DNA from: Azolla caroliniana | Lineage: Eukaryota > Plantae > Polypodiophyta | Direction: 5' to 3' | DNA length: 64,000 nt | NCBI GenBank assembly: GCA_043228905.1 | Contig: JBHGNT010000007.1 | Coordinates: 16,244,001-16,308,000, forward strand | Shown: in pieces, positions 1-64,000 of the stretch | Layout of the letters: the number at the start of each line of letters is the position of its first letter | Position numbering within the stretch: position 1 is the first letter of the stretch | Made by a program: the position numbers and the translations under genes | The notes under the pieces: generated by a model | The model's input: the letters and a program-made list of their open reading frames with translations, nothing else | What the model was told of the DNA's origin: nothing | Database searches by the model: none

Positions 1-40
1 TCCTACAGGATCGAATTGTAATCCATGATCACAGAATGGA

Positions 41-495
41 TTAGGGATGCCCCGATCTACAGGGCGACGAAAACGTCTTGGTATTAGTAATTGTTCTCTT
101 CCCCATCCTTCCCATCTCCATCGCCATCCCCATGCTTCCCTCTCTTCTCTGATGTTCCTTTCTTCTTCTCCCCCTGATCTTGATGGCGATGAGAGCGATC
201 AAGTAACAACCTGCGGTGAGGCACAACATTGCGGCCGTTGCCCCTCCTGAAGCTATCAGAATTATGGTGAGCTTGCTCAAGTGGGCTCGCCTCTGCTTCT
301 TCGCCTCCTTTGCTTCCGTCCTAGAGGGAGTAGAAGGAGAAGAAGGAACCATAACTGAAGATGATGAGTTGTTGTTGCATTGTGTTGCCGTTCCTTGCAA
401 TGGCGTCCCAGACAAGTCTACGTTACCTAGGAAAGAAGAAGCAGAGAAAGCTCCGAGCGAAGGAGGGTTGCTACCACTGAGCCTGTTGAAAGATT
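41..495 (-). pseudogene. Fragment of an LRR receptor-like kinase/protein gene (last LRR, C-terminal cap, Ser/Pro linker, transmembrane helix, basic stop-transfer)
   Basis: Minus-strand translation upstream of ORF 41..415 reads SFNRLSGSNPPSLGAFSASSFLGNVDLSGTPLQ...C, resembling the plant LRR C-cap consensus (SxNxLSGxIP...F...SFxGNxxLCGxPL..C). It is followed by a hydrophobic helix (LTIILIASGGATAAMLCLTAGCYLIALIAI) and KIRGRRRK. There is an in-frame stop just upstream and no kinase domain in the window. Confidence 0.5.
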
Positions 496-959
496 ATAGG
501 AGCATTATGCTGGAGACGAATTCACCGACTCTGACCTGAACGATGAGGAACATTATGCAGAGGCAACATCAGTATTGGAGCTTGACTATGAAGATCATAG
601 GAGCTCAAGGGGGATGAGCAGTGCGATTAGTCGAAGCTCTAACCAACCTATAGGCTGCATTCAGGCAGTGACTATGTTCATATGTCTCGAAGAAGACCCG
701 ATCTTTTCTTCCATAGAACTACCTGCATAGATTAGTACACCAATGGCGATCTTGCATAACGTAACAATTTCTCACCCCAATCAAAATCTGTGCGCATAGA
801 AATCGTTGCCATGGATCCTCAGATGTATAGAGAACGTGGACACGGAAGTACTGAGGGGTTAATTATGGAAGGAACGGATGATGATTATGATGAGTAGATG
901 AGTTGCAAGAATAAGTACCAAGATACCCTCGAAGAATCCCTTTAAGTGAAGAAAATTGT

Positions 960-1118
960 GTTTAAAGGGTATTCTGGTAAATAGGGCTTGGAGAGTTTAG
1001 TGTATAATTACTTTGTGAAGTGTATTTTTTGGACATAGGGGTAGTTTGGTAAATTTGAAACATTCAGGGGTATTCTGGTAAATAGACAAACTTTCAGGGG
1101 TATCCTGGTACTTTTCCC
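960..1118. mobile_element. Probable Mutator/MULE-type terminal inverted repeat (right end)
   Basis: Four copies of a GGGTATTCTGGTA-like motif ending in ...GGTACTTTTCCC (reverse complement GGGAAAAGTACCAGGATACCCC), typical of MULE TIR ends. The partner TIR is not in the window. Confidence 0.45.
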
Positions 1119-2244
1119 TTTTCTAAAAGACTCTCCATTCATTGGTTGTCAATATCGTGATAGTGCATGCATCTATCATTCCCTCTATCTAATCATATAT
1201 TAGTGAATATACACTTCACTTATGTTTTGTAAATAACCTAGCCTCCCCTATGTTATGCATGCATAACAAACATCTCCCTTAGATAAGTGTTAAACTAGAA
1301 GTGTTATTGTATGTGTTGTTTATTCATTTTCTTAATTACTTGTCAGGAATATACAATAGTGTATGGGTGTAGAATCTAGATGCACCTAGTTGACCATTTA
1401 ATGATCTCGGTCTGAACACCATTGATAGTGGCTAGAGTTGATCACCTCTCATTGACATCTATCATGATCTACTAACAATACATGTAGATCACAGAAACAT
1501 TCTCGTTGAATAGTGGATGAGTGAGATGGATGTAAATTGACGATGATGAGTCAACCTTAGCCCCACTCAAATGCCCCCCCCCCCCCCCCCCGACAATACT
1601 CGATCTCAAACCAAAGCTCAACTACCAACAATGTATGGAGTTCGTGTGGTTCACTTTTTGAAGCTATAGCGATTATCACATCATTCATTAATAATACTTG
1701 ATTTGATCATCTTGTTATATAATGTTTCAATTACTTCTCCAATTGAAAGATACAAGAGCAAAAAGCTTGGAGAACTCATTGGAGTTCATGTTTCCCTTGT
1801 CTTAAGAATGCATGGTTAAACATAGAGGTACTTAACACCCTAGGTTCATCAAAAAAATTGGTGGATATCTAAAACAGGCTAATCATGTAACACTACATGC
1901 TAATCTACCCCTCGTCTTTCCAACTCCTTGCCACCTTAGAGACGATATTTCATAACCATACAATATGTTTCATGATCATGAGGATGTAGATAAGCACACA
2001 GCTTGTTCCTAAGTATATGGGTAGTCAATTGCTTGTACCAATGGTCGAGTGTTGACAAGGCTTACATGAAATCCCAAGTTGCTGGAGTTTTGTTTCTCCT
2101 TGGAAGGTTGGGGCACAACCTACTTAAGAGACTTTTTTACCCGAGCACCTCTCTACATTATGTTGAATTACACGCAATCTCGAAAAAGTTGTGCAATGCA
2201 ACGTTAGGGCTTCGATGTTGGCCACTAATCCGCAAAGGCTCATC

Positions 2245-2499
2245 AGAGTCGAATGCTTTTAGGAGTCAAAAGGTCATTAGAATTGAAAGTTCGTAAGAGT
2301 CAAAAGCACCTAAGAGTCGGAAGGTCATTAGACTTGAAGGCTCTTTAGACTCAAAGGTGCATTAGAGTTGAAGGGGAGGCAAAGTCGAAGGCTCTATAGA
2401 GTCGAAGGTAGGTCAGAGTCAAAGGCTCTTTAGACTTGAAGGCTCTTTAGACTTGAAGGCTCCTCAGACTTGAAGGCTTGTTAGAGTTGAAGGTAGCGA
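2245..2499. repeat. 17-bp minisatellite, 15 units
   Basis: Exact 17-nt period: an 11-nt core AGASTYRAAGG plus 6 variable nt (e.g. agacttgaaggctcttt, agagtcgaaggtaggtc). Confidence 0.9.
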
Positions 2500-3077
2500 T
2501 GAGCCGAACAATGAATTATGCATGAGATTAAGATTAAAACACGTAATTGACCCAAAGAACATGAGAATACGAATGGATTTTACAATATTAAGTTCAAATT
2601 ATCCACCTTATAGGCTAAAAATGTTGGATTAAGAAAGAAATTCCCTTTACAAAGTAGGGTTTACAAGATTTTGTGGTAAACGATAACAACGGTGGTAATT
2701 TTTCAAAAATAAAACAAGACTAAGAACCCCGAATTTCACGAAGAAGAAGAAAACAAAACCCAAAGACAACAAGTATAAGGAGGAGGAGGAGAAGAATAAA
2801 TGCAAGCCCATTCGATGTCCTTCTTACCATGCCCTAGCTCTATCATTCAACATTTTTAATATTTGTAGTTAAACTGAATTCCTCCTATGCATTTCCCACA
2901 TCACGGCATCACGATAAATCTCCACATCAATAGTAATCGTATGTACCATCGAGAGAAAGGAAGGTATGTATATAAATTAAGGTCTTTCCAAGAAGGCCAG
3001 AAATGGGCGATTGAGACCAAAGTGAGAGATGTCCGGGTTAAGAATGGAGAACCAACAAAATTTAGCAAACCCAAAGA

Positions 3078-3108
<31 letters not shown>

Positions 3109-3279
3109 AGAAGAGAGTTGACAAAAAATAAAGAAGAAGAAGAAAGAAAATACACAGAGACACACAGAGGGCTTATTTATTCTTACGATTTTGATTAATC
3201 ACGTGGATATATATTATCCACGTTCAAGCCAAAAAGGAGGGAGGAGGAGACGGTCAGAGAGCTTCAGATCCGAGGAGCC

Positions 3280-6200
3280 ATGGCGATGGAGCAAGATCCC
3301 GCTTCCACATCCGCCTCTGCAGCACCCGAAAGACTATCGCCATCGCTAGGTTATCTCCTCCTCCTCCTCCTCCTCCTCCTTAATTGTATGCTATTTTGAT
3401 TTTAACCGACTTAATTGTTTGCCTTTCTGGTAAATGGATGCTCTGATTCCTGCGCTTTCGTGAGAAACCTAGCTGTTGCGTCTTTTGAACGTCTGTTTCT
3501 TTCTTCCTCTTCTGCTTTTTCTGTGTTCATTCGTGAGATTTTCTCTTCTATTATCCGTGCAATTTGGAAGTGTTGCTGACTCTGACATGTGCGAGCTTCT
3601 ACAGAATGGGCTATGTATCACTCTTTTCCAACGTTCAAAACTTTGAAAGCAGAAAGGTCAAGTCTGGTGAACGAGCTGACTTATGCATTACAAAGGAGAA
3701 ATGGATTCTCAAATCGAAATTTGACATCATTATATCTACCATAATCCATCGGTTTCTAAGAGAAACAGATAGTGCATGATAAATCGTTGAAAGTAGATAG
3801 TACATAATCCATCAATTCTCTCAATCACGTTGCCATGTACATCATATCAAATGTTAAGGGATGTTATGTGCATTCCCAAGGGATATTTTGTATACCAGCT
3901 TGGAACACTTCCAACAATGTCATCTATGTCGTTCTGGTTACCGGAGCTTAAAATTCTCGCATTGATTGCTGGTTTAATGCAAACAATAATTTGCAGCTCC
4001 CTTTTGTTGCTGGACTAAATGGGACGTCTCCAATGCAGAAGATTACTGAAGGAAGGAGAATGTTACAAAAGATTGTTTGTATCAGGAAAAAACTGAGCAC
4101 ATTGTTTTGAAGGGTTAGTGATTGAAGAAATGCCCAAATATTCTTCATGCAAGTAAAGCCACTAATCCACATAGGATATGATTGGAATATCCCCTTCCTA
4201 TCTCTGGAATCCCTCGAAATGTCAAAGAAATAAGGGTAGCAAAACATGCTAGACATATGCAAGGTATTGGAACATCTGAAACTGCCATGTGGAGTTTCCA
4301 AAAAGATGGTAGAACATGAATCCGATCACCAATTTAACCAGATTTTCACAGCCTTGGAAAGAAATATATGTTAATGGCCTATGCGATCCAATGAGAGACT
4401 ATGTATTAAAATCTTATAGTCATTTAAGAGACCAAACTGGTCTATGAGACCAAATGAGACAAAAGCATAGAAATATTATATAAACGAAGAAAAAGCTCAA
4501 GTTTGTAGACTCATTAAGGCTTCATTTCATATCCAGGAAGCCTATTGGTCCTCACCAAGGAATCCAAAGTGCCCTGTACTGGGCATCACAGAAATCTGCA
4601 ATTAGACCTAGAAATTTTAACAATTGCTGAATTTCAATTTCGACATCAAAAGAAGTTTATTTGAATAAGAGGAAGTCTTGCTTACAGTACCAAGTTTTGC
4701 ATATTCAAAAAATATGTTAGCACACTCACTTATAGCTTTCATATGATTTTGTGTAGGGCCTAACTTAAACTGACTTTAGAATGCACAGCTTTATAGTTTG
4801 AACTGAACTATATGCATGTTTTTGGAAACAACAATGCATGATAATATGGAGAACCTACAGGCATTTACGAATAGATCAGTATATTTAGCACCATTAATGA
4901 AAGTTTTAAGGAGTTTGGTCACATGTTCATAGATTCTCATTTGACCTTCTAGTTGACATGAGGCAAAATTTGGACTCAGATTTTGCCCTTATAAGAAATT
5001 CCCTGTCATTAATGGACGTATGTGTTGTAGTGGAACTAAAAGTTTAAGAAGACAGTTATCAAAATCATAATATTTCTATTATTAGAAAGATCCGAACGAG
5101 AAGATTTCAGATCACCAAGAATGTCTCAATTTGGACTTATTGCACAAGAGTCATGAAATTTTATCTAAAAAGAAACTCCAAGCCTATCCTGCATATTGAT
5201 TGCCGGAGAGTCATTTTGGAATGTTGGAGAAAGATTGGGTCCAAAAATGACCTAATAACGGGTTTCACCGGTATTTTAAGAGGACAAAATGGTCTATAAA
5301 ACCAAATAAAAGATTACATCTTAAAATATTGTCTCATATTTGAGAACAGCAAACCAAAACAAACGTAAATAAATGAAAAATAAATAGAAATAAAATTAAG
5401 ATGTGGCTATTCACAATTCACAATATATTGTACTTTCTGTCTTTGAAATATCTCTAACATAGATCAATCCAGAATAGAGAGGTCTCCGTAGTGAGGTAAG
5501 CACTTGCGATGGCCGGAGATAATGGATTTATTTGTCAATGGTGGTCCATGAAGCCGGGGCCGACATGCATGAGAAATTGCGATTATCCTATCTATTGTAA
5601 CCCCTTTGTAATGTCCTGGTTGGGAGCCGATTTGTGCAGCTGTTGATTAACTTGTAGCATGAGGAGTGATGGGGCTAAAGAAAGCTGTGATTGTTTTGTG
5701 TTGATAAGCTTGTGTGGCTATGTTCTTCAACAACTTCGCCTTGTGTCTCTTGAGTTCTAGTAATGAAAGCCATTACCTTGTGTAGTGGGCCAAAGCCTTG
5801 CTTAAAGAGGCAATGGTATTTCCCCCTATTTCATAAAAAACAGCACAATGACAAACATAGTGTTCTTTAGATTCCACTCCCTGATGACACAATTGGCAAA
5901 TTCTTTCGTCTAGAGGTGTTCATGCATATCTCCCTACCTCAATCTATAACTAAAGAAGTTCGTAACTGCCCTATCACACTGTGCAGCACATAAGAAAGAT
6001 GTGACAAAAAAATCATTGACCAGTAATTACCAACTAGATATATCCATCCTTAGAGAGATGATCCCATCCCTGAATAGGCTTTGTAAAAAAAATCCCAATC
6101 CTATTACAAGTGTACTAGCTACAGGCCCGATCAGCACAAAGGAATCCTTCCAGTGGTATTTGTCATTTGTACCATCGTCTCCCCTTTACCCTACTTCGTT

Positions 6201-9200
6201 CGGTTCCACTACATGTATCTTACATGAGGATTCGAAAAACCCCGTGAATTTACATGGGTTACTGGCGTAATTCTGGCTGACTAACTGTATCTTTTAGTGT
6301 GACTGGGTATTCTTCACCCTGGGATGAGATTGGTTATTGGGGAGTTAAGATAGTAACTGGTGTACCCGAAGCTATTCCTCTAATAGGATCTTCATCGGTA
6401 GAGTCGTCGCGAGGAAGTGTAAGTGTAGCTCAATCCACACTGACTCGTTTTTATAGTTTGCAACTTTGGTCATGTTTAGATGGGGACAAACCGAACTATA
6501 TTGGAAGGGGGTAGTGTATTTACACTTATGCCATGTGATTCGAACCATGATACCAACAATGAATGTCTCCCTGCTCAGCAAGTTGTTTTGATGACATTAG
6601 TGCAACCTTGAGTACCTTTGTTTAGGGAGTTCCCAAAGCAGTTGATAGTGGTTGCTGGTCGGGATAATGCGTCAATGGTTATTGGGTTATATCATGAGGT
6701 ACTGATGCTTTGCTCCTTATCATATGGGCAATCATCGAGATTGAAGGTCTCTCTAAATCTTTCCAGTTATTTGCCTTGTTAAGACTTGGTCCCCAAGTTC
6801 TACTCCATAGAGAAGAGTGGGTGTGACAAGTTTTTCAAATAGCCACAGTTTAGTTTGTGGCCCTTGAAACTGCAAATCTGAACATCGTCTTTCAAGAGCT
6901 CCAAGGGCTGCATATCCACGAGAAAGTCAAGCACACACAGCCTCCTGTAAGGAGAACTGAGACCCTTTGAATGTTACTTCTAGGTATTTGTAAGATCATG
7001 TGTATGCCACCTTATCCTTTCCCAAGAAGAATTCAGGTTATGATCTTGTTACCCATGCTTGTGTGGTGTTAAACACCATCACTTAGCAGTTTTGTCTATG
7101 TTTATTGTTTGTACGAAATACTTTTAAGGTATTTAGATGTCTTTGTATTCATTCAGGAGTATAGGAGATCAGCACAATATCATTAACGTATATTACTATT
7201 TGTATAGCTACACCTGGTAATCATGCTACTGAACCCCAAATATTTCTATAGTGACACCTCATCTGTGTAGAGACCCAAGAGAGTGGGTTATAGTGGGCAT
7301 CCTTTTTTTATTCCAATTGTGTTAGCGACAGCCTCAAACAACCCATGGGAGTCTGCACCTTTCATGGAACCCCTTCTGAAAGGCTGCCTGTTCAGCTGCC
7401 TCTGCCCATATCCTCATTTAAGAGTTATCTTAAACATAGTCTTATCCTTCTCATCCTTACTTGTTGTAATGCACTCACTGTCTTTTGTCGGAACAACATC
7501 AGAGACATGTGATACTTATTAGAATGAGGCCATGAACACCATCCTTATATTTTTCATGCTATAGATTCTGATTTATAATTTCTAAGCTAATGGAAACATG
7601 GCCTTTTATTTCTACTAGAATATATAAGTGCTCAAAATTTTGGTGTCGAGACCACAATACTTCAAACTAAGTTCATACCTGTATGTGTGTGTTTGCTGTA
7701 TATATACACACGATTTATACTTGTCTGAGATGTCACCCTAGGATGAGATATTGCTTTGATGATATTCAGTTTTTTTCTTATTCTTATAATGAAGTAGAAT
7801 GCGACTGTTTCATTATGCTTTTGCATTATAATTCCAGTAAAGAACCTGCATCTGAAACTTCATGGTGAAGAGCCACACTAAGGCATACTTTACTTAATAT
7901 TGAGTTGTTACAGTAATGACACGTTCAAAAGGAAACATATTCAGTGATTAATGTTTTCAGGGCCTGCCTGATGAACTAATTGTTGATTCTATTTACAGTG
8001 TTTTCTTGGGGAAGAGGAGATCTTGGCCAACTTGGCCTCGGAGATGAATTCGATCGGGATTGTCCAACCTTTGTGACATCTTTCACTAAGAAAGATATCA
8101 TCCATATTGCAGCAAGTGACTTTCATTCTACCTTCTTGACTGGTAAACATCCTTTTCTAAGTTTTATCAGTGTGCTTTGAGTGGTGTAGTTTATTTTCAC
8201 AATGAGTCTGATAATATGTTTACATGGTGCCTCTTGACAAGAATCTATCCCTGAACTGGTTAGGATTCAATGTAACTAACATGTTTCCGTTTTCCTGATA
8301 CCTATTGTCTAGAGAAACTCCATCCCTTGGGTATGATATAACTTAAATAACTTTTGCTATATCCTCAAGATGTTAGCATATAACAAGATGACCTTCTCGT
8401 CTGTATGCATGCCAAGATGTGGAAACCTGAACATTTCATTTCTGAGTTAATAGCACTCCATGCACACACTGATAGGGAAATATATTATATGAGTGCCTAA
8501 GTAATCAGTAAGATATTTATTTCGTTTTGTGGTGGTTCCCAAATATCAAACTAATTATTTCAGCTTCAATGGGCTCCATATTCAAAAGGTTTCTTTTGCA
8601 TTTTCTGATAATGAAAATCTTATTTTATAGAGGCATCATCAATCATTCTATGTATATAGGATAACAAAAGAATAGTTCTATACATTAATAGGCCTTGTTT
8701 AACTTCGATTGCTAAGAACTATTTAAAGGGTCATGTGATACATCGCAAGCAGATTCTATAAATTACAAGCATGAGAGATGCATTTATGCATTACAAATAT
8801 AAAATATCATTGTGTATAGCTTGGGAATCAGATTTCAAATATCCAATGAAATGATGAAATATCTCATCCACAGTACTTTATTAACATGCTTAAGAAAACA
8901 TGCAAAATGGCGTTGCCCAAGCTATGGCCTGTGCCATGTTTTCCGTGCTCTTGTGTGAGAAGAAACCTGTCCTCACCTAAGCAGAAATTCTTAGAGCCTT
9001 CTTCGATTAGGTGATGCATCTGCTTCTTCTTTTTTGGATGCCCAAGGTAGATGATTGCATGTCCTTAGAGTCTGGGAAAAAAAGTATTCTTTCTTCAGTT
9101 TTCTGTACAATAAAACTTCCTACAGGGGCTTCTTGGACATACTAGTTATCAGGAAACATAGGTGCATTTTTAAATATGTTATTAATTTGGGATGTAAGTA

Positions 9201-12200
9201 CTAGAAAAGGGGAACTAGTGATCAAAAGAGTGGAATGTGTCTTATCCTGTGTACGCAGGACATATATAATTAGAGTGACCTTGCTCTAGACAGTTCTTTT
9301 TGGTCCCATGGATAGTTTTATCCCCAAGGATGGCAATATATCATTTTTTATCATCTATTCTGTAGCTTGGGGAGTGATTGTAAACGGAATAATCAAGAGG
9401 TATTTTGTAAGGCTATTCATTATAAATGATGGGTAGAACATTGGTTTCTTGAACTCTTTTGTCAATTTATGGAATTGAATGTAATGTACAGCCGAAGGTG
9501 AACTATATACCACAGGGAGCAATGAATCTGGTCAGTTAGGAATACAATTACATGAAAATCAGCTTTCACCTTTACTCGTTGCATCCTTGGATACACACAT
9601 AATCACTCATGTTGCTTGTGGCCAAGGTCATACAGTTGCTGTAACAGGTAAGGGGCGTTCCATTTAGAAGATTGCATAAACATAGACATCAAAGAAGAAA
9701 TATAGTATCAATTTGATCCTGAACAACCATAGTGCCTGGTGATTTTTTGTATGGCAAGACACTGGTGCCCTTGCAACATGGGGAGCTGCAGAATTTGGGC
9801 AGCTTGGGCAAAATGAAAGTGTAGGGCTTATGAATGTTGCACATCCCCGTATGCTGAAAGGAAGTCGGGAGCTTCATTTTGTTCGGGCTGCGTGTGGAGC
9901 CACACATACTCTGGCACTTACAGGTTCTATTATGCATCTGCTAATCACTTTCCGTTGGTGTGCTACCACAGTTTTCTGTTTACAGTTTTTTTTTTCTCAC
10001 TGCAGGAAGCGGTAGTGTATATTCTTTTGGTCAAGGAACATTTGGTGCCCTTGGCCATGGAAACACAGAGAGTTATAATGTTCCTACCTTCATAGAAGAT
10101 CTTTGGGGTTTCGGAATAGTACAAGTAATATTCTTTATATGTGTTTTAAAATTCCTATTAATATTGGTCTGCTTGATGGAACTCTTTGGAATACTGCCAT
10201 TCTGCTGAGGTTTCTTGACATTTTTTGCATATGCCACTCAAAGATATTTCTGATTGGTTAGTGGTGTGGATTTGGGTTTCTTGCTTCATCCAAAGCAATG
10301 GCCCTGTCCAGGGTGATACCACTTGAACGTGATGAACCATGAGAAACAAACAGTAGTGAACCCAATAGTCTATCTTTATATCTAGTAATCTCTTGTTTTA
10401 TCTCATATAAAAACAATGTTTCTTTTTCTTTTTCTTTTCGTTTAGCTTTTAATAACTCAATCTTGAGAGAGGCATACAACATTGTTTTCTGTTTCTCTTA
10501 TCTCCTTTTTAATTTCCTCTCTTAATGCTCTTTTATATCATCTCCCATAAGATTGATCTCTTGCATAATCAAATGACATAATATATCATCTTTCCCCTCT
10601 TCGACATCAAATGAAGCCTGCATTTTGGGTGCCTTGTGCAAAACTCATTAAAGATTATGAGCTATAAAAGAATTGAATAAATAAAAGCCCAACCTAAGGT
10701 TACTGTTGTTATAAGTGCATATAGGAATTTTTATCATAAGGATTTATTCTGAAGAGAACTATAACAGATTGTATGCTTTACAGTTTTTTTTGTTTTAGCT
10801 TATGTTATTCCTTCAAAATCAATTTCGTTTGTGTATATAAAAGTGGCACGTTCATCCATGTCAATTAATTCCATCCATTCTCAATGCAGATTGCTTGTGG
10901 AGAAAATCATAGTGTAGCGCTATCCATTGATGGTCAGGTAACTCATTCTTTCCTAGTTATCTTTCATAATTTTTGTCTTCCTATTCCAATGATGTTGACA
11001 TTGCAAATGCTTAATACTTTATTAGTTTTATTGAGGTATGAAAATGTTCTAGAAATGACCATTTTCAGTTGAGTAGTGGGCTTTTATGTTGATGGCTCTT
11101 TATTAAGACCTGGATAGTTTAACTTGATGTAGATGAATAGAATGTGAATAAAACATTAATCTACACTATTCTCTTGGAAATGATTGTGTAGTTAGATCAG
11201 GGCACTGAAACATTAAGTTTGAAATTTTTTATTTTACACATCTCTTTATCATATTTTAAAATGATCATTTTCGGTGTAAAAAGTCAATTATATCTTTCTT
11301 TCTGCAATTGCCTAATCTCTGTGTCCCTGCCCTCTGAATTTCATAAAAGAGAGATGATGTAATGGCGTGGTTATATCCAAAACACTAAGGGAGTGGGCTG
11401 AAAAATGGAGAGGAAACCCTAGCTGTGAAAAGTCCCTATCTCATTATGAGAGGTTTGGGACCAATTATTATAGATAAGTAACTTTTAGGTCATTTTCCCA
11501 TGTTCACACACAGCCAATGACCAAACGTTATAAAAATAATGTAAATGCCTATAACCCCTCAACTGGGGGCCAAAGATATAGTAAAAGTATGTCTAGAAAG
11601 CTCTCAAAGAGAGTTTTCACATGGAAGGGTCAAAGAGAGTCCTTGGGGCCTTTATCCCCAATAATCTCCCACTTAAAGGACCAAGGATGCTCCTTTAAGC
11701 TAAGTAACCCCCACCATCTGTATACATAGCTGATGCGCCTTGGGTAGACACTTTGTGAGAGTATTTGCAGGATTCTTTGAAGTATTGACCTTGATCCAAG
11801 TGATTAGGCCATCCTCTAGCACCTCTCTCATGAAGTGGTATCTCACATCAATATGCTTTGTGTGAGCATGAAAAATTGCATTCTTTGCCAAACATATGGC
11901 ACTCTGGCTATCACATCCAAGAATAGGCGCTTTTCAGGCATCCCAAACTCTCTGCACAAGCGGGCTAACCAAATGGCTTCTTTGGAAGCCTCTGTTGGTG
12001 AAGTATATTCAGCCTTTGTAGTAGATAGTGCAACTATCCTCTGAAGTTTAGAGCACCATGAAATATATGGGTTGAATCCATGTCAAGAAATGTTCAATCT
12101 CCCAATGGATTGTTGGAAGCTATGACCAGCATAATAAAGTGATGGTGTTTAACACCAATAAAGCATGTATAACAAGATAAAAACCAGTTTTCTTCTTTGG

Positions 12201-15200
12201 GGGGGAGGGGAAGGTGGCACACACGATCGCACACGTACCGAGGAGTAAAATTCAAAGGGTCTTGGTTCTCCTTACAAGAGGCTGCATGTGCTCGACTTTC
12301 TAGTGGATATGCAGCCCTTAGATGTGCACATATACAATTCCAAGAGAAATTAAATAGTGGCTATTTGATACACTTGTCACATTGACACTTCTCTATGAAG
12401 TAAACCTTGGGATCAAGTCTTAAAAAAGGCAAACAATTGAAATGATTTGTAGAGACCTCTTATATGGACATGCATCTATCCCATGTGCTGCTGTGGATCT
12501 CTTCACATCAGTTAGAGATTGAGGCATGCAAATATGCATGAATACTTCTATTAGAAAGAATTTGCCAATTGCATCATAAGGGAGTGGAATCTGAAGAACA
12601 CCATGTTTGTCATTTGTATTATTTTCTATGCAATTGGAGGGAGATACCATTGTTTGTCTAAGCAAGGCTTTGGGTCACTAGACAAGGTAATAGAAAATGA
12701 GGACCATTGCAAGTGCTTCCCTTGCATTGGAGACCTCTCCATTCTGGATTGGCCTATTCTAGAGATCTTTTGAAGAAAAAAATTATAATTTATCTGCTTT
12801 GGAATCTTACATCTATAATTGTAGGGTAGGGCTTCTGTAGTAATCTATTTTGACTTTCTTTTCTACTTGGTACATTTATTTTGGTTTTTCGTTCTCAAAG
12901 ATAAGGCAACATTTTAAGATATAATCTGTTGTTTGTTTAATATATCTTTCTTTCTTGCTTTATTTTCTTCTATAGGTCTTCTCTTGGGGAAGGGGAAAAT
13001 ATGGCCAGCTTGGCCATGGCTCTATTGACAATGAAATAAGGCCCTTACAAGTTAAGGCTTTAGCAGATCAAATGATTATTCAGGTTGTGTGTGGTGGTGA
13101 TCATACACTGGCTGTGAATAACGATGGAGAAATTTTTGCGGTAAATTACTATCAGATTTGTAGATTTGTATGATGATTTTTAAGCCTCAATGGTATATTG
13201 ATTTTATATAAGAGTTCTGTTACAGTGGGGCAGAGGACATTGGGGTCAGACTGGATTAGGAACCTTGGAAGATGTACATACTCCAAAGCAAATAATTTTA
13301 CCTCACAATGAATTTATTATTCAAGCTTCTGCAGGTGCACGGCATTCTGTTGTTTTAAGTAGAGACAAAAAAATATATGGATGGGGGGATGGAGAACAAG
13401 GTCAGCTTGGACAAATTTCAAGGTGGGTATTTGAATTTCTAATGATTATAGTTGAAGATATCAGACTGTTAAATATCAGGGTAGCTGTCTAGAGTCTTAT
13501 GATTATGGTCCTCATCACTAAGGCTTTTTAAGTTATACAGCTTTTTCATCTATTCTTGGTGATTATGTACAGTAGCAAGGTGCAAACACAACCATTCCTC
13601 ATCACAGGGGTTATGGATGATGATTTAGATCCGTCTTTTGTGGTTGCTGCGGGCGAACATACTTTTATTGTATACAAGTCTCTATCTTCAAGGTGAGTTT
13701 TCTTCATGAGTTAAATTTTATTGGAAAATATTCTCGTTAACACCAGCCAGACATATGGTCTTAGGAATTGTTTCTTTATCCAATTGCAGAAATGAGAGAT
13801 ACAAGAACTCTCATGAACCAGATATATTAGGTACAAAAGAAGAAATCCATCCTGAGCCTTCTATATCACCCACTGATGAGAATGTCCATGGTAATGGACT
13901 CAGATCTGTTAAAGTTCCAGATTTGCTGGGATTACTTGAGGTATGATTTATCAGCAATGGTTCCTGATTTTGTCTTTTAGCATTGTGCTGCACATGCTTT
14001 CAGAGATTTCTAGAAAAAAATAGTCTGGTACTTCTAATAAACTCTGACTTCCAATGATCATTATTGTTTATTAAATTAATATGGATATTCGACTGGTGGG
14101 TAACCTCACTGATGTGAATAGGGTTGAAGAAAATGGCATAAGTATGGTCTTCAGAAGCTTATCTCAACAAAACTTTAATGTGGGATATCACAACTTGTTT
14201 GAGATTATTTGGTGCATCTTTGGTCATCAATTGAGTAGTTTCTGAAAACATCTTTGATCATCAGTTACTTAACTACTAACTACTTCAACAAAAACTGGTA
14301 GTGAAAACACTCTTTTTCCAGTTCTAACCTTTGAGAAGTATGTCCACTGGTTGTATAAAACTCTACTATTTCCATGTGATCTACAGTGTGTGGTTCCGTA
14401 AATGTTGAATGAATAGTGACAGAACCACTAGGGTCTAAATAAATGTGATAAAAGTTTTCAAAAAGTTGAGTAGTTACTACAAATCTAACTCTCTATTGCA
14501 GTGTAGCAACCACAAACTTCACTTTCTTGAGAAAGGCAATGATATGCATTGAGAGTCCATTAAGATTGGCCTTTAGATCACTTTAAGAACAAAGAACACA
14601 AATACGTCTTTGACCCATAAAACTGCTCAGTAAAATACGATACCCATTTTCAGAAAATCCCTGTATCTTTTTAGCTTGCAAGTCTTTGCTTGGTAAAAAC
14701 AATCTTATGAACTTTGTGCATCATACTTCTGATTTGACTGTACATATGATCTGTCTCACTGGACAAACCTGAACCTCAAAAGGCATTAATATAACCTTAC
14801 CTGTTTTTCTTTCTTTTTTATCCATGTGAAAAATAAGAACTTTCTGTCTCTGTTTATATTTATGTTTTGAAATATTAATAAAATTCTCTCTCCCTTCTCT
14901 ATTTTTGCATAAACGTTTTGCTGATGTTTATCACATACATGATTAGGATGGATCAGATTCAGCCAAAAAAATTACTCTAGTTGGTCATGCTGTGGAGGAT
15001 ATATTTTCATCTGTGAGATTTTTAATTCTAACATTTAAGCTTCAACCTTCCTTTTGGCGAAAACATGATGTTGAAGCTAATGGTATCCAGAAAGAACATT
15101 CAGGTATACTACAGATTCTTTAATTAGTATATTTCATTGTATGCTAAGCTAGTAGTATCTACAAACATTTAGGTACATCATAGCTTCTTTATAGTACAAC

Positions 15201-18200
15201 GTATTTCATTATGTGTGGCAAATATTCAACTCAGTTTTGTAATTATTTCCTCAGAGATTGATGGGCATGGACTTGATGTTGAATCTATTCGAAATGTCTA
15301 TCAACGAATTTTAGAATTGCGTAATCTAGAGGTAATGTCAGCTTGAACATAGTTGTGATTATATTCTTGATTGATATGTTCTTCGTTTTTGTTCCAACTA
15401 ATCTGCAGATACTGAAAAAACTTGGTGATTCTATAATCCGATTGTTTATGGGCATTGAGAAATACATGGCTAGTGTACCTCAATCACGATGGATAAGAGT
15501 ACTCCCTTCTCTAAGCTTATGCTATATTAAAACAGCTTTCATTGTTGTTATGTGTAATTAATTTTGAGTTAAACAAAAATTGCTCCACTAAAGAACAAAA
15601 TGCATGATTGCATTTCATGTCGAAAAACCTGAATGGGCTATTTAAGGAGTAATGGTAACTAGTGAAAAAGTAATTCTAACCACAGGCTCATGTATAACCA
15701 TGGATGTCCTGGTAGCTTGTGTGCTCAATAGAAAGTGATGAAAATTGGATTCTAAGTTCTAACAACTGATAACATTCAATGGAGCTTCCATGCATCAAGA
15801 TTATTCTTGAAGATTCTTGGGGCCCACTGTGGTGCTTGGCTTTTGCCAAACTACCAATAATATTGTTTGATTTTAAATCTGTTTCCTTGAAAGTAGAGTG
15901 TTGTCTTGTATTAGAATACATTGTAAAAAACATGTTTCGTAGGCAAATTCAGCTTTTGTTTAGTTTTGTGTTTCTTGAGAGAACCTTGTGTTCAATCAGA
16001 AATTCTATTGCAAGGTTCACACAAGTTATCGCACTAGTATACAATGAGATAATTTATTATCATTTGTACATGGACTATTGGAATACTATGAGAATGCTGA
16101 CTAGAAAATATTAGTTTCTCGTTGGCGTCACACTAGCATGCAATTGTGGCTCCAAGTGATCATATGCCCATAACAATATACTCTGGTCTTGATGTCTTGG
16201 CATGCTGTGACAACACATGTGCCACACTCATCTGAACAATGACCAGCCGCCGCTGTTATGAACAAGTTAAGTCTATTATTACCTAACACAGAAGATGCTT
16301 TTCTCACCTCGGAGACCTCTCCATCATGGACCCAATTTATGAGATCTAAGATTCCGCTAGTCCTCAAGCTGATGTCTACAAGGGTACAAAACTCTTTCTG
16401 AGCAAACAATGGCATCTCCTGTGGATATCAAATGTACTCTATATCTACAGATATGGTGCACTGATGTGTGTGGTTTCATTTAGGATATTCTGGCCTATAG
16501 ATAGACGTTAACATTCTGCGTTTGATCTTGGATTGATCCATGTTGGAGATCTTTCAAAGGCAGAAGTGCCAATCTATGTGAGCTCATTCGTTATGTTCTT
16601 AGGTAATGGGAATATCTAATATTTATTTCAGTTTGTTGCTCTCTAAGATGAGACAACATTTTCATTTGTAATCTCATTCACTCTCATAGGCCATTTGGGT
16701 CCCTTAACAGATATTCCTATGCTTTTCTTTATCTTTTTTTCCCCCATAACATTGTAATGTTAATTACTGGGGATATCTCCCTTTATGAAAAGACTTGTTT
16801 TATACTGTTAACTGGATGATATTGAAATGCATTACTAAATTCTATCTTTTGTCTCCTTATTCCAAGTTGTTTGGCACATTCCTCACTATTTTTTATGGAA
16901 TTTGGATAGGCTCTTCTGATTGGATTTCAAAGTCCTCTTATTGGTGAAAAAGGGTAAGGATCTACATGGTAATTGATATTAATTCTAAATTGGTGTCATT
17001 TGATGGAAACAAGCCGTTATTTTGGCAGTCTTGGAGAGATGGTATCAACGAGAATATTTTCAGCATTTTCTCAGTTATCTCAATCCAATGGAGCAGTATG
17101 TCACTTTGTTATACTCTTTTAGTTTTGAAATCACCGATCGTTGAAATTTGTTTAAAAATGAGGAAGTTGCATATGGTATTGTGCATTGTTCATAATTTTT
17201 CTAGAAAAATAGTAATGCCTTCTATTTATAATATCTATAATGCTTGAAATTGATGTGATCTGAAATATAAGCACAAACTGGCCTGGATGAGTTGCAAAGG
17301 TGCTCTTAAAAGAAAGAGTAAGGAAGCAGCAGACAGCTTTCTTTGCAATTTGAGGACTTGGCCCATTTTGGTCCATTTAGATTTATCTTGTGTTCTTGTT
17401 CTTTGAACACAGATGTACATGTTTCAGCTGACATAGGGAAAATATTGTAAATTGATGGTGCAGACCACAAGGTATATTAGTTTCAGCATTGGTGCATCAG
17501 GTTTTGAATCTAGTCAAAGTATCGTTGATTTCTGCTGCTATAGGGAAAGTGCTTGAAATAAAGCCTCTGTAGTGGCGTATTTTTCAGTAGATTCCAGAAT
17601 CTGAAGACAAAATTGCCTGCCTCATTCTGTTTCGCTAAATCTATATAATGGACCATAGCATAAAATATGTGTAGTTCTTCATGCATGGGTATGGTTGTTC
17701 TCTATGTATACATTTTCCCATTAGTTTTTCTGATCTTCTTTGTGATAGATTGCAGCATGTTTATGTAAAGCAGATATCATTAGGCTTCATATAAAGCAGA
17801 TATGTCAACTGTTGTTTTGACAAAGTTGATTCATACTTTAAAGAGTCAGTGAGATGCCTCCTCTGCCATTTGTAGGATAGTAGAGGAAAGGCATCAGCCC
17901 AGCTTTGGATTTTGGTGACATTCAGGCTTGTTTTTGTGCTTTCAGGAGTCATTGGGATTTCTCTAGTGGCATGTCAGGGAACCGAAGTAAAAGCATCAGA
18001 CTGCCTTAAGATTTGGGCACATTAAACCTGTTCTGCATTTCACTCATGGCCACTTTGTGTGGCATTACGCACCATCATAGTGGTTTCTTATTAATGGGTA
18101 AGGTTTCTTATTCATAGTGTAGTACCCTGGCCAACTTCCACATGGGGCTGTTGTGTAATTTCGTTTGGGTTTGCTCTTCCTCTGAAATTATGCCACACAG

Positions 18201-21200
18201 AGAACTGATGAACTTCAGCTACTGTTAATATATACCCTTCAAAAAGCAATTCTATGTTCTAACTGCTAGGCATGCTTTGAAAACCAAAAACATAATTTGA
18301 ACTAGAATTGTCAATGAGACCTAAGAAAGGTTGTGAGATGATTTTGGTGGATATCTTGTATGCATAAAGAGAGGTGTTAAAGGTGAAACTGAAATGTAAA
18401 ACACAAAGTAAATTTAATATTATCACGTTTCAAGGATTAGAAAGCAAGTATAAAACAGTACTAGAATTCCAAGTTTTTCAGAAATCTTCAGTCACTTATC
18501 TAGAATCATTGGTAAAAGCATATGTTCATACACAGAAAATCGCAGTATGGTTGAGGAGCTATCCTAAAGAAATTTTTGGTGGCCGTTTTGTTCGTGGTGT
18601 GCTGCGGTACTTGTCAAACAGGTATATTCCTATATTGTCTAAATTGCATGACGTTGTTCAGTGCAGTTCTGATTGTTGGGAACAATGTTTTCTAGAAATG
18701 ATTTCAGTTCCAGGAGAGGTATTGTCAAAGAGGTTACAACAGCAATAAAGGTATTTTAATGGAACAGTTCCTTGTGACTCCATTAATAGGAATAAAGAAT
18801 ATGATTCCATTTGATGTTATGAAAGAAAGCATTTCGTTTTATTTGAATCCCATGTTTTCATTGTTGATTTTGTATCTGCATATCCATCTAGGTACTTTTA
18901 ATCTAGTCCTTCAATAGGAAAAATGATTATGATTCCATTTGATGTTATGAAAAAAGGCATTTCTTTTCTGCCTCTGCGTCCCCCTCCTGTTGTCCATTCC
19001 CAAAAGCATCTCATCTCTCCATGTGTAGAGTGCAGGTTCTGTCATACTCAAAGAACAGTGCATATAGATGCTGTTCAATGTCTTTTTAGACATAGTGAGC
19101 ATGTTAGATTCCTCAAATGGATACCTGAATATTATAAATCGTTTTGCACGTTATAGTAACTTACACTTTTCAGTGAGACCCAGAAGAGTGTTTTTTGAGC
19201 TACCCCTTGTGCAGGATGGCATCATAGTATCTATTCTGCCTATTTTTCAACAGGTTTCAGCTTTCTATGGCTGAAAATTGAGCGTTGAATTCATCACTTT
19301 TGACATCGATGAGTAGAGAAAAAGCTCTGTGATGTTATTTAGACACGGCATTTCTTAGGGGTCAACATCCATTATGTAGCATTGGGATTATATTGTGAAT
19401 TCTGGTTGTAACAGGAACCCTCGTTCTTTTGAAAATTCTCTGACAAGTCTAATCCCTTTTAATTTCATTTGTTGGGGGAGATTGGAGAGAAGTCGTTAAA
19501 ATTTTATATGAAATATCTAACTCAGCTAGTTTTTGGTGTATGAAAACTTATCAGTATCAACTGATGGCTCTAAATGCTAGTCTATTTTTGTCATTATTTT
19601 TTCATTCTTCAAGGAGAAATTGGGAGAAAGTTTAAATATGGAGGACTTAACAAACTACAATGTCCTCAAATTTAGGCATTGTAAATAATCTAATGTGGGA
19701 GTTGCATGGAGCTTGACCTTCTAATAAAATCATGTTATTATGACCAGATCACTCTTTAAATTGATCATGCATACCATGGCTAAGTAACAATAATAAACTA
19801 ATTTTTTCTTTTGGGTTTAGGTTTTGTGGCTTTTACATGAAGCAAATAAGGCAGAGCATCTTATTTCTTACACAGAATTCTATAGCAAAGAGATCAGTGA
19901 AATTGCAGACTTACAAGTACGATATATTTAGTAAATATGTAAGGAATACTTTGCTTTCATAGATCTTTACCTAGCTCCGTTTTGGTCTCATGATGTAGGA
20001 AGACTATCTAAGATGGAACCATTATGCATATGAAAAGGATTTGAATTCATTTGTCTCATTTTGTCAGGTAACTATGTACAATTCTTGCCATTATTAAATT
20101 CATGATCTAGATAAACTCAGACAATACCTCATAATTTTGTAGGTTCCATTCATATTGACACCACAAGCAAAAAGCAAAGTCTTACAGGTACTAATTACTT
20201 AAATTTGATAATCGTACATATTTTATAAGAACACTCAATAAGAATATTTTGTGCTTAAATTTAGGTCGAAGCTAATATTTACAAGCAAAGGATAATGCAA
20301 GCATCTGTTTTCCAGCATCTTCTAGGGAATGTTCTTGCAATCCCCTTCCTCATACTGAGAGTATGAAACAATTAATGATTTTTCTTTACAGAATACCCAA
20401 ACATACGTGCATCTTATTTATGGAACTAAATTTCTTGTACAGGTTAGAAGAACCAACCTAATCCAGGATGCTCTGTGTCAGCTGCATGTGGACCATATTA
20501 ACTATAAGAAGCCTCTTAAGGTTTGACGTGTTACTTGTTATTTCACAAATGATTTGCCTGCTCCCTAAGGGGAACACTTGCTGTAAATGTGAAATAGAAT
20601 GTTTTAAGGAATTTTGTCTCCCTAGAAAGAAGGATTTGAATATAAAAACATTCAGCTTGAGGTAATCAGTTGACATAATACAAGCCATAACGAGGTACTA
20701 CTTTAGAGACATACAAAAAAACAGGGCTTCAGCAAGCACTACAGAGGAGTTGTGATTTTGTACATTCGAATTACGTCCAATGCCTGTTTTTAATTATTTC
20801 TTTAGTACAAGTTACTATACCCCTTGGTTTTGAAGAAAAAAGAAAACAGAAGGAAAAAGTCTAAAAAAAGATTAACTTCAATCCTGATGCTCCAAATTTC
20901 TATTAAGGCAAATGGTATGGTGGAAAAAATTTCACAGTCAAAGAAGACTCTAGTGTGTACCTCTGAATCAGGAAATTTAATTGGAGTACCCTCAAATGGA
21001 GATATGATTCATGTTTGCCAGCATGCCAGCAATCTCTACCCGAGTGACCATTCCATCATAAAGGCTGGCATGAGACAAAAACATGAATAACACTGTTTCT
21101 TTCACCATTTTCTTGTATGATTTTGTCTCTTTTCTTTAGGCTTAACTCATGCAGGATTCCTCTACATTTGCGTTTTCATTTCAATCACCATGTTTTCTTT

Positions 21201-24200
21201 AACATCCTTTCTTGGAGATCTTATCTATTGACACCTAGGATAGGGAAATTCCAGCTTGATCTCATTGTTAATTCCATGAACTCAAAAAAAGAGATAAAGA
21301 AAGAACTTTTGATGGTCATGTATGCTCATATAGCATGTGGATGTACTCTTCTAAGGTGATTCAGATTTCTTTGTCCATTATATAATAATCCTCCACTGAG
21401 AATTTTCAGTACCTAGTGTTACGTGAGATTTATTTAGTCAATCATCCCTTTGAGATGTTGAATATATACCCCTTGGGTTCAACTGAGTTGTATTCTAGAC
21501 ATTTCTCATGTGTTCCACAGATATTGGTACATAGGAGGAGAATAATGTGAATAGAAATTCTGGAAGAGGTCATGCACAATCCATGTGATACCATGTCAAT
21601 GAAATAAAACTGAATGTGTATTACAAAAAAAATGTTGATCTCTATACATTTGCTTTATGATACAAGTACTTACCTTCTTATAAATGGCTGATATTATAAC
21701 AAATATTTGCTAGGTTATATTTGAAGGTGAAGAAGGAGTTGATGAAGGGGGAGTGACAAAGGAATTCTTTCAACTTTTATGTCGTGAACTTTTCAATGCT
21801 GATTATGGTACCCTTTTATGAAAAACGGTTGATATTTTTATTTGGTTCAAATTTTACAAAATAAAGATGTAAGAAAATTGTAAATTAGGTAAAACTAGAA
21901 TGTAATTGACCTTCCAAGTGCGAGACAAAGTTTTCAAATTTCTATTAACACAGTAAAGGCCAATGAACTTTCTATGGATGGCCACCCTATCAAACATCAT
22001 CCAGTCCACCACGAGTGGCCCAAAGATATTAACTGTTATTAAAAGAAAGAAAGAAAAATATATTAACTTCTGTAAGAGATGAAAATGATCCATGAGTCTG
22101 AATGAGAAATTCTATTATGGATGTTGTCTCATTATAGAGAGGAACTGACAGAAGTCTAATGAGGGAACTGGTAGTTATTGTGTCACCTAGACAAACACCT
22201 GCATATAGTGTACACCACTAATACTATTATGTAGGTTAATTCATGAGAATCTCAGGTCATCTATCCTATCCGCATATCATTTCCAGGTTAGTAGAGCGAC
22301 TTTTGTTCTCCATATTGTTTAATGCATGGCAGCAGTTTCATTCTACCAGTCATATCCATGTGAGAGTGTCAGTGCAGGTAATCTGAGATGATCTCCTATA
22401 TGTACTACATATTCTATAAATTCTATATTTTTAGGAGCAGGCCTTCCAGGAAGCTTTCGTAGTAGCCTCAATAAGGAGAAAGAAAGAAAGATATATCAAA
22501 GTCTTTTAAGAGGCCAAAATGGCCTATAGGACCAAACAAGAGATTACATCTGAATTGTTGTTTTGTCTTTGAGAATAACCACCCAAAATAAATGTTATAA
22601 AAAACTGAAAATAAGATAAAATCCAATAAAATGTAAAGAATCTTGTTATCGACATATGTAAGATTCTGAAGTCAGCTATATTGTAATTTTGTCTTGCACT
22701 CATTGTTGGGATTCATATTTTAATGGCCTCAATTAGGTGCTACTGAATAAATTAGTGCTACTGAATAAATTTCAGTTCCATTTTTGTACTAGCGAGTATT
22801 TGATCTCAACTTATTGGAACTTCTAAACTTTCTACTCTACAAAAAATAAAGCATTGTTTTTCTAATAGGCCATCAGAACTCTACTTAGAGATGTCAATGC
22901 ATGTTTCCCTGTTTCAATGGGTTACATATATGAGTCATGTGTGTCCTTTATGTATTACAGGGATGTTTACATATAACGATGAAACGCGAAACTTCTGGTT
23001 CACCCCCAATTCTGTAGAATCAGCAGAGACGTTTGAATTGGTAACTAAGAGAATCAATTTTATATGAGCACCTTTTCTTATTTTATACACATTCTGTATC
23101 CTGATATCACATTTCATTTCAGGTGGGAACCATATTGGGTTTAGGCATTTATAACAACGTGATACTTGATGTTCACTTACCCCTTGTAAGTTTTCCCGTG
23201 CTACTAATGACTTCAAAATTTGATGTTCACTTACCCCTTGTAAGTTTTCCCGTGTTACTAATGCCTTCAAAATTCAGGCAATTTGTTTTCTTGCTTTATC
23301 TGTTACCCATACGGTAAGTAATATGCCCACAAAGGTATTGTAGATAGAATGGAAAGGGAAAATTATCTAAAATATTCTTACATGATACAAAATTACAACA
23401 ATGCGCTTGTCTATTTTCAAAATTACCAAAATATAGTTTGTCAAAGTTGAAACTCTCGATCACTCATGAAATGTAAGATAATATATAGAGAACTTTCTTG
23501 TGTATGAAGATATGGTCATATTCTTGTTTTTTCTGTAGGTCAATATTTAAATTCACCTTTGCATGCAGGTTGTCTACAAGAAGCTTCTGGGTGTCAAGCC
23601 TAATCTGGAAGACCTGAAGGACCTACAGCCACAGGTTGCCAAAAGCCTAAAGCAAATACTAGATTTTGATGGTGACATTGAAGACACATTTTCCTTAACA
23701 TTCCAGGTCTATTCTCAATCAAACTATTATTTTATGTGACATTTAGAGCATTTTCATTTTTGACAAGACAATTTTCAGGTCTCGTATGACTACTTTGGGG
23801 ATGTAAAACTTTATGATCTTGAACCTGATGGAGGAAATGTACCAGTTACAAATGAAAACAAAGAAAAGTAAGTTTGAAATCTTTTTGCTATTTTTCTTAG
23901 TCGTGGATAAAAGTCATTGATATAGATTAATCCCAAACCTTAAGTGTAGTAACAAAAATATTGATGCCAACGAGATGTTAAGTAACCATATTTCTGTGAC
24001 ATACAAAATTAATGGTCTTCTGCATGTTGAAACATATGTCACATGCCATAGAACAAAGTCCTGTTGACTGTAGGTTATCTGTGGTGCAAGTGTGTCACTC
24101 TTACGAAGTCGGCGTTCAGAGGGATGTACACAAGAATGTCATGAAACAACTGAACATTTTTTGGTTCGCTTGAGAAGATTAAGACAGGGAAGATACATCA

Positions 24201-25293
24201 TGAGGACTAATGTTTTCGATAGAAGTTACTGTGCAGTATCTAGGTTTCCATCTTGTATACAACGGTTTAGTAGAAAATAATATTCCAAAAATATTGTATG
24301 CTGAAATCTTCGATTTTGAAATATAATATTTTTCAGTTTCAATCTACTGAAGGAATAGTGTAAATGGAACTGCAGGTATGTAGAGTTATATGTAAAATAT
24401 TTGCTTGAAGACTCCGTGAAAACTGAATTTGCAGCCTTCAACAGGGGTTTCCAACAGGTCCTTTGCTTATCCGGCATGTTCTTTAATACCAAAAGTCAAT
24501 TCTCTCTAGCACTTTTTTGTTCATGAGCAAAAGTTATATACATCTGTTGTAGGTATGTGGAGGTCATGCTCTTCAGCTCTTCCACTATGAGGAGCTTGAA
24601 TTGCTTATATGTGGTCTCCCTCATTTTGACTTTGATGTAAGTCATTTTTCTGACACTATCAATGTGAAATTGTAAAATGACTGTCTGTGGATTTCATATC
24701 AAATTTTAATTTTGTAGGCCTTAGAGAGGGTCACTAAATATGAAGGAGGATACACAAAAGACAGTGACGTTATCAAATGGTTTTGGGAATTGGTGAGCTT
24801 GTCCCTTTGTATTTGGAAACCTCATGTTTACGCTGGAAACCTTCCAAGGAATGATATTGTTCAAGCCTCATATGATATGAAAGGCCTTCGAAGCTTTTGT
24901 GCATGATGAATGTGATTATTTGATGTTGCAGGTTAGAGAGATGACATTGGAGGAGAAGAAGTCATTGTTGTTCTTCACGACCGGAAATGACAGGGCACCA
25001 ATTGGTGGTTTAGGCAGTCTGCACTTTGTAATCCAGCGGAATGATGCCGATACTGAGAGGTAATCTTATGTTTTCAATTGTGTCCGGACCTAGACTTCCA
25101 CATTTTATGATGAGGACACATGATTCAATGTTGAGGACATTTGTTTGTTGTTTGTTCTTGTGGTGAGAGCAGACTTCCAACATCACATACATGCTTTAAT
25201 GTGCTGCTACTGCCCAAGTATGAATCTAAGGCTAAGTTAGAGAATAGGTTGAAACTAGCCATCTCCAATGCGATTGGCTTTGGTCTTCAATGA
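3280..25293 (+). CDS. RCC1-repeat + HECT domain E3 ubiquitin-protein ligase (small HERC / HERC3-4-like architecture), ~33 exons, ~1110 aa
   Basis: Manually spliced GT-AG exons with consistent phases: 3280-3349, 7999-8142, 9492-9647, 9759-9923, 10006-10124, 10890-10937, 12976-13140, 13226-13422, 13573-13692, 13790-13940, 14947-15103, 15255-15331, 15409-15498, 16910-16953, 17029-17095, 18536-18621, 19036-19094, 19174-19253, 19821-19916, 19999-20067, 20143-20187, 20265-20360, 20443-20520, 21714-21807, 22961-23040, 23123-23185, 23569-23706, 23779-23867, 24376-24457, 24553-24636, 24718-24792, 24932-25059, 25173-25293 (total 3333 nt, no internal stops). RCC1 repeats include [29 protein letters not shown] and VCGGDHT. 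HECT motifs include [37 protein letters not shown] and [15 protein letters not shown] (catalytic Cys codon 25192-25194), with C-terminal GFGLQ*. Exon 1 and exons 14-18 are the least certain. Confidence 0.9.
5780..5990. repeat. Decayed interspersed repeat (probably LINE-derived), with an inverted second copy at ~12420-12700
   Basis: ccaaagccttgctt...caatgacaaacat..tgttct..agattccactccc..atga..caattggcaaattcttt matches the reverse complement of sequence at ~12530-12680. The LINE assignment is tentative. Confidence 0.4.
6213..6462 (+). pseudogene. petB: Nuclear plastid DNA insert (NUPT): internal fragment of cytochrome b6, inside intron 1 of the E3 ligase gene
   Basis: Translates to [80 protein letters not shown], matching cytochrome b6 (YLTGGFKKPRELTWVTGV...[25 protein letters not shown]...[20 protein letters not shown]). 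It has a stop and a frameshift. Confidence 0.93.
11358..12065 (-). mobile_element. Truncated Ty1/copia 3' end (RNase H + PPT + putative LTR) antisense in intron 6
   Basis: ORF 11700..11891 ([21 protein letters not shown]...NPANTLTK) and upstream [20 protein letters not shown]-like sequence. PPT-like AAGTGGGAGA is at ~11665-11676. The outer LTR boundary is approximate. Confidence 0.8.
23166..23274 (+). repeat. 54-bp tandem duplication spanning the exon 26 donor site
   Basis: ttgatgttcacttaccccttGTAAGTtttcccgtg(c/t)tactaatg(a/c)cttcaaaatt occurs twice; donors are at 23186 and 23240. Confidence 0.95.
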
Positions 25294-28200
25294 GGATAGC
25301 CTCTTCCACTCTCTCTCACACAGAGGTAGACAAAGCTATCGCGTGCTTTCTGATTCTTTAAAGTGCATCAAATTCTTTGAGACATTAAGTGAAATAATTG
25401 AAGAGGATCCTTAGGGTCAAAGCTCAGCAGCTGATCAGCTTATTCAAATTTTGGAGGGAGAGCCAATAAAATCCTCCTTAGTAAGATGGTATTCTTGGAA
25501 CGTGACTAATTAATGTAATCATCCCTATTTTTTGTCTCTCTATATTGTAAAATGAAATCTATTCTTTTTGGGTTCATACTGTATAACCCATCTCAAATCG
25601 GAAGAACAGACAAATGTGTCTTGTTGTATATTAAATTATTATGTTTTTGTACATTGGATTCTGACTATATGCCTCTTATATTCTCGTAAAAAAACTTCCT
25701 TGTATAGGGCCTGATGGCACTAGTGAAGGCACAGGTTACCATGCTTGTAAACAAGATCTTTTATCATCTTGTGGGCAAAGTGGGTTTCTTGGAATGGACA
25801 AAAAATCAGATAGCTAGACCCATTTCACTTACAAGTTGAAATACTGGACACTTGCGTTAATGCTCTAATTGCTAGGAAGCGGATAGGTAATGAGAAAATT
25901 TCTGATTCCTAAGTAGAAGATTAGTTAGGAGAGAAGAGAATATGTTTATTTGCTATATTCTCCTCGCTTTTTGGCTCATGAACAATAAAATTATACTAGA
26001 AAATGACAGATATACACTTTCTAACCTGGAAAACATACCCTATCAATGGGCCGAATGACATGTTGAGGTAGGCAGCAGGTTATTTCTTGGCAGCAAAATC
26101 TCTTCACAAATCTCTCAGTCTCTTTATGGATTCTTTCCATGTTATGAAAAGTTCTCACCATCACTGTCTTCCTATGAGCGATGACCTGCATTGGTCACCA
26201 CCATCTTCAGACCTTTGAGACCTCTACAACCATGACATTCCTCAGCAGCAATGTCTTCTCAGTTTTCTTTATGGTTCTTTTCATTATCATAAGTTCACCA
26301 TCTGTCTTCTGATATTTTACCGACATGATATGGATACGTAGTGAACACCGTCATCCATTAAATAGATCCTCATTTACATAAATAAAAACCTCATTACTTT
26401 TGCTCAAGCCATACCACCTGCAAATAGCTCAATTTAATTATTTATGAAGTACGGGGAATTATTTTCATTACCTTCTTCTGAAAGGATATCTTTTCAAATG
26501 GAAAGCTTGTACCAAAATGCTCATATCCTAGATCGAAATATTCAAGTAATTCTATTATTTAGGTTGGTGCCTGAACAGATGTCAAAGACTTTCTACATCT
26601 AATTGCATCTAGAACAAGTGCCAAAATTTACAAACCTTGCGTCTCTTTTTCTGGTTCATAGACCATTGAGCAAAAAGAGTCTTGCAAAAACTAGCAACTT
26701 TTGGGGGCATAATAAACTCCTGAATTTGTTTAAATCTATGTCTCAACTAGTCATTAGACAAAGTTCTATTCCTAATCTTGTCAACCCTAACATATGCCCT
26801 AATTTGTAAATGTACACATGGAACTTGTTCAACGTCCTCTTGGTACACGTACTTTGTTTGGAAAAAGACTTTTGACCTAGATCAAGGATGGAATATGATC
26901 CTCTTATAGTTGAATTCTAGTTCTTATGGGTTTTTATCTTGGTTTCTTAATGCTAACAAGTTTGAAGCGCATTTGGGCTTTTTGAGGTCAAGGCACAATC
27001 ATCCTATATTCAACCAATTAGAATAGTTATATGGTTTGGTCTAGATGCTTAACTCTTATTGTGGTCAACGTCCTATTGAGTTCAACATCTACTTGACAAA
27101 CTGGATCCCTTGGTAATAATCTTCAATTTTCTATCAATTAATGAGTGGGACCAAAAATTACATAAAAAAAAGAAACCGGATAGAATCACCTTGTTGTGTT
27201 CAACATCGGCTAGATAAAACTTGATTTCGTGGTAGTAATTATTCTATTGGCTATCAATTAATGAGTGGGTCGAATGGATGTTCTATAACTGTTCATATGT
27301 TTCATAGTGTAAGAAAAAACAACAACTAGTTAATATTAATTAGCCCAAATTTCCAAAGATCTTTTTGTGGCTTGGAGTATCCACAAATGGTAGCTCGTGT
27401 ATATTAAGGATGTCCAGATCCGCTTATAGTTTAGCTATAGTGCAGATACCCCATCAATCTTTTGTGGGCGTTTTTGCCCAACATTGGGAGTGTTAGAAAG
27501 TTTTCAATAACATAGGAAGTATACCAATGGTGAAATTAAGTCATTCACAACCATTATTCTATCCACCATGGCCAATTCTTCTCCTAAATCTAAGAACAAC
27601 ACAATTTAGTCTTAGTTTGTCTGTACTTTGGCATGTGGCAACTCCCATAAGCACGAGCTCTACAAATCCCAAAAGAATGTGATGGGAAAAGGACGTCAAA
27701 ATTCCAAACGCACAACAAAATTAAATCGTTTTCTTTTTCCCTTAATTTTCATTTATTCTAAATATGGGAATACAAATACAGAAACTCATTATTGAATTTA
27801 GGAACCAATCTTATAAATTAAACGACAATGATGATATCAATGATTTAATCATTGTCATGATGGAATCACTTAACCATAATGGGGAAACAAGTTATCACTA
27901 TACACATGGAAGCAAGAAGTGATGCACACCAACATATGTCTAGACCATGTGTCCTTCAAATGGCATCAAAATCAAACCACTCTTGATATCATTATCTGTT
28001 ATCCTAGTTCCATCTACCAACTCTTTAGCACTAAGAAGAATATAAGAAGGTTTACTTGTGTCTATAACTAGGGCATGAGAACGACGGAAAAGTGGGCAGA
28101 TTCAATTGTAGACAACTGAAGTAGGTCTTTGGTGAGATCATTTTCTCTCTCTCATTTTCTCTTATTGTAAGTACCTTACCCTAGTGGTAAGTTGTTACAC

Positions 28201-28328
28201 TATAAGCACTTGAAACCCAATGATCTCACCTCTCTATTACGTCATACATATCTCTTTTAATTCACTAGATGCCACTGTGGAATGTAGGGGTTGAATGCAT
28301 GACCTCCTTCTCTCCATTGGGCAACTTA

Positions 28329-28329
<1 letters not shown>

Positions 28330-28384
<55 letters not shown>
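28330..28384. repeat. Compound (CT)n(CA)n microsatellite
   Basis: Seen directly; a second (CT)n run lies at ~28711-28751. Confidence 0.95.
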
Positions 28385-28388
<4 letters not shown>

Positions 28389-28708
28389 CCACAATGTGCA
28401 CTCTCGATTGCAACATTCATTGTTAAAGTTCTTGAACATTGAGAATCCCTATTTACTTTCACACTATCACGTGAAATGTAATATTTTTGGTCTTATAGTG
28501 ACCTCTAAAGATGATAATAGAATCTTTCTCTATTCTTTTTATTGTCATTAGCTTAACCTATTGGTAAGTTGTTAACACCACAAGCATTACATCTTGGGTC
28601 CAATATCCAATTTTCTCACCTCTCTATTATATACTTCATACATATCTCTTAATTCACTAGATGCCAATGTGGAATGTAGGGGTTGAACCCATGACTAGAT
28701 GGACTAAG

Positions 28709-28755
<47 letters not shown>

Positions 28756-28819
28756 ATCTCTCCCTCTATTATTTGATTTTCTAATTCTGATTTTGGGTTT
28801 TTAGCTTTATTTATTTATT

Positions 28820-30420
28820 TTGCTAAGCTTCCTCCTAAGTTATGAAGACAAGAATGTAATACGTAATGAAATCTTAAGTGTTCCGTCAATAAAAGATATA
28901 ATTTATTTTGATGATCTAAATGGAAATGTAACAAATTTACTAGTTAATAATCTCAAAAAATTTATACTCGGCATGAGCAAGTTTGACGATGATCTTGTAT
29001 TAAAAAGATCTAGTCTAATGATGTTATTGAATAGTGACGCTGTCAATCCTAATAACAGTAAGCTATCTAAGTTAATTGGTGTTACTAGAAAAACTGTGTA
29101 CACTACAATCGACCGTTTAAGTTCAGGAGGTAAAGGAAGTACTCTACTAAAGCTAATCTTAAGAGCTACTAGCCACAACTCACTAGCTAAACAAAAAACT
29201 AAATAGCTAATTAACTACATGAAGTAGTAGCCATAACTATTTACCTACAAAAAAGCTACTTCATTTAGTAGTTATAGCTAAATAGCTACTAATAACTATA
29301 ACTAGTTTCACTACATCAGCTTTTAGTCAAACCTAATTAGCTACATGAGCTAGTAGCTATAGCTAAATAGCTACTAATAACTAATACGATACCTTTTTTT
29401 TACATAGGTTAATTATTTATTAGGTTTAAGAGAATGCATCCAACAATCAAAGTTCAACTACGAACATTCGAATCTCTTAAACCATTTTTTGTGAGTGCTT
29501 AAAGGATCGATTCAACAACACTTGTTGTTGCATTTACAACGTATGAATGGGTTTTCTCAAGTATGTTGTTAACCTTCTTCGTCACCATAACTCCTCACTA
29601 CAAGATGTGGTATGTACTTGTGGATGCCCAATTTGTGAATCTAACCATACAGAAGAATGTAACTCATCAAAGCATGTTTACAAATCAATGATTGGTCTTT
29701 TAGATTTAGTATTGTGTCCTCGAGGATTTTGAAGCTATCTTCCATAATTACAAAAGTGTCATGCGTATATGTTTAGACTATGGACTTGTTTGATTTAGGA
29801 GGTGTCCAAAAGAGTTTAGTGAAATTTTAATCCCTATTAAGTTGTTTGAAAACGTTGAGGCAATTTATGAAAGCAAGGCGTGCAAATGGAAGGATTTAGT
29901 TTGAAAATTGTTTAAACCAAGGGAAATAGTTCAATTAAACACACCTTTATTTACTATGGCAAGCCAATCAATTACAGACTTCGAAATCTGATTTTCCAAA
30001 TGACGTAGTTGTCTTAATAGTAGACTTTGCAAAGAATTATACTTTCAAGGAGCAAAATGAAATTCAATCCATGCATTGGTGGTTAGTACAAGTAATAATT
30101 TTTGTTCATATAACTTATTATTGAGTTTTAGGTGATGTAAAGAAAGTAATTCATTTCTTTATATTTGATGATAAGAAACATGATATCTTGTTTGTCCAAC
30201 ATTGTTTTAAATTACATTGGAAATGGTTGTTAGATCAACATTTGGAGCTTTCTCAACCATGTTATTTTGTTGGAAGGTATCCTTCTGAAATAGGATTGGA
30301 GAGGAGATGGAACTTTTTCGCGTTCAGCCATGGAAAAGGTGAACATGATGGAGCAAGGGTAGTTATAAAGTGAGCATTTACTCATGAACAAATAAAGGTT
30401 GATGGTGTGCAAATATAAAG
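28820..30420 (+). mobile_element. Degenerate DDE transposase, Sola2-like
   Basis: Broken frames give an HTH-like SKLIGVTRKTV, then RTFESLKPFFV...TCCC, a Cys cluster (CTCGCPIC), IVDFAKNYTFKEQNEIQSMHW, FIFDDKKHDILFVQHC and WNFFAFSHGKGEHDG. From memory this motif order (DFxENY..QxEIQSxHW..DDxxHD..HGKGxxDG) is that of Sola2-type transposases. There are stops, and the central SDG catalytic segment is missing. No TIRs were identified. Confidence 0.6.
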
Positions 30421-31830
30421 GAACTAGGGACACTCTAAGGGATGTTGTATATATTGGGGATAACTTCGTTGTAAATGCTGAAGATGAAAATTTAGAGGGT
30501 GTTGATTTTTACTTATTGAATGTGAAACTCTTCATTATAAATTGGAAACACTAACAAAAATTCGTCAAGGCTTTTGAATCTTACATAGTCCTTCTCTTCA
30601 TAGTTTTCCGTTGTCCACTCACACTTAAATTGGGGTGATCACTTTGAGAAGATTCTATCCACACACTTCCAAACTTCATTATGTGGTTTATCACTCCAAA
30701 TAAATAGATCAAGCCATTGCACAACCCATATCAACAATTGATTTGTGTCCCCCCTTGGTTTCGACAGTTGCATATTTACAAGGACTTTATTAGGCTCCAA
30801 AATCAAAGCTCTCGTTCCTACTTCTAGTGGTTTGAACTTTCATTCTTGAAACCCCTGTTTAGTTACACCAATCTTCAGGAGAATCTAATCTATTTCAATC
30901 AACTCGGGTTCACATGGGAACACTAGTGCCTTCTACCTCTTCACACCCCTACTATGTTGTCATATCTTTGGGTCTAGATTCACCCTAATTTCCTCTTGCA
31001 CACTCGAGGCCGGCAAGCAATTTGTTTGTTGGTCTTGTGTTTGAGTTGCAACATATGTCTTACACCATAGTCTCTCTAACTCCGTGCTTGTTGCTACTTC
31101 TCTGTTCGAAATGAGTCCAACAGTATCAGTTGCCACATCTACCTGCAAAAATTAAACCAATTGTGCTACATGCTTTATCTACTTGATTGACTAGACCAAA
31201 TGTGTCGGTTGCGATATCTGTAGAGAAATCGATGCTCCGATTAACCTTCACCACTCGGCCACAACCGAGTAAGCGCGAATCAATATAGCAGAAAATAGGA
31301 ACCACAGAGAAAGGACACGATTACACAGAGATTAACGTGGAAAACCCTAGACGGGAAAAACCACGGGAGTCCAAGACTCCAAACGAACTATGCACAGAGA
31401 AGTATACAAATGGCGAGCTGCAAGGCGACGACCTTGAGCTCGTTGTCCTCGCCACAGGCGGCGGAAATACACAGAGGCGTCGACCTCCTCCTCTCTCACG
31501 CTCTATCTCTCTCACGGCTGCTCTCTCTTCACTCCTCTTGAGTGGAAAAACAGAAAAATGAGTAGCAACAGTAAAACTGTTTGCCCTAAGTCATATTTAT
31601 ACACATATGACTTTCGGGCTATTTACAACTATAGCCTCAAGGGCCCTTGGCAAACATATTCACAGATATGTCCCCGCATCCGGATCTCGCTCCGGGTACA
31701 TTCGTCATCCGGCTCTGAAGCCGGGGTCTTCATCATCCGGTTCCGAAACCGAAACCGGGCTTGTCGGCATTCATCTCCGATATCCGACCATCCCATCCGA
31801 AAGGGACCGTAATCCCAACAAACTCCCCCT

Positions 31831-34800
31831 TCACTTCGGCATGGGATGTCTCTCCAATCCGATCCTCTTCCGGCATGCTTCCAGCTTGTCGGGTGTGAGC
31901 ACCTTGGTCAGCATATCCGACCCGTTCTCGTCCGTGTGGACCTTCGTCAGCACGAACTCCTTGTCTTCTATCCTTTCCCGGATCCAGTGATATCTTCGCT
32001 GGATGTGCTTCGTCCGGGAGTGATAGGCCGCGTTCTTCGCAAGGTGGATTGCACTCTGACTGTTGCAGTAGAGTCGGTACTCCTCCTGTCGGATACCGAG
32101 CTCTCTAATGAAGTCCTTCATCCATATTATTTCCTTGCCGGCTTCAACAGCCGCCATGTACTCCGCCTCCGTGGTTGACAACGCAACCGTCTTCTGCAGC
32201 CTCGACTGCCATGAAACCGCTCCCCCTGCATACGTCATCACATACCCTGATGTGGACCGGCTGGTATCTGCATCAGCCGACATATCCGAATCGGTAAAGC
32301 CGTCGAGTTCGGGCTTACCGGAGCCGAATCGGAGGCACACGTTTGCCGTGCCCTTCAGGTATCGGAGTATCCACTTGGCCGCGTTCCAATGCTCTTTGCC
32401 GGGATTGCTCATGTACCGGCTCACCACTCCGACTGCATATCCTATGTCCGGTCTCGTACACACCATGGCGTACATCAAGCTCCCGATGGCTGAGGCATAC
32501 GGCACTTTCATCATATCCTCCTTTTCAGCCTTTGTCTTGGGACTTTGCTTGTTGGACAACTTGCAGTTTGCCGGGAGGGTCGATCTGACCGGTCTTGCTT
32601 CCGACATGTTGAACCATTTAAGCACCTTTGTCACGTACTTTTCCTGTGACAGCCACAACTGCTTCTTGCTCCGGTCCCGGATGATGTGCATCCCTAGTAT
32701 TTGTCTCGCCGGACCCAGGTCCTTCATTGAGAAGGTTCGGTGAAGAGCCTTCTTCAGCATCCGTATCTTGACCTGGTCTCGTCCGACGATCAACATGTCG
32801 TCCACGTACAGGAGGAGTATTAGAAGGTCTCCTCCTTCGAACTTCTTCACAAACACGCAGTGGTCGGACTGCGTTTTGAGGTACCCTTCGTCGGTCATGA
32901 AGGAGTCGAACTTCCGGTACCATTGCCGGGGAGCCTGCTTCAGTCCGTAAAGGCTCTTCTTCAACCGGCATACCAGGTGCTCCTTCCCTTTCTTCTCGAA
33001 TCCTTCCGGTTGCTGCATGTAGATCTCTTCTTCGAGGTCGCCGTGAAGGAATGCCGTCTTCACGTCCATCTGTTCTACCTCGAGGTCCATGCTTGCCGCT
33101 ATGCTCAGCACCGTCCGGATGGAGGTCATCTTCACTACCGGGGCAAATATCTCGTCGAAGTCGACGCCCTTCTTCTGCTGAAACCCCTTCACCACGATCC
33201 TGGCTTTGTATCTCGGGGGGTTTCCGGCATCTCCCGGTTTCAGCTTGAACACCCACTTGTTTCGAAGTGCCCGCTTTCCTTTCGGCAACTCCACAAGTTC
33301 ATATGTGTGGTTCTCATGCAGGGAATCCATCTCGTCCTGCATGGCACTCAACCACCTGCGGCTCTGGGTGTCATGCTTTGCTTCTTCAAAGCTCTCCGGC
33401 TCCCCTTCGTCGGTTAGCAGCACGTGCTCTGGTTCCGGAAATCTCCGGGGGGCCCTTCTCTCTCTTAGAGGATATCTCCGTTCCGGAGCTTCGGTAACCG
33501 GTTCTTCCGATTCTTCTTCATCTGAATCCATTTCGGGATCGGGGCCGGTTCCGGTATCATTTTCATCTTCTTCGGCCGGTTCTGTTTCTTCACCGTCTTC
33601 GGCCGGATCCTCGAGTGCTAACCGGTCCCTTGCCGGTCGGGACTGCTCCTCGTAGAGTTGATCCTCACCGGTCGACTTGGAGCTCTTCATCTTCTTCTCC
33701 GACTCCCAGTCGGCGAGTGTCTTGTTCTCCATGAAGATGATATCACGACTCCGGAATATCTTCTTGTCGACCGGGTCCCATACTCGGTAGCCGAACTCGT
33801 CATCGCCGTAACCGAGGAATATGCATGGCCGGGTCTTTGGATCTAGCTTTCCTCTCCGGTCCTTTGCCACATGCACATATGCGAGACACCCGAACACCTT
33901 CAGATGCCGGTAGGATACTTCCCTACCGGTCCACACTCTCTGCGGCGTGTCTCCGTCCAAAGGTACTGAGGGTGATCGGTTTATCACATATGTCGCCGTC
34001 GACATTGCCTCAGCCCAAAACCCCTTGTGTAATTTCGCATGCGCCAGCATACTCCGGACCCTCTCCATTATGGTCCGGTTCATCCTCTCGGCCAGCCCGT
34101 TCAGTTCCGGCGTCTTCGGCACAGTAAACTCGAGCCGGATTCCCTTCGAGCGACAGTACTCCTGGAACTGTCCCCGGTATTCCCCTCCGTTATCCGCTCG
34201 TATCGCTTTCAGCTTCTTGCCGGATTCTCTTTCCACTCTCGCGTGGAGTTCTTTGAAGACGGACAACACTTGGTCCTTTGTCTTCATCGGTGCCGTCCAC
34301 AGTCTTCGGCTATGATCATCTATGAAAGTTACGAAGTACTGGGCTCCGCCATGTGACTTCGTTTCTACCTGACACACATCGGTGTGCACCAACTCCAGTG
34401 GTGCGCTACGTCTCGTCGGTGGCCTTGAGTGGAAGGAGGTTCGGTTCTGTTTACTGGCCAGGCAATCGGTGCACTTCTCCAGGTGCACATGCTTCACTGG
34501 AATAAGGTTGTCTTCTGCAAGCCTCTTCATCCCCTTCTCACTCATGTGGCACAGTCTTTTGTACCACAGCTCACCGGCAGTGTCGGCTGCCACATTCAGC
34601 TCTTCCGGACATAACCGGGCATTCATCAGGTACAGTGTGTTGATCTTCCGGGCCCGAGCCACTATCAGGCTCCCTTTGCTGAACTTCATTACGCCGTTCC
34701 GGATGCTACCTGTGTAGCCTTCATCGTCTAGCCTCCCGGCCGAAATCAGGTTCAATCGAACCTCCGGAACGTGTCGGACATCCTTCAGCAGCATTTTGCA

Positions 34801-34866
34801 TCCGGTCGGGGTTGTCAACCACACGTCTCCTATGCCGGCAATCCGGCACGTACCTTCATTTCCCAT
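31831..34866 (-). CDS. Copia-1 Pol (protease remainder, GAG-pre-integrase, integrase, RT, RNase H)
   Basis: 1011-aa ORF with VHTDVC, IRADNGGEY, NGLAERMNRT, QMDVKTAFLHG, LLYVDDML, FTDSD, STTEAEY and HSRTKHI. Confidence 0.95.
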   Translation of the reverse strand: MGNEGTCRIAGIGDVWLTTPTGCKMLLKDVRHVPEVRLNLISAGRLDDEGYTGSIRNGVMKFSKGSLIVARARKINTLYLMNARLCPEELNVAADTAGELWYKRLCHMSEKGMKRLAEDNLIPVKHVHLEKCTDCLASKQNRTSFHSRPPTRRSAPLELVHTDVCQVETKSHGGAQYFVTFIDDHSRRLWTAPMKTKDQVLSVFKELHARVERESGKKLKAIRADNGGEYRGQFQEYCRSKGIRLEFTVPKTPELNGLAERMNRTIMERVRSMLAHAKLHKGFWAEAMSTATYVINRSPSVPLDGDTPQRVWTGREVSYRHLKVFGCLAYVHVAKDRRGKLDPKTRPCIFLGYGDDEFGYRVWDPVDKKIFRSRDIIFMENKTLADWESEKKMKSSKSTGEDQLYEEQSRPARDRLALEDPAEDGEETEPAEEDENDTGTGPDPEMDSDEEESEEPVTEAPERRYPLRERRAPRRFPEPEHVLLTDEGEPESFEEAKHDTQSRRWLSAMQDEMDSLHENHTYELVELPKGKRALRNKWVFKLKPGDAGNPPRYKARIVVKGFQQKKGVDFDEIFAPVVKMTSIRTVLSIAASMDLEVEQMDVKTAFLHGDLEEEIYMQQPEGFEKKGKEHLVCRLKKSLYGLKQAPRQWYRKFDSFMTDEGYLKTQSDHCVFVKKFEGGDLLILLLYVDDMLIVGRDQVKIRMLKKALHRTFSMKDLGPARQILGMHIIRDRSKKQLWLSQEKYVTKVLKWFNMSEARPVRSTLPANCKLSNKQSPKTKAEKEDMMKVPYASAIGSLMYAMVCTRPDIGYAVGVVSRYMSNPGKEHWNAAKWILRYLKGTANVCLRFGSGKPELDGFTDSDMSADADTSRSTSGYVMTYAGGAVSWQSRLQKTVALSTTEAEYMAAVEAGKEIIWMKDFIRELGIRQEEYRLYCNSQSAIHLAKNAAYHSRTKHIQRRYHWIRERIEDKEFVLTKVHTDENGSDMLTKVLTPDKLEACRKRIGLERHPMPK

Positions 34867-34882
34867 CCGAACACAGCCATGC

Positions 34883-35905
34883 TCACCGGCTGTGTAGGAT
34901 GAGAAGGTATCTTCTTTCTGGGGTCAGGTGGAACGACGCTCCGGAATCGACCAGCCAGGTCGTCTCATCGCCGGCAATGTTTAGCTCACCTTCTTCGGTG
35001 ATGAGCATGATTTCTTCCTCACTTGCCGCGAGTGCCGTCGTTCCTTTCCTGTCCTGCCCTCGCCGATCCGAACCTCTCCGGTCCGTGGCTCCCCGGTATG
35101 CACCGTTTCTCTCCGGTGACTTCTTCGAATCGGTGTCGTCGGATCCGTTGTCTTTTCGGTAATGCCGACAATTCTTTCGGAAGTGCCCCGGCTTCCCACA
35201 GTGGAAGCATGTGGGCCTTCCTCTTGACTGCGACCGGGTCCCCGACTTCTCCCGTCTTTGCGGACTCCGGTTCCGTTGTCTTCCCCGATCCGATTCGGTA
35301 AACAACATCTTCGGATCGGAGGCAGGTTCTTTATCTCTCCGACGCGCTTCTTCGTTCAAAATACTTGTCTTTACCGTTTGTAGGGACAAGTTATCTTCCG
35401 TGCAGGAGGTGCTGAGAGTCACCACCAAGTTCTCCCAGCTTTCCGGCAATGTACACATCAGGATGATGGCTTGCATTGCATCCTCCAACGGGAACTTGAT
35501 CGCCGCAAGCTGGTTCACGAATCCCATGAACGTGCTTACGTGTTCTACCATACTCTCGCCGTCCCGGTACTTGAGGTTCACTATCTTCCTCATCAGGGAG
35601 GTTCGGTTCAACGCATTCTTCCTCTCATAGAGGCCCGACAGCTTCCGCCACATCTCATATGCGTTGGTGTCGTTCGCCACATGTTGTAGAACGCTCACGT
35701 CTACGTATTGCCGAATGGTTGCAACGGCTTTCCGGTTCAGAAGCCTCCATTCCGACTCAAGTACCCCCTTCGGTATTTCCGACCTGTCGATCGGTTCGTA
35801 CAGGTCCCGAACAATCAGAAGATCCTCCATCTTGATCTTCCAGTCGGCGTAATTCTGTGCATTCAGCACCATCATCCCCGGCTGCCCGCTGCCGCCGCCT
35901 TCCAT
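34883..35905 (-). CDS. Copia-1 Gag (CCHC zinc knuckle) and N-terminal half of the aspartic protease; frameshifted from the rest of pol
   Basis: CFHCGKPGHFRKNC knuckle and WLVDSGASFHLTP protease motif. One extra base at ~34906 breaks the frame. Confidence 0.9.
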   Translation of the reverse strand: MEGGGSGQPGMMVLNAQNYADWKIKMEDLLIVRDLYEPIDRSEIPKGVLESEWRLLNRKAVATIRQYVDVSVLQHVANDTNAYEMWRKLSGLYERKNALNRTSLMRKIVNLKYRDGESMVEHVSTFMGFVNQLAAIKFPLEDAMQAIILMCTLPESWENLVVTLSTSCTEDNLSLQTVKTSILNEEARRRDKEPASDPKMLFTESDRGRQRNRSPQRREKSGTRSQSRGRPTCFHCGKPGHFRKNCRHYRKDNGSDDTDSKKSPERNGAYRGATDRRGSDRRGQDRKGTTALAASEEEIMLITEEGELNIAGDETTWLVDSGASFHLTPERRYLLILHSR

Positions 35906-36840
35906 TTTCTGCAGCAGTCGCTCTGATACCAGTTTGTAGAGAAATCGATGCTCCGATTAACCTTCACCACTCGGCCACAACCGAGTAAGCGCGAATCAAT
36001 ACAGCAGAAAATAGGAACCACAGAGAAAGGACACGATTACACAGAGATTAACGTGGAAAACCCTAGACGGGAAAAACCACGGGAGTCCAAGACTCCAAAC
36101 GAACTATGCACAGAGAAGTATACAAATGGCGAGCTGCAAGGCGACGACCTTGAGCTCGTTGTCCTCGCCACAGGCGGCGGAAATACACAGAGGCGTCGAC
36201 CTCCTCCTCTCTCACGCTCTATCTCTCTCACGGCTGCTCTCTCTTCACTCCTCTTGAGTGGAAAAACAGAAAAATGAGTAGCAACAGTAAAACTGTTTGC
36301 CCTAAGTCATATTTATACACATATGACTTTCGGGCTATTTACAACTATAGCCTCAAGGGCCCTTGGCAAACATATTCACAGATATGTCCCCACATCCGGA
36401 TCTCACTCCGGGTACATTCGTCATCCGGCTCCGAAGCCGGGGTCTTCATCATCCGGTTCCGAAACCGAAACCGGGCTTGTCGGCATTCATCTCCGATATC
36501 CGACCATCCCATCCGAAAGGGACCGTAATCCCAACAATATCTACTCTCAAAATGGGGCCCTCAGAACAAGTAGTAACATCAAAAGTTTCCACACTAACAT
36601 TGGCCTTTGTCACAAGAGATTCATACCCTTTAGTCTCAGTGGCGTCTCACTCCACCCACCTTGTATCTCTAGTGTGAACACACTTGTTAACCTAACTATA
36701 TAAGTGGGTAATTGACCTTGTAAAGAAACGTCGATGGGTAATGTAACGTAGTCTCTCTAATTGTTGAGAATCTAACTCAACTTCCCATAGAAAGAGTGTT
36801 CACACTAGTCAGTGGACATCGTACTATGACATTTTTGTAA

Positions 36841-37133
36841 TGAAAGCATGGGAATGGGAATAATTAGTTGTGTCCTTGACATAACTAATTAGCTATGCAA
36901 AAATCCACATGTAATTTGCATATTTTGGCAATTTTAGGGATTATTAGAATGTGATCTCAAATAAAGACCAGCTAAAATGTGAACCATAAATGGTAATATT
37001 TCCATCCCCATAATAAATGACATATATCTTTAAGATTTTCCCACTAAAAATTAGCTATAAAAAAACTACTTAGCTGTGGTCATTTTAGCTACATGTTAGC
37101 TATAATAGTATTTCCATTCACACGCTTTCACCC
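36841..37133. mobile_element. ~290-bp MITE-like insertion in the Copia-2 5' LTR
   Basis: Absent from the 3' LTR. Imperfect ~25-bp TIRs: TGAAAGCATGGGAATGGGAATAATTA at 36841 versus the reverse complement of TAGTATTTCCATTCACACGCTTTCA (ending 37130). AT-rich, with repeated TAGCTA motifs. No clear TSD. Confidence 0.7.
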
Positions 37134-38211
37134 AAAAAGGGCCTTTGCCCTAGACTAGTTGGTATTTAAACCAACCTCTTGTAACCTATTACTGTTGGAT
37201 GTAATATACAGTTTCTTGTTTTAGAGTTCTCTCTCTCTCTCATCCTCTCTCTTGTCTCACGTGCACGTGCACATACACACACACACACAGTCCTTCCGTT
37301 GCACAGAATCACTCTTGATTCTTTTCATGGTATCAGAGTGTGTGGTAGCTTGATCCAAACCCATTGCCTTTACATGTGTTGTGATAAAGCTCGCAGAGAA
37401 CTGACTGATCGTTGTAGCAGCGATTTCTGCACAACTCACATCAAGAGTAGAAGAAGTTCGACAATGAACACCCAGAAGGGAAGCACTCTTCCCACCGAGA
37501 AGCTTGATAGAACAAACTTTGCATCTTGGGAGTACAAGATGCATCAATACCTTGTCGGACAAGGTTACTGGAGCTACATCGATGGAGCTCACGAAACGCA
37601 ACCCAACCCGACACATGCCGACTACCTAGCGTGGGAGTAGGCCGTGAGCTGTGTGTTGTACTGCCTTGCGTCATGCGTTCATGACAACATGATCGGCTAT
37701 ATTCGAGATTCGAAAACGCCAAAAGAAGCTTGGGGAAATCTCAAGAAGATTTTTGCGGCTAATACAGCTGCAGCAAAGCTCCAACTTCGACATGAGCTAA
37801 ACAACGTGCAACAGAGGGACATGTCGATCACTGACTATACCTTGAAGATCAAGGAGCTGTGCGATGCCCTTGGTTCGATTAATGTCATCATCGATGATGA
37901 CGAAATAGTGCAAATATGCCTCGGCGGCTTGGCATCTCTATTCGGCATGATCAGATCGGCCATTCTTGCGGGGGAGAACCCTCCCTACTTTTTCGACTAT
38001 CAATCGATTCTGTTGGTTGAAGAAAATAACGTTCAACAAAGGAACAGTGCACCTGATGGTTAGATGCCCTACACCCAAGAGCGTAACTTCCACCAATGGC
38101 AAGAGGACAGAAATAGTCCCAGAGAGTTTGGCAGAAGGGGGAGCCACCTCGCTAGACCGAGCAATCGTAACAACCTGATCGAATGCGGGTATTGTGGAAA
38201 ACAAGGCCACT

Positions 38212-38927
38212 ATGAAGAGTAGTGCCGGAAAAAGATACAAGACTCGGCTTCGACTAGCCGACAACTCACAAACTACGCTTCAAATTCCTACTATGACAAT
38301 CGTGGCAGGATGTTTGTAATGAGGCATGAAGCACACTCGATGTCGGCATAGGCCCCGACTAGCACCTCTTCTTCAGATAACATATGGTTTGTCAACTCGG
38401 GAGCATCCAATCACATGACATCCCATGAAGATTGGTTCGTGGCAGGATGTTTGTAATGAGGCATGAAGCACACTCGATGTCGGCATAGGCCCCGACTAGC
38501 ACCTCTTCTTCAGATAACATATGGTTTGTCAACTCGGGAGCATCCAATCACATGACATCCCATGAAGATTGGTTCGTGGCAGGATGTTTGTAATGAGGCA
38601 TGAAGCACACTCGATGTCGGCATAGGCCCCGACTAGCACCTCTTCTTCAGATAACATATGGTTTGTCAACTCGGGAGCATCCAATCACATGACATCCCAT
38701 GAAGAGTAGTGCCGGAAAAAGATACAAGACTCGGCTTCGACTAGCCGACAACTCACAAACTACGCTTCAAATTCCTACTATGACAATCGTGGCAGGATGT
38801 TTGTAATGAGGCATGAAGCACACTCGATGTCGGCATAGGCCCCGACTAGCACCTCTTCTTCAAATAACATATGGTTTGTCAACTCGGGAGCATCCAATCA
38901 CATGACATCCCATGAAGATTGGTTCGG
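38212..38927 (+). repeat. Complex tandem amplification of the Copia-2 protease region (137-bp unit x4 plus a re-copied upstream segment)
   Basis: Units start at 38301, 38438, 38575 and 38788; 38706-38787 repeats 38219-38300. Confidence 0.95.
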
Positions 38928-39334
38928 AGAATTACGAATGCCTGATCCACCTGACTATGTCGAAACTGGAGATGATACGACTCACCCAATTCGGCATGTC
39001 GGAAATGACAGCAAACAAACCTACCTCAAGAACAACTTGCATGTCCCAACCATCATGAAACACCTGGTCTTGGTCGGCCAGATTTTCGAACATGGTATGC
39101 AAGTACGATTCAATAATGAAGGGTGCTTCATCGAAAAGGATGATCAAATCATAGCGCATGGTTGCCGTGAAGGACAAATGTTTATCCTCGAATAAGAGGA
39201 GGTGAAATCGTCTATGTCCACAAAAGGCTTCAAAGTCGAAACAGACTTGAAACTGTGGCACAAGAGAATCGACCACATCAATCTCCAAAAGCTCTAGAAC
39301 ATGTAGTCGAAAGGAGTTGTAATCGGACCAAGGT

Positions 39335-40096
39335 TGTTAGGTACGTAGTCGTAGTGTATTTCTACACTACGTGAAAAACTTATAAAGTACCGATTTAATA
39401 AATATGAATAAATAGTAGAAAATATTAAAATATATATAACATGCATAGGGCAAGATTCAAACCTTGCACCTCCATGTTAATAATGTGAAACCTTACCATT
39501 ACACTAGCATTTCATTAGTGTTAAAAAGTAGATGTCCCACATAGAAACCTAAGTTCACCTAGGATAAACTTCAGTTAAAAGAAAACGCATGCTAAAAGAA
39601 AAAGCTACGCATGCACATCTAGTGTGCATGAACGCTATAGTTGATAAAAAACGCACAAGTTAGAAAAAGCATGATCACTTTAGAAAAAGTATATAGTCTA
39701 TCTATAGGAAAAGCATGGAGTTTATAGTTAGAGAAAACGCATGGGTTGGAAAAGACTCTCTTATCTCTATATAAGGATGAGGAGCACAATGTAATGGGGG
39801 TGAAAAATATTTGGAAACTGGATATGTTTCTAAAAAACACCAATTAATAAACTATACTCGTGGGATTCACGAGGATTCTATATCATTCTCTTTCAACCCA
39901 AATTTATATTCTTATATTCATATTGATTAATCTAATACAATACACTCGTGGGATTAACAAGTTTGCTATAACTCTTTCTTACAACATATTTATATTCTTA
40001 TTAGCCTTAAAACTCTCCTCTTCCTAGTCCAAAACCCCATCGGTTCCCACCCGACTCACGCAACAATCCAACGCCAAGTGGTGAACCCGACGTGAA
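39335..40096 (+). mobile_element. LTR + tRNA-Trp PBS remnant inserted in the Copia-2 integrase region (rest deleted)
   Basis: AT-rich block interrupting the integrase, with a TATA-like TCTATATAAG at ~39766. It ends ...CAACGCCA-AG-TGGTGAACCCGACGTGAA, 18 nt complementary to the 3' end of plant cytosolic tRNA-Trp as recalled. The left boundary is approximate. Confidence 0.7.
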
Positions 40097-41083
40097 GAGG
40101 GGTGGTAAGGAGATGGAGATATTATTTCATGTTCATCGACGAATTCTCCAGGCATACCTGGCTCTACCCGATGAAACAGGAGAGCGAAGTGTTCAGCCAC
40201 TTCCAAAGGCTCAAGAACGGAGTTGAAAAAGCCACTAGTCGGCACATATGTTGCCTTCGATCGGATGGAGGCAAAGAATATTTCTCAGATGAGTTTACAA
40301 CATATCTCCGAAAGGAAGGAATACGACGATAATTCTCGTGTCGACATACACCTCAACAAAATGGTGTAGCTAAATGAAAGAATCGGCACATAGTAGAGGT
40401 TGCAAGGGCAATGATGAATGAGAAGAACCTGCCGAAATCGTACTGGGCAGAAGCGGCGAACACGACCATATATCTCATGAACAAGTGTACAACCTCTGGG
40501 TACACGACGTAACCCCTCATGAGAGGTTTTTTTGGAAAGAAGCTGGATTTATCACATGTCCAGATTTTCGGCTCAATCGCCTATATGCATATTCCCGACG
40601 AGACAAGACAAAAGCTCAACCCAAAGTCGGAGAAATGTATCCTTGTAGGGTACTCGCTCGAACAGAAGGGGTACAAACGTTACAACCCATCTACCTGTAA
40701 AGCTTGACTAAGTTGAGACGTTGTTTTCGACGAGTCGGCATCCTGGTACAATCCAGAGATGACTTCGATTTCTACTCCAATCGGCCTAAGGAGAGATAGA
40801 AGACGAATTTCGACTTGGACACATGTTCGAAGAAAGTCCGATTACGACCAGGCTTAGTGGACCACAGGAACCCCCGAGTGACCAAAGCACATCTCGATCA
40901 AGTCCGAAACACGAGAAAGGGAAGGCCAAGATGTCCGAATACGAAGATCCAATCGACAACGAGTCAACTCACTCCCTTGATAGTAAGTTCGAAGGTGTGG
41001 ACATCCCCATCATCAAAACGAATGGAGCGAAGAAAGCGTTAGTCTCCGCGAACAAGAAGCTACACCGGTCCACCCGTGAAAAG

Positions 41084-41800
41084 TGTTGGGAGACAGGTCC
41101 CTCCGGATGGGAAGTGAGAAGAATAGTGCTGATGAGCAAACTCGGCCTCGGCTGAAACCGGATGTGGAGTACCTGACTACGGGAGACCCGGTGAGAACCG
41201 GATGACGAGCACCCGGCTACGGGAGACCCGGTGAGAACTGGATGAAGAGTACCCGGAAACGGAAGACCCGGTGAGAACCGGATGACGAGTGCCCGACAAG
41301 CGCCGGATGATGCAGCCCCGGTGAGGAGTGCTCACCGGATGAAGGGACATATTCGTAAATATGTTTCTGAGAGTCCATCGGGGCTATATTTGTAAATAGC
41401 CGAAAAGTCATATTAGTATAAATATGACTTAGGGCAAACTTAGTACATTATGTTGTTGTCATTATTGTTGGTGTGAGATTAGAGCGCAACAATGTACAGA
41501 GAGAGAGTGAGAGAGAGTTAAAGAGACGAAGAGTTTGTATCTCTGTTGTAACTGCCGCCTGTGGCGAAGACAGTGAACAAGAGGTCGTTGCCTTTGTGTT
41601 CATCTATATGTATATTGTTACATAGTGATAGTTAGCAGTCAGTGGACTGCCGTGGTTTTTTCCTCGTGTTTGGGGTTTTCCACGTAAACATCCTGTGTAC
41701 TCTTCTCTCCATTGTGTCGTGCATTCATTCCCGTTTTGTGTTTGATTCTAAGCCTCGGTTGTGGCCGAGCGTAGTTCATTCGGAGCGTGTGTTCCTGTCA
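41084..41800 (+). mobile_element. Solo LTR related to the Copia-1 LTR family
   Basis: TG...CA termini and TSD AAAAG (41079-41083 / 41801-41805). It shares TGTTGGGA..GGTCCCT.CGGATGGGA, AAATAGCCCGAAA and TTTTCCACGT-type motifs with the Copia-1 LTR, and contains internal CCGGTGAGAACCGGATGA repeats. Confidence 0.92.
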
Positions 41801-42448
41801 AAAAGAACCCCGTAAGCCGATTTGGAGTACATGGCGTATCATTACGCCATTATGATGAAGGTGGCAACTGTCCGAGAGCTGGAAACACTTTTCGAAACCG
41901 TGAAGGACCCATGATGGGTTGACGCGATGAAAGAAGAAATGCAGGCCTTGTGCAAAAATGAGACTCGGGATCTTGTTCCTCATCCACCTCACAGGAAAGC
42001 AATTGGTTGCAGATGGATCTATAAGGTCAAATACAATGTCGATGGCTCCGTAAATCGCTTCAAAGCATGACTTGTTGCAAAAGGATATGCACAAAGGCAC
42101 GGAGTCGATTACGAGGAGACCTTTGCCCCGATGACAAAGATGACGAGTGTGCGGACTATAATTGCACTCGTAATCGCGAAAGGGTGGCATCTCCACCAAA
42201 TGGATGTCAAGAATGCCTTCTTCAAGGCGAATTGGAAGAGGAGGTGTGTGTATGGTACAACCACCCAGCTTCGAATCGCGTACTCATCCGAAAGTCGTGT
42301 GCCGACTCAAGAAGCCGATCTATGGCCTCAAGCAAGCACCACGTGCTTAGCATTCGAGGATTACTCAGTATCTTTACCAAATCGGCTTTTGAATGTCGAA
42401 ATCGGACAACTCCCTATACCTCCGAAACGAGCCACAAAACCCGATTGT

Positions 42449-43738
42449 TGTCATGATATGACAAAACTCGAACCCATGACCTTATGTTACATGGGTCGAG
42501 CTCTTGACCATTAGACTATATGTTGTAATACAATAAAAATTATTTTCCTTTAAGTTTTATTATAGAAAATTGATGTATGTTCCAAATTTCTCTGGAACAT
42601 TCTAGAAACTTTAGGAGTACTCCTGAGAACACTATAAAAGGAGGCACAAGGCATTATTTCGAACCGAATTGGTTCAACGCCAGTCTTAGCCTCCTAGCTA
42701 CTATTGTATATTCTCTTAACATAATATATATCTCTTTTGTTATCATCATTCTCTCTCTCTCTCTCTCTCTCTCACTCACTATTTCCTTCTCTCGAGAGTT
42801 GTACACCTTATTCATCGACAAAGGTTACAACATTTTATGCTTATACGGGCTATCACCCCCGGTGGTGTGTATTTGAAACCCTAGAGTTACCCACAAATCC
42901 TTGCGGAGAGGATCATTTGGAGCGGTTACGCAAGATACAAGCGGATTTAACTACTCATCTACTTTAAGCTCAACAAACACACAATGTTTACGCGGATCGT
43001 CATTGGCTTCCATCCAGTTTTAACATTGGAGATCGGGTATGGCTACTACGACGACACATCAAGACTACTCGTCCATGCAAGAAGTTGGATTATTGGCGAT
43101 TAGGTCCTTTCCGTATTATCGGAAAAATTAATGATGTTGCTTTTTGTCTCGATCTACCTCCACAACCTCGGATACATCCGGTGTTTCATAGTTCTCTCCC
43201 CAAACCCTATCAAGATAGCACCATCCTAGGTCATATTAAACAACCTCCAGCCCTGATCGCAAAAAGCTCTACTATTTAGTCGATTGGCTAGGATATAGTC
43301 CCAACGAGCATACTTGGGAACCAATAGAGAATGTGACCAATGCTCGTGCTCTTCTTGAAGACTTCCATCGTTAATATCTAGAAAAACCGGGTCCTCAATC
43401 CAAAAAGACTCGTGACACTTGTCGTTTTAAAGGGGGGATAGTGTCATGATATGGCAAGACTCGAACCCATGACCTTATGTTACATGGGTCGAGCTCTTGA
43501 CCATTAAACTATATGTTGTAATACAAGAATATTATTTTTATTTAAGTTTTACTATAGAAAATTGATGTATGTTCCAAATTTCTCTGGAACATTCTAGAAA
43601 CTTCAGGAATACTCTTGAGAACACTATAAAAGGAGGCACAAGGCATTATTTCGAACCAAATCGGTTCAACGCCAGTATTAAGCCTCCTAGCTACTATTGT
43701 ATATTCTCTTAACATAATATATATCTCTTTTGTTATCA

Positions 43739-43774
<36 letters not shown>

Positions 43775-43873
43775 ACTCACTCTTTCCTTCTCTCGAGAGT
43801 TCTACACCTCCCTTAGTACTAATCCTCATCTTTTAGTACTAATTCCTTCTCTGTCTTAGTACTGTTCCTGACA
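42449..43873 (+). mobile_element. Internally deleted chromovirus (Tcn1-like family) with both termini
   Basis: TSD ATTGT (42444-42448 / 43874-43878). A partial 5' LTR (42449-~42810) joins directly to integrase C-terminus/chromodomain remnants (AYTGYHPRW, LGPFRIIGKINDVAF, GYSPNEHTWEP). PPT at 43430-43441; 3' LTR 43442-43873. Confidence 0.92.
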
Positions 43874-43987
43874 ATTGTCATTATCCTATACGTGGATGAT
43901 CTAGTAATCAGAGGAAAGGATCTCGCTGAGATCATTAAGGTCAAATCACTCCTATCCGATAGATTTGAAATGAAAGACCTGCATGAG

Positions 43988-44571
43988 TGACGCGAAATAT
44001 GCGGAATGTTACTCGGCCACAACCAAGTCTCAGATCGTGTCGTTTCGAATCGAACACCGAGAATGGGAATAGAGGTGAATACACGTACACACAGATAATA
44101 TGAGAGAGGGTACACAATATGTTAACGTGGAAAACCCTGAGACGGAAAAACCACGGGAGCCCACAGACTCCAAACTATCACTATGTAAGAGGAATACAAT
44201 AGAGGAACATAGAGGCAACGACCTTGTGCTCACGATCTTTGCCTGGCGGCAGTTACAATAGAGACACGCTCTGTATCTCTCTCTCTATTACACTCTGTAC
44301 AGTAGTTGCACCAACAACTAGATACAATACTAATGACCAACGATAATAATCCACACACCCACTCTGTTTGGCCTAGGTCATATTTATACTAATATGAATT
44401 TAGGACTATTTACAGATATAGCCCCAATGGGCTCTCAGAAACATATTTCCATATATGTCCCTTCATCCGGTTCTCACCGGGTCTTCCTTGCTAGGTACTC
44501 ATCATCTGGTTCTCACCGGGTCTTCCTTGCCGGGTACTCATATCCCATTCGGAGGAACCGAAATCCTAACA
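43988..44571 (-). mobile_element. Solo LTR related to the Copia-1 LTR family, splitting Copia-2 RT (MKDLH|ELHYFLG)
   Basis: TG...CA termini and TSD ATGAG/ACGAG. It shares TTAACGTGGAAAACCCT, AAAACCACGGGAG and TCATATTTATAC with the Copia-1 LTRs. Confidence 0.9.
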
Positions 44572-47000
44572 ACGAGCTCCATTACTTCCTTGGCATCAAG
44601 GTAATTCGAACACTAGTCGAGATATTGATTTCTCAACGACACTACGTTCTCACCTTACTCTACAAGTTCGGAATGACCGAGTGCAAACCCGTGTCTACCC
44701 CTCTCAACCGAAATCTCAACCTCAATGTCGATTCGGGCACAACCGAGTGCGATCCAACTCAATATCGACAACTGATCAACAACCTGATTTATCTAACCAT
44801 CACACTACCCAACCTCAACTATACAATCGGCCTACTTAGCCAATTTATGTAGAACCGACGAAATGATCATCTCGATTGCGCTAAGAGGATACTTCGGTAT
44901 GTTAGTATGACGATGGATTACGACATCATGTATAAGTCGAATACACTTATTCGACTTGAAGGGTACATAGACGTAAACTAGGCCGGTTATAAGGCCGATA
45001 GACGATCCACTTCTGGATTCGTCTTCTCCCTCGGTAGCGGAGCGATCTCCTGGAGCAACAAGAAGCAACTGACTGTCGCATTGTCGAGCATAGAGGCCGA
45101 ATATAGGGGCGCAACTGTCGCCGCGTGCGAAGCTGTGTGGCTCAAACACATTTTGAAGGATGTGGGTGTTCCCATCACGGATCCAATTCACCTCTTCTGT
45201 GACAACATGAGCAACATCTACCTCGCTCGGAACCCGGTATTCCACACACGGACTAAACACATCGAAATGCACTACCACTTCATTTGCGAGCGCGTTCAGG
45301 GCGGCGAAATCGATCCCCAATATATCAGTACAAAGCTTCAAATTGCTGACATCTTTACGAAGGCCTTAGGAGTCAACAAGCTCAGGCAATTCATATTGGG
45401 CCTTGATCTCACGATCTCTACGTTGCCAAGCTTATCGGGGATTACAACAGGTGACACGGAAGCAACCGAGAAGCAGAAGTAACCAACCAGAGGAGTCGAA
45501 GTACGATGAACAACGACCATGAAGCCGAAAAGCCGAACAACCAAGTTGGAAGATTTTGAAAGCCGAACGCCGATTCATCCGAATCGAAGTATTCCGAAGA
45601 CCAAACCGAAACGACTTTTCGACATACAGAAGTTGTGTTCGAAGGGGCGTGTTGAGAATCGAACACAACTTCCCATAGAGAGAGCGTTCACACTAGTAAG
45701 TGGACATCGTACTACGACATTTATGTAATTAGTAGAAAGGGCATTTGCCCTAGACTAGTTGGTATTTAAACCAACCTCTTGTAACCTAGTTACTGTTGGA
45801 TGTAATATACAGTTTCTTGTTTTAGAATTCCCTCTCTCTCTCTCATTCTCTCTCTTGTCTCATGTGCACATACACACATAGTCCTTCCGCTGCATAGAAT
45901 CACTCTTGATTCTTTTCACTAAGCTTAAAACATTTCTCTCCCTGTGCAACTGTCTGTTTTCATCTTTGTGAATTTTGTCATAGTGCATAACTCTATCCTA
46001 GCTTAAAACATTTCTCTCCATGTGCAACTGTCTGTTTTCATCTTTGTGAATTTTGTCATGGTGCATAACTCTATCCTGCTTGCTACTTGTATTGTTTGCT
46101 TCTACTCATTGACAACTCATTGACAAGTCCTCAACCTTCCGCAACATACAACTTCAATACTCAACATTTGGTATCAGAGTGACTTGCAATCCGACGGCAA
46201 CAACATCAACCTGAGAAGATCAAAACCAATAGAAGGAAAGGGCTAGGTTAGCAAATCTCACTTCCTTCAGAATATGGCTTCAACATCCATCACGGGGTTG
46301 GAAATCCAGAAGTTCGGTGGAAAGTACTTTGCCCTATGGAAGGAGATGATGCAAGATACATATTGATCATCCGGTGTCAAATCAAGGTGATAGGACACAA
46401 CAACAAGCCAACCTCGATGTTAGCAGCTGAATAACGCTCCCTGGACAAGAAATCCAGGTCGACCATTCGAATGCATCTGGGCGACAACCTCTACTTCAAC
46501 ATGGCCAGAGAGACATCAACATTTGCCTTGTGGGAGTGTCAGGAATAGTACTAAAACAGAGATGGAATTAGTACTAAAGAACAACAGTACTATTAGTACT
46601 AAGAGGACGGGACTGCGTAAGATTCCCGAGAGAGGAAGTGAGAAGAGGAGAGAGAGAGATAGCGAGAATGAGAGAGAGAGAGAGATGATGACAACAGCTA
46701 ATATATTATGTGAAAAGGTAAGTACAAGCGGCTAAGAGGCTTAAGACTGGCGTTGAACCAATTTGGTTCAAAACAATGCCTTGTTCCTCCTTTTATAGTG
46801 TTTTTAGGAATAATCCTGAAGCTTCTAGAATGTTCCAGAGAGATCTGGAATATACATCAATTTTCTATGATAAAGTATAAATGAAAATAATATTCTACAA
46901 AATACAATTCATAGTCTAATGGTAAGAGCTCGACCCATGTAACATAAGGTCATGGGTTCGAGTCTAGCCATATCATGATACTCATGACACTATCTCCCCC

Positions 47001-50000
47001 TTAAAGACGGCGAGTGGAACGAGTCGACACTAATTGCGGACCGGGTTTGTCCGGATACTTTTGGTGGAAATCAACAAGAAGATCTTGTGCATTGGCAACA
47101 TTCTCGACGGGTTCCCAAGTACGTTCGCTCGGACTATAACCGAGCCAATCGACCAAGTAATAAAGTTTGTTGCGAACAAGTTTGGAATCGAGGATGGCAA
47201 CAACTTCATACTCCGGGCCGACGTCCAACTCCAGCGGGGGCGGCAGTGGTGTCACACGATCGGGAATGGTGTTTGCTTTATAAGGTTCAAGAAGAGAACA
47301 ATGGAAAACCGGATGTATCTGAAGCTGCGGAGGGAGATCAAGGCGGAAGGTGACATCATTAATCTTCCCCGTAATACGGAAAGGACCGAGTTGTCGATAA
47401 TCCAACTTGTCGCACGGTCGAGTAGTCTTGATGTGACTTGATGTGACGACGTAAGAGCCATACTCGATCTCCGATGGCAAAAGAGGAGGGAATCCGATGA
47501 CAATCCGCATAAGTCTTCTGTGTGTGTTGAGCATGACGAAGGTGAGTAGAGAGATCCATCTGGATCTTGCGTAGCCTCTCCAAATGATCCTCGGCACGAG
47601 GGTTGGTAGGTAGCTCCGGAGTGTCGATCCGACCAGCGAGGATGGAAACCAGTATAAGCGAAAAATGGGGAGACTCGAGTCGAGGAGTGAATAGCATTGT
47701 TATACGCAAACTCCGCATAGTGGAGAATCTCGGCCCAATCGTCATGTTGATAACTCAGGAAACACCGGAGATATTGCTCCAGCGTTTGGTTTGTTCGTTC
47801 CGCCTGTCCGTCGGTCTAAGGATGGTAGCCGGAGGAGAGGTTGCAGGAGACCTTGAGCATCTTGAAGAGATGCTGCCAAAATTTGGAGACAAATTGCGGG
47901 CCTCGGTCACTGATAATACTATCTGGGAGGCCATGATGCCGAAATACCTCACGCATAACAAGAGCGGCGGTTTCCTCGCTGGTGATGGCTTTATTACATG
48001 GCACAAAATGTGTCATCTTCGTATATCAATCGACGACGGTTAGGATAGCATCGAACCCCTTCGAGACCGGCAGATCTGTGATAAAATCAAGACAAATAGA
48101 CTGCCATGGCTTACTTGGAATTGGTAAAGGTTCCAACAAGCCATATGGATGGTGTCGTGGCATCTTTGCTCGGCAGCAAGCATCACAGGTCCGAACGTAG
48201 TCGTCGACAAAACGGCGCATGTGGGGCCACCAAAAAGATCGCTGCACTAGCTCCCACGTCTTAGTACTACCGAAATGTCCCGCCGTATGGGTGTCGTGAC
48301 AATGTTGGACGATTTGAAGGCGACAGGAGCAATCGGGGACATATACGCGTTTTTTAAAGAATAAGAAACCATCATGATATTCGAATTGTCGGTAGTCAAT
48401 ACCTGGTTGTTGAGACTGAGAACAGGATGCCCGAGAAGTATCAATGTGCGCTAGGATGTCTTGAGCAAAACTATCCGTCTTCAAGGTTGCACGTATGTCA
48501 TCGGTAATCCGTGAATCCATCGGGGTGTGAAAAATCCGCGTCGTGTGTAATCGTGTTGGTCCCAATATTACTTGCTTTTGATTATCAAATGTTGCGTCAC
48601 CAGGACGAGGTGCAAGATATGATTGCCGTGATAGTGCATCTGCTTTTCCTTGCTGCTTCCCCGGTCGATATGTGATTTTGAAGTCGAAACGGGTGAGGAA
48701 TTGCGCCCACCGAGCTTGCCGTCGATTTAGTACGCGAGCGTTCTGAAAATAAGCAAGATTTTTATGATCGCTAAAGACAATGACCTGATGTGGAGAGCCC
48801 TCTAAGAAATGCCGCCATTGTACAAATGAATCCACGATGGCTAATAACTCCTTGTCATGTATTTCATAGTTGATTTCTGCGACATTGAATTTGCGCGAAT
48901 GGAAAGCCACCGGAGCAACTCTTCTTTATCTCCTTGTTGAGAAAGGATGCTACCGAGGGCGAAATCTGATGCGTCGGCCTCCATGATGAATGGTTTGCTT
49001 GTATCCACATTAGCTAGAATCGGTGTTGATGTAAAGGCTTTCTTAAGATGCCGAAAAGCCATATATGCTTCGATGGACCAAAGAAATGCTTGGCCCTTCT
49101 TCGTAAGTTGTGTGAGAGGTAAAATAATCTTCGAGTAATCCTGTATAAACTTACGGTAGAAGTTAGCAAAACCTAGAAAACATTGTACATCTCGTACCGA
49201 CCGTGGAATTTGCCACTCTAGTACAGTTTGGATTTTAGCTGGATCCATGGAGATGCCCTTTGAGGAGATGACGTAGCCTAGAAATTCCACTTGCTTGCAG
49301 TCAAAGCTACATTTTTCTAGCTTGGCATAAAGACCATTCTCGCGGAGTCGCTTTAGTACTAATAGTACATGAGAATCGTGCTCTTCCTGGGTCTTCGAAT
49401 AAATCAACAGATCATCCAGATAAATGATCAAACAGATATCCAAGAGGTCTCTGAATATATCATTTGCCATGTGTTGGAAGACTGTAGGTGCATTGGTTAG
49501 GCCAAATGGCATAACAGTATACTCGAAATGCCCATACCGCGTGCGAAAAGCGATCTTCCACTCATCTCCCGGTCGGATCTGCACGAGATTATACGCTCCT
49601 CGTAGGTCGATTTTAGTAAAAAACTTGGCACCATTAACTCGCTCTAAAAGACTTGATATAAGAGGAAGTGCGTACCTATTCCGGATGGTGGCTTTATTCA
49701 ATCCGCGGTAATCAACGACAAGACGAAGTGAGCCATCTTTCTTCTTGACAAAGAAGATGGGTGCACCGGCCGGAGATTTCGAATGACGGATGAACCCGCT
49801 TGCCAAGTTCTCCTCTATGTAGGCTCGAAGGACTTCTAACTCGGTGGGTGATAACTTGTAAATTGGTCCCCATGGTGGCTCGGTTCCTGGTTGTAAATCG
49901 ATGGGACAGTCATAGGGACGGTGATGAGGAAGGGTACCAGCTTTTACCTTGTCAAATACATCGGCATAAGGATGATATTTTGCTGGAAGTTGTACTGAGG

Positions 50001-50601
50001 AGTCCTTTTTAATAGTGCTGGAAGGATGTATTGATATGGCAAATAGGAACATTGCCTCCTTGGGTCCTTCTTCGCGTAGTTGATGGAGTGAAATGGTCGA
50101 AACTCGGTGAGTTGATTCTTGGGGTGGTCGATATCGGACTTCTCTTGTTCTCCAATCTATGGCTGGATTATGTAATTCAAGCCAAGGTAATCCTAGGACA
50201 ATGGGATGCTCTGGACTACTAATTATATTAAATGATATTATACACACAAAACTACCTAGGACAACTACTAATTATATTAAATGATATTGAATGGGTTCTG
50301 ATTCTTCTACAATATTCCCGGAAGCAATGGGACGACCATCAATGACCACTACAGATGCGGGACAAGGAAGTTTTCTTAAGGATATCTGAGAAGCTTGGGC
50401 AAAATTTCGATCCATGAAACAGGAATTAGCTCCGGAATCTAAAAGTGCTAGGACGGGTACTGGGGGAGTACTTTTAGTACTAACAATGACTTGGGCTAGG
50501 AACACATTGCTAACTTGCTTGGAAGGAATGGAACCACTAATGGGCTGTACAGATCTAGGGCTGCTGTCCAACCAAATGGCTCCTATTTTGGCTGGACTCA
50601 A
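47001..50601 (-). pseudogene. Chromovirus Pol (PR, RT, RNase H, integrase, group I chromodomain), frameshifted
   Basis: LLDSGANSCFMD; VMPFGLTNAP; YLDDLLIYS; EADASDFALG; NYEIHDKELLAI; CLDFITDLP; SDRGPQF; chromodomain [36 protein letters not shown]. Split across several ORFs, including by a small tandem duplication at ~50212-50290. Confidence 0.93.
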
Positions 50602-51755
50602 TCGTTTAACTCTTCATCTAACTGAGTAAGGATTTCAAATTTATTTGAGATACTTGGGCTATTAGTACTATGAATACTATCTGACACTCTATTAGTACTA
50701 TTAATACTATCAGACACTCCGAAGGGAAGAATTGACTCGGGTTTCGTACAGGCGACGATTTGATTTACCTATCTTCTTGGCCTATGGGGACAATTGATGG
50801 CGATATGTCCTGGTCCACCGCAATAAAGACATAATCGATTGGCACGTCGTCGTTGCTTTTCTTCTTCCGATAACGGGCCGCGTCGACGCATGGTATCGAT
50901 CTCCATCGGTGTCGAAGTATTTGCTTGAGGTATGTCTCGTGCAAACGGTTTAGCCACGACTGCGGTGTAAGTGGGCTCTGGCCTAGAGCGTGGTATCTGT
51001 AATTGACGTTCTGAACGCTGTTCGAAAAGGCGGTTGTCACATCGAACTGCTCGACTGATTGCCTCCGTAAGAGACTTTGGTTCTTCGGGGAAAGTTAGAA
51101 GTAGATCTTTAACATCGTTTCGCAAGCCATAGCGAAACTGCTCCATTAGTGCTTGATCATCCCAGGGTATATCTGAAGCAAGTAGGCGGAAATCAACCGC
51201 GTAGGCAGAGGCTGGACGATTGCCTTGACGCAATCGCTGGATCTTGTTGATCGCCGTCTTGTTGCTGTCGGTGTCTCTAAAGCAGGCTTTAAACTTACCA
51301 ATAAAATCTTCAAAGTTATTAAGCAAGGGCGATTGTTTTTCTAGAAGCGGAGCGAACCATGCCAAGGCTGAGCCGCTAAGTAGCGTGCCAATTAGGCCGA
51401 CTCGAGATGCATCAGTGGGATATCGGGAAGGATGCATCTGGATGACTAAGCGTACCTGATTAAGGAATCCTCGGAATTGCGAACACGTTCCATCAAATTT
51501 CATAGGAAGTCCAATCTTGGGCTCTTTATGAAATCCTTGGGGACTGGATCCTTGTTGTTGCAACGCTGCTTCGAGTTGTTGTACCCATAACGCAAACTCC
51601 CCATGTTGTTGTTGCGTTTGTTGTTTTTCTAGAGCGATTTGTTGCAGATCCCCTATAAGCCGTTGGTTTTCTTGTTCCAGGGCAACAAACTTTTCTTTTA
51701 GGCACTGTAGCTCGGAGAAAACGGATTGATATTCTTGGGCGCTAACAGTAGCCAT
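50598..51755 (-). CDS. Chromovirus Gag (CCHC knuckle), with a probable mutational TAG at 50769-50771 and natural stop at 50598-50600
   Basis: EPKIGLPMKFDG, LRQGNRPASAYAVDFR, PMEID and CLYCGGPGHIAINCP. The frame stays open for 56 more codons after the TAG, up to the frameshift site. Confidence 0.88.
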
Positions 51756-53649
51756 AGTATAGGGAAAAGGGTAGGAGGATGAGGGAGAGTGACAAGTAGG
51801 CTAGAGGAAAATTGGTTCAAACTGTCAGGAATAGTACTAAAACAGAGATGGAATTAGTACTAAAGAACAACAGTACTATTAGTACTAAGAGGACGGGACT
51901 GCGTAAGATTCCCGAGAGAGGAAGTGAGAAGAGGAGAGAGAGAGATAGCGAGAATGAGAGAGAGAGAGATGATGACAGCAACTAATATATTATGTGGAAA
52001 GGTAAGTACAAGAGGCTAAGAGGCTTAAGACTGGCGTTGAACCAATTTGGTTCAAAACAATGCCTTGTGCCTCCTTTTATAGTGTTTTTAGGAATAATCC
52101 TGAAGCTTCTAGAATGTTCCAGAGAGATCTGGAATATACATATCAATTTTCTATGATAAAGTATAAATGAAAATAATATCCTACAAAATACAATTCATAG
52201 TCTAATGGTAAGACCTCGACCCATGTAGCATAAGGTCATGGGTTCGAGTCTAGCCATATCATGATACTCATGACAGGGAGAAGCTCTAGGCCGTTTATGA
52301 AAAGAAATCATGTTCATCAAAATTCATATTGATATGACAGTTACTCAAATTTATGAAGATGAGAGAGACGGATTCAGCGACCTCCCACATCAACACCTTC
52401 AGCCGGGTGTTGTTCGAATTCTCCTCCCAAGGGATCAACTTTGAAGAAGACGAACTTAAAGCCCTTGCTCTCCTTTCAAGCTTGTCGGTGAGTTGGGAGG
52501 TATTCTACATGTCATTTGCCAATAGTTGTCCAAATCTCAATTTGGATGAGACAACCAGACAAGTCCTCATTGAGGATATTCGGCGAAAATCAATGGGCTT
52601 TACCATCGATGATTCGGAAAAAGCCCACAAATCGGCCGAGCTAATCGGAAGAGCTGGCTGAAGTACCAGTAGAGGCCGAGAAGGAAGGATAATCGATAAC
52701 GGTCGAAGTCGAGGAATAGTCGATCAAGTGCTTTCTGCACCCATTGCAAAAGTCTGGTCACAATGTTTCCGAGTGTTGGTCGATAAAGAGAAAGGAGAAC
52801 GCTTGGTGATTCGATCTGACACAAGGAAAATCCGACTTGAATCGCAAAAAGTTTGGTCACAATGTTTTCGAGTGCTGGTCAATAAAGGGAAAGGAGAACG
52901 GTTGGCGATTCAATTTGACACAAGGACAATTCAGCTTGAATCGTTCTCCTACCAGCAACCAAGTCAATGTTGTTGAATCTAAGTCAGAAGTCCTCTCACT
53001 TGGAGACTTGTTGACCTGAGAGATCCTATATAGTGCGCAAGATGCATGAAAGTGGCTACTGGACTCTAGCGCCACATTTCATGTGACCCCCAACATAGAA
53101 TGGTTCTCGAACTATTCGATCGTAGCCGGTGGCATAATCCAACTCCGCAATGGGTAGGAGTGTGTAATCAGGGGCATCGGAGAGGTTCCAATCCCATTGG
53201 CAAATGACAATTCAATAATCTTGCACCAAGTCTGACATGTAGCATCGTCTTGTTAGACCAAAGCTGGGTATTGAACGACTCTTAGCGAGTCATCATGGAT
53301 GATTAGCTGAGGAAACATGAAAATCGGGTGTGGATGCGAGCACAATAACCTGTATATGCTAATGGCGATCAATCTAGAGGGCATAATGAATGTAGACAAA
53401 TCACAAGATTCAAACCTATGGCATTGCCAACTTGGCCATATGTCACAAACCGGACTGAACCTGCTGATGGCGATTGGCTACATCCCGAAGCTCCAAATGA
53501 AGACAGACTTCTGTGAGCATTGTCATTACTGGAAACAGACTAGAAGTCTGCACTCTCTCCAATTACGAGACAATACGACAACCCTTAGAACTGGTCACAT
53601 CGATATATGTGGGCCGATGCCTAAAAGGTCACTAGGAGGCTCCTAGTAC

Positions 53650-56600
53650 TGTGCGAAATAGTGCTCGGCCACAATCGAGTCTTAAACACTGAATGGAAGA
53701 AATAAAATAGAAAGCGGGAAATAAGATGACATGGTATGTTTACATGGAAAACCCTAATTGGGAAAAACCATGGGATCCCACAGACCCGAACTATCACTAT
53801 GTGATAAAGAATACAATGTGAGACTCAGAGGCAACAACCTCTTGCTCTATCTCTTCGTCAACCGACGGTTACAATAGAAACAAGTTTTGTTTCTCTTTCG
53901 CTTTGTCTCTCTCTATTCAACAATAATAATAACAACTCATACGTGTTGAGAGACAAGCTCAACATCAGCCGGATCAGCTGAAGAAGCCGAGGACCGGATC
54001 GGTTGGGACCGATCGGTTAGGCCGAATGTGTAAACCGGTACACAGACCGGTGCGTAGGTAGGGCCGGATCGGTGCGTAAACCGGGAGGCCTTAATGAGCA
54101 TTGAAGTACTGTCTGTACTTCAGTCAGTCCTTCTAGGACTTGTATAAAAGTGTTCATTGAACACACATATGTATAGAGTGTGGTGAATAGAGATTGAGTA
54201 CCCTTTTGAATATAGTTCTTGTTTCATCTCTCTCTCTCTGTCTGTCTCTCCCGCGTATACTGCGTAAGCTCAAGCTCTCCATTACACCTAAGTTTTCTTC
54301 CTTCTGTTCGCTCTTAATACTTGCTTCCGCACGTTACTTTTTACCTGGTATCAGAGCGTGAGGGTTGAGAACCTCTCTGCAGCCGACATAGCTTGACGAA
54401 GAAGAACAAGAAGAACGATGGATAGAGGCATGGCGAGCTCGCTTCCAACAGAGAAGCTCGACAGAACCAACTACGCGTCTTGGTCCTACAAGATGCACCA
54501 GTACCTGCTCAGGCACGGCTACTGGAGTTATGTCGAAGGAGCTAATGACGCGGCACTCGAATCAACACACAAAGACTTCCCGTCGTGGGAGCAATCGGCG
54601 AGCAGGGTATTATACTACTTCTCGTCGTGTGTGGGCGAACAACTATTGAGCTATGTTCGGGATGCAAAGATGCCGAAGGGTGCGTGGGAAAATCTGAAGA
54701 AGATTTTCCCAGCGAGCACCACAGCCAGGAAGCTTCAGCTCCGACAGGAGTTGAGCAACCTACGACAACGCGACTTGTCGATGGCTGACTATACCTCGTA
54801 GATCAAGGATATCTGCGACTCCCTCTCCTCCATAGAGGTGAACATCGAGGAGAGCGAGATGGTCCAGATCTGTCTCGGAGGTTTGGCGTCGAAGTTCGGA
54901 GCGTTCCGAACGTCTGTGTGTACCCGGGAGAATACGCCGTCCTTTTTCGACTTACAGTCAATGCTCCTGGTAGAGGAGAACCACGCGGGTGCGTCTACAA
55001 GCACGCACACCAACAACAGAATGTTGTACACGGAGGGAGATAGGCCCCGTGGACGTGGAGGACGAGGCGAGTCGGCGCGCAATGGAGGCGGCCGACGAGA
55101 TCAAGGAAGAAGGCACCGAAGTGATGCCGACAGCAACTCCGGACCCTCTGGAAACAGGGGGAGTCGAAGCGATGAGAACCGGCAAGGGAAGGCCATCGCG
55201 GAGTGCTGGTACTGTGGCAAGAAAGGCCACAGGGAAAGTGAGTGCTGGAAGAAGCGCGCCGATTCGGAGAGAACCGGTTCCGGAAATGGCTCCGGACATA
55301 CCGACAAGGGAAATCGGCAGTGATCGCACTACGCCGAAGACTCCAGGAGAGCCGGAGAAGGGTCTGCCTTCGTGACGAGACACGAAGCAAACTCAATGAA
55401 ACGGACCACCCCGAGATCGGACGAGGTGTGGTACGTAGACTCCGGCGCGTCAAACCACATGACGAGCCATAAGGAGTGGTTCTCGTACCTTGAAAAACCG
55501 ATACAACCTGGAGTAGTCGCAATTGGAGACGACACTCCGTATCCGATCGCGAATGTCGGAGAAGTCCCCCTTAGCCATGTCGGGCAGAAAGGGAAACTCA
55601 TGAACGTGTTGCACGTTCTGACAATCACGAAGAACTTGGTCTCGGTCGGAGAGATCGTCGACCAAGGGATGGAGGTTCAGTTCACACACCTCGGGTGCTT
55701 CATTGAGGAAGAAGGCCGTGTGATTGCGCAAGGGCGCAGAGACGGGAGGATGTTCATCCTCGATTCCACTGACGGCGGCACCGCAATGTTCGCGAAGGGA
55801 CAAAAATCCGAGTCGGACATCGATTTGTGGTACAAGCGGATAGGCCACGTCATCTACCAACGGCTTCAAGATCTGCAATCGAAACAGGTAGTGTTCGGAT
55901 TGCCCAAATTTAGTGGCCGGAAGGCACAAATTTGTGAAGCCTGCCAGTTCGGGAAGCAACACTGACTTGCTTTCCCAAACGAGCGAAACTGGAGCCGGAA
56001 CAAGCTCGACCTTATACACTCCGATGTATGGGGGCCGGCACAAAACGTTAGTCTTGGCAGGAGCCGATATTTCGTCTTCTTCATCGACGACCACACGCGG
56101 CACACGTGGATCTACCTCATTGAGAGGAAGAGTGAAGTCTTCGACTGTTTCCGGAACCTCAAAGGGTTCGTGGAAACGGAAACGGGATGAAGGATCAAGT
56201 GCCTGCGGTCGGATGGCGGGAAAGAGTATTTTTCTGGTCAATTCAACGGATATCTACAACAAATGGGAATTCGGCACGAATTCAGTTGTAGATACACGCC
56301 GAAGCAAAACGGCGTGGCTGAGAGGAAGAATCAGTCAGTTGTGGAAGCGGCACGGGCAATGCTGGAGGAGAAGAGCTTGCCCAAGTTCTACTGGGCCGAG
56401 GCGGTAAGGACCGCGGTATACATCCAGAACCGGATCGGAGACAAAGTGTCGGCGCACGAGCTATATTTCGGAACGAAGCCGAACTTGTGACACTTGAGGG
56501 TGTTTGTTAGCATTGCGTATATGCATGTACCGAAGGAGAAAAGGAGGAAGCTGGACGCAAAGGCCGAGAAATGCATCTTGGTCGGTTACTCGGACGAGCA

Positions 56601-59600
56601 GAAGGGTTATAAGTGCTATAACCCTCGCACCAAACAAGCGCGTGTCAACCGCGACGTTGTGTTTGACGAGTCCGCGTCCTGGTACCAGCCCCCGACTTCG
56701 AACCCCGACTCCAATCCGAGCTCTGACGATAAGGTCAAAGAGGCCGAGATGCCTCCGGATGAGCCCGAAATCGAGACCCGCGAAGAGAGTTCGATTTCAC
56801 TCCGTTTAAGTGGACCGATTGGACGGCTGAGTCGGTACGATCAGTCCGATGAAGAGCCAGCGAGTAGTGGAGACTCGGCCGTGCATTCCCCGCGCAGGAA
56901 GCCGATAGGAACGAGTCAGACCGACGCGAGTCCGACTCCGAGGGAACCGGTGACGGGTCTTTAAAGGTGAAGTCCGCGTCGACCGAGAAGGCCTCGACAT
57001 TGGCTAATGTGAGATTACGCCGATCTACCCGCCAGAAGAACCCTGTTTTGCGGTTCGGATACAACGAGTACATGGCGCATCATTATGCGTACATGACCCG
57101 TGTAGCGGAAGTGCGTGAGCCGGAGAGCTATGCAGAAGCGGCTAAAGATGCGAATTGGCGTGCGGCGATGGAGGAAGAGATGCATGCATTGGCGGAGAAC
57201 GAGACCTGGGACCTGGTTGACGCACCAACAGGGGTAAAACCGATCGGGTGTAGGTGGTTGTACAAGGTCAAGTACAACACCGATGGTTCGGTCAACCGGT
57301 ACAAGGCTCGGCTAGTGGCAAAGGGCTACGCGCAGAAATACGGCATCGACAACGATGAGACATTTGCGCCGGTTGCGAAAATTACGACCGTCTGTGTTTT
57401 GCTCGCAGTAGCTGCAGTGAAGGGGTGGCACTTACACCGGATGGACATAAAGAATGCGCTCCTGCAAGGTGACCTTGAGGAACAGGTGTACATGGTACAA
57501 CCCCCCAGATTTCACTCTGGAACGAACTCCTCGGCAATATGCCGACTGAAGAAGTCCCTTTACGGACTGAAGCAAGCCCCGCGTGCCTGGAACGCGAAGA
57601 TCACGCAACAACTGCGTCGGATGGGCTTCGTCACGTCAAAATCAGACTCTTCCCTGTTCATCCAGAAAGGTTGACTCAGACCAGTTAGTATTTTACTATA
57701 TGTTGATGACTTGGTCATCACCGGCGCCGACATAGGTGAAATCGACCGTATGAAGCTCCAGCTTGTGGCATCGTTCGACATGAAGGTTCTGGGGGACCTT
57801 CATTACTTCCTCGGGATCGAAGTGATCCGTACCCCCGAAGGCATATTAATCAGCCAACGCCATTATGTGCTGAGTATGCTCTTCAACTTCGGGATGGCCG
57901 ACTGTAAGTCCGTCTCGACTCCTCTAGACAGAACCGTCAAGCTTCATCCCGATACGGGAAAGGTATGTGACCCGACGAGGTTCCGACAAATTGTCGGAAG
58001 CCTCATATACTTGACCATCACCCGACCCGACCTCAGTTATCTGGTCGGAGTGATCAGTCAGCTCATGGTGCGACCTACCGAGGAGCACCTCCAGTGTGCG
58101 CAACGCATACTTCGGTATGTCAACGGCACTAAGGACCGGGGACTGCTATATTGGACCGGTGCAGCCGCGCAGTTAGTCGGCTACACCGATGTTGATTGGG
58201 CTGGCAACGCCGCCGATTGCCGATCCACGTCTGGATACGCGTTCTCCCTCGGGAGTGTCGTGATCGCGTGGAGCAGTAAGAAGCAGCCGACAGTTGCACT
58301 ATCGAGCACCGAAGCTGAGTACCGAGGAGCGGCTGTCGCGACATGTGAGGCCATATGGTTGAAGCGGCTACTTAAGGACCTGCAAGAGGAGGTGTCAGAT
58401 CTGACGACCATCTACTGCGACAACCTCAGCAGCATCTAGCTTGCGAAAAACCCCGTTTTTCACGCACGGACCAAGCACATTGAGGTGCACTACCATTTCG
58501 TCCGTGAGCGTGTCCTATCCGGTGAAGTCGAACTTCAGTACGTTCCGACGGATCGGCAGACTGCCGACATCTTCACCAAGCCTCTTGGTCTGGACAAGTT
58601 GCGGCAATTCTCAGGTGCGCTCGGATTGCGCCATCTCGACGTGCCAAACTTGAGGGGGAGAACAGTCCAGAACGACCAAGAAAGGCAGCAGGAAAGGAGC
58701 GGAGACCGCGACACCACCGAGTCGGTTGATTCGGTTGTCGAGTTCGACTTCGGATCGGCTGAAGATGCCGAGGGCGGACCCGCGGAAAAGTTCGGAAGCG
58801 GACAGAAGGGGAGCAGATGAAGGAGAGAGCCGAAGCCAACCATGCATGGGGAAGATGATGCCATCGAGGGCGAGAAGACCGAAGACAAGTTTGAGACAGC
58901 CAACTCGGATGAGAGCGAAAACCGATCGGAGGTAGCCGAGTCGGTTCGGATGTTTGATTCAGATACGCTGAATCAACAGAGGCCCAAGCGGAAGAAAAGG
59001 CAGCAGAAGAAGCGTCAACACCGCAACAGCAGAAGAGCTGATAAGGGCCACATGAGCAGACAAGCCGACCGGAAGGGTCGAAGTGCGTGGAGTCGAACAG
59101 GTCGTGGAGCGCGAATGAGGCGTGAAGCCAGGAGGAACCGGAGCTGTGAGCCCGAAGATCCCGAAGAGCCTCAAGTTGAGCTTGAGGGGGAGTGTTGAGA
59201 GACAAGCTCAACATCGGCCGGATCGGCTGAAGAAGCCGAGGACCGGATCGGTTGGGACCGATCGGTTAGGACGAATGCGTAAACCGATACGCGGACCGAT
59301 GCGTAGGTAGGGCCGGATCGATGCGTAAACCGGGAGGCCGTTAGGAAAGATATTCCGTGAGGAATATATTTGGAAGTTAGTGTAGGAGCCCTTAATGAGC
59401 ATTGAAGTACTGTCAGTACTTCGGTCAGTCCTTCTAGGACTTGTATAAAAGTGTTCATTGAACCCACATATGTATAGAGTGTGGTGAATAGAGATTGAGT
59501 ACCCTTTTGAATATAGTTCTTGTTTCATCTCTCTCTCTCTCTTTCTCTCCCGCGTATACTGTGTAAGCTCAAGCTCTCCATTAAACCTGAGTTTTTTTCC

Positions 59601-59690
59601 TTCTGTTCGGTCTTCATACTTGCTTCCGCACGTTACTTTTTACAATACGAAACACTATTTTCCCTAGTTATATTTATACTCATATAACTT
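53650..59690 (-). mobile_element. Copia-1-family LTR fragment (53650-53943 and ~59650-59690) split by Copia-4
   Basis: Starts TGTGCGAAATAGTGCTCGGCCACAA and shares TGGAAAACCCTA and AAAACCATGGGA motifs. It resumes after Copia-4 with TTATATTTATAC, then is truncated. Confidence 0.75.
53944..59644 (+). mobile_element. Full-length Ty1/copia element (Copia-4, related to Copia-2) with multiple nonsense mutations
   Basis: LTRs at 53944-54345 (402 bp, ~50-bp deletion) and 59193-59644 (452 bp). TSD ATACG (53939-53943 / 59645-59649). PBS TGGTATCAGAGC at 54346; PPT at 59181-59192. Motifs: gag MDRGMASSLPTEKLDRTNYASW, CWYCGKKGHRESEC, WYVDSGASNHMT, NGVAERKNQ, YVDDL and SSTEAEYRG. Confidence 0.97.
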
Positions 59691-60245
59691 ATGGTGTCTT
59701 GAAGATTTCCGGCTACAATGTGAAGCAAGGATGGGTTTCTACTTTGGTCTTCATCTTATTCTTGTTCCCTTAGGGTTTCTACTTTGGTCTTTTCACTCTA
59801 TTTCGTTTCAGGGTTTTACTTTGGCCTTCTTCATTGTCTCGTGGGTTTGGTTCATTCTTTGAACAGAGGTTAGTACTCTGTTTAGGTTCTTCTTCTTGTG
59901 AGAGTTCGTGCGAGTTAGGGTTTATGCATTTGGGGTCTTAGGGTGTTACTCTCTTTCTTCGTGTGAGAGTTTGGACTGTTTTGGGGGTTTCAACAACGAC
60001 GGCTTTTGGCATTCCGGTGGCGGCACTTGGAGGTTCGGTTTCCTCTCCTCGATGGAGAGCGTTTCGTGTGGCGGCCGGTTCGAGAAGGGAGGGTGAAGTG
60101 GCACGGGAACACTCCACCGTCTTCGGGGCGTGACCAACGGTGGATGTCGCAGTTCCGGCGGCCCACTTAACTCGCCTTCGCCGGTTCCCATTCATAACTT
60201 GTTGTATTCGCCTATTGATATGTAATAGCCACCGGATTCGGGGCA

Positions 60246-61000
60246 TGTAACTGTCTTGTTGTAAGACTCTTGTAATATATATTCATGTTAGTGTATATCT
60301 ATCTTCCTTGTAACATATTTGAGTCGGGTCCATAATCGTAGTGGTTTGTTTTCCTGAAACCCTACATTCGTTGGAGCCGGAAGCCGATTCAGCCGGAAGC
60401 CGATTCTAGACCGAAGCCCACAAAGCTTAAGGACTCCACCATCCGTCTCCCTAGTCCAAGACCCCTGCGGTCCCGTTGAAGATCCTACACGTTCTCGCGG
60501 AATACCACGACATCTTTGGTGAACCCGACGTGAAAGGCGGCAAGGGAGAATGGAGGTGGATGAAGAAGGCTTCGTGGTGAAGGCAATGTCGAAGGCGAGG
60601 ATGAACATACACGGATGAAGGGCGGATGAGAAACAGTTTGGAAACCGTTGAGAGTGCGGTCAAAGAAGTCGATCATTGGAGTGGGGACAGGGTCCCAAAA
60701 TTTTTAACGCCCACGATGCTCGGTTTGAGAGCCAACGAGGCTAAAGTGTTTGTCGGGTGGTGATGGCCGTATGGGCATGAAGAGGACAAAGAGCTTCAAG
60801 AAGCTCATGGTTTGGAGTCCTTCGAGGGAGTTACCGAAGATGCGCGGGCATGAGGAGTCGAAGATTGGTGGGGGTGGTCGAAGGAAAGTGGAGGCAAATA
60901 GAGGTCGGGAAGGAAGCCGCCTTCTCGACGGATGAGGAATAATGATGAGGCCGTGTAGGGGCGGGGTTCGGTACGATGGTGCCATTACGGGGAAGGTGTG
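60246..61000 (+). mobile_element. 5' part of a tRNA-Trp-primed LTR retrotransposon (putative LTR 60246-60512, PBS 60517-60534, decayed gag start)
   Basis: TG...CA block followed by TGGTGAACCCGACGTGAA. Downstream ETVESAVKEVDHWSGDRVPKFL looks like a Ty3/gypsy gag N-terminus. The U5-like segment (CCTAGTCCAA.ACCCC) is shared with the remnant at ~40023. Confidence 0.65.
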
Positions 61001-61336
61001 TGTAAAAACGAAGGTGCGGAACCTTTAGACAGCCGGCTTAGCCGGATAGCAACAGAGAGAGAGAGAGATTAACACACAAAAGGTATGCAAGAGAGACAGA
61101 GAAAGAGCAGAACAACTTAAATCTATTATCAAAAAACTCTGTAAAATTCTCTGTACCTACAACGTGCTCAACAACACTATTTATACAAGTCCTAAGAGGA
61201 CTGACAGAAGTACGGTGTACTTCAATGCTCACACAAGTGTCTGACACTAACTACGAGACATTAACTACCTAATAGTCTAGGCTGCTACTAGGCTTCCAGT
61301 TACTACTGGATCCGGCTAACCGGCTCCCCAACTCAC
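61001..61336 (-). mobile_element. LTR fragment related to Copia-4 LTRs, interrupted by the chromovirus at 61337
   Basis: TGTAAAAACGAAGGTGCGGAA and TATACAAGTCCTAAGAGGACTGACAGAAGTAC...TACTTCAATGCTCA are reverse complements of Copia-4 LTR motifs. Confidence 0.75.
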
Positions 61337-61444
61337 TGTCAGAAATAGTACTAGAACAGAGAGAGAATTAGTACTAGAGAAGGGAAGTACTATTAGTACT
61401 AAGAGGACGGGACCGCGTAAGACTCCCGAGAGGGAGGAAAGAGA

Positions 61445-61483
<39 letters not shown>

Positions 61484-64000
61484 TGAGGACGAGAGAGAGA
61501 GAGATGATGATAACAGATGATGTATTATAGGAAGAGTAAGTATAAGATGGCTATGAGGCTTAAGACTGGCGTTGAACCAATTTGGTTCAACATAATGCCT
61601 AGTGCCTTCTTTTATAGTGTTCTCAGGAGTAATCCTGAAGCTTCTAGAATGTTCTAGAGAAATCTGGAATATACATTAATTTCCTATAATAAAACTTAAA
61701 TGAAAATAATATCCTACGTATTACAATAGATGGTATAATGGTAAAGAGCTTGACCCATATAACATAAGGTCATGCGTTCGATTCTTGCCATATCATGACA
61801 CTATCTCCCCCTTAAGACGACGTGTGGAATGAGTCGGCGCTGATTGCGGATCGGGTATGTCCGAATACTTTCGGTGGAACTCAGCAAGAAGATCCTGAGC
61901 ATTGGCAACATGCTCGACGGGTTCCCAAGTACGTTCATTTGGACTATAGCTGAGCCAATCGACCAAATAATAAAGTTTGTTGCGAACAAGTTTGGAATCA
62001 AGGACGACAACAACTTCATACTCCGGCCGGGCCAGCTTCCAACTCAAGCGAGGGTGGCGGCGGTGTAACACGATCATGAATAGTGTTTGCTTTACAAGGT
62101 TCAAGAAGAGAGCTATGGAAAACCGGATGTATTTGAAGATGCGGAGGGAGATCAAGACAGAACGTGACATCATTAACCTTACTAGTAATACGGAAAGGAC
62201 CGAGTCGTCGATAATCCAACTTGTCGCACGGTCGAGTAGTCTTGATGTGACGATGTAAGAGCCATAGTCGATCTCCGATCGCAAAAGAGGAGGGAAGCCG
62301 ATGGCGATCCGCATAAGTCTTCGGTGTGTTGAGCATGAAGAAGATGAGTAGAGAGATCCATCTGGATCTTGCGTAGCCTCTCCAAATGATCCTCGGCACG
62401 AGGATTGGTAGGTAGCTTCAGGGTGTCGATCACTGACCAACGAGGATGAGAACCGATCTAACCGTAAAATGGGGAGACCCAAGTCGAGGAGTGAACAACA
62501 TTATTATATGCAAACTACGCAAAGTGGAGAAATCTCGGCCCAATAATCCTGTTGATAACTCAGAAAACACCACAGATATTGTTCCAGCGTTTGGTTTGTT
62601 CGTTCCGCCTACCCATCGATCTGGGGATGGTAGCCGGAGGAGAGGTTGGAAGAGACCTTGAGCATCTTGAAGAGATGCTGCCAAAATTTGGAGACGAATT
62701 GAGGTCCTCGGTCATTGATGATACTGTCTAGGAGGCCATGATGCCGAAATACCTCAGCCATGACAAGGGCGGCGGTTTCCTCGCTAGTGATGGCCTTAGT
62801 ACACGGCACAAAATGTGCCATCTTAGTATATCGATTGACGAAGGTTAAGATAGGATCTAACCCCTTCCAAACCGGCAGATCTGTGATAAAATCAAGACAA
62901 ATAGACTGCCATGGCTTACTTGGAATCGGTAAGGGTTCCAACAAGCCATATGGATGGTGTCGGGGCATCTTTGCTTGGCAGTAAGCATCACAAGTTCGAA
63001 CATAGTCGTTGACAAAACCTCGCATATGGGGCCACCAAAAAGATCGTTGAACGAGATCCAACATCTTAGTACTACCGAAATGTCCCGCCATATGGGTGTC
63101 GTGACAATTTTGGACGATTTGAAGGAGACAGGAGCAATCAGGGACATATACAAGATTTTTAAAGAATAACAAACCATCATGATATTCGAATTGTTGGTAG
63201 TCCATACCTGGTTGTTGAGATTGGGAACAGGATGCCCAAGAGGTATCAATGTGCGCCAGAATGTCTTGAGCAAAATTGTCTGTCTTCAAGTTCGCACGTA
63301 TGGCATCGGTAATCCGGGAATCCATTGGGGTGTGAAAAATCTGCGTTGTGTGCAATCATGTTGGTCCCAAGATTACTTGCTTTTGATTTTGAAGTCAAAA
63401 TGCGTGAGGAATTGAGCCCACTGACCTTGTCGTTGATTTAGCACCCAAGCGTTCTGGAAATAAGCAAGATTTTTGTGATCACTAAAGATGACCTGATGTG
63501 GAGAGCCCTCTAAGAAATGCCGCCATTGCACAAAGGAATCCACGATGGCTAATAACTCATTGTCATGTATTTCGTAGTTGATTTCCGCGGCATCAAATTT
63601 GCGCGAATGAAAAGCCACAGGATGTAACTCTTCTTTATCAGATGCTACCGAGGGCGAAATCCGATGCGTCAGCCTCCATGATGAATGGTTTGTTTGTATC
63701 CACATGAGCTAGAATAGGAGCTGATGTAAAGGCTTTCTTAAGATGCCGAAAAGCCATGTCCGCTTCATTGAACCAAAGAAATTCTTGTCCCTTCTTCGTA
63801 AGTTGTGTGAGAAGTAAAATAATCTTCGAGTAATCCTGTATAAACTTGCGTTAGAAGTTAGCAAAACCTATAAAACATTGTACATCTGGTACCGACCGTG
63901 GAATTTGGCACTCTAGCACAATTTGGACTTTAGCTGGATCCATGGAGATGCCCTTTGAGGAGATGATGTAGCCTAGAAATTCCACTTGCTTGCAGTCAAA
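61337..64000 (-). mobile_element. Second large Tcn1-like chromovirus copy (3' LTR 61337-61800, chromodomain, integrase, RNase H, RT end), continuing beyond the window
   Basis: LTR and pol are collinear with the 46537-52275 element; PPT at 61801-61813; frameshifts and an internal deletion near 63385. Confidence 0.95.

What the first reader, a model, noticed from the sequence alone, without database searches (positions are those of the whole stretch)
46912..46964. Chromovirus LTRs carry a conserved antisense tRNA-like A-box/B-box (Pol III promoter-like) module at the U3 end
Seen: all five LTRs of this family contain, antisense to the element and close to the LTR terminus, an A-box and B-box with tRNA-like spacing (~43-44 nt start to start). 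The copies are TAGTCTAATGG..GGTTCGAGTC (46912/46955 and 52198/52241), TGGTATAATGG..CGTTCGATTC (61731/61775), and minus-strand copies at ~42465-42518 and ~43458-43511. The most diverged copy changes bases mostly at degenerate consensus positions (TRGYNNARNGG, GTTCRANNC), and the B-box CpG survives in all five copies. The central part also forms a hairpin (CTCGACCCATG/CATGGGTTCGAG). Established: Cassandra TRIMs carry 5S-derived Pol III promoters in their LTRs, and TFIIIC-bound B-boxes can act as chromatin barriers. Inference: an autonomous-type chromovirus has captured a tRNA/SINE head and kept it, either to make an outward/antisense Pol III RNA or as a TFIIIC insulator. I do not know of this being described for a chromovirus, but could not check.
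Basis: partly seen in the sequence, partly recalled or inferred. Interest (0 to 1): 0.82.

Follow-up and report, generated by a model that had tools for sequence, protein, structure and literature searches.

The report
Backwards tRNA promoter caps chromovirus LTRs
A jumping-gene family in what is likely a fern carries, back to front at the outer edge of its terminal repeats, a tRNA-derived sequence that no longer folds as a tRNA but keeps both polymerase III promoter boxes and forms a 20-base-pair hairpin, and it likely serves as an outward-facing promoter or chromatin barrier beside the element's own predicted heat-shock promoter, although no binding or RNA has been shown.

Summary
Observation confirmed. 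Five LTRs (three insertions) of a high-copy, self-priming, Tcn1-type chromovirus carry an antisense, tRNA-length module ending about 5 nt inside the U3 terminus. A strict A+B box pair arose in 0 of 20,000 LTR shuffles; a tRNA profile ranks 16 of 17 copies above background. It is not a tRNA: the cloverleaf is 55% paired, and a 20-bp hairpin (95% paired, no covariation) overlies it. In contigs of three DNA runs, common A-box variants fall only at degenerate positions (0 of 5 fixed sites against 8 of 13 others, p=0.03 post hoc), and B box plus terminus show no variant at 4% or more. Fixed A-box sites are not significantly better kept than AT-rich U3 (p=0.12), and there is no fixed terminator or usable RNA data. 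Best reading (0.45): a maintained outward-facing TFIIIC/Pol III site beside an HSE/TATA promoter; rivals are a replication hairpin or a relic. Closest known: Helenus (sense-strand, non-autonomous). Ten literature searches found no autonomous, antisense case. This scan noted similar LTR-borne tRNA boxes in fungal genomes before. New variant of a known kind; function untested.

The parts
46905..46976 (+). tRNA-derived module in E1 3' LTR (antisense to element); A box 46912-46922, B box 46956-46964, hairpin 46919-46971
52191..52262 (+). module in E1 5' LTR, facing outward into flanking DNA; A box 52198-52208, B box 52242-52250
61724..61795 (+). module in E2 3' LTR; both boxes kept, hairpin lost
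43447..43518 (-). module in E3 3' LTR; reference for family-wide variant counts
42454..42525 (-). module in E3 5' LTR; B box C61>T
46846..46904 (+). AT-rich U3 stretch (17% GC) upstream of the module; possible TFIIIB site shared with the Pol II promoter (inferred)
46818..46835 (-). heat-shock-element-like array of four alternating nGAAn units (consensus recalled) in E1 3' LTR; 5' LTR copy at 52102-52119
46790..46797 (-). TATA box of the element's predicted Pol II promoter, 33 nt upstream of the self-primer
52036..52048 (-). predicted self-primer (5' end of genomic RNA) in E1 5' LTR; pairs 12 bp with the PBS
51808..51822 (-). primer-binding site complementary to the LTR self-primer
46990..47004 (-). 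polypurine tract abutting the U3 terminus
46537..52275 (-). E1: full-length chromovirus, LTRs 46537-46989 and 51823-52275 (8 substitutions in 451 nt); gag-CCHC, RT, RNase H, integrase zinc finger, SH3, chromodomain; pol broken into several frames
61337..64000 (-). E2: 3' LTR 61337-61800, chromodomain and integrase; runs off the window
42449..43873 (+). E3: internally deleted copy (truncated 5' LTR, end of pol, PPT, 3' LTR 43442-43873) with 5-bp TSD

Best explanation
The LTRs of this Tcn1-type chromovirus, predicted to be self-priming, carry back to front at the outer U3 edge a tRNA-derived sequence that no longer folds as a tRNA but keeps its A and B boxes under a 20-bp hairpin, and it likely works as an outward-facing TFIIIC/Pol III promoter that would hold open and insulate the neighbouring predicted heat-shock/TATA promoter. 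Shown: the anatomy, tRNA likeness, loss of the cloverleaf and the variant pattern. Inferred: (1) origin by capture of a tRNA (gene or RNA) just inside the terminal 5 nt, possibly by a template switch soon after PPT-primed plus-strand initiation, with later replacement of the anticodon arm by an inverted copy of the T arm; (2) TFIIIC binds the boxes and places TFIIIB on the AT-rich stretch, 10-70 nt from the HSE, giving a back-to-back Pol III/Pol II promoter pair; (3) this would help an element whose type I chromodomain likely steers it into H3K9-methylated chromatin to stay inducible; (4) any RNA would be a hairpin-headed read-through of variable length (outward from 5' and solo LTRs, antisense over PPT and chromodomain from 3' LTRs), not a defined small RNA.
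For: Box pair beyond chance. Whole-module tRNA profile match: 16 of 17 copies above the best background hit, 8 of 17 matched from the A box to the T arm. In contigs of three DNA runs, variants at 10% or more hit 0 of 5 fixed A-box sites but 3 of 6 degenerate ones and 5 of 7 upstream ones (one-sided p=0.03; p=0.09 at the 4% cut), all consensus-compatible; B box 0 of 9. In 16 single copies not selected on the A box: fixed sites 4 of 80 cells off, all singletons, against 17 of 96 at degenerate sites (p=0.008, cells not independent), a rate like the HSE (10 of 230) and TATA (2 of 81). Two copies that lost the hairpin (E2, L011 second copy) keep both boxes. Module covered in runs of five organism labels and in subfamilies 12-14% apart. 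The element has a self-primer (12-bp duplex), so the module is not needed as primer.
Against: Fixed A-box sites are not significantly better kept than AT-rich U3 (4 of 80 against 89 of 929, p=0.12; shared variants 0 of 5 against 23 of 72, p=0.16). B-box invariance includes its degenerate sites and lies inside a 29-nt invariant block with the terminus and hairpin arm, so it is not box-shaped. G18/G19 also pair in the hairpin; only T8, G10 and A14 are fixed sites outside it. A/G and T/C variants are transitions, the commonest change. C61>T in 3 of 17 copies. No fixed T-run: first T4 at +52 to more than +600. Upstream CAA and TATA-like motifs sit off the plant tRNA-gene positions. The family is young, so few changes have accumulated anywhere.
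Confidence: 0.45

Rival explanations
1. The selected feature is the 20-bp hairpin, which starts about 10 nt after the PPT in genomic RNA or cDNA (a role in plus-strand priming, strand transfer, packaging or integrase end processing); the boxes are a by-product of tRNA origin.
For: Hairpin 94.6% paired in 15 copies, z about -4.6 on both strands of E3 3' LTR. Contig variants at 10% or more hit 2 of 40 paired against 12 of 28 unpaired sites (p=0.0002), including the single bulge and the loop. The T-stem 3' strand in the LTRs differs from the more tRNA-like form in L011 in the direction that improves the hairpin.
Against: No covariation beyond shuffles (418 of 500 reach it). The paired set is confounded with closeness to the terminus; the 5' arm alone is no better kept than AT-rich U3 in single copies (21 of 240 against 89 of 929, p=0.40). 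It does not explain T8 and A14 conservation. The Selaginella Tcn1 LTR has the same self-priming layout and, by eye, no such module.
Confidence: 0.25
2. A passenger: a tRNA captured once in the ancestral LTR and copied since, with apparent conservation due to youth of the family and terminal (integrase) constraint.
For: Cloverleaf dead (55% paired; anticodon stem 24%, acceptor 45%); no ARAGORN or Rfam tRNA hit; borderline statistics; variation rises with distance from the terminus; PMC10886601 says 'not a few' Repbase LTRs hold tRNA-like parts.
Against: Common variants alternate with invariant sites inside the A box in the pattern of the consensus, next to a 4-nt stretch with 21-40% minor alleles; the invariant terminal block is 29 nt, longer than the 10-20 nt usually needed by integrase (recalled).
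Confidence: 0.24
3. The module is a mobile landing pad for Pol III-targeting retrotransposons (Ty3/Tj1-like), as this scan proposed for gut-fungal LTRs.
For: Geometry would allow it; Tj1, itself self-priming, inserts 1-10 bp upstream of Pol III starts (PMC4600332, passages).
Against: No insertion upstream of the A box in 5 of 5 window LTRs; of 11 loci, L004 has a foreign junction 3 nt upstream, L001, L007 and L011 junctions 30 nt or more upstream, L010 is cut short; no shared offset.
Confidence: 0.06

Closest known systems
Helenus / TRIMp3 (Kojima 2024, PMC10886601; abstract, parts 2-3 of 6, Introduction, Discussion, searched passages and 4 supplement passages read)
   Same: tRNA-derived sequence with conserved A and B boxes inside both LTRs; unlikely to be a working tRNA; 5-bp TSD; one plant case (Selaginella).
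   Different: Helenus are 311-1263-bp non-coding TRIMs with tRNA primer sites; in the consensus LTRs I saw the tRNA is sense and near the LTR's 3' end, where it can drive the element. Here it is antisense, at the U3 terminus, in a 5.7-kb coding chromovirus with its own Pol II promoter and self-primer. The paper argues that autonomous partners must use Pol II and are unlikely to share such LTR sequence.
Cassandra TRIM (as described in PMC10886601, Introduction)
   Same: Pol III promoter inside plant LTRs; present in ferns.
   Different: 5S-derived, non-autonomous, drives the element's own transcript.
Tcn1 clade / Tf1-sushi chromoviruses (PMC2864245 passages and whole supplement 1; PMC6317226 passages)
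   Same: gag, RT, RNase H, integrase, aromatic-cage chromodomain; no tRNA PBS; self-priming complement (also visible by eye in SM-Tcn1).
   Different: SM-Tcn1 LTR shows no such module (by eye; motif search). Tcn1 was reported from mosses and clubmosses and not amplified from ferns; the host here looks fern-like.
Foamy-virus LTR Pol III miRNA cassettes (PMC3993851, passages)
   Same: Autonomous retroelement with A/B-box Pol III unit and hairpin inside the LTR beside a Pol II promoter.
   Different: Those have a T-run terminator at the hairpin base and shown small RNAs; here there is no fixed terminator, the unit is tRNA-derived and antisense, and no RNA is shown.

Membership tests
Helenus/TRIMp3 | tRNA-like sequence with A and B boxes in both LTRs | tested here: met
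Helenus/TRIMp3 | non-autonomous, under about 1.3 kb, no coding capacity | tested here: not met
   E1 is 5.7 kb with gag/pol domains
Helenus/TRIMp3 | Pol III unit oriented to transcribe the element | tested here: not met
   antisense and outward-facing; Helenus orientation seen
Helenus/TRIMp3 | tRNA primer-binding site | tested here: not met
   PBS pairs with the element's own LTR
Tcn1 / Tf1-sushi chromovirus | Ty3/gypsy domain order with C-terminal chromodomain | tested here: met
   (no protease hit in the ORFs scanned)
Tcn1 / Tf1-sushi chromovirus | chromodomain with aromatic-cage residues | tested here: met
   translation read by eye beside SM-Tcn1
Tcn1 / Tf1-sushi chromovirus | self-priming PBS | tested here: met
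   12-bp duplex, TATA 33 nt upstream; predicted, not assayed
Tcn1 / Tf1-sushi chromovirus | placement in the clade on an RT tree with named references | not tested
   best hits are unnamed (up to 86%); named ones are mostly amphibian, some fungal, algal and one angiosperm; no tree built
tRNA gene | cloverleaf with paired acceptor and anticodon stems | tested here: not met
   ARAGORN 0; Rfam none to E=10
tRNA-derived SINE | tRNA head followed by body, tail and TSD | tested here: not met
   tRNA 3' end abuts the LTR terminus
tRNA-derived SINE | dispersed copies free of the LTR | tested here: inconclusive
   L011 holds the terminal 98 nt twice in a 333-bp tandem unit, ending at the LTR terminus
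Foamy/BLV-type Pol III hairpin cassette | A/B boxes with a stable hairpin in the LTR | tested here: met
Foamy/BLV-type Pol III hairpin cassette | T-run terminator at the hairpin base | tested here: not met
Foamy/BLV-type Pol III hairpin cassette | Pol III transcript and small RNA | not testable with these tools
   no RNA holder listed; contigs only

The most novel reading that the evidence does not exclude
An autonomous, heterochromatin-seeking chromovirus has domesticated a host tRNA gene as a portable TFIIIC barrier and outward Pol III promoter at its LTR edge, keeping its heat-shock promoter inducible in silent chromatin and seeding a fern genome with many new Pol III sites that make hairpin-headed RNAs into neighbouring DNA and antisense to its own PPT.
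Probability: 0.3. Interest if true: 0.8.

Novelty: new variant of a known kind. Interest (0 to 1): 0.52.

Why it matters
Known small-RNA-derived LTR promoters sit in non-coding TRIMs and drive the element itself. A back-to-front unit in a coding element cannot do that, so if it is kept it does something else. A barrier or open-chromatin role would address how chromodomain-guided elements stay expressible after landing in heterochromatin, and it is directly testable with box-only and hairpin-only mutants. It would also make solo LTRs a source of Pol III sites, and it shows a route by which Helenus-like LTRs could arise from an autonomous parent.

Tried and rejected
No whole genome was held, so no genome-wide LTR set. 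ARAGORN and Rfam found no tRNA. Viral and prokaryote contig scans gave nothing. No RNA holder listed; one run guessed as RNA gave 2 contigs at depth about 3: uninformative either way. The ESM Atlas gave no answer. Two of the 22 profile tRNAs were picked for an 18-nt match to the module, a mild circularity. B-box CpG survival is no evidence: 6 of 6 unselected copies keep it, the mirror CpG is lost in 4 of 17, and contig shares do not separate them (under 4% against 2-6%); 11 of the 17 copies were fetched by an exact 27-nt match over the B box and cannot test it. Plant-type upstream CAA (13 of 16 copies) is 7 nt later and the TATA-like motif 4 nt or more earlier than in PMC3082873: not counted. 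Six copia LTR stretches in the window have no B box. Depth peaks over self-primer, HSE and module were treated as a weak hint only. L009 (deletion in the module) and L010 (cut short) were left out of alignment A2.

Full report
Setting. The window is plant DNA: an intron-rich gene with RCC1 repeats, nested copia and gypsy elements, and a plastid petB fragment in which four positions that are Leu in the spinach-type protein read Ser, as expected for unedited plastid DNA of a plant with heavy C-to-U editing (ferns, hornworts, lycophytes; recalled). A fern-like host is likely but not established; earlier notes on this genome say fern or moss. No whole genome was held.

The element. E1 (46537-52275, minus strand) has 453-bp LTRs with 8 substitutions in 451 aligned nt, a 5-bp TSD, a PPT, and gag-CCHC, RT, RNase H, integrase, SH3 and chromodomain hits, pol being broken into several frames. 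E2 (61337 to the window end) and the deleted E3 (42449-43873, own TSD) are 12-14% away in the LTR. The five LTRs are therefore three insertions. The PBS pairs over 12 bp with an LTR stretch 33 nt below a TATA box, the self-priming layout of Tf1/sushi and Tcn1 elements (PMC6317226, PMC4600332, passages). Twenty nt above the TATA lies an array of four alternating nGAAn units, a heat-shock-element-like motif (consensus recalled). The chromodomain has the aromatic residues of type I by eye. Clade membership was not tested by a tree.

The observation. A strict pair is present in 4 of 5 LTRs and nowhere else in the window, and in 0 of 20,000 LTR shuffles; a loose pair is in 5 of 5, with 2 unrelated hits against 1.0 expected, and in 96 of 20,000 shuffles. 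A profile from 22 phage class I tRNAs run on 88,628 nt ranked 16 of 17 module copies above the best other hit (E 0.32); E2 scored E 0.71; 8 of 17 matched from the A box to the T arm. The module is tRNA-length and its position 72 lies 5 nt from the LTR end (14 nt in E1, which has a 9-nt terminal duplication).

What it is not. ARAGORN and Rfam see no tRNA. On 15 aligned copies the cloverleaf is 55% paired: D stem 80%, T stem 81%, acceptor 45%, anticodon stem 24%. The D-stem 3' strand and anticodon 5' half are instead a near inverted copy of the T arm, giving a 20-pair hairpin, 94.6% paired, without covariation beyond shuffles, z -4.0 to -5.0 in the E1 and E3 3' LTRs and lost in E2 and one L011 copy. 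There is no SINE body, tail or TSD.

Is it kept? The family is high-copy: 2,500-4,300 contigs per run were laid on 486 nt in four runs, and the module is covered in runs of five organism labels. Laying three DNA runs on E3's U3 end (all 30 variant rows shown) gave no variant at 4% or more from the terminus through the B box (43440-43470). Variants cluster in the hairpin loop, its bulge and closing pair, at A-box positions 9, 11, 12 and 16 (all allowed by the consensus), and in the four bases before the A box; G10 varies at 1-7%. At the 10% cut, fixed A-box sites vary in 0 of 5 against 8 of 13 degenerate and upstream sites (p=0.03; 0.09 at 4%; 0.055 for unpaired sites only), and paired sites in 2 of 40 against 12 of 28 unpaired (p=0.0002, confounded with the terminus). 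In 16 single copies, not chosen on the A box, fixed sites are off in 4 of 80 cells (all singletons), degenerate sites in 17 of 96, AT-rich U3 in 89 of 929, HSE in 10 of 230, TATA in 2 of 81, hairpin 5' arm in 21 of 240; fixed against degenerate p=0.008, fixed against AT-rich p=0.12, 5' arm against AT-rich p=0.40. All tests are post hoc, on few sites and related sequences, and contig depth is a rough weight. The pattern leans towards a maintained A box but does not prove it.

Mechanism. Facing outward, the unit cannot make the element's genomic RNA, and the element needs no tRNA primer. There is no fixed terminator: the first T4 is +52 to more than +600 from the A box in the window and +77 to +539 in 11 loci, against a defined small RNA of the foamy-virus kind (PMC3993851, passages). 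What fits best is a DNA-level role: TFIIIC on the boxes and TFIIIB on the 17%-GC stretch next to the HSE and TATA, a back-to-back promoter pair that would act as barrier or opener (inferred; 0.45). Rivals are a replication hairpin beside the PPT (0.25), a passenger (0.24) and a landing pad (0.06; no common insertion offset in 16 places examined). The geometry, tRNA 3' end nearest the PPT and antisense, is what a template switch onto a tRNA just after plus-strand initiation would leave, but no CCA is seen at the junction, so capture of a gene is equally open.

Comparison. Helenus (PMC10886601) is the closest kind: tRNA boxes in LTRs, but sense-strand, in non-coding TRIMs with tRNA primer sites; that paper notes that 'not a few' Repbase LTRs hold tRNA-like parts, without describing the non-TRIM ones in the parts I read. 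The Selaginella Tcn1 LTR lacks the module by eye. Ten searches (listings and abstract starts) found no antisense tRNA module in an autonomous chromovirus LTR; the library lacks most subscription papers and Repbase. PMC5911963, PMC3082873 and PMC13578239 were read as passages only. Earlier scan notes report LTR-borne tRNA boxes in fungal genomes; they are unchecked leads.

Verdict. Real, non-random and not found in print in this form; a new variant of a known kind with a testable but unproven role. Interest 0.52.

Noticed in passing
window 46818-46835 and 52102-52119 (-): Four alternating nGAAn units 20 nt above the TATA box in the chromovirus LTR, kept across copies (10 of 230 cells off): likely a heat-inducible Tcn1-type element in a fern-like plant.
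   Followed up: partly
L011 2517-4655 and 5980-6536: A 712-aa ORF with Penelope-type RT motifs by eye (no Pfam hit) after a 609-aa ORF; 1.3 kb downstream a 333-bp AT-rich tandem unit with palindromes holds the terminal 98 nt of this LTR twice, with a more tRNA-like T stem.
   Followed up: partly
L001 400-512: A 5' LTR cut down to about 110 nt (U5 end joined to the module), lacking HSE, TATA and self-primer, beside the gag leader: a possible step towards a Helenus-like derivative, or a plain deletion.
   Followed up: no
window 6281-6514: Plastid petB fragment with Ser codons at four conserved Leu positions, consistent with unedited plastid DNA of a heavily editing plant.
   Followed up: partly
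window 9689-23067: Exons of an RCC1-repeat gene with a downstream exon that looks HECT-like by eye (no Pfam hit): possibly a HERC-type ligase.
   Followed up: no
window 46972-46989 and 52258-52275: Both E1 LTRs carry a 9-nt duplication at the U3 terminus that forms a small extra palindrome, absent from E2 and E3.
   Followed up: no
window 31219-36537, 52276-53700, 53943-59643: Near-intact copia (LTRs 99.3% alike) and other nested copia copies; E1 sits beside a decayed copia gag-pol.
   Followed up: no
PMC2864245 supplement 1 (SM-Tcn1): SM-Tcn1, reported to lack evidence of self-priming, shows by eye a PBS complementary to a stretch below its TATA-like box.
   Followed up: no
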